A DNA stretch of 38,950 nucleotides from Octopus bimaculoides (taxonomy: Eukaryota), in assembly GCF_001194135.2 (NCBI RefSeq), contig NC_068981.1:107440788-107479737 (forward strand), in the 5' to 3' direction. The notes beneath the pieces are model-generated. The model was given only the letters and a program-made list of their open reading frames with translations, did no database searches and was not told where the DNA came from. The translations under genes were made by a program, and so were the position numbers. The stretch's first letter is position 1; each line of letters begins with the position of its first letter. This document shows positions 1 to 38,950 of this stretch, piece after piece.

Positions 1-24
1 ATACATATACACACACACATATAT

Positions 25-84
<60 letters not shown>
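1..84. repeat. (CA)n/(TA)n compound microsatellite
   Basis: Directly visible dinucleotide runs. Confidence 0.95.
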
Positions 85-87
<3 letters not shown>

Positions 88-185
88 AATATTGCCATAA
101 CCATTCAGTGATATGTCATAAAATTTCTCAAAGGATTAGGCATTGTTAATAAAATGTTTTAAAATTTTATAATGCACAAACTTAC

Positions 186-305
186 TTTTAGAGCCTCTTT
201 GCTTTTTTCCAACATTTCAGTTAAACTAGTTGAAATTTCTTTTACAATATCTTCTGTTTTCAATGGATCAAAATGTGTTGCTTGTGGATTGTATTTGTTG
301 TAGTG
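186..305 (-). CDS. CACNA2D: Internal coding exon (exon 3 equivalent) of a voltage-gated Ca channel alpha2/delta-family subunit; 120 nt, phase 0/0: HYNKYNPQATHFDPLKTEDIVKEISTSLTEMLEKSKEALK
   Basis: Seen: minus-strand acceptor ...ataatttgcatattcttttcag| (AG at 307-306), donor AAA|GTAAGT (GT at 185-184), 40 open codons, phase matches the 17801-17882 exon. Knowledge: resembles the alpha2delta segment xYxxY...LV...IExML.K.xAL (human CACNA2D1 [39 protein letters not shown], recalled). Paralogue not assignable. Confidence 0.8.
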
Positions 306-2884
306 CTGAAAAGAATATGCAAATTATAAAAATCAATAAAATTCAGTTATCTTGTTAAAAATTGTAATTATATTAAATTTAAAAACAATTTTCAATTCAT
401 ATATAAATGATTCTTGGCTCAAAAGGTCTGATTTAAATAATAATAAAAAAAAAGATATTGGAATAAAAATTATCCTGTTATTATAGCAGTTTGGCAACTG
501 TCTTCCTTAGTTGATTGAAAATTTGAGTGAAATTAGTCAGAAACAGTTCAAAAGCTGACTGGATGGTCTGTGGTTGGCAGTTTTAATCTGTCAGATGATT
601 TTACATCACCTCCTGGACTTAGATACCTTTAGCAGATTCCACTTTTTTACAAAGCATGCAGATGAGATCTCCTTTGATCTGATGATAAACCAAGATTGTA
701 GTTTATGGGGGGTTTTTTTCACCTTTTTTTTCTTTATCAGTCATAGAGGCCCTGTAAATAAGTCATGGGTAGCTGTCTTCCTTCCAGATTAAATCATATA
801 TAAACAACTATACGAAACTTCACCCTGCACAATGAATGCAATTTCTAAATATGAAAATCATGGTATCTGAGATGATCTGCTTAGAAAGTAATCCTGTCAG
901 ATTTCATTGTCCTACAATATCATTTGCTCATCCTTAGTTTCAAAATGAGTTTTCAGTTGCAACCAATACTGTGAAGGACATGTTTGCAAAAGATCAAATG
1001 GTGGAAGATGAGAGCAATAAGGTTGACAGTTAGTTTGTCTCTATGTTCAGTCGAAGTCAACCCATAGTCTATGTGGAACAGCATTGCTGACCAGATTTGA
1101 AGCAATGCTGCAAAGATGCTAGAAAAGGTGAAGCTTGGATAGCAATTCATCAACAAAGAAATATGCTATAATGAGACAATTCCCCTATCAAGAAACAAGA
1201 TCAGGCATAAAACCTGGATACAACTGTGCTGTGATTATTTAGGTTGTAAATCATTTAAACCAGAGGCAAAATGTGCAGTAGTTACAACAAAATTTCAGTA
1301 TTACTCTGATCTTAAGAATCAGTCTAAACAGATAGCCATGCCAGCAGAGCAAGATCTACTAAGTGGCCAATGCATGCCACTGATCAACTCAAGTCATATG
1401 CCAGATCATCACTGTGAAGAGAACCAACCATTGGTCTCTGTGTGGTTCATCCATCATTCTAAACCATCGGAGTTAACATTTCTCAATGATAAATGATGAG
1501 TCTCCATCTACTGATCCCAATATTTAGTCTAGTCCATTAAACAATGGATCAGAAGTTGATGAACAATCAGACAGATAAAAAATGGAAAATTTACAACCGA
1601 GATGGTAACCCTGCCAAGGTACGAAAACTGCTTGGACATCATGGAGAAAACATTTTTGTGACTATTCATCAAGTTCAACATAGGTGATATACTACAATGA
1701 ACTAGAATGACTAATTTATCCCTGCTGATCTGTAATAGTAAGGATGATGTCAGTACATGCAGCAATTAGTACCCAATCTAGTTGTGTTATTCCATGAAGA
1801 AGCTAATGCATCCTCAGGATGGAGAACAAGTTTGTCTTCTTGACTGGAGGTGATTAACTGGGTTCCCCAAATACTCATTTCGCATACACTCAAGTTTCAT
1901 AACATCTTGGAAGTTTATGTGAGATAGGTCAAATTTCTGCATCAAGACACATGTGGATTGCACTTTTCCATATAAGTAGGAATCCTCAGTGACTGTTCAT
2001 AATATGTATGGATATGGCTGCTGCTGATATTCAGGCATCTTTCTTGTGAAAGCTCCTGTATGACAGAATGCCAAGATCTACAGCTTCAAGTTTAGCAATG
2101 GAAGATACAGCTGGATGATAATAGGATGTGCCTAAAAATTTTGAAGACCAAGTTTATGAAAGTAACCCTCAGATGGACAGCAGTGTTAATGACCAAAATA
2201 TCTAATTCAACCACTTGTGTTCCAACATACAATTCAATGAGGATACTCTCAGAGATCTCTGAATGCATCTTAATGCACTATGGTTTGAGTGGAGACAAAT
2301 GTCTTATCCTTTATGATCAGAAAATATTAATGATCTTTTTGTATGTCATTGCATGTCATAGAAATTTGATACTTCATTGAACACTGGAGCTAACTAGACA
2401 TAATTGTCATAAACAATTATGTGCAGACAGTCAAAAGTGACACTCATCCTATAAGACTATATGGGCATGTGGTATGCAGTGATGAATAATCAGTAGGCCA
2501 AGATAGACTTAAGAAGCAGTCCAAATGGATGATGACCATGCAAACAGTCTAAGAAATAATAATAACAAGATCATTGAGAGAAATTGGGGGACAGGTCAGC
2601 TTTATAATTGTGGATTCCCTTGATTAAGACATGTGGAGGAAGACACGCATAATAAAGGCCCACATTTGATGGGTAATGCAGAGGATTTGATATATGAAGA
2701 TAAAAGAAAAATGGAAGCAAGCCCACCTATAGCTGACAAATTAAGAACTTCAAAATGTAAAGAAATATGGACAGAAAAAGAAAAAAAAAAAGCTTCAGAA
2801 ACTCAAATTCTATGATACCTGTATTCATTTTCAGTTATTGTCCTTCGTTTCAACAAATGTTTTCATATTTGTTAAGCTACATAT

Positions 2885-3102
2885 CCTTTATCTTTTACTT
2901 GTTTCAGTCATTAGACTGCAGCTATGCTGGGTACTGCCCTGAAAAGTTTAGTCGAACAAATCAATGCCTGTACTTTTTTTTAAAGTCTGGTGCTTATTCT
3001 ATTGGTCTCTTTTTTCTGAACCACTAAGTTATGCAGGAGTAAAGAAATCAACACCAATTGTCAAGTGGTTGTGGCTGAAGAAGGGGCAACACAAAGACAC
3101 AG

Positions 3103-3155
<53 letters not shown>

Positions 3156-3312
3156 TACTATAGGCTTCTTTCAGTTTCTGACTATCAGATCCATTCACAA
3201 GGTTTTGGTTGGACCAAGGCTACAGTAGAAGGTGCTTGCCTGAAGTGCTACACAGTGGGACTAAACCCAGAACTATGTGGTTGGGAAGCAAACTTCTTAC
3301 CACACAGCCATA
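2885..3312 (-). mobile_element. tRNA-headed SINE (family B here) with internal (CA/TA)n tract
   Basis: The right end read on minus is a tRNA-like head (ggctgtgtggtaagaagtttgcttcccaaccacatagttctgggtttagtcccactg). Related pieces recur at 9940-10010 (-), 13103-13290 (+), 16130-16280 (-) and 38778-38905 (+). Confidence 0.8.
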
Positions 3313-3412
3313 TAGATAGATTATTTACATAATTTTAAATAGACACATACAAAAAGATTTTTGAATGCCAATGACAAACCCACTGCATGAAGATAAAATA
3401 TAAAACCAGAAA

Positions 3413-3635
3413 TATTGGTTTCAAATTTTGGCTCAAGGCCAGCAATTTTAGGGAAGTGGGTAAGTCAGTTACATCAATCCTAGTGCTTGACTAGCACACT
3501 TATTTTATTGACCCTGAAAGGATGAAAGGCAAAGTCAACCTTGGCAGAATTTGAACTCAGAAAATTTAAAATCAGGAAAAATGCTGCTAAGCATTTTTTC
3601 CTGTGCAGTAACAATTCTGCTAGCTTGCTGGCTTG
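3413..3635 (-). mobile_element. SINE-like repeat (family C here)
   Basis: Core gaccctgaaaggatgaaaggcaaagtcaaccttggcagaatttgaactcag recurs at 19275-19455 (same orientation) and as the reverse complement at 5807-6020. Confidence 0.8.
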
Positions 3636-4903
3636 TAAACAATAAATATTGAATTTAAACTAGTATTTTCTCTACATTTTCTTCTATACCATTTTTTCTT
3701 ATTGTGTTGTCTATAACTCAAGCAGTAGTTTTTCATGTGCATCCCTACATTCATCAGCTATCTGCAATATTGTATCTTGCAGAAGTTGGGACACTTGTCT
3801 TATTGTTTTTTGATGTTACTTTAATGTTACTGTTTTTTATTGTGAAAACTCTTTATAGTATTAAATGGTGATTACATAGTACATGTTTTATATGAGTTGT
3901 ATGACTATATTGAAAGTATCTTGTGTAGAATGTGAGCTACATCTAGTGGCAAGTCATAGAATTGGAATCATTGAGTCAGAAGCAATTAATGAACTATTTG
4001 GTGTCAGAAGCAATTACTGAATTGTAGGAGTCAGAATTAGTAAAAATGCTGACTCTACTAAAAGGAAATGGTAATTATAACGCATTCAAATTTCTAATTT
4101 CACAGATATTAAATTAACTACTTTCTGCACTGAAAACACTCAAATCAGATTTAAGAATTACTTTGAAGGAGGTTCTGGTAGAAGCAATTATAAAAACAAA
4201 AGTTAGTAAATTTTAGATTTGTATTTTTTATTTAACCCTTATTCTGTATAACATTTAAAAAAATTTTCTGGGAATAAACTTTTTAATATTTTACAGTATA
4301 ATTTTTCTGTTCAATTAACTCTTACAAGTTAAATTCAATTAAATTTCATATTTCAGCAATGATTTAATCATGAAAAGTAAAGGTTATGTATCTAATTGAG
4401 GTCATTTCTTTTAAAACTGTCATTTGTAAAGCTCCTTTAGTTGTTGAATCTTTTTGATTTTGATGGTCTTCACAATTTTGAATTTGTAAACAGTCATTCC
4501 TAATTTTTGATGTGAACATCTAGCCAGCTGGATTAAAAAATTCATTATATGCAACATTTCGGCATTATACTTAATATAAATACGTCTTGAAAAGCAAATT
4601 TACTGCATTATTCATCCAGAGATAATATATCATATGAACGTGTTTAAAAATATATGTTGGAGGCAGAGAAAAATCATCCTAGCAGTGGCTGGTGAGAATG
4701 CTAGATGCATTTTTGTCTCCTTTGGGCATTGTCAGTAGCATGTACTCAGTCAACCACACGCTTCCATCGTATTGTTGTTTTAAAACATAGCATATCCATA
4801 AGGAATATGACAACTGGTTACAAAAAACTGAGTAACAGTTTATGAAGTCTTTCCAGCTTCAATAAAACGATAGATATAGACACACACACACACGCGCGCA
4901 CGA

Positions 4904-5378
4904 GAAAATAATGGAAACACCTAGTATCATAGCATCATAATTTTGAAATATCTATAGAACCACCAAAAGCTTGTTTATTTTTATGCTTTTTGATTTATTA
5001 TTAGTGTTGCTTAATATTCTGTTGTGTCTGGAGAGAGTAATTCTCTTTTAGTACCTTATAATTTAACACATTCACCAGTAAAATTTCCACTTCTTTTTTA
5101 TTTTTCTAAAATTATCGTTGCGTCTTGCTGCTGTTTCTTTTCAGACATCATCAGAAAGAGGTAATTAAAATTCATTAAAATGACAGATCTATCAGACTTT
5201 CAAAGAGGTCAAATTGTTGGTGCTCATATGGCAAGTGCTAGCATAATATAAACTGCCAAAATGTTTGGTGTATCAAGAAGTACTGTCTCAAAAGTAATGA
5301 CAGCCTTTGAGAAAGAGGGAAAAAACAACCTCATCGAAACAAAACTCTGGAAGAAAATCAAAACTTTCAGATAGGAAC
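4904..5378 (+). pseudogene. Tc1-like DNA transposon, 5' part: TIR-like remnant and transposase N-terminal HTH (ATG 5180; MTDLSDFQRGQIVGAHMASASII*TAKMFGVSRSTVSKVMTAFEKEGK)
   Basis: Translation shows the Tc1 paired-like HTH motif (LS.FQRGQIVG...A..FGVSRSTVSKV), with an in-frame stop and a later frameshift. Confidence 0.8.
5021..5128 (+). repeat. ~110 bp interspersed repeat inserted in the Tc1 5' region; inverted copy at 9371-9482
   Basis: tgtgtctggagagagtaattctcttttagtaccttataatttaacacattcaccagtaaaatttcc aligns by eye to the reverse complement of 9371-9482. Confidence 0.8.
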
Positions 5379-5599
5379 TGTGATGACAAAGCAATCTTCC
5401 TTAAAGGTCATTTACATGATATACAAGTTGTGATGTTGATCAGCTGATGAGACACAGACTATGAAGATAATCTATGTATCTAGACTAGCTTGAATTAGCT
5501 GGGGAAAACAGATTTTTTTTTTTTTTTTGTGTTGAGTAAATTTAATGAAGAGAGTTCAAATGTCAAAGAAGGCAATGCCATAATGATACATCAAGTTAA

Positions 5600-6227
5600 T
5601 TAACCCTTTAGTTACTATATTTCTCTTGTAATGCACTGTCTATGCTTCAATTAAATTTTAAAATAAGGAAAAATCTAGTAAAATAACTATATTATTAACC
5701 TTTTGGTCACCATATTTCTGTTGAAATTCTCTATCTTTGTTTTAATTAATTTCAAAAACGGTGAAGAATTTTGTAAAATAACTTTGCCATTATAAAACTG
5801 GTATTTAAGGCAGCGAGCTGGTAGAATTGTTAGCATGCCAGGCAAAATGCTTAGCAGTATTTCACCCATCGCTACATTCTGAGTTCAAATTCCTCCAAGG
5901 TCAGCTCTGCCTTTCATCCTTTCGGATTGATAAATTCAGTACCAGTAAAACACTGGGGTCAATGTAATTGACTACTCTCCTCCCCTCAAATTGGCTGCCC
6001 TTGAGGCAAAATTTGGAACTTCAATTGATATGGAATTTTGATGGAAGATTTTGATTTGTTGCCACACTTTCGCCACACTTTGTTGCCAAACTTTAGCTGA
6101 AATGCACTTCATAAGGTTCAATTAATTTTAAAAACAATAAAGAATTTGTTGAAATAACTTCGCTGTTATCAAGCTGGTGTTTGGAAAAGCATTTTAGCAG
6201 AAGGTTTTAATTCAGACCATTTTAAGA
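5600..6227 (+). repeat. Degenerate triplicated ~100 bp unit (two copies start ttaacc(c/t)ttt, piggyBac-terminus-like), interrupted by a SINE
   Basis: The unit ...caattaatttt(a)aaaa..aagaattt.gtaaaataact...aagctggtgtttgg recurs at about 5600, 5696 and 6075. Confidence 0.55.
5807..6020 (+). mobile_element. SINE-like repeat family C
   Basis: Reverse-complement match to 3413-3635 and 19275-19455. Confidence 0.8.
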
Positions 6228-6564
6228 CAAAGGTTCTCAACTGGGGCCATGTGATCCCTGGAGGTCCATATAAGATTTCTGAGCATCCATGCAAGCAAAA
6301 TAGTAAATTGGGGATCCATAGTAATATTCTAAAGGTGCGTGAAGAATTTTGCTTTAGATATATTTATTGCAAAAAACAGCCTGGTTTCTTTCTCTAATGT
6401 TTTACGTAGTTCAGCCTACACAAGTGAATAAGTGGAAAACAAATTAGGAATTTTGAAAGAAATATCTATAAAACTAGTTTTTAAACACTGAATAGCTGTG
6501 GGGGTCCATGAGAGAAAATAGTAATCAAAAGAGTCCATAGATAAAACATAGTTGAGAAAAACTG
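6228..6564. mobile_element. hAT (Charlie-like) non-autonomous element / MITE, 337 bp
   Basis: Termini caaaggttctcaac / gttgagaaaaactg resemble CAGTGGTTCTCAAC-type hAT TIRs; the 8-bp flanks ttttaaga / gtttaaaa resemble a decayed TSD. Confidence 0.65.
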
Positions 6565-6699
6565 GTTTAAAACATGAAGCATGCAGTCTAAAATCAAAGA
6601 CAATTTCTGGCTGTTTGGTATGGAAAGACATGCCAAGCTAAGTAAAAGTATGTTTGACCTTGCATGCAGGGTTGTCCCCTGTATATCTCTCCAGATGAG

Positions 6700-6890
6700 C
6701 ATCCCTAATCTTGTGAGCTTGTAGGTACTGGTGCCATGTAAAAAAACACCCATACTGGTGCCACATAAATGTACCTGTGCTGGTGCTGCATAAAAAACAC
6801 CCAGGCATCCGGCTGTGGAAACCATGCCAAAACAGACAAGGAGCCTTGTCAAACCATTCAGCTCATGCCAGCATAGAAAACGGACATTAA

Positions 6891-6927
<37 letters not shown>
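6700..6927 (+). mobile_element. SINE family A (RTE-type 3' tail, (GAT)n end)
   Basis: Tail catgccagcatagaaaacggacattaaat(gat)n is shared with many copies in the window. Confidence 0.8.
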
Positions 6928-6928
<1 letters not shown>

Positions 6929-7469
6929 TATATTTATAAATATATACACACACACACATACACATGTATATATATTAAGTGTATAATTAATTTATGGAAT
7001 GAAGTTCTATAAATCCAATCATATTTGTCAAAAATGGAGGAGGTAAGATGTAAAAAAGTTGTAAGAAGTTTGTTATAATATCCTAACTTATATATATATA
7101 TATATATATGTATTAATTCCAAGAAAATTAGAGGTTGTGAATCCAACCAACTGAGGGATAATATCTATCCAATATACTGCTGGTATAATACCCAATTATT
7201 AATACACAAGTGTTTTTTCATTGCATGGTAATCACATTACCAAGTGTAATAAATGGGTGAGAGTAAAGAGTTATTTTACCATTAATTTATAGAGCAATAA
7301 GAAAATGGAGGGGATCAATAGGTGGTATTCATCAACTTTTAGGCATTATATTATGTTAATTTATTTATTTATTTACTAAAAGGACAATTGTAACAATATA
7401 CATATATAATGACAAAGGTGGCTAGATGCAATAAAGCCAAAAAGGAAAAGTTCAATTATCACTAATATC

Positions 7470-7544
7470 TGTACATATATATGTGTAAATATATGCATTT
7501 ATACATATCCATAAATATGTCTACATATACACACCCATACATAC

Positions 7545-7596
<52 letters not shown>

Positions 7597-7690
7597 TTGC
7601 ATGCAAATAGGTATCCTTACACACACATGCATATATATACATACACACACACACACATACATACATACATATTCACACATACATATATTG
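7470..7690. repeat. Compound (TA)n/(CA)n/(TACA)n microsatellite
   Basis: Directly visible; source of the YIYI/HTHT ORFs. Confidence 0.95.
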
Positions 7691-7786
7691 TTCAAAACAG
7701 TTTCATTTGGATTCCGTTTCGAACAATGCATGTAACTCCCAATAAATGTGTCGAGTGCCCTTTCTTTTATTTGTCTACTCACTCAT

Positions 7787-7965
7787 CATGTAAAAAGCAC
7801 CTACTACACTCTCAGAGTGGTTGGCATTAGGAAGAGCATCCAGCTGTAGAAACATTTCCAGATCAGATTGAAGCCTTGGTGCAGCTGTTGGCTCTCTGGA
7901 CTTCAGTCAGACCATCCAACCCATGCCAGCATAGAAAACGGGAGTTAAACGATGATGATGATGAT
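7787..7965 (+). mobile_element. SINE family A
   Basis: gagtggttggcattaggaagagcatccagctgtagaaac...ccatgccagcatagaaaacgggagttaaac(gat)n. Confidence 0.85.
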
Positions 7966-8251
7966 CACAAAAGTACAGCTCCCAAAATTACTGCAGAGCT
8001 TAATGACCACTTTGAGAACCCAGTTTCCACAAAAACTGTTCACTGGGAGCTGCACAAATCCAGATTTCATGAGGAAGCAAGTGGGAGATGTTATGCAATC
8101 CGAAAACCACTACCTTCAAAAAATAAAAAAAGGGTTGCAAAGCATTTAGACAGGAGTAAAAACCTACAGAATTAGTCCCTAAAGCAGTGGAAGAATGTTA
8201 TTTTCTCAGACAAGTCAGTCATCCTTTCCCTTATTTCCGAGCACTCGCTGA
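7963..8251 (+). pseudogene. Tc1-like transposase, continuation (DHKSTAPKITAELNDHFENPVSTKTVHWELHK...AIRKPL...*SLKQWKNVIFSDKS), cut off by an N-gap
   Basis: Second HTH, the RKP linker and the W..V.(F/W)SDES-like first catalytic Asp motif of Tc1/DD34E transposases. Confidence 0.85.
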
Positions 8252-8987
8252 NNNNNNNNNNNNNNNNNNNNNNNNNNNNNNNNNNNNNNNNNNNNNNNNN
8301 NNNNNNNNNNNNNNNNNNNNNNNNNNNNNNNNNNNNNNNNNNNNNNNNNNNNNNNNNNNNNNNNNNNNNNNNNNNNNNNNNNNNNNNNNNNNNNNNNNNN
8401 NNNNNNNNNNNNNNNNNNNNNNNNNNNNNNNNNNNNNNNNNNNNNNNNNNNNNNNNNNNNNNNNNNNNNNNNNNNNNNNNNNNNNNNNNNNNNNNNNNNN
8501 NNNNNNNNNNNNNNNNNNNNNNNNNNNNNNNNNNNNNNNNNNNNNNNNNNNNNNNNNNNNNNNNNNNNNNNNNNNNNNNNNNNNNNNNNNNNNNNNNNNN
8601 NNNNNNNNNNNNNNNNNNNNNNNNNNNNNNNNNNNNNNNNNNNNNNNNNNNNNNNNNNNNNNNNNNNNNNNNNNNNNNNNNNNNNNNNNNNNNNNNNNNN
8701 NNNNNNNNNNNNNNNNNNNNNNNNNNNNNNNNNNNNNNNNNNNNNNNNNNNNNNNNNNNNNNNNNNNNNNNNNNNNNNNNNNNNNNNNNNNNNNNNNNNN
8801 NNNNNNNNNNNNNNNNNNNNNNNNNNNNNNNNNNNNNNNNNNNNNNNNNNNNNNNNNNNNNNNNNNNNNNNNNNNNNNNNNNNNNNNNNNNNNNNNNNNN
8901 NNNNNNNNNNNNNNNNNNNNNNNNNNNNNNNNNNNNNNNNNNNNNNNNNNNNNNNNNNNNNNNNNNNNNNNNNNNNNNNNNNNNNNN
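8252..8987. other. Assembly gap (N run); others at 9651-9872, 23845-23875, 35713-35722, 37590-37709
   Basis: Runs of n. Confidence 1.
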
Positions 8988-9164
8988 GAAATTGTTGACA
9001 CCAAAAACATGTAGAATAGCAGCTTAGAATTAGAATGAAATCCTAACATTGCCCCCAAAATGACTTAGACTTATGGTTGTAAAGAACTGGATGATGAATG
9101 AGGCTGTAGAGGTATCTATATTGCAGAAAGTAAGGTACGTGGAAAGAAAGCTGCTTCATTGGGA

Positions 9165-9320
9165 ACACACAAACACATGAGTATGCAGAATACATACATA
9201 CAATCGTACACACATACATACATATATACATATGCACACACACATACATGCATGCATATGCATACATATATGTATGTGTATGCATACACACACTGACCCA
9301 CACACATGCACACAAACAAA
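9165..9320. repeat. Degenerate (CA/TA) microsatellite
   Basis: Directly visible. Confidence 0.9.
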
Positions 9321-10029
9321 CAAAAAGAATGCAGCTTGAATAACAGAATCAACAACTACTGAAAAGGTTGCAAGATGCAACAAAAAATTTAGAAAAATAA
9401 ATAAATGAATGGAAATTTTACCGGTGAGTGTGTTAAATTATAAGGCACTAAAAGAGAATAACTGTCCTCAGACACAACAAAATATGCTTCGACACACAAA
9501 CTCACATAAAGAATCTTGCAAACCAAATCCCCAAACGAAATTATAATTTTAAATTTTTGTAATACAAATATGTCAATGAAAATAAAGTTTAGTTGGTAGC
9601 GAAAATAGTACTGAATCTTTTGATATCCCATATGTCAAAATCGGCAACTCNNNNNNNNNNNNNNNNNNNNNNNNNNNNNNNNNNNNNNNNNNNNNNNNNN
9701 NNNNNNNNNNNNNNNNNNNNNNNNNNNNNNNNNNNNNNNNNNNNNNNNNNNNNNNNNNNNNNNNNNNNNNNNNNNNNNNNNNNNNNNNNNNNNNNNNNNN
9801 NNNNNNNNNNNNNNNNNNNNNNNNNNNNNNNNNNNNNNNNNNNNNNNNNNNNNNNNNNNNNNNNNNNNNNNNATATAGCCAAAAGTCACGCACCAAAACA
9901 TTTGACATCTTATCTGTGTTATGTTATTATTCATATTGTTCATGTATACTCTTTTACTCTTTTACTTGTTTCAGTCATTTGACTGTGGCCATGCTGGAGC
10001 ACCGCCTTTGGATGTATGTATGTATTCAT

Positions 10030-10135
10030 CATTATTTTATTTATTTTATTCAATTTTAGAAAAATTGAAGCATATCTTTGTCAATTCCAGAGCTTATTGA
10101 ACTTATTTTGTGCATGACTTTTGGCCCACCCTGTA
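10030..10135. mobile_element. Tc1/mariner-type terminus (solo TIR-like end)
   Basis: Ends gacttttggcccaccctg|ta, i.e. TA|CAGGGTGGGCCAAAAGTC on minus, a typical Tc1/mariner TIR start; partner end not found. Confidence 0.45.
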
Positions 10136-10929
10136 TACAGATTGTGTCTGCATATATATCATACCATATATATATATGCATGCATGGATAGATACACACA
10201 CAAAGGATGATAAGAATTCAGTCAGTATTCTATTACTTCCTTATCAACATCCAATTAAAGCTGCAGTTGTTTTTGTTGATGGTGTGTAGCCGCCAGATCA
10301 GCCCTTATTTAACAGTCCTATAGTACACAGGCATTTGGCCAAATGAGGAGGTGCAGCCCATAGATCATAACTGCTTAGCCGAGGACCAAACTCTACATTC
10401 TGACATGCTGTAATAACTCTTTATGAGAGTAGTCTAAAATACACTGTATTTTCTCCAGTGTCCAATTTATTTCTATTCATCCAGAGATTCTGCTTGTATC
10501 AGAGTAGGTAATGTGAACTCAGAGTATGATAATTGTTGCTGCTTTGCATTTGGTAGTGGTGTGCATTCCAGTAGTGTTGGGACATGGAGACTACTGATGT
10601 TGCAGTTATTTCAGTGAGTATGAGCTAAGTGGGAGAGATGTTGTAGTTATACCATGTGTGTATATATGCTTAAAGGTAGCTTTTTGCTTTCATATAGTGA
10701 CTGAAATTGTAGTACATTGAAGCTTGCTGCCTGAAGCAGAGAGCATTATAATCTTATTTCTGACAATGAGATTGGTTTTCAATATTAGACTCTTCTTTAA
10801 TAGTCTTTTCTTTCTAATTTTCGACATTTGTTACAAATTTAAATGTCTCCAGGGTCAACTTTGCCTTTTGTCTTTAGAAAGTTGATAAAATAGTTATTAG
10901 TCAAGTTTTATTCATTCATTTTTGTTGGG

Positions 10930-11450
10930 TGAACAAGTTTGGAGGAAGAGCTGTGATTTTAGCTTTGCAAGCTGATATTGAACTAGTTAACATTATTCTT
11001 GAATAGTTTCAAGTTGGCAGCCAAGGGGAAAAAAACAAAAACATGCTACACAGCTAACATTTTGGGAAGAAAGAACTAAGAAAAGAGGTTGGTGAAATAC
11101 CTTTCACAAAACAAACACTCATAGACTTTGCTGATGTCAAGTGCAACAATACTGTTTCCATCAAATTTCTCAAGGATAATGTAATCATTAAAAAAAAAGA
11201 TATCCAAAGTGTTGGGGAGCATGCGTGTTAATGAGCATCTTCACTATAATTGGCAGGATCAGAGGGGTTGCTTTTCTTATTAATAAGACATACTGTAGCA
11301 TTTCTAAAGATCAAGATAAATCCAAGAGAAAGGTTAAAAAGTTTGTTGAAGTGTAGCTTTGGAGTGCCTTGTTTGACAGTAATGGAAGGGTCAGGGCATG
11401 TGGCCTTGATCATTTGAAGCAACAGAAGATGTGTTTGCACTTGGCATGTA
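10930..11450 (-). pseudogene. Decayed Jockey/CR1-group LINE reverse-transcriptase fragment
   Basis: Minus-strand translation contains KATCPD..KQGTPKL..KLFNLSL..NATVCLINKKSNPSDPANY and VALDISKVYE (cf. KA.GPD, LFNLSL, DP.NYRPI, ALDISKAFD). Confidence 0.65.
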
Positions 11451-12437
11451 TAAGGTGGTGAGATGGATACAGTAGAAAGGGATAGTTTTAGAGGAGATTT
11501 ACCTTGTATGTGAATGTGAAGCTTGATGAAAAGTATTGCTTATAGAATCCTTATGGTTTGTGGAGATATAGATATAGTAGTTCTGAGGTAATGAACAAAA
11601 TATTAGTCATTGACTAATAATATTTCAATTATTTCAGCAAGTATAGTAAACAACACTGGACATTTATGCATGAGCTTATCAGTGAACCAAATATCACATG
11701 TAAAGTAGTGATGGGAGAATTGTGAAGTAAATATACAATGATGAACACTGGGTGACATAGAAAACTAGAATTGTTGAGAGACTAAATTACTCAGCAATCA
11801 TTATCAGCTAATAAATATCTATTTATGATCAATTTGGGTTGAAGAGGATTTAGAAAGATGATAACCCATATAGAATTGCAATGGAATTATGTCTCAAGAC
11901 ATTTGAACATTCTTCTTACAAGTGTTAATTGCATTATAAAATATCATCTAGCAACACAAAGTTAGAATTAATCAATAATTAGTAAAGATAATAGAAAAGA
12001 CTGGCATTTGCTAACATTGTTATTAACAATTGGCCATATATTGTTAAATATTTAATAGACTAATGAAGCTACTTTTCATTTTAATGGTTAGAGCAGCAGA
12101 ACAATCTCTCACAAATAATCAAAACTAAAAATTACAGATGAAAATACAGCTTTTTTTTTTACAAAAGATTTCTCATTACTTCATCATCATCATATAGGAA
12201 TATAAATTAATCAAATATAATCATAAAATATTTTAAAATTTATATATAAAATTCTGTTCAAATATAAATACTTTTTTTCCTTTCTATAATATAATCTTAG
12301 AAAGTAAAATTTTGATCAAAGTAAAAACAAAATACACAAGTTTTGATTAGCGTGGTATCTCACTGAGTTTTAAGGAGAGGACCAAAATATGTGACATATT
12401 GCTCCACTCAAGAAGACATGTCTACCACAACTGAATT

Positions 12438-12573
12438 GATTAAGAAGGGCATCCATCTGTAGAAACCAAACCAAAACAGACTACGGAACCTGGTGCAGCC
12501 CCTGGCCTTGCTAGTTCCTACCAAGCTGACCAACCAATGCCAACATGAGAAATGGACATTGAATGATGATGAT
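12438..12573 (+). mobile_element. SINE family A (3' part)
   Basis: aagaagggcatccatctgtagaaacc...ccaatgccaacatgagaaatggacattgaat(gat)n. Confidence 0.8.
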
Positions 12574-12669
12574 AAATAAAAACATACACACATACAGAAG
12601 AGATGTAGGATACAGGAGGCTCATCAGTTTGTCTTGTCCTTGACAAGACAATTCACTAGTATTGCTGTT

Positions 12670-12861
12670 AAGTATACTCTCTAAACTGGTTAATGTTAGG
12701 AAGGGCATCCAACTATAGAAAACATGCTAATGGGAGAGTGAGATAGATGTGGTCTCTCAACCATGTCTAGTAGAGCAGTAACTCTGATCAAATGTAACTT
12801 GACCTGTAATAAATAATCCAGCCAGAGCCAGCATGGAAAATAGACATATGAAGATGATGAT
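12670..12861 (+). mobile_element. SINE family A-related (diverged)
   Basis: tgttaggaagggcatccaactatagaaaac...gccagcatggaaaatagacatatgaagatgatgat. Confidence 0.65.
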
Positions 12862-13102
12862 AAATATATTGATAATATTTAGAGGTGACTGCCTCTAAAT
12901 ACTATGAATGCTCACATATGATACCATATTTTTCCATGCCAACATTACTTTGATATATGATGAAGCTAACAAACCTCACTGGTACTAACAAGTATGCTAT
13001 TTTTATTAAAGAATAAAAGTTGTACCTCTTAAATCCACCACTCCATGATACCACAATTCCTATGATCCAACATGATTTGAATTTGTTTTAGACTTTACAT
13101 TA

Positions 13103-13290
13103 GGAGCAAGCATGGTTGTGCAATTAAGAAGTTCTTTTCCTAACTGTGTGGTTTCAGGTTCAGCACCATTGTGCTTCACTTTGAGTGTCTTCATCTTTTG
13201 AGTGTCCCAGGCTAACCAAAGTGCTGTGAGTGGATTTGGTAGACAGAAACTCAAAGAAACTCATGTGTGTATGTATGCATGTTCACATAC
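13103..13290 (+). mobile_element. SINE family B 5' half (tRNA-like head)
   Basis: Reverse complement of the 3150-3312 segment. Confidence 0.7.
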
Positions 13291-14159
13291 ACACATGTTT
13301 GTCTGAATTTACATTTGCATAATATCACACAATACATACAGCAAGGTTTTAGTCTCTTTCTCCAGGCAATAAAGCATTCATTGGCTTTGTGCCTTCAAAG
13401 ATATGTGAAATAAAAAGTCTCTTACTTGAAAATTTGATACGGGTTAGAGATAGGAAGGGTATCTGGCTGTAAAACAATACCTTGATAACATATTTATTTA
13501 ATCCATACTATCATGGAAAAATGAATTACACAAGCAAAAATCCTGTTTGAAAGCCTTAGTTGCATTATTTCTTATTCTAAGCTTTCTTGTAACTTTGATA
13601 AAACATCAGTACATACATGTAGACTGAGATGGTAAAAATATGTTCACTAAGTGGCTTCCATTTGGAATGAATTTCTGGGTTTTTTTTTTTACTTTTTCTA
13701 TGGTCTGATAATGATTAGGTCCCAAAGTTACCACATTTATTAAGTTGAATATATAATGGTATACAAGCTTATTTAGCATATAAACATATTTCATTACTTA
13801 CTTAGTAGGTCTTCAGTGAGAACTTTATACATACAATGTTTAATTTTCTTAAGATCTATTAGGTTTCTTCTATCACATATAATTTTCAATTTATACATGT
13901 TCCACCATTTCAAATTACATTGTTTTTCTCACAATCAGAAATATTGATGTTCATCTTTAAAAGCTTAGGATGCTAAATACATTACTCTTTGCTTCCTCTG
14001 TCTCATTTCTATTTGGCTTGCAAGATGTAATAGTATTTCCAAACACTGTTCTGTTGTTAGATTATATGTGTATAATTTGCATCTATTCAATTGATTTGCA
14101 TCAGGCTCATAAGAGAATCTTTCATTTTATTTATGATGGTAGATATTCATTCTACAAGA

Positions 14160-14345
14160 TGTAGATGGTTTTGTTTAGTCCCAGGTCAACTTGTGAGAGC
14201 AAAGCTATGATCAAAAGCATTCAAGGCATTGACTATCTCATCTCTTTTTTGAGGATAACATTACCCAATGTATCATTTTCCAAGACAGTAGAATACGATC
14301 TGATGGAGAGCTGGTTCCATGAATGACCACATAGCAGTTCCATCA
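14160..14345. mobile_element. Interspersed repeat (family D here); related pieces at ~18330-18427 and ~30868-30990
   Basis: Shared motifs aagac(a/g)gtag..t.(c/t)gat(c/t)tga.ggag and tttaac.ccag.tca.cc(c/t)tga seen by eye across copies. Confidence 0.5.
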
Positions 14346-15893
14346 GTGATTCATTCTGCAAGATCATACATTTTAGGGATTTGAGGGAAATATTTTTCCT
14401 AATATTTAAAGGAATCTGATATCTTATTTCATAATATAACAACAATAGGATTTGTAATTTGGATCGATTATACTTATACACAGTTGGACAACTGAAGGAT
14501 GTCTCATCTAAAAACTATCCAACACAAAACTCTAAGTAACAAACAAGTATGATACTGCATGTAACACTAGAAAATACTAAAGGTGAATTGGACCTCTCTG
14601 TTTTTTTAAACAATAGATTACTTCAGTTCAGTGTTGAGGTTAGTTCCTTTTTAGAATAATTACAAATTCCTCTATACTAGTAACAAGAAATCCACTTGTC
14701 TCATATATATAGCTTGTAATAAATCATTTTTTACATTCTTCCTTCCTTAAGGTTCTCAACACATAAATCCTACAAATAATTAAGAATATGCTAGAACCAT
14801 TATTTCTGAGGTCAATACATCATTTCCATTAGTATTTTAGGATAGTATCTGAGTTTTATTCTTGGTGGCAATTTGTGTTGTTGCTAAGTGTCTAACAGAC
14901 ACAGTAGTTTCTTTGTTATTAAAATAGCTAGCAAGCACAAGCATAGCAAGGGTTTGTTGACAAGAGCTCCAACTAAAAGGTCTGTTTTGTTCATGTGACA
15001 GAACTGGTCCACAATTATACAACTACCAAATACGGAAGTCTCCTAGATAAGCTACAAGAATACTTCAGAAGTCTCTCATGAAATCACAGCATTAGTTGCA
15101 GTGCACAACTGGATTAAGTAGAGAACATCAGAGAGAACAGTTTGCCAAACTGAATAGGCAATCCACTTGACTTTAAAGATTTGTTTTTCAAGTTACTCCA
15201 CTAAATCTCTCAGCTTATCCATTACCCTACAAGTTATAATTAGCGGTTCTACTACATGAAAACTTTTGTTACAGAAAAATTCATGCACTTCCTGTCTCAT
15301 AAAATAGGCATACCAAAAATAGAAAGCAGCTGAGAGAGACAATGATTATTGATGCAGTTATATTTATAAAAGGAAACCTAGAATATTAATCCATAATATT
15401 AAGAAAATATCGATTGTTGTCAGTACTAGGAAGAGACCATTTGAAGTTGATATTTAGTAACCTTTATGAGATGTGTTTTATTAAGTTGATGAAAATTTTG
15501 ATTTACATTCTACACATCCTTCACACAAACCAACCACTTGTGAGACATCCTCTATGGATAATGGTTTGGTTTCAGATCTTGAAAGACTGGAAAGAAGTAA
15601 TCCCTGTATGGCATCATGAAGTTCAGCTAGAAAGTTTCAGCAAATTTCTTGTTAAAACTGTAATCAGGTTGAACTGTAAGGTAATTTTAAAAGGTCTTAA
15701 ACCAATGTTTTCATTCTCAAGTTGTCATTGAGGAACTGGGACTGGCAACATGCCACTAGATCTTAGCTGAAGATCCATTATAAGTTGGTTAACTTACATA
15801 GAGTACTCATAATTTGGTTACATTAAGTGCAGGGTCTCTGAATAACTTTTAGGTAACTGTTGTGCAATAGAAAGATACTTGATCTTACAACAA

Positions 15894-16280
15894 TCATTAT
15901 TATCATCGTTTTAATGTCCACTTTTCCATGCTTGCACAAATCAGATGAAATTCTTTGAGGCAGATTTTCTATAGCCAGATACTCTTTCTGTTGCCAACCC
16001 CTCAACTGCTTCTAGATGAAGTAATATTCCTTCAAACTTGAACAGCACAATGACTGGACATGATTACATATTTGCATGGCGGTGATGGCTGTTTATGATT
16101 AAAGTGATGGCAAGACAAAGACACATACATATCTCAGACTTCTTCTAGTTTTAATTTACCAAATCTACTCACAAGGCTTTAGTCAGCTTGGGACTATAGT
16201 AGAAAGTACTTGCTCAAGGCGCTGTACAGCAAGACTGAACTCAAAGCCACATAGTCGCAAAGTAGTTTTCTTAACCACAC
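15894..16280 (-). mobile_element. SINE with family-A-type tail (15894-16003) plus family-B-type head (16130-16280)
   Basis: atcatcgttttaatgtccacttttccatgcttgc is the reverse complement of the family A tail; 16130-16280 matches the family B head at 3150-3312. Confidence 0.65.
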
Positions 16281-16875
16281 AACATTATGACATTTATTCA
16301 ATAGCACAAACTATGCAAATAACATCCATACAACAAAACTCAGCAAAACTTGTTAATCCAAGTGAATGACATCTGCCATCATCACAAGACTGCATACAAT
16401 ATGAGCCATAGAAAGTGATGAAGGTGAATCTGGTCTTTCTTTCTTTCTTTCATAATAGAATAATTTAATTCATTGTTTGGGTAAATTCATTTTAAGAATG
16501 ACAAGTTCTTTCTCATTAGTAAGAACAAACCAACTGGTTCAATCCTTGTAGCTTACAGTAAATAATTTCCCCAACATACACCTTTTAAATCTGATAACTT
16601 TTCCAACATATGCTAGTAAAACTTTAACCAACACAACATTTGGAAAGTGAAAAATTAAAAAAGAAAAAATACAGGATTAAAACTGACACATCTATAGAAC
16701 TACTTTGGAAATAACTAAACATATTTCAGCAAGTGTTACAAATTTAAATATATATACAAATCTGGGAAGTTTATGAATTGATCTTTCTGATTATTTACCC
16801 CTAACTAATTTCCTTGGACTCCAACAGAATGAAATATTTCATATAAGCTGATAGTGCCCTTTACTGCAAAAAGCA

Positions 16876-17536
16876 GATATATCGGATCTAGTTCAAAACA
16901 GGGGTATCAGTATTTTCTTAACGAAACACTAACGAAACACTTTGAAAGTTGGGACACTGGTAGAATGTGTCATATAAAACATCTTTTACTCTTAGTCTTC
17001 TTAACAAAAAAACGTACATCGCAAGCTATTCCATGTTAAAGTTGTTGTGTTTCTGTAATTTCAACCAATCACTGACGTCTATTCAGCTGTATAGAGTTAC
17101 TGCTGGCCGGTCATAAAAATGTTATTCCCTGTGACATATTTCATCCGGTTTAATCGTAATTTATACGCATATATTATTTATATAATATATTACGCTGTGC
17201 GTATCTATGTGTGTAACAATTTTAGAGTTTGGATTCTAGAGTTAAGGTTAGTTTTAGGGTTAGGGTTAACAGTCTAGTTAGGGTTAGGGTTAGGGGATTA
17301 ATACGATATACACCGTTACAGTGCTGTTTTCAACTGAATAGACGTCAGTGATTAGTAGAAATTATCGAAATAAGACAATTTTTTACATGAAATAAATTCG
17401 AATACAAAAATTTTTTCCTGTTCTATAACACAAAATAGATAAGTATACAAAGTTTGAAAGTCTTTCGGTACCAAAAACACAACATAAAACATAAATGAAA
17501 ACTGGTGCCCCTGTTTTGAACAAGATCCGATATATC
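16876..17536. mobile_element. Fold-back / long-TIR non-autonomous DNA element with internal TTAGGG repeats
   Basis: Outer IR 16876-16917 vs 17497-17536 (gatatatcggatc(t/a)(a/t)gttcaaaacagggg); inner IR ~17028-17089 vs ~17331-17395 (aatcactgacgtctattcag); centre 17241-17296 has (ttaggg)n. Confidence 0.75.
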
Positions 17537-17800
17537 CACTTAAAATTTCATTACCCTTAAGTGTTTTATATACCAATCATCTTTTTTTTTTTTTTTGTTA
17601 CAGAATGTCATGTTTGAAACTAATTTCTGTTGAGATATATCAAGTTTATTGAGGCAATGTGACTTGCAGAAGATACCAATTCTATTTCATGGTAGATATT
17701 AAACAACATTACTAGAATCACAATGAAATTTAATTTTGTAATTAAAGGGTTAAAGCTCACTCAGGTGTTATAAAAATGTAGTACTAAAAAAAAAACATAC

Positions 17801-17882
17801 CTGTTGTAGTATATGGTGCCCGGTAACATTTGTCATGTTTGATTTTAATCTATCTTCAAGATTACTTCCCCATTTTGAAATT
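17801..17882 (-). CDS. CACNA2D: Internal coding exon (exon 2 equivalent) of the same alpha2/delta-family gene; 82 nt, starts phase 2, ends phase 0: (x)ISKWGSNLEDRLKSNMTNVTGHHILQQ
   Basis: Seen: acceptor cattaatcccactctgtttattttatttccag| with a TTAAT branch-point-like motif, donor CAG|GTATGT, open frame. Knowledge: matches the alpha2delta pattern (V/I)xxW...L......x(S/T)GxxxLQxxY. As I recall, human CACNA2D1 exon 2 is also 82 nt with phase 2/0 (to be verified). Confidence 0.8.
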
Positions 17883-18444
17883 CTGGAAATAAAATAAACA
17901 GAGTGGGATTAATGTTTTGCATCAGCAGAATACATGTGGAAAGATATGAAATTTTAAGAAGTGTTTGTCTCAGTCTGTCTGATGGCCACGGAGAACATAT
18001 AGGCATAACAAACGTAACAAATCACATGAAACAAGTAAGTTCCAATTATGTAATGGAAGTAATGTATGTAAGATTTCTATCTCAGCCAATACAAGGTTAT
18101 TTTTGTTTTCCACTTTTTAAATTTTTCAATTAACTGCATAACAAAACTTTACACACAATTAAAGTACATAGCAAAAAAAGTTAGTTATGTGGAAAGGTGG
18201 AGCTCTTACAAGTCTCTCTTGTTGTCATAATTAATTTTATACATATACAGATAATTGTTAGGTTTTTATTACTAAATTTTTCATGTAATACATTTTTAGA
18301 AATATTATATTTAGGACTGCATTATTCTACACACCCATTCTTTTTTCCTTTAAGATGATGGGTGCAATCTGAGGGAGATTTGGTTGCTATTTCAAATAGG
18401 TGAAGTAACTGCATGGAGATCCCCTCACTGTATTGAGTGACATA

Positions 18445-18715
18445 TATTTACAAGAATGTATGTGTGTGTGAGTGTGCATCTGTGTGTAAGAATATGCATA
18501 TGTATAAGAGTGTGTGTATGCATGAGTGCATGTGTTTGAGTGTGTATGCATGAATGCATGTATACTTGAGTGTATGCATGTGTGCATATGAATGTGTATA
18601 TATGTGCATAAGTGTGCAAAAATATGCACACAAAAATGCATGTATGTATGCTATACTGTGTGTGTATATATAAATGCCTATACATACAGAAGATATTAAT
18701 GTGTATGTGTATATT
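18445..18715. repeat. Degenerate (TG/TA/TGCA) low-complexity tract
   Basis: Directly visible; source of the HTH-rich ORFs. Confidence 0.9.
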
Positions 18716-19274
18716 TTTGCATAGTAGACTTAATCTACCACCCAGTTCAACAACACCACCTGTATATTTTGAAGTGTTTTTATTATAAGTTTTTCACAAT
18801 CTTTATCATTCCTCAAGTCACAACCAAAACCAATATTATGCAACCAATACCACAAAATAACCTAGCCAACATCTAACACAAACAAAATCACTGTAACAGT
18901 GACTCAAAATTATCCCCACCATTACTAAAATAATGAGAATCAAAATTATGGGCATTAAACCAGCAGTTCTCGAACTAAAAAATACCAGGCTCCCTCAAAA
19001 AATACAGAAGTGAAATAGTTTTGACACACTCTCCTCACTTCATTAATGAGACTAAATAGTTTGCATCCATATAATTTATTTTACCCCACCATGGTGTTGG
19101 ACAAGTTTAAGATGTTAGAAACTATCTTCATTTGATTAAACATGACAATTTGTCTGTGTCCTTTTCAATCCTCACAGGCTTCCCTATGAGAAATTCTGGT
19201 TTTAACAATCGAGGAAGAAAAGTAAAGAAAGATGAATAGTGTGATAAAGTGTTTAAATATGCTGAGTAATTAAT

Positions 19275-19455
19275 TGTTTCTACTATAGGCACAAGGTCTG
19301 AAATTTGGGAGACGGGAGTAGTCAATAACATTGAATTTAGTGCTGAACATATTTATTTTATCAACCCTGAAAGGATGAAAGGTAAAGTCAACCTTGGTGG
19401 ATTTTGAACTCAGAGTGTAATGAGTCAGAAGAAATGCTGTTAAGCATTTTATTCA
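19275..19455 (-). mobile_element. SINE-like repeat family C
   Basis: Matches 3413-3635. Confidence 0.8.
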
Positions 19456-19764
19456 ATGTTGCTACATGTCCATACTTACAGATAAGCAATAAAACCTACA
19501 AAGTTACAACAAATAATAACCTTTGCAATCTCTAAATAGCAAGCTCACATTGCGAGAACTACATCTATTTATGCTTTCTCTTCAAAGCCAGAAACTACTT
19601 CAGCTGATATTAGTTGCTGACTCTCTGCAAAGCTTACATGGTTACTGATTACATTGGATTGCTGATAATATACCTGGAATGGTATTGCTGCTGCTGCACA
19701 CAGACATAAAAAGACTGATAAGTAAAGACTCACTACAACTATTCCTTTAAACTAATAAGCTGTG

Positions 19765-19925
19765 TACCACTTCTGCCAAAGTCCAGGCAGAAGACTGCAC
19801 CAGACTTTCGTGTCTGTTTTGGCAAGGTTTTTACAACTGGATGTCCTTCCTAACACCAATCACCTAACAGAGTGGACCGAGTACTTTTTATGTGGTACAA
19901 GCTCAGGTGAGGTCAGTTTGGCATG
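19765..19925 (-). mobile_element. SINE family A (antisense to the + copies)
   Basis: ggtttttacaactggatgtccttcctaacaccaatcac...actttttatgtggtac is the reverse complement of the family A body. Confidence 0.75.
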
Positions 19926-20169
19926 GTTTTCACAGGTGGCTGCCCTTCTGAATACCAACCACTTTATAGTGCGGACTGGCAGGTTCACTAAGTAACTTGC
20001 AAAACAAAGATCTTTTGAGAGATGTGGCATTGGAGGAGGTGATCTTGTGTTAAATGATGAAGGTTAGAGTGTGACAAAGAGACAGAAACAGGTATCTTGC
20101 TGTAGAAGAGGTACATGATTACCTGGCCAAAGAGAGAGAGAGAACAAAAAAAACCCCCACCCTTCTAAA

Positions 20170-20760
20170 TCCCCATGAATTTCCACACCACCACAAAACC
20201 TACCATAGCCACATGCATCAATGACATTACACTCACATTCTTCCATCGCATTCCAGATACCATTGCACAACTACTACAACACTACAAAAATTATCTAGAA
20301 TCCTGGTTCCATAACAACAGACTTCTATTCATCCAGTCTCTATTCATCCCAGAAACATCAAATGCAGCCAAAAATATATACATACTACATACATAAGGAC
20401 AAAAATACTAGAAGTTATATATAACCCTGCCACACACACACACATATACACGCATTCATAAACAAATAGAAAATGTAATAATGAAATCGGGATGATGCGT
20501 AAACATACATAGATCAATCACAGGTGTCACATTTGACCAACAGAAAGAATCAACATTAATGGCATACAAACAATACATTAGATCCACCATGAACTATACC
20601 AGTTCTATCTATACCTCTAATCTTATCTTGACAAACTACAATAAACTAGAAAGTACAGTAACCAGTGCACAAGGCAACATCCAAAGTAGTACATGATTAC
20701 AGACCGCATTTTTACATATATCATGCATAAACATGGTAATAATGGACCTCCACTGATTCT
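20170..20760 (+). pseudogene. Decayed I/Jockey-group LINE ORF2 fragment (RT C-terminal half)
   Basis: IATCINDITLT..LLQHYKNYLESWFHNNRL (decayed YADDIT..LE.W..NRL) and GVTFDQQKESTLMAYKQYIRSTMNYTSS..TNYNKLE. Confidence 0.6.
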
Positions 20761-20769
20761 TGTACTACA

Positions 20770-22190
20770 CACAACTTATTAGACAGGGTTATTTGATAAA
20801 GCCATTGAGTATCTTCTCTCTATTTCTTGGGTTCCTTCCTTCCAATTTCCCAGTTGTCACTAAGTGTTCAAGGCTTTGTTTTCTCATATCATATCCAATG
20901 AACTTTGCCTATTCTCTACTTAAAAAGCTATCTGGTAGTTTCTGCCTATCTAAAGAATAACATTTCTGCAACATTGATAAGCTTCTGTACTTGGTGATGT
21001 TCATGCAACCATATGTAAGGATTTCTACACTTCCAGGATTCTTTTCTTCAATCTTACTGACAGCTGTTTATTTCACAATATATGTCTGACGTCACTTGGC
21101 CCTTGATGCTTTTTCCATCAGATGTAATGATGATTTCCAAATATTTAAAAGCTATCAACTTGCTCCAAGACAGTTCAATTTTTATGTTGGAAATTGATAG
21201 AACTATCTTTGAGATTGTCAGGATTTTTTTTTGTTTGGTTTTCTTTTTTTTTTTTAGGTTTCTATAACAGAAACTCCTCTTTTTACTCATTAATACTACA
21301 CTAGTACTAACTAATGTTTGTACTAGTGTACCAGTTGTTATAAGGACAATCTCTTCTGCATAATGGACAATGAGGAGGTTTTGTCATATTTGTATACTTG
21401 GTAGATGTTCAATAGGTTACATAATTATTTCATTATATAATGAAAACAGGCCTGATGGTACCACACACACTTGTCATACATCTTTCTTGGTCTTCTCTTA
21501 CTGCCCTTGTTTGTTTAGAATTTTAATTGTTCTTGTGTGTTGCTAAGATGTCTTCCTGATTATTCACAAGGCCTTTCTATCTAGATTTGCTTTTGTGTAA
21601 ACAATGAAATTGGTATAGATCTTGTACTTTCATTGCTCTTTCAATGAGGTTTCTTAAAATGTACAAAGCATTGGCTGTTCCATTTCCCCTCCACAAATCT
21701 ACATTGTATTTCTGATACCTTGGACTCTTTATCTGGATCTGAGCATCAGTACTTATAATAAGACTCTTGTGGTGTAGCTCATAAAACTAATTGTTCAGTG
21801 TAGATCACGTTCTATTGCTTCAGGTTTTTTAGGGAGTGCTACAAAAATTGATTTGAATATTTATTCAGAAATTTCTCCTGTTTCATAAATATTGCTGAGC
21901 AGGATTGTTATTTTCAAAGACTTCCAAAGTCATCTAGTACCACAATCATCTCTGTAAGTATATCATGTAGCCCAAATGCTTTCTCACATTTCATCCCTTT
22001 TAGTACATGTCTAATTTCTATCGTTAATATTGATGATCCATCATAATTAGTTTGTATCTGCAAGACCATCTTTCAAGAATTTTTTCCAGTTTTAGATCTC
22101 CTTTCTTTGATTTTAAACATTTTGTAGATGAGCACATTTATATCCCTTTTAGTTGTTTGACTTATTCATGTGAATACTTGTGGAATAGTT
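20770..22190 (-). pseudogene. Decayed RTE (BovB-like) LINE RT region
   Basis: Minus-strand motifs KSIFVALPKKPEAIE...TISFMS, CVVPSGLFSLYNEIIM, HYAEEIVL (from YADDTVL), FKYLEIIITSDGKS; many stops and frameshifts. Confidence 0.75.
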
Positions 22191-22269
22191 TGTAAATGTT
22201 ATCACATTCCTTGTTCTGTCACTGTTCCTTTGCCTCATTACATTTTCTTTCTATTTCAGTTTATTATTG

Positions 22270-22830
22270 CAACAAGGCTTCCACCACAACAATCACTACA
22301 AATTCATGGAAACTAGCTACAAACACCCAAACCCAAATGCAATACAGCATCCTAAACACACTATCTTGCCTAGTCAACCAAGACAAACATAAAACACATA
22401 CATACATGACATAGCTGAACAGTCCCCCAAGACTGCTAATGTGAAAACCACACACATTACAGCAAGGAAAAAATAACCATCATATTCTAATCAAGTCCAC
22501 CTGCACACCTCCATTGTGGTTACAACTATAATCTGTCAGTGATGTATGCATAAAGACTGGATAGTGGAGAGCATGCAACAAGTGCAAACTCACACTGCTT
22601 GATATATGATTAACTACAGCAGGTTGGAGTGTGCAGTATGGCCCTCAGATAGGCAAAGATTTGTGTAGTTAACTAGGAAGAACAAACAGGTCGCATTTCA
22701 TCATTCCACCAAGGAGTGGAACGACAAAGGGCTGCTCAATCAGAGTGGATCTGGGGCTCCATAACACACAACATCATAATGAAAGAAGTTTGAGGAAGCA
22801 AGCAATTGAAATACAAAAATTGAATATAAA
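22270..22830 (+). pseudogene. Probable 3' continuation of the I-group LINE (C-terminal Cys/His-rich remnant and 3' UTR)
   Basis: QVHL..LHCG..SVSDVC..SGEHA..HC resembles the I-group C-terminal CCHC knuckle region; same strand as 20170-20760. Confidence 0.4.
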
Positions 22831-23589
22831 AAATATTTATTTTCATATAAGAGATAGTCTGTTCCAGTCAACATATAAATTTGAAGTCAGCAGAGATATA
22901 ATGAAGTAATATAAACCATATGATAAGATGACGAGATAAACAAGGAAATAATTAAAACCTGGAAGGAAAACTTATGTGTAGCCTTTATACAAGAGGCAAT
23001 GCATATAACACAAGTCTCTTTATTAGGGGAATATTAAAACTACTGCAAATGTTGAAAGAGCAACAGAATGAGACAATCAAAAGTGATAAATTGACAGAAC
23101 AGCAGGAGGTCAAGTAAGAATACAATTGAGAAAATTATAATAATGTAGATACGGAAGCAAAGGAAAGAGTTTGTAAGGATGAGAACAATGTATAAGAGTT
23201 GTTTGAAAAGTATCTGCTTTAATAGTATTGCGAAATGAAGCAGGAGTAGCCATTTTCCAGGAGATAATCATTAATTAATATCAAACCAACAACACCATAA
23301 TTATTTTTCTCATGAAGTACGAGAAATTTTAATGAAAATAGTATTTATTATGATGTACAATTTTGTTCCTAACATTTGAAATTAATGATAAAAGATTAAA
23401 ACAAGAGAATAACAATAACTAGTTATTCCTTGGATGCAGTATATACAACAAAATACTATCATTCTAGTTAAATTTTGAAAGCATCCAGAAATAAACCAGA
23501 AGGGGATGGAGACAGATGTAAATTTGCTCAAAGGAAAGTGAGAATCCCTTAAAAGCTTCACATTTCCTTTCACAGAATAATTATAAGTA

Positions 23590-24088
23590 AAATCAAAGTG
23601 GTCAAGTAAAATCAAAAATAGTCAAGCAAAATCAAAAATCAAAAATCACAATCAGAATCTCAATCAAATCGAAATCAAAATGGAAATTGTAGTTGTGGCC
23701 AATGCCAGTGCCACCTGACTGGCTCCCGTGGCTGGTGGCACACAATAAGCACCATTCATGCATGGGTCACTGCCAGTGCCACTTTACTGGCTCCCCATGT
23801 CAGTGGCACGTAAAAAGTGCCATCCAAATGTGGTCAATGCCACANNNNNNNNNNNNNNNNNNNNNNNNNNNNNNNCAACATCCGAATGATGCCAGTTACA
23901 CCTCATGCCAGTAGCACGTAAAAAGCACCCATTATACTCTCAGAGTGGTTGGCGTTAGGAGGGGCATCCAACTGTAGAAACCTTGCCAGATCAGATTGGA
24001 GTCTGGTGCAGCCTCTTGGCTTGCCAGTCCCTAGTCAAACTGTCCAACCCATGCCAGCATGGAAAATGGACGTTAAACAATGATGATG
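23590..24088 (+). mobile_element. Long SINE family A copy with 5' (AAATC)-like array and internal tandem units (tgcc.gtggcacgtaaaaagcacc)
   Basis: About 4 internal repeated units, then the family A body and (GAT)n tail; spans a small N-gap. Confidence 0.8.
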
Positions 24089-24140
24089 CTGAAAATGCAA
24101 CAGACAATATACAAAATAACCTCTATAACTTGGAGAAACA

Positions 24141-24330
24141 TTAACCCTTTAGCATTAAAACCAACCATATCTGGCCAAAATATTCTACCTAGCTATATCT
24201 AGCCTCTCACTCCTACTCTACAATATCATTCTGAAAATAAACAACCACATCATTGTAATCTCAAAGCCACATAAAAACAATTTGAATAAGCAATACATGT
24301 AACAGAGTAATCTGAATACTAAAGGGTTAA
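24141..24330. mobile_element. piggyBac-type MITE, 190 bp including TTAA flanks
   Basis: ttaa|ccctttagcatt ... aatactaaaggg|ttaa: TIRs starting CCC and TTAA at both ends. A solo left end recurs at ~33735-33775. Confidence 0.8.
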
Positions 24331-25049
24331 TACTGTACAACTGTCAAACAATTATCGTTTTATGACTAAAACTTTGGAGTAAGTATACTTTGCAGTTAGT
24401 TCAGTCAACTAACATTGTATAGATCAGTGTTTATTGACACTGTAGCCAAATCTTACTTGAACCTCTAAGATATAACTTATATTCAAGTATATTGACAATT
24501 TTTATGAGGAATCACCAATATAAAGTTTGGTGACAAGTGACAATTGTAAGACAAAGACATACACAGGATTTGAAATGTTGCAATATAAAAGCACAGTAAG
24601 TTGTTACCTTATCCTTGTACAGAAATATGAAAATCATGTCATTAAAGAAGTATTTAAAAAATAGTAAATTCTTTCAAACAGAATTATTTACAAGTTATTT
24701 TTCTGGACTATTATTATTTATTTGGATTATTTGTTATTTTTTAAATAAATCTTTTTAAATCAGTGTTAATGCTTTAATTTTATAATCAACTGTTGCCAAA
24801 AATATTTTAGATAATTAATATTTTCTTTCTCTGAGGTGAAAATTATTTTGGAACAAAATTTCGAGAAATTCACTTTTATTAATAAGGAAACCAAATGGCA
24901 GAAAATTTTATAGGGATTTCAAGTATAAATTCATGGATGCTGAGAGTTAGAGTAAACATGTATGTTAGATAGAGTGGGTAAGGAAATGAAAATACTGTGT
25001 ATTGCAATAGAAGTTGTAGACCATAAACTATTATTCAAATCAAAATTTA

Positions 25050-25210
25050 GATAGGCATTAGGAAGGGCATTAAGCCATAAAAACCAATCCAAATCAGACA
25101 GGAACATACTACAGCTCTCCAGCTTGCCAGCTCTGGTCAAACTGTCCAATCCTTGCTAGCATGGAAAATGGACATTAAATGATGATGATGACGATGGTGA
25201 TGATGATGAT
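25050..25210 (+). mobile_element. SINE family A (3' part)
   Basis: ggcattaggaagggcat...tgctagcatggaaaatggacattaaat(gat)n. Confidence 0.8.
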
Positions 25211-26179
25211 AAAAGAGTCTGATCAACCTTTAACCTAGAATTTACAGGTGTAAGCAGATGAAATAATTCCAAGTATACAAAATAATTTAATATCAATGAC
25301 TGACAGGTTAGCATCATCAGTTCATACAAGAATTATTCCAAGGTGGAAGGATGGAAAGATGCATGAATGCAACATTAGAACTAATATACTGAATGAAAAG
25401 ATATTTAAAATGATAACTAATGAGAATGCAGTTTCTAAATGAGAATGAGAGAATAGATTCCACATTTCTTCAGTGACATTAATATGAATGAAGCTTTTGG
25501 TAAAAAATATTTATCCATATTTTCTTGTAATAGGCTTTTTAAAATTTTGGTGAGTGCTCATATATTTTGGTGAAATTAGTAGATAAATCCTGTTACTTAA
25601 GTAATATGGCTAATGCTGCAAGTAAATCAGACAAAAGTATAGTTGCTCAAATGGAAATTAAGTGGATGATGTTCAAAGAATTGTTACTTGAATTAAAAGA
25701 AAAAGAGAAAAAAGCATTTCTCTATCTATAAATGATTTGGCAATATGAGATGGTAAAAAGCATTGATCTGTATGTCAATGAAATATTAGTAGTGAATGTA
25801 GAACTGTAGTGATTGACAGGAATGAGTACAGTCCAATGAATAATGTGAATTTAGAAGAAAGGCTGATAGCAAATTATTTGAAAAGTGAATGAGCATCAAA
25901 AAGCACCACAAATATATTCAACAGATGACCCAACTGGTCTGTACATTTAATTTGAATGGAAGATCAAAATGAGAAGGAAAGTACCAAAAGTTGACACTGA
26001 TAAAATTGGGCCAAGTAAAACTTATGGAGAGGTCAATTCAGATGTACAGAACATTGAGTCTCACAGCAAAATGACATCTAATTGAAACATGGTGATAAGC
26101 TGTACAACAGACTTTGCTAACATTCACCAATATGGAGAAATATGTACAGTAATAATACATTAAATGTACTTCCAAAACT

Positions 26180-26379
26180 GACCTCGCCTGTGCTTGTGCC
26201 ACATAAAAATCACTTAGTCCATTCTGCTGAGAGGCTGGTGTTAGGAAGGGCATTCAGCTGTAAAAATCCTGTCAAAACAGTTACAGCAATCTAGTGCAGG
26301 CTTCTGCCTGGCCAGCTCTTGTCAAACCATCCCACCCATGCCAGCATGGACGGCAGACGTTAAATGACGATGATGATGA
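26180..26379 (+). mobile_element. SINE family A
   Basis: gtgccacataaaaatcac...gtgttaggaagggcattcagctg...ccatgccagcatgga..agacgttaaatgacgatgatgatg. Confidence 0.8.
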
Positions 26380-26950
26380 CTTTGAAGTTCAATTCTCTCT
26401 CCTATACTATTTTTGTTCTACATAAAAGATCTATTTACTGTCATCTCTAACTATACAAACATATACAATCTCAAATTACTGTCTCCACCATATCCCTCCT
26501 TCATCTTACAAAACTTTCAAATACATACACAGTTGCAACACATCTCACCAAGTATGCACCTTTTCCCTATAATGAGAACTCAACATCAACCTCCTTAAGC
26601 AAAAGAAAACCATAAGGCTATGTAATTACTGTTCAACTTTTTGTCTCCTGAAGGTTCACACAGGCAAGAAACTGAGTAGGGATGATATGAATCATCAGTT
26701 CCAAACAAAAGATATACTCTACTGCATGTATTGTGTACAGTACTTACTCTCCTATTTGTTTACCTAAAAAAGTATTACATATACACAACAGTGATTAACT
26801 GTAACCTATGAGCCTTGGATTTCTCTCTTTCCTCATCTTTTAAACAAAGAACAATTAACAATCAGGTAAACAATTCTGTGGCTCTACAAGACAGTGATCA
26901 AGCATGGCTTTACAAACTGAAGAACTAAACAGAAAATAACTAAAGAACTA

Positions 26951-28885
26951 CAGGAATTCCTTGCTTTACAGAAGTAATGTGTTTCTGAAAATCTGGTTGT
27001 AACGAAAACTTAATTTTCCTATTGATTTTCATATTATCAAAAAAGTTTGTGTTTTGTGTTCATATGGACTTTTTCAAAAAGGTTAAAAAAAAAAAGAACA
27101 AGAAAACAACAGAACAAGCAACATAATCACCTTTATATATGAAAATAACTATTTCCAAAGACACACAGTACAATATAGAAGCATAAAAACACAAAAACAT
27201 TTCAAGAGGAATAAATTAGGGAAATGATAAGAATATTGTAAACAGTGTACTAAGTAGTGGTGGTAGTGGAATGGGCATTACTAGGAGGACAAAATCTACA
27301 ATCATGAAGTTCATTTACATTCATTCACAAACATCAATTCATTATCACAAACACTGAGGAGTGAAGAACTTATCCAAGGTCGTTTGTTGTTTATGATGCA
27401 TCATCTCTTTGTACAGCCCAGTATAGGAACTGAGTCCATTGTAAACTACTCTTGTAATTTTTAAGCTACATTCATCATTAGGATCGTTATTAACTAAAAC
27501 TGCAGCCTTCCTCTGTAAATGTCAACTCTATAGCAACAATATTTATTGTCGATTTAAGTGGTGTAGATGGAACTTCCATTGTCTCATCTGTATTCTCAGC
27601 TTGGTCTTTTTCCAACTGCATCAGCTCCTCATTAGATAAACTTTCTCTCTGAGGTACTAGAAGCACAACCACATCATCCTCTATGACTTCTACAAATCCT
27701 ATATCCTTTACAAGTGTCACAATAACTTTTCAAATTTGACGGAGACTTTCTGCAAGAGGAAAGCTTATAATGTTACAGACACAGTCTGACCAAATACTTT
27801 TCCAAGCACTATTCAAAGCTGAAGGTTTCATTTCATCCCATGATTTAGCTATATTATCCACAGCATCCACTATGTTGAATTTCTTCCAGAAATCTCTAAC
27901 TGTAGATTTATCCTCCCTGACAATTGCTTTGATAAGTTGTTTGAAAGTTCTCCTCATATAATAGGCCTTGAAGTTAGCTATCACACCTTAATCCACTGGC
28001 TAGAGCAAAGAAGTTGTATTCTTGAGGATATATTCTACTCTCACATTATCAGAAAAGTCAAGTTCACTGGGTGACTGGGTGCATTGTCTAAAAGAAGCAA
28101 TATTTTGTTAGAAATATAGCTGGTATTATACCTTTCCACCACAGGACAAAAACCATTTGTAAACCATTCTTTGAAAAGGCTCAGTCATCCATGCCTTCTT
28201 ATTTGAATGCCAAATCAGAGATAGATTAAACTTTGTGTAATCCTTGAAAGCCCTTAGATTTTTGGAGTGATACACATGTAGGGGCTTTTATTTCATATCA
28301 CCAGCAGCACTTCCTCCCAAAAGAAGTATCAGACAATTTTTGGAAGATTTAAACCCAGATTTTGACTTTTACTCTCAAGAAATAAGGGTTCTAGCAGGCA
28401 TGCAGTCTCACCAAAATGGTACACTTGTACACTTGTGTGTAGGCCCATTTAGCAATCATTTTCTTCAACTATCCAGGATAACTGGTAGCAGCCTCTGTAT
28501 CAGTACTCTCAGTTTCACCAGTCCTTTTCTGCAAATCATCATAAAAACTTTTGGCTCTTTTTTGAATTACCATTGTCCTTATTGACCCATTATGCCGATT
28601 CTGGTCCTCAATCCATACATTCAAGAGTCGGTCCATTTTAAGCTTTACATTAAATCTAAAGAAAAATAAGGCCTGTGCAGTTAATGGAGTAGCTCCTCAA
28701 ACATTTGACATAATTTTCTCTCTGTTGTCACATATTGTTGCCACTGTAGACATTGCAAATTTATTGTTTTGGTAATATAACTTAGTGTTATTTCTGCATC
28801 AAGTCTCTTTAAACATCAAGTTTAATCCCTTTGTGATTCTTTTTATCACTATTGCCTTCAGACCTATTTCATAACTTCTTTCCAG
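26951..28885 (-). mobile_element. Tigger/pogo DNA transposon; near full-length but decayed transposase (~27355-28885) plus 3' region with TIR-like end ta|caggaattccttgctttac
   Basis: Minus strand: AMSTVATI..NREKI..GATPLTA (HTH), DRLLNVWIEDQN..IQKRAKS (CENP-B HTH), GGSAAGDMK*KPLHVYHSKNLRAFK..WHSNKKAWMT, KILLLLDNAPSHP, GVIANFKAYYMRRTF (DDE_1), QTTLDKFF; many stops and frameshifts. The other TIR was not found. Confidence 0.9.
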
Positions 28886-29169
28886 AGATCTTAAATTGAA
28901 GGCAAATCCAACAGCAGAAGTTATTAATTATCCACAACTAATATGTAAAAAAAAAAAATTGGCTGAGGAAAGATTTGCTTTGTGAGAGCAGAAAATTGTC
29001 TTATTCCTATGGATGTAATTATGAAAATGAGATAAAAAGATGAAGTAGCGAGGAAAAGAAAGTACTATATGATTGCACTCAGCTGTAGGGTCACCAGATT
29101 TTATAAGCAATTCACCCCTTGCACTTCTGACTTAAGACATAAATACACACACTCACATATATATGCACA

Positions 29170-29485
29170 CAGACTGGCATTCCATCAGTTATAAGAGTTC
29201 CAGTTGATCTGATCAATGGAACACTCTGCTCATGAAATTAACATGCCAGTGACAGCACACCACAGACAAGCATAACTTTAACACAGTTCTCAGGAAGATT
29301 CAGTGTGTGACAGAATGTAACAAGGCTGACCATTTGAAATAAAGGTACTACTAATTTTTGCCTGCTGAGTGGACAGGAGCAATATGAAATAAAGTGTTTT
29401 GCTTAAGGACACAACATGCAGCCAGGAACTGAACATATGATTCCAAGGTCAAGAGCCAAATATCCTAAACACTAAGCCACACACA
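29170..29485 (-). mobile_element. tRNA-headed SINE with conserved-type central domain (family E here); tail piece also at ~35520-35570
   Basis: Minus reads gtgtggcttagtgtttaggatatttggctc...gttcagttcctggc...gttgtgtccttaagcaaaacactttatttca...ccactcagc (tRNA-like A/B boxes plus central domain). Confidence 0.7.
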
Positions 29486-29839
29486 TAAGTACACTCACAC
29501 TCAAATGTGCTGGTATACATGCTGATATTTGTTGTAGCTAGTTGGATTCAAAAGTGGGTGGGTTGATAATAGTGATGATGTGGGTTACATTGGTTCAGAT
29601 GTTTGTGATGGTGGGTAGGTATTGTTGTTGCTGTGGTGGTGGTCATATTGTTCATGCTAATTGTATTGCTGTGGCTGTTTAGTATCAAGTTGATCCTCAT
29701 AGACTTAAGATTGAAGACATTTCATTCAACTTTTAAAATACACTAAGATATCACATTATGTGTTTTTATTTTAAATGAATTTGCTTATCTACTTCAAACT
29801 ATATAGCTGTTGGAGGTTGTGTTCATGCTGATGATAGAA

Positions 29840-29890
29840 ATACATACATACATACATACAGATTCATGTGTGTGTGTGTATTATGTACAT

Positions 29891-29926
<36 letters not shown>

Positions 29927-30230
29927 TTGCATGTACATATGTATGTTTAACATGATGGTAGTTTTTCAAATCATTAACTATATAATTTGTTCTTAACTAA
30001 AACACAGGTGGTCACTGAGCTAAAAGAAAGTGTAGTTAAATTATTAATTTAAAACTACGCAATATGACTTTCTGTAAGAACAAAATTATAGACTGTATCT
30101 GGAACTTAATGGTAATATTTTACAATTTTCATAAGTGTAAAATCTTGTAACCTGAGGTAACCATAACTGTGTGTGTGTTTGAGAGAGAGAGGGAGAGAGA
30201 GAGAGAGGGAAAGAGAGAGAGAAAGAGAGT
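29840..30230. repeat. (TACA)n/(TATG)n tract 29840-29950 and (GA)n tract 30166-30230
   Basis: Directly visible. Confidence 0.9.
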
Positions 30231-31259
30231 CTTTTGCTCCACACTCCAATAATGTTAAAAAGACTATGGTGATTGATGATCTTTTCCTTGTCTAATAAAC
30301 TTAATTTCAAATAGGCTGAAATGTCTCAAATTCTTAAGTGTCCTAAGTTTATTTGTGCAATTGGAGTAAAAGCTGAAGAATGGTAGTGTTTCACTGAAAA
30401 TAAGTTCTCTAAATAACCTAACTTGTTGGGGAGTAGAGGGATAGTGTAGGAACTAGAACCCCATAGTCAAGCAGTATGGTAAATGCCTTAGCAGCAAGAT
30501 GTTGCACAGTAATAACCAGGCAGTAACAAAAGTGTATTCCTAATAGAGGAATGGAGATAAATCTTTGAGCAGAATATGATGAGGTACACAAGTGTAAAGC
30601 AATGTAGGTGAAACTCACTTGTGATTCACAATCAATTTTCACTAATTGTGTAATTAACTCCCTTATAATGACATTTGTTAAAAATCAAGTCATTGTGTAT
30701 GAGAGCATCACTCATAATTATTTGAGCAATTATAAATGCTAAATGAAAACACTTTGCAAAATGAAAGAGAAATAGAGAAATCAAAACAAGTGGGATACAT
30801 GCTATTACAGGGGTCACTGACTCATGTCAGCTGAGATAAATAGAGGAGACTAATAAGGATTTTGTACATGTTTAACACCAGATCAGCCTTGATCAAACAA
30901 ACCTATTTTTGAGATGGTAAAGTGTGATTTGTGGTCAGAATTGACTGAAAATTGCAGAAGGTCAAATGATTAGGTTGAAACTTTCTTGTTGGATCATGAA
31001 TGATAGAAATAGTTAGAAATAAAAATACCAAAATATTGGTTGGTTTTTTAAAAGCAACTAATACTGAAGAGCATTTTAAATAACTGTAATACATTCTTTA
31101 TTGATACTTATTGATATGATATAACATTCCTCATGAATTACTCTAATTTATATCCATGTCACATAATAAATGTCATGTTTAAATCCAGGAGTTTTTCATT
31201 GAAGTATGTAACGAGTTGTTTACATTTTCAGCAAATTAATTGCCATTTTTAATTCTCAA

Positions 31260-31410
31260 TGACTATGCAAGTTTGTTGAAAAGTTCACAGGCTGATCAAT
31301 ATACTCTTCAGGAATGTGAACGAACGAGGTTTATTTTTCAACATAGTTTCTCTTGCAGCCCACACACTTCTTACATCAGTGTTGCAGTGCTTAGATTCCA
31401 TCGTCTCTGT
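31260..31410 (-). pseudogene. mariner transposase C-terminal remnant with adjacent TIR-like sequence
   Basis: Minus: DGI*ALQH*CKKCVGCKRNYVEK* (cf. mariner C-terminus GI..L..RW.KC....GDYVEK); TIR-like tgttgaaaagttcacaggctga at ~31270-31295. Confidence 0.7.
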
Positions 31411-32407
31411 CTCTGGCTCAAAGTGACAAACCCAACACTATCCTGGGTTAGGAAATGTGCAAGGAAGCCAGCTGGATCTGCCTCAAATAATGTCAGATTT
31501 CCCCATTATGTGATCAGCCTGGTGTGCTTTTGACCAAGTGTTACAAGTTCATAGAGCAGAATATTCTCAACTCTTTTACAGGATATGCTAATAGCATTGG
31601 CTATTTGATTTACAGTCATTCATTTATCATGTTCATGTATTCCATGGTGTAGTCAATCAAAGTGATGAACAGGCTATAACTGTTACTTAGTTTTTCATTC
31701 ATCTGAGGTTGATAAAACAAGTCAACTCTTTAAGCACTTATACACTTAAAAAGAATCAGTTTCACATTTCATCCTTACAAATCAAGTTCTGTATTCATTT
31801 GACATTACTTCTTCATATAATTTGTGGCTTTGAGCTAAAGAAATCAGTACTAGGAACTAGAGAGTGGGGATTGAGGCAATGTATGCCCCTCTCCTATGAA
31901 AACCATCTATTTACTAAAGGAAGCTGCTATAACAACAAGATATTATTTTTTTAATAAAGGAAGCATAACATGGTAATATTTGAAAGATAATATTTTATTC
32001 TTTTTTTTACTGTAATTTCTTAAAATACTGTCACAACTTAATTAGAATAAATCATTATAGAATATAGTAAACACTAGCTAATAAACACTAATTACTTAAC
32101 AATTGATACAAATATATATAAAATATATATAAAAAATGTCTATACATTCAAATAATAAATGTTTATAATTGAGATGCAAATGAATTTATCTAACTGAGGA
32201 TATCATGAATTGTTTACTTTCAGTACAACATCGAGACATTCAAGATCCAAAATATTACATCAGAGAAATAAATAAAATAAAATTCAAAATCAGTGCTAAT
32301 TAATGCTAATTACTTTGCAAACATTGTAACTCCTATTAGCCAGAAAATGAGAAGTCAGGTCATTCAATGAAACATTGATGTGAAGTTTTCGGGAACTTTT
32401 CACAACA

Positions 32408-32587
32408 GGTGCCACATAAAAAGCACCTAGTGCACTCTGTAGAGGAGTTGGCATTTGGAAGGGCATCCAGCCATAGAAACCAAGCTAGAACAGACTATGG
32501 AACCTGGTGCAAACTCTGGCCTTGCCAATTCCTGTCAAACCATCCAACTCATGCCAGCATGGAAAACAGATGTTAAATGTTGATGAT
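32408..32587 (+). mobile_element. SINE family A
   Basis: ggtgccacataaaaagcacc...gttggcatttggaagggcatccagcc...catgccagcatggaaaacagatgttaaatgttgatgat. Confidence 0.8.
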
Positions 32588-35109
32588 AAGATATATTAGA
32601 AATGGTTACATTATGAAAACAAATAAATAAAGAAAAAGCTTTAAATCATACTCTTTTCTTCTTTGAAAACAGGCAAAAATTAAATGTCTGAATGTAGTTA
32701 AAGAAAATATTGACTAAACTGTCCTGAAAAGTAAACATTGCAAGTCAAGTATTGATTATCTTAATGGTTTTATTAAATAATAGTATCATTTTTTTACTTT
32801 ATATGGCATTCATATCAGTTTTATCAGTTACTATTATTTGCAAACTAAATGCATAGCTTGTTTAAAAGGCATATTGTCTACTCAAATGTGTTTACCTTTT
32901 CTAATTTTTCTCATAAGAATGTTTAAAAAAAAAGCAATATAAATATGAAGAGAATCAACGGATTTCTTCTACACACTTTACTGTTTTACTCACCATTGAC
33001 CAAACTGATTTCTTGTCTGGTATAATTTTTCTACTTTTTTCTTTTTCTTTGAGTGAATAATTCCCACAACATTCACATTACTTAACGTTAATCTAAGATA
33101 CATATGATATTTATAAAGTCCATTCATTGAGTATTCCTTATAACATGACATGGTAATGAAAGCAGCCTATCCACACTTTCCTTCTGTTAGCTTTACAAAA
33201 ATCACTTAGCATACAATCATGGCGGCTGTTAATCACAGTGAATGAGCAAAAATATATTTTAATAAAAACCTATGCACAGGCAATAATTCTGAAACTGGCG
33301 GTGTTGCTATAATTTTAGAAAATAAATGGATATAAAAAAAGAATTGACAGTGTTTAGGTTATAACTGACATGAGAGAAGATAAGCATATGAAATTTTTAA
33401 AAGAGCAATGTTGAAGGTGGGTGATAAAGATATTGTTATTGTAGTAGAGGATTTTTAATAGCTACACTTAAAGGCACCAAATTAAATACATCAGAGAGAC
33501 TGATGGTCATGTCTAGAGCTAATGGAATCTAGATAGGTGAGATGGCTGAGTGGCTGCTGGCATTTCACTGTTTCTCAGATTCACATATTCTATATTGCCT
33601 CTGTTCACCTTTCTATCAGAAGCTGGTGCCGTATGATCTGAGAATGTTACCTGTGATATACTGGTATTAAATCCAGTAGAAGGTTTGTCTTACAAACAGT
33701 TGCTGCCTTCAAACATAAGCTAAACAATAGACTTTAACCCTTTAGCATTTAAACCAGCCATATCCAACCCAAATATAGAGAGAGAATTTAAGAAAATGCT
33801 ACCTTTATGGAAAAGACCCTCTTAATTGTAGACAGGTGTTAAGCAAGTTCAGAATAAGTAATGAAGTTGGGAGAAAAATCCTAAACCATAAGCTAACAAG
33901 TAGAGAAGTATAGTGAATAGGATGTCTAATTACAAGTCTCTAACAAAGGTTTAGACAGAAGACACATTATGATATTAGAATAAAATAATAACTAAGACAA
34001 CTGAAAATGATTGGGAGGCTTAGTAGCAGTGTAAAGAACAACAAGGATAAAATGAAAGTAGTTTGGAAGTGTGAAATTGAGAAATAGAGAAAGGATTATG
34101 AAAGATAAAAAGAGCCAATGGCTCTCATACTCATGTACAAGGTATTTGACTAAATAAATCGAGATAAAAAGGAGGAAAAATGAGTCCTTCATAGATAGTT
34201 ACTGATGTATTGAAAGCATCTGCATTTGGGGAAACATTACTCACCCATTTAGCTAATTAAATGCTACTGAAAGTTATTCCTGCTGTGACAATACTGAGAT
34301 TCTGAGCAGAGACCTAATAAATCAAAAGAGCAGCCAACTTATCACGTGACAAGAGAAATCAATGTTATTTTGGTTTTTTGTTGCAATTTTTAAATGATAT
34401 GTTATAATGGCAATTTCATCTTGAGTTACATTAAACAAACTGAAGAAAATACTGAAAATAGAAAAAAATAAAATGGTCCATTGTTAACAAGAGTGTGAGT
34501 AATCTCATGAATTTCATATTTCAAAATTGTGTTCAGGACCATCATATTATGTATTTCAATATTTTTGTATATACTATATAAATGTAGTTAATTGTTTGAC
34601 CTGATTTTTTTATATTGGTCTTAAAAATATCCAATAGCATACAAGAGAAAACTGAAGTAGTCTATACTAAGGATGACTATGATATAGCAATAGATTACTT
34701 GTAATAATTTATAAATAGAGAGCCATAGGTGTGAAATATCAATGTTGGTATATCGACAAAATTGGATTCTCACAGATTTAGCTCCCACCTCTCAATCTGT
34801 CAAACCTATTTATAAAGTCATTTATAGATCAGACATTAGTGAGTTGCTTTCATAAGTTACTCCAGCCACTGGAATGCCTGGCAAAAATTATGGGGTTTTT
34901 TCTATTCAAAATTTTTTTTTGCTATTGATTATTTCATTAAAAACAATGCAACTTTTTTTTTGTATGGCAGTATTAAATGTCTTACAAATAACTATTCTAA
35001 CATAGCAGAAATTGGATTGGTTTTCAAAATTGAAATATAGTGATGGGTAAAGAAATTTTGCACACACTTGATTAAAAAAAAAAAAAAGTAACATTTAGTA
35101 ATGAGTGAG

Positions 35110-35428
35110 TAAAAAGGCTTCGGTCAGAAGTCATTGCCTCGGTAAGGCCCAATGTTCTAAGGTCGTGCTTCACCACCTCATCCCAAGTCTTCCTGGGTCT
35201 ACCTCATCTGCAGGTTCCCTCAACGGCTAGGGTGAGACACTTTTTCACACAGCTGTCCTCATTCATTCGCAACACATGACCATACCAGCGCAGCCGTCTC
35301 TCTTGCACACCACATCTGATGTTTCTTAAATCCAACTTTTCTTTCAGGACGCTTACACTCTGTCATGTATACACAATGACATTACACATCCAGCAGAGCT
35401 TACTGGCTTCATTCCTTGCAAGCTTACG
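35110..35428 (-). pseudogene. RTE LINE ORF 3' end fragment
   Basis: Minus: RKLARNEAS..WMCNV..VQERRLRWYGHVLRMNEDSCVKKC..VEGTCR*GRPRKTWDEVVKHDLRTLGLTE (RTE RLRWYGHV.R and GRPRKTW motifs). Confidence 0.85.
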
Positions 35429-35604
35429 CCATTATATATATGTTGTATGATAAGGTATATCATTGCCAAAAGTGATCTAACAAACACTAGTATATTCAAC
35501 AAGGATGATACATCACATTAATAGATTAGCTGGAACCCTCATCCTCGTAACTAATGTAGTGCCAGTAAAAAATATAAATTGCCCTACCTGATAGGAAGGA
35601 TGTT

Positions 35605-35658
35605 TTACACATACATACATGCATGTGTGTGTGTATATATATATAATATATATATATA

Positions 35659-35712
<54 letters not shown>

Positions 35713-35722
35713 NNNNNNNNNN

Positions 35723-35754
<32 letters not shown>

Positions 35755-35832
35755 TGTATACACACACACACACACATACATACATGATATCTACATACAT
35801 ATACACAAACACGCAAGCACATACATATATAT
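35605..35832. repeat. Compound (TA)n/(GATA)n/(CA)n microsatellite around a small gap
   Basis: Directly visible. Confidence 0.95.
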
Positions 35833-36032
35833 ATTTTGTGTTATGTTTAAAAGCAATGTCCGTTACTAGAATTTTCAACTTGAGTGAAATACAATGAACC
35901 ACTACAAATCCTTGATGGAGTATCCTTGTAAATAGACTAAAGACTGCCTAGCTTCTACTGGCAATAACGAAATATAACCAAGTAATGTTGAATGTGTATA
36001 GTTCATATGTTTCAGATCATTGATGCAACAGA

Positions 36033-36142
36033 TAAAAAGGAAATTCATCTCTTATGCATGATCTTTCTCAGTTAAGAAATTTCAAAATATTTTAAAATGG
36101 CTTAACTGAGGGAGATTTCACATAAGATGAATTTCCTTTTTA
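36033..36142. repeat. 110 bp imperfect palindrome (MITE-like hairpin), TA at both ends
   Basis: taaaaaggaaattcatc..ttatg...atct..ctcagttaag vs cttaactgagggagatttcacataagatgaatttccttttta. Confidence 0.8.
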
Positions 36143-36555
36143 CTTATTGTACAATATTATAAAGCATATATTAAATGCATACGTTAAACGATGATGATGA
36201 TGATACACACACACACACACACACACACACATAAAGTAACAAACTGAGGAAAAGAAATCCTTCAACTAGTACATCAGTTGGATACCATATAAATATTGGA
36301 ATAATTCAATTATAAAGATAAATTAAATATAGAGATATACTATTGACAATCCAATAATTTATTTATATTACCATATTACATTAAATACTATGAATATAAT
36401 ATAACATATAATATTACATAACATAAATAAATATAAAAACCATAGAAGGTCAATAAACTGTATCAACTTATATATATTTTTTCTGATATACATAATCAAA
36501 GTTCCATCATATAGAAAGTCACTTCAGGGAATTGACTTCTGAAAAAGACGAAATT

Positions 36556-37360
36556 CCGTGTGAAAGGACAGCTAGGTTCTAAAAATTGATTCATGGCTAC
36601 ATGATTTTCTGAAGAGTAGGAGTCAGACAGTTGTAGCCAATGGTGCTCACTCTGAAGAGACATCAATTCTCAACGGAGTCCCACAGAGAACTATACTGGG
36701 GCCACTACTATTTGTTGTGGCCCTCTCAAACATGCCCTCCACAGTACAGTCAGCCAATCTGACCAGTTATGCTGACGAGACAAAAGTATTGCAGGCAGTT
36801 AGGAACCTAGAAGACATCAAAAAACTACAGAAATTTCTGAACGAAATCTACAAATGGGCTAACAAAAATAACATGCAGTACAATGTTATAAGATTTCAGG
36901 CACTCCAATATTGGTCCAACACCAGGCTAAAATTAGAAAACACTGGACCAGAAGGTAATATGATCCCAGAGACAGAGTCGGTGCATGATCTGGGGGTTCA
37001 CATGAGAAATGATGCAACATTCCATGTGCATATTACAAAGATGGTAACACTGAGCAGGCAAGTGGCTGGATGGATTCTGAGGACATTCAGAACCACGAAA
37101 AGGTTCTGCTACCCCTATGGAAGACTTTTGTTCTCAGCCGCTTGGACTAGTGCTCCCAACTAAGGTCCCCAAAGAGAGTGAAACAATCTATGGAACTCGA
37201 AACAATCCAGTGCCAATATACAAAGAAGATTGACTCAATGCAAGAGATGGGCTACTGGGAAGGGCTAAAGGAGCTGAGTCTATTTCGTGGAAGGAAGACG
37301 AGAGAGAGAGATATATGCAGTGATATATATTTAGAAGATCTAGGAGGGTCTAGCTCCCAA
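36556..37360 (+). pseudogene. CR1/L2-group LINE RT fragment (includes ORF 36717-37163)
   Basis: WLHDFLKSRSQTVVANG..S..ILNGVPQRTILGPLLF, SYADETK (YADD to YADE), LQ..LNEIYKWANKNNMQYN, DLGVHM, GWILRTF; frameshifted further on. Confidence 0.85.
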
Positions 37361-37724
37361 TTTAAGAAGTGACAGCTATACCAAACCTATATATATGTAT
37401 TCCCGAGCATCATACTAATACATCCTTTTGTTATTTACACCACCTGTCCTCGTCTGTTGTTGTCTTTTCGTATATTCTCCCATATATATATATATAGATA
37501 TATATATATATATATAAATATATGTATGCATGTATGCATATATATGTGTGTGTGTGCGTGTGTGTAAATATATGTATGTATAAATATATNNNNNNNNNNN
37601 NNNNNNNNNNNNNNNNNNNNNNNNNNNNNNNNNNNNNNNNNNNNNNNNNNNNNNNNNNNNNNNNNNNNNNNNNNNNNNNNNNNNNNNNNNNNNNNNNNNN
37701 NNNNNNNNNATATATATATATATA

Positions 37725-38777
37725 TTTGCCAATGTTCTGCGCCATGAGGACCAAAGACTTGAGGTATTTCGTGTTGCAAGACAGTGTGTGAGAGAGAATC
37801 ATGATGTCATGGGAGAGAAATGTGTTCACATGGATGATGGTATGCTTGCACTAAATGAGGCTGCAAAGAAAGAGCAAAGAAACAAAAGTTTGCTCAATAA
37901 AGAGAATGAATGGGAGAAAGAGAGTCTGCCGAATGTTGACCCAACTGAGGGACTATCTATCCGAGTTGACAGTACCATGGTAGATAAAGCAATTAAGAGT
38001 ATGAAGACAGGGAAGACCCCTGGCCCATCAGGAATCACTGCAGAGATGCTCAAAATATCTGGCAGTGTCGGCTATAGAATAGTCACACGTATTGTTAACC
38101 AGGTGATACATGAAGGAGTCATACCCAATGAATGGTGTAGTAGCACCATAGTCAACTGCTACAAAGGTAAAGGTGACGTTTTAGATACAAATAATTACAG
38201 AGGTATCAAGCTGTTAGATCAGGTAATGAAAGTCGCAGAGAGGGTCATAGCCCAACTACTCAGGGAGCGGGTCAGTTTAGATGAGATGCAGTTTGGGTTC
38301 GTGCCTGGGAAAAGTACCACTGATGCTATATTTCTGGTAAGACAGCTTCAGGAGAAATACCTAGCCAAGGATAAACCTCTGTACCTGGCTTTCGTTGACA
38401 TGGAGAAAACCTTTGACAGGGTCCCCCTATCCCTCATCTGGTGGGTAATGAGGAAGCTAGGGATAGAGGAATGGTTAGTGAGAGCTGTGCGAGCCATGTA
38501 CAGAGATGCTGTCAGTCAGGTGAGGGTTGGCAATGAGTACAGTGAAGAATTCCGGTTAGAGGTAGGGGTCCACCAAGGTTTTGTCCTCATCCCCCTCCTA
38601 TTTATCATAGTCCTCCAGGCTATAAAAGAGGAATTCAAGACAGGATGCCCCTGGGAGCTCCTCTATGCTGATGGCCTTGCACTAATTGCTGAGTCACTAT
38701 CAGAACTAGAGGAGAAGTTTCAGGTGTGGAAGCAAAGACTAGAATCGAAGGGCCTTAGAGTGAACCTAGCTAAAACC
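37725..38777 (+). mobile_element. RTE-clade LINE reverse-transcriptase region; uninterrupted ~350 codons, truncated at both ends, catalytic motif YADG
   Basis: KTPGPSGITAEMLK, NYRGIKLL, QFGFVPGKSTTDAIF, LAFVDMEKTFDR, GVHQGFVLIPLLF, LLYADGLALIA, GLRVNLAKT. The frame is open from 37725; antisense to the host gene. Confidence 0.92.
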
Positions 38778-38905
38778 AGCTGCATCAAACTCTTTCATGC
38801 ACCAAATGTCAATTCCTGAAGTAAAATTGTGTAGCAACACCAAATGGCGGTGCCCTGGCATGGCCACAGCTCAAGAGCTGAAACTAGGTAAAATGAAAAA
38901 TGAAA
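38778..38905 (+). mobile_element. SINE family B-type 3' part fused to the RTE fragment, followed by (TA)n to the window end
   Basis: ggcggtgccctggcatggccacagctc...tgaaactag matches the reverse complement of 9960-10008. Confidence 0.7.
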
Positions 38906-38950
38906 TTATATATATATGTATATATATAGATATAGATATATATATATATA

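What the first reader, a model, noticed from the sequence alone, without database searches (positions are those of the whole stretch)
186..17882. Hidden calcium-channel alpha2/delta gene: two tiny exons 17.5 kb apart, invisible to the ORF track
Seen: two minus-strand exons with good acceptors and donors join in frame (…HILQQ|HYNKY…). Knowledge: the peptide fits the alpha2delta N-terminus preceding the VWA_N region. The 82-nt phase-2/0 exon followed by a ~120-nt phase-0/0 exon matches my recollection of human CACNA2D1 (82 and 117 nt). Inference: exon architecture is conserved from cephalopod to human while the introns expanded with TEs. This makes the whole window a neural-gene intron.
Basis: partly seen in the sequence, partly recalled or inferred. 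Interest (0 to 1): 0.7.

Follow-up and report, generated by a model that had tools for sequence, protein, structure and literature searches.

The report
Two annotated octopus calcium-channel alpha2delta exons
The two tiny minus-strand exons are real: they are exons 2 and 3 of the octopus calcium-channel alpha2/delta-2 gene. That gene is already fully annotated in public databases, so the reading is correct but ordinary.

Summary
Observation confirmed at the exact coordinates. Window 17801-17882 (-) is 82 nt in phase 2/0. Window 186-305 (-) is 120 nt in phase 0/0. Both have canonical AG/GT borders and join in frame to a 67-aa peptide.

That peptide matches residues 50-116 of all six RefSeq isoforms of Octopus bimaculoides 'voltage-dependent calcium channel subunit alpha-2/delta-2' (XP_052825055.1 and five others) at 100%. 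It matches the Argonauta hians orthologue at 75% (E=5.6e-24 against 1.8 billion proteins). The carrier proteins have the full VWA_N/VWA/dCache_1/VGCC_alpha2 domain set.

In another cephalopod, an mRNA contig has the same junction spliced, and genomic contigs show the intron there. The three intron positions and phases are the same in Lottia (82/141 nt), amphioxus (82/117 nt) and a fish alpha2delta-1a gene (82/117 nt). Intron 2 is 1.2-3.4 kb in those species and about 17.5 kb here.

Both flagged assembly gaps lie deep inside intron 2 and cannot affect the frame. Exon 1 and exon 4 are not in the window. The window therefore holds the end of intron 1, exon 2, intron 2, exon 3 and the start of intron 3 of a 204-kb gene.

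The gene is hidden from an ORF track but not from annotation. Verdict: already known, low interest.

The parts
17883..38950 (-). 3' part of intron 1 of the alpha2/delta-2 gene (at least 21,068 nt; exon 1 lies beyond the window's high end)
   Evidence: tblastn with residues 1-49 of the octopus protein (MASATS...PSKKL) finds nothing credible in the window. The intron ends in the acceptor ttatttccag at 17883-17892. It contains reverse-transcriptase fragments and three short assembly gaps.
17801..17882 (-). Exon 2, 82 nt, phase 2/0. It supplies the third base of the Leu49 codon plus residues 50-76 (ISKWGSNLEDRLKSNMTNVTGHHILQQ), with two N-glycosylation sequons (NMT, NVT).
   Evidence: 100% identical to XP_052825055.1 and the five other isoforms. 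80% nucleotide identity to another cephalopod, confined to the exon and the first bases of the donor. Same 82-nt exon in Lottia, amphioxus and fish.
306..17800 (-). Intron 2, 17,495 nt as assembled, of which 958 are N in two gaps (8252-8987, 9651-9872)
   Evidence: Donor gtatgt at 17795-17800 and acceptor ttttcag at 306-312. No alpha2delta-like coding piece inside. Tc1-like remnant and interspersed repeats present. The orthologous intron is 3,048 nt in Lottia, 3,429 nt in amphioxus and 1,154 nt in fish.
186..305 (-). Exon 3, 120 nt, phase 0/0, residues 77-116 (HYNKYNPQATHFDPLKTEDIVKEISTSLTEMLEKSKEALK)
   Evidence: 100% identical to the six RefSeq isoforms. The orthologous exon is 141 nt in Lottia and 117 nt in amphioxus and fish, with boundaries in the same alignment columns.
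1..185 (-). First 185 nt of intron 3 (donor gtaagt at 180-185); exon 4 (NSVNIAEAV...) lies beyond the window's low end
   Evidence: The protein continues ...EALK|NSVNIAEAV, whereas the DNA reads through as VSLCII.... No hit to the exon-4 peptide in the window.

Best explanation
The window is a piece of the Octopus bimaculoides gene for the voltage-gated calcium-channel auxiliary subunit alpha2/delta-2-like, or of the same gene in a very close relative. The gene is on the minus strand. The window holds constitutive coding exons 2 (82 nt) and 3 (120 nt), separated by a roughly 17.5-kb intron and flanked by parts of introns 1 and 3.

After splicing, the two exons encode residues 50-116 of the precursor. 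This is the helical stretch that follows the signal peptide and precedes the VWA domain in the extracellular alpha2 part.

By homology with vertebrate alpha2delta-1/2, the mature protein would be a glycosylated, membrane-anchored extracellular subunit. It would bind the pore-forming Cav alpha1 subunit through its VWA MIDAS site and raise channel surface density and current.

Shown here: the exons, their frame and phases, their identity to the annotated protein, and the conservation of the intron positions. Inferred: the species, expression in neurons, and the biochemical role.
For: - Coordinates, frame and splice sites.
- A full HMMER search gives Argonauta hians alpha-2/delta-2 (GAB1597394.1) at E=5.6e-24, 75% identity, query 1-67 against residues 4-70 without gaps. 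That protein carries VGCC_alpha2, VWA_N, VWA and dCache_1.
- The peptide sits at residue 50 of all six O. bimaculoides RefSeq isoforms XP_052825055/56/62/63/64/65 at 100% identity.
- The gene spans 204 kb on a 199.9-Mb chromosome of GCA_001194135.2.
- The full-length protein has an N-terminal hydrophobic signal-like segment, the motif DVRRRPWY, the MIDAS motif DTSGS and a hydrophobic C-terminus.
- A transcript contig of another cephalopod (L004, SRR25158153) carries the junction ...AAACAG|CATTATAAT... as a continuous ORF. Genomic contigs with the same exon sequence (L005, L006) continue ...AAACAG|gtgtgt.
- Intron positions and phases are identical in Lottia, amphioxus and fish alpha2delta-1a.
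- A profile of these N-termini hits human and rabbit alpha2delta-1 chains of solved Cav complexes at E=1.6e-23.
- An AlphaFold2 model of the N-terminus (mean pLDDT 66) predicts helices 47-66, 70-81 and 93-128.
Against: - The peptide alone gives nothing against PDB sequences or Pfam, so its link to vertebrate alpha2delta needs intermediate sequences.
- The octopus chromosome DNA could not be fetched because the gene range is too long. Identity of locus and species therefore rests on 67 identical residues, not on a DNA match.
- No RNA-seq of this species was examined. The RefSeq isoforms are computed models.
- The structure model is of modest confidence, and only its secondary structure is used.
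Confidence: 0.96

Rival explanations
1. Chance: two open segments with splice-like borders that happen to join in frame, with no gene there.
For: Splice-like open segments are common in this AT-rich window: 43 candidates at about 21 places pass a crude filter. The peptide alone has no PDB or Pfam match.
Against: E=5.6e-24 against 1.8e9 proteins with gapless 1-67 coverage. 100% identity to six annotated isoforms. Exon-limited nucleotide conservation in another cephalopod, and a spliced mRNA there. The same exon borders in three other phyla or classes.
Confidence: 0.005
2. The window comes from a different, closely related octopus such as O. sinensis or O. vulgaris. The public model of that species lacks the N-terminal half, so there the exons would be unannotated.
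For: The O. sinensis entry XP_036357085.1 in the same 90% cluster is only a 540-aa C-terminal piece. The 2015 O. bimaculoides model A0A0L8HVV3 (698 aa) also lacked these exons. The species of the window was not shown by a DNA match.
Against: The 67 residues are identical to O. bimaculoides. O. sinensis and O. bimaculoides already differ at about 13 of 540 residues in the better conserved C-terminal part (my count from the sequences printed), so zero differences in this less conserved stretch would be unlikely. Estimated-length N runs of 10-736 bases fit a short-read scaffolded assembly such as the O. bimaculoides one; this last point rests on my own knowledge.
Confidence: 0.03
3. A duplicated, non-functional copy of exons 2-3 (a pseudo-exon pair) rather than the expressed locus.
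Against: Both exons are intact and have canonical splice sites, strong polypyrimidine tracts and zero amino-acid differences from the annotated product. The product is on record on a single contig. The spacing and order fit a large-intron gene.
Confidence: 0.01

Closest known systems
Octopus bimaculoides voltage-dependent calcium channel subunit alpha-2/delta-2, RefSeq isoforms X1-X6 (XP_052825055.1, XP_052825056.1, XP_052825062.1 to XP_052825065.1)
   Same: Residues 50-116 are identical to the joined peptide in all six isoforms. This is the same gene, as far as could be tested.
   Different: Nothing detectable. The window holds only 67 of 1,050-1,078 residues. An older model of this gene (A0A0L8HVV3, 698 aa) lacked them.
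Argonauta hians alpha-2/delta-2 isoform X4, partial (GAB1597394.1)
   Same: 75% identity over the whole peptide without gaps, and the same domain set.
   Different: The Argonauta model is truncated at the N-terminus. It starts a few codons before the exon-2 equivalent, so its exon 1 is not annotated.
Human and rabbit alpha2delta-1 (CACNA2D1) in solved Cav1.1, Cav1.2 and Cav2.2 complexes, e.g. PDB 7MIX chain D, 5GJV chain F, 8FD7
   Same: The N-terminal profile aligns the octopus exon-2 and exon-3 segments to human [27 protein letters not shown] and [39 protein letters not shown]. The octopus full-length protein keeps the RRR motif and the DxSxS MIDAS motif. The fish alpha2delta-1a orthologue has the same intron positions, with exons of 82 and 117 nt.
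   Different: Only about 20% identity in this stretch, undetectable by single-sequence phmmer. Exon 3 is one codon longer in octopus. Intron 2 is about 15 times longer than in the fish gene.
Lottia gigantea LOTGIDRAFT_238600 and other molluscan alpha2delta-2-like genes
   Same: 46-48% identity overall. An identical 82-nt phase-2/0 exon 2, and a phase-0/0 exon 3 ending at ...ALK.
   Different: Lottia exon 3 is 141 nt (a 7-codon insert). Its intron 2 is 3.0 kb and its whole gene is 30 kb, against 204 kb in octopus.

Membership tests
Voltage-gated calcium channel alpha2/delta subunits (CACNA2D family) | Sequence homology of the encoded peptide to the N-terminus of family members | tested here: met
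   E=5.6e-24 to Argonauta alpha2/delta-2. 100% to O. bimaculoides alpha2/delta-2. A profile of the aligned N-termini hits PDB alpha2delta-1 chains at E=1.6e-23; that profile includes a fish alpha2delta-1a.
Voltage-gated calcium channel alpha2/delta subunits (CACNA2D family) | Domain set VWA_N + VWA + Cache + VGCC_alpha2 in the protein that carries the peptide | tested here: met
   Pfam on the Argonauta orthologue: VGCC_alpha2 3.2e-69, VWA_N 2.3e-30, VWA 3.6e-14, dCache_1 1.4e-10. The same precomputed domains are listed for the octopus protein. All of these lie outside the window.
Voltage-gated calcium channel alpha2/delta subunits (CACNA2D family) | Intact MIDAS motif DxSxS in the VWA domain, and the RRR motif typical of the alpha2delta-1/2 clade | tested here: met
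   DTSGS at residue 274 and DVRRRPWY at residues 252-259 of XP_052825055.1. Both are outside the window. All named vertebrate hits among the best 120 are alpha2delta-1 or alpha2delta-2.
Voltage-gated calcium channel alpha2/delta subunits (CACNA2D family) | N-terminal signal peptide and C-terminal hydrophobic (GPI-anchor signal) segment | tested here: inconclusive
   Hydrophobic 15-mers are present at residues 13-27 and near the C-terminus. No dedicated signal-peptide or GPI predictor was available. Both segments are outside the window.
Voltage-gated calcium channel alpha2/delta subunits (CACNA2D family) | Family-typical gene structure at the 5' end: 82-nt phase-2/0 exon, then a phase-0/0 exon of about 117-141 nt | tested here: met
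   Octopus 82/120, Lottia 82/141, amphioxus 82/117, fish alpha2delta-1a 82/117. All borders fall in the same alignment columns. Human exon sizes were not read directly.
Voltage-gated calcium channel alpha2/delta subunits (CACNA2D family) | The exon 2-exon 3 junction is actually spliced in mRNA | tested here: inconclusive
   Shown in a related cephalopod: transcript contig L004 against genomic L005 and L006. For the window's own species only computed RefSeq models were seen, with no reads.
Voltage-gated calcium channel alpha2/delta subunits (CACNA2D family) | Association with Cav alpha1 subunits, enhancement of channel trafficking and current, and neuronal expression | not testable with these tools
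   Needs expression data and electrophysiology.

The most novel reading that the evidence does not exclude
The window may come from an octopus species or assembly whose public alpha2/delta-2 model is truncated at the N-terminus, as are O. sinensis XP_036357085.1 and the 2015 O. bimaculoides model. In that case the two exons would be a real annotation gain. They would also show that the phase-2/0/0 intron positions at the 5' end of alpha2delta genes date back to the bilaterian ancestor.
Probability: 0.04. Interest if true: 0.15.

Novelty: already known. Interest (0 to 1): 0.08.

Why it matters
It matters little beyond quality control. It shows that reading raw sequence can recover short exons of a large-intron animal gene that an ORF track misses. 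The recovered gene, its six isoforms and these very residues are already in RefSeq.

The conserved intron positions from mollusc to chordate, together with a 5- to 15-fold longer intron in octopus, fit what is generally known about slowly evolving gene structures and repeat-rich cephalopod genomes. They do not open a new question.

Tried and rejected
- **Peptide against PDB sequences and Pfam:** phmmer against PDB sequences gave no hit at E<=10. Pfam gave only a sub-threshold HTH_TANC1 match, taken as chance.
- **Word-indexed protein search with the peptide:** nothing found, although the database holds an exact match. This is a miss of the index, not biology.
- **P0002 and P0003 from the HMMER search:** repetitive proteins that match only a low-complexity part of exon 3. 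Rejected as irrelevant.
- **Exon 1 and exon 4 in the window:** tblastn found neither.
- **Octopus gene DNA:** could not be fetched because the 204-kb range is too long. The exact isoform X3 is not on record.
- **Vertebrate genes:** two fish genes were too long and one was not on record. The Pseudorasbora alpha2delta-1a gene worked.
- **Rfam, tRNA and bacterial promoter/terminator scans:** nothing relevant.
- **Base composition:** flat at about 31-35% G+C, apart from the 2-kb block that contains the two gaps.
- **Literature:** no paper in the library gives human CACNA2D1 exon sizes or treats this octopus gene. One O. vulgaris paper mentions a CACNA2D3-type orthologue only.
Full report
**What is in the sequence.** On the minus strand, window 17801-17882 is an 82-nt open segment preceded by ...ctctgtttattttatttccag and followed by gtatgt. 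Window 186-305 is a 120-nt open segment preceded by ...gcatattcttttcag and followed by gtaagt. Exon A is read from its second base. Joined, the two give 67 codons without a stop: ISKWGSNLEDRLKSNMTNVTGHHILQQ|HYNKYNPQATHFDPLKTEDIVKEISTSLTEMLEKSKEALK. The phases are 2/0 and 0/0.

**Is it more than chance?** The splice signals alone do not settle this. A crude filter asked for an AG with a pyrimidine-rich tract, a good GT donor and an open frame of 60-300 nt. It passes 43 candidates at about 21 places in the window. The two claimed exons are among the four with the best donor score.

The peptide alone found nothing in PDB sequences, in Pfam or in the word-indexed protein search. The exhaustive HMMER search of 1.84 billion representatives gave a clear answer. 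P0001 scored E=5.6e-24 at 75% identity, with query 1-67 aligned to residues 4-70 without a gap. P0001 is GAB1597394.1, 'voltage-dependent calcium channel subunit alpha-2/delta-2 isoform X4, partial [Argonauta hians]'. It carries VGCC_alpha2 (3.2e-69), VWA_N (2.3e-30), VWA (3.6e-14) and dCache_1 (1.4e-10).

**The gene is already annotated.** A search with P0001 returned the Octopus bimaculoides protein XP_052825062.1. Its cluster holds isoforms X1-X6. All six contain the 67-aa peptide at 100% identity, starting at residue 50. The gene is on record in GCA_001194135.2, spanning 204 kb of a 199.9-Mb chromosome.

Older or partial models lack the N-terminal half: A0A0L8HVV3 (698 aa) and O. sinensis XP_036357085.1 (540 aa). 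So 'hidden' is true for an ORF track, because the exons are 27 and 40 codons long and the ORF listing does not show them. It is not true for current annotation. The species assignment rests on the 67 identical residues and on the style of the assembly gaps. I could not fetch the chromosome DNA to confirm it.

**What the window covers.** tblastn with the full octopus protein hits only these two exons. Residues 1-49 (signal-peptide exon, MASATS...PSKKL) and the next exon (NSVNIAEAV...) are not in the window. On the minus strand the window therefore reads as follows:
- 17883-38950: at least 21 kb of intron 1
- 17801-17882: exon 2
- 306-17800: intron 2
- 186-305: exon 3
- 1-185: the first 185 nt of intron 3

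The split codon at the intron 1 boundary is xx|A, which fits Leu49 (TTA or CTA) of the annotated protein.

**Assembly gaps.** The two flagged gaps (736 and 222 N) are inside intron 2, more than 7.9 kb from either exon. Three further short gaps are in intron 1. Because the frame is joined by splicing, continuity across the gaps is irrelevant to it. Only the intron length (17,495 nt) is uncertain.

Nothing constitutive is hidden in the gaps. The two segments abut directly in all six octopus isoforms, in Argonauta and in a third cephalopod's mRNA. Gap 1 follows a decayed Tc1/mariner-like frame (...STAPKITAELNDHF...WKNVIFSDKS...) that runs straight into the N run. The gap therefore probably marks a repeat that failed to assemble.

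**Evidence for splicing and selection.** A 4,294-nt transcript contig from another cephalopod (L004, run SRR25158153; species not determined) carries a continuous 1,065-aa ORF. In it, the exon-2 equivalent ends ...AAACAG and is followed directly by CATTATAATAGA..., the exon-3 equivalent. Genomic contigs that carry the identical exon-2 sequence (L005, L006; presumably the same or a very close species) continue ...AAACAG|gtgtgtatttt. The 146-aa read-through product P0004 reflects that intron. Nucleotide similarity between the window and these contigs (about 80%) is confined to the exon plus the first bases of the donor. The flanks do not align. For the window's own species I saw only the computed RefSeq models, not reads.

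**Conservation of exon architecture.** I mapped the proteins onto genomic loci of three other animals:

| Species and gene | Exon 2 | Exon 3 | Intron 2 |
|---|---|---|---|
| Octopus (this window) | 82 nt | 120 nt | 17,495 nt |
| Lottia gigantea | 82 nt | 141 nt | 3,048 nt |
| Branchiostoma lanceolatum | 82 nt | 117 nt | 3,429 nt |
| Pseudorasbora parva, alpha2delta-1a | 82 nt | 117 nt | 1,154 nt |

All have AG/GT borders and phases 2/0 and 0/0. In a multiple alignment, all three intron positions fall in the same columns.

A profile of that alignment hits human and rabbit alpha2delta-1 chains of solved channel complexes at E=1.6e-23. It aligns the two octopus segments to a 27-residue and a 39-residue human stretch. 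The claim 'architecture conserved, introns expanded' is thus supported for mollusc, cephalochordate and teleost.

The role of TEs is supported only qualitatively:
- an RVT_1 reverse-transcriptase ORF at 37788-38819 (E=1.5e-27)
- the Tc1-like remnant
- a ~180-bp interspersed repeat with at least 8 copies across both introns
- microsatellites

**How it most likely works.** After removal of the signal peptide encoded by exon 1, exons 2 and 3 encode the start of the extracellular alpha2 polypeptide. This stretch carries two N-glycosylation sequons. An AlphaFold2 model of modest confidence (mean pLDDT 66) predicts it as helices 47-66, 70-81 and 93-128.

From my own knowledge of the cryo-EM structures, not tested here: in solved vertebrate alpha2delta-1 the equivalent N-terminal helices pack against the first double-Cache module next to the VWA domain.

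The full-length octopus protein keeps the DTSGS MIDAS motif, the RRR motif of the gabapentin-binding alpha2delta-1/2 clade and a hydrophobic C-terminus. All named vertebrate hits among its best 120 are alpha2delta-1 or alpha2delta-2. It is therefore most likely a conventional auxiliary subunit that promotes surface expression and current of Cav1/Cav2 channels. Neuronal expression is an inference from the family.

**Verdict.** There is no sign of anything unusual in the exons or their splice sites. Interest is low.

Noticed in passing
window 7787-8251 (+): Decayed Tc1/mariner-like transposase frame (weak Pfam HTH_Tnp_Tc3_2 match...WKNVIFSDKS...) that runs directly into the 736-N assembly gap at 8252-8987. 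The gap probably marks a repeat that failed to assemble.
   Followed up: partly
window 6842-6907, 7787-7964, 12440-12578, 19783-19919 (inverted), 23915-24092, 25054-25190, 26196-26374, 32413-32587: An interspersed repeat of about 180 bp, with at least 8 copies 74-87% alike, spread over introns 1 and 2. One copy overlaps the 5' part of the Tc1-like fragment, so it may be a MITE-like derivative.
   Followed up: partly
window 36717-37163 (+) and 37788-38819 (+): A 343-aa ORF with a reverse-transcriptase domain (RVT_1, E=1.5e-27). Upstream is a 148-aa ORF with no Pfam match; its sequence looked to me like the tail of a reverse transcriptase. A 120-N gap separates them. These look like retroelement fragments antisense to the host gene in intron 1.
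   Followed up: partly
window 9-77, 7546-7588, 9190-9266, 18512-18587, 35634-35712: AC, TA and CA/TG-rich microsatellites. They produce the long 'IYIYIY/CVCVCV' pseudo-ORFs in the ORF list, and two of them flank assembly gaps.
   Followed up: no
outside the window: octopus alpha2/delta-2 isoforms X1-X6 (P0127, P0129, P0005, P0126, P0124, P0128): The isoforms differ by a 13-aa insert (GYFLPTPGLKPTD) and by three alternative 26-28-aa segments after ...AIRSKVQ; isoform X6 has none of the three. Two of the alternatives also occur in the other cephalopod's transcripts (P0006 vs P0133). This suggests conserved mutually exclusive exons in the Cache region.
   Followed up: no
tool behaviour: The word-indexed protein search found no candidate for the 67-aa peptide, although the database holds proteins containing it exactly. 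A negative from that tool on a short query is not evidence of absence.
   Followed up: yes
Argonauta hians GAB1597394.1 (P0001), residues 1-3: The partial Argonauta model starts 'ICS' just upstream of the exon-2 equivalent. This resembles a read-through of the acceptor region (the window reads ISR there), so its exon 1 is probably unannotated.
   Followed up: no
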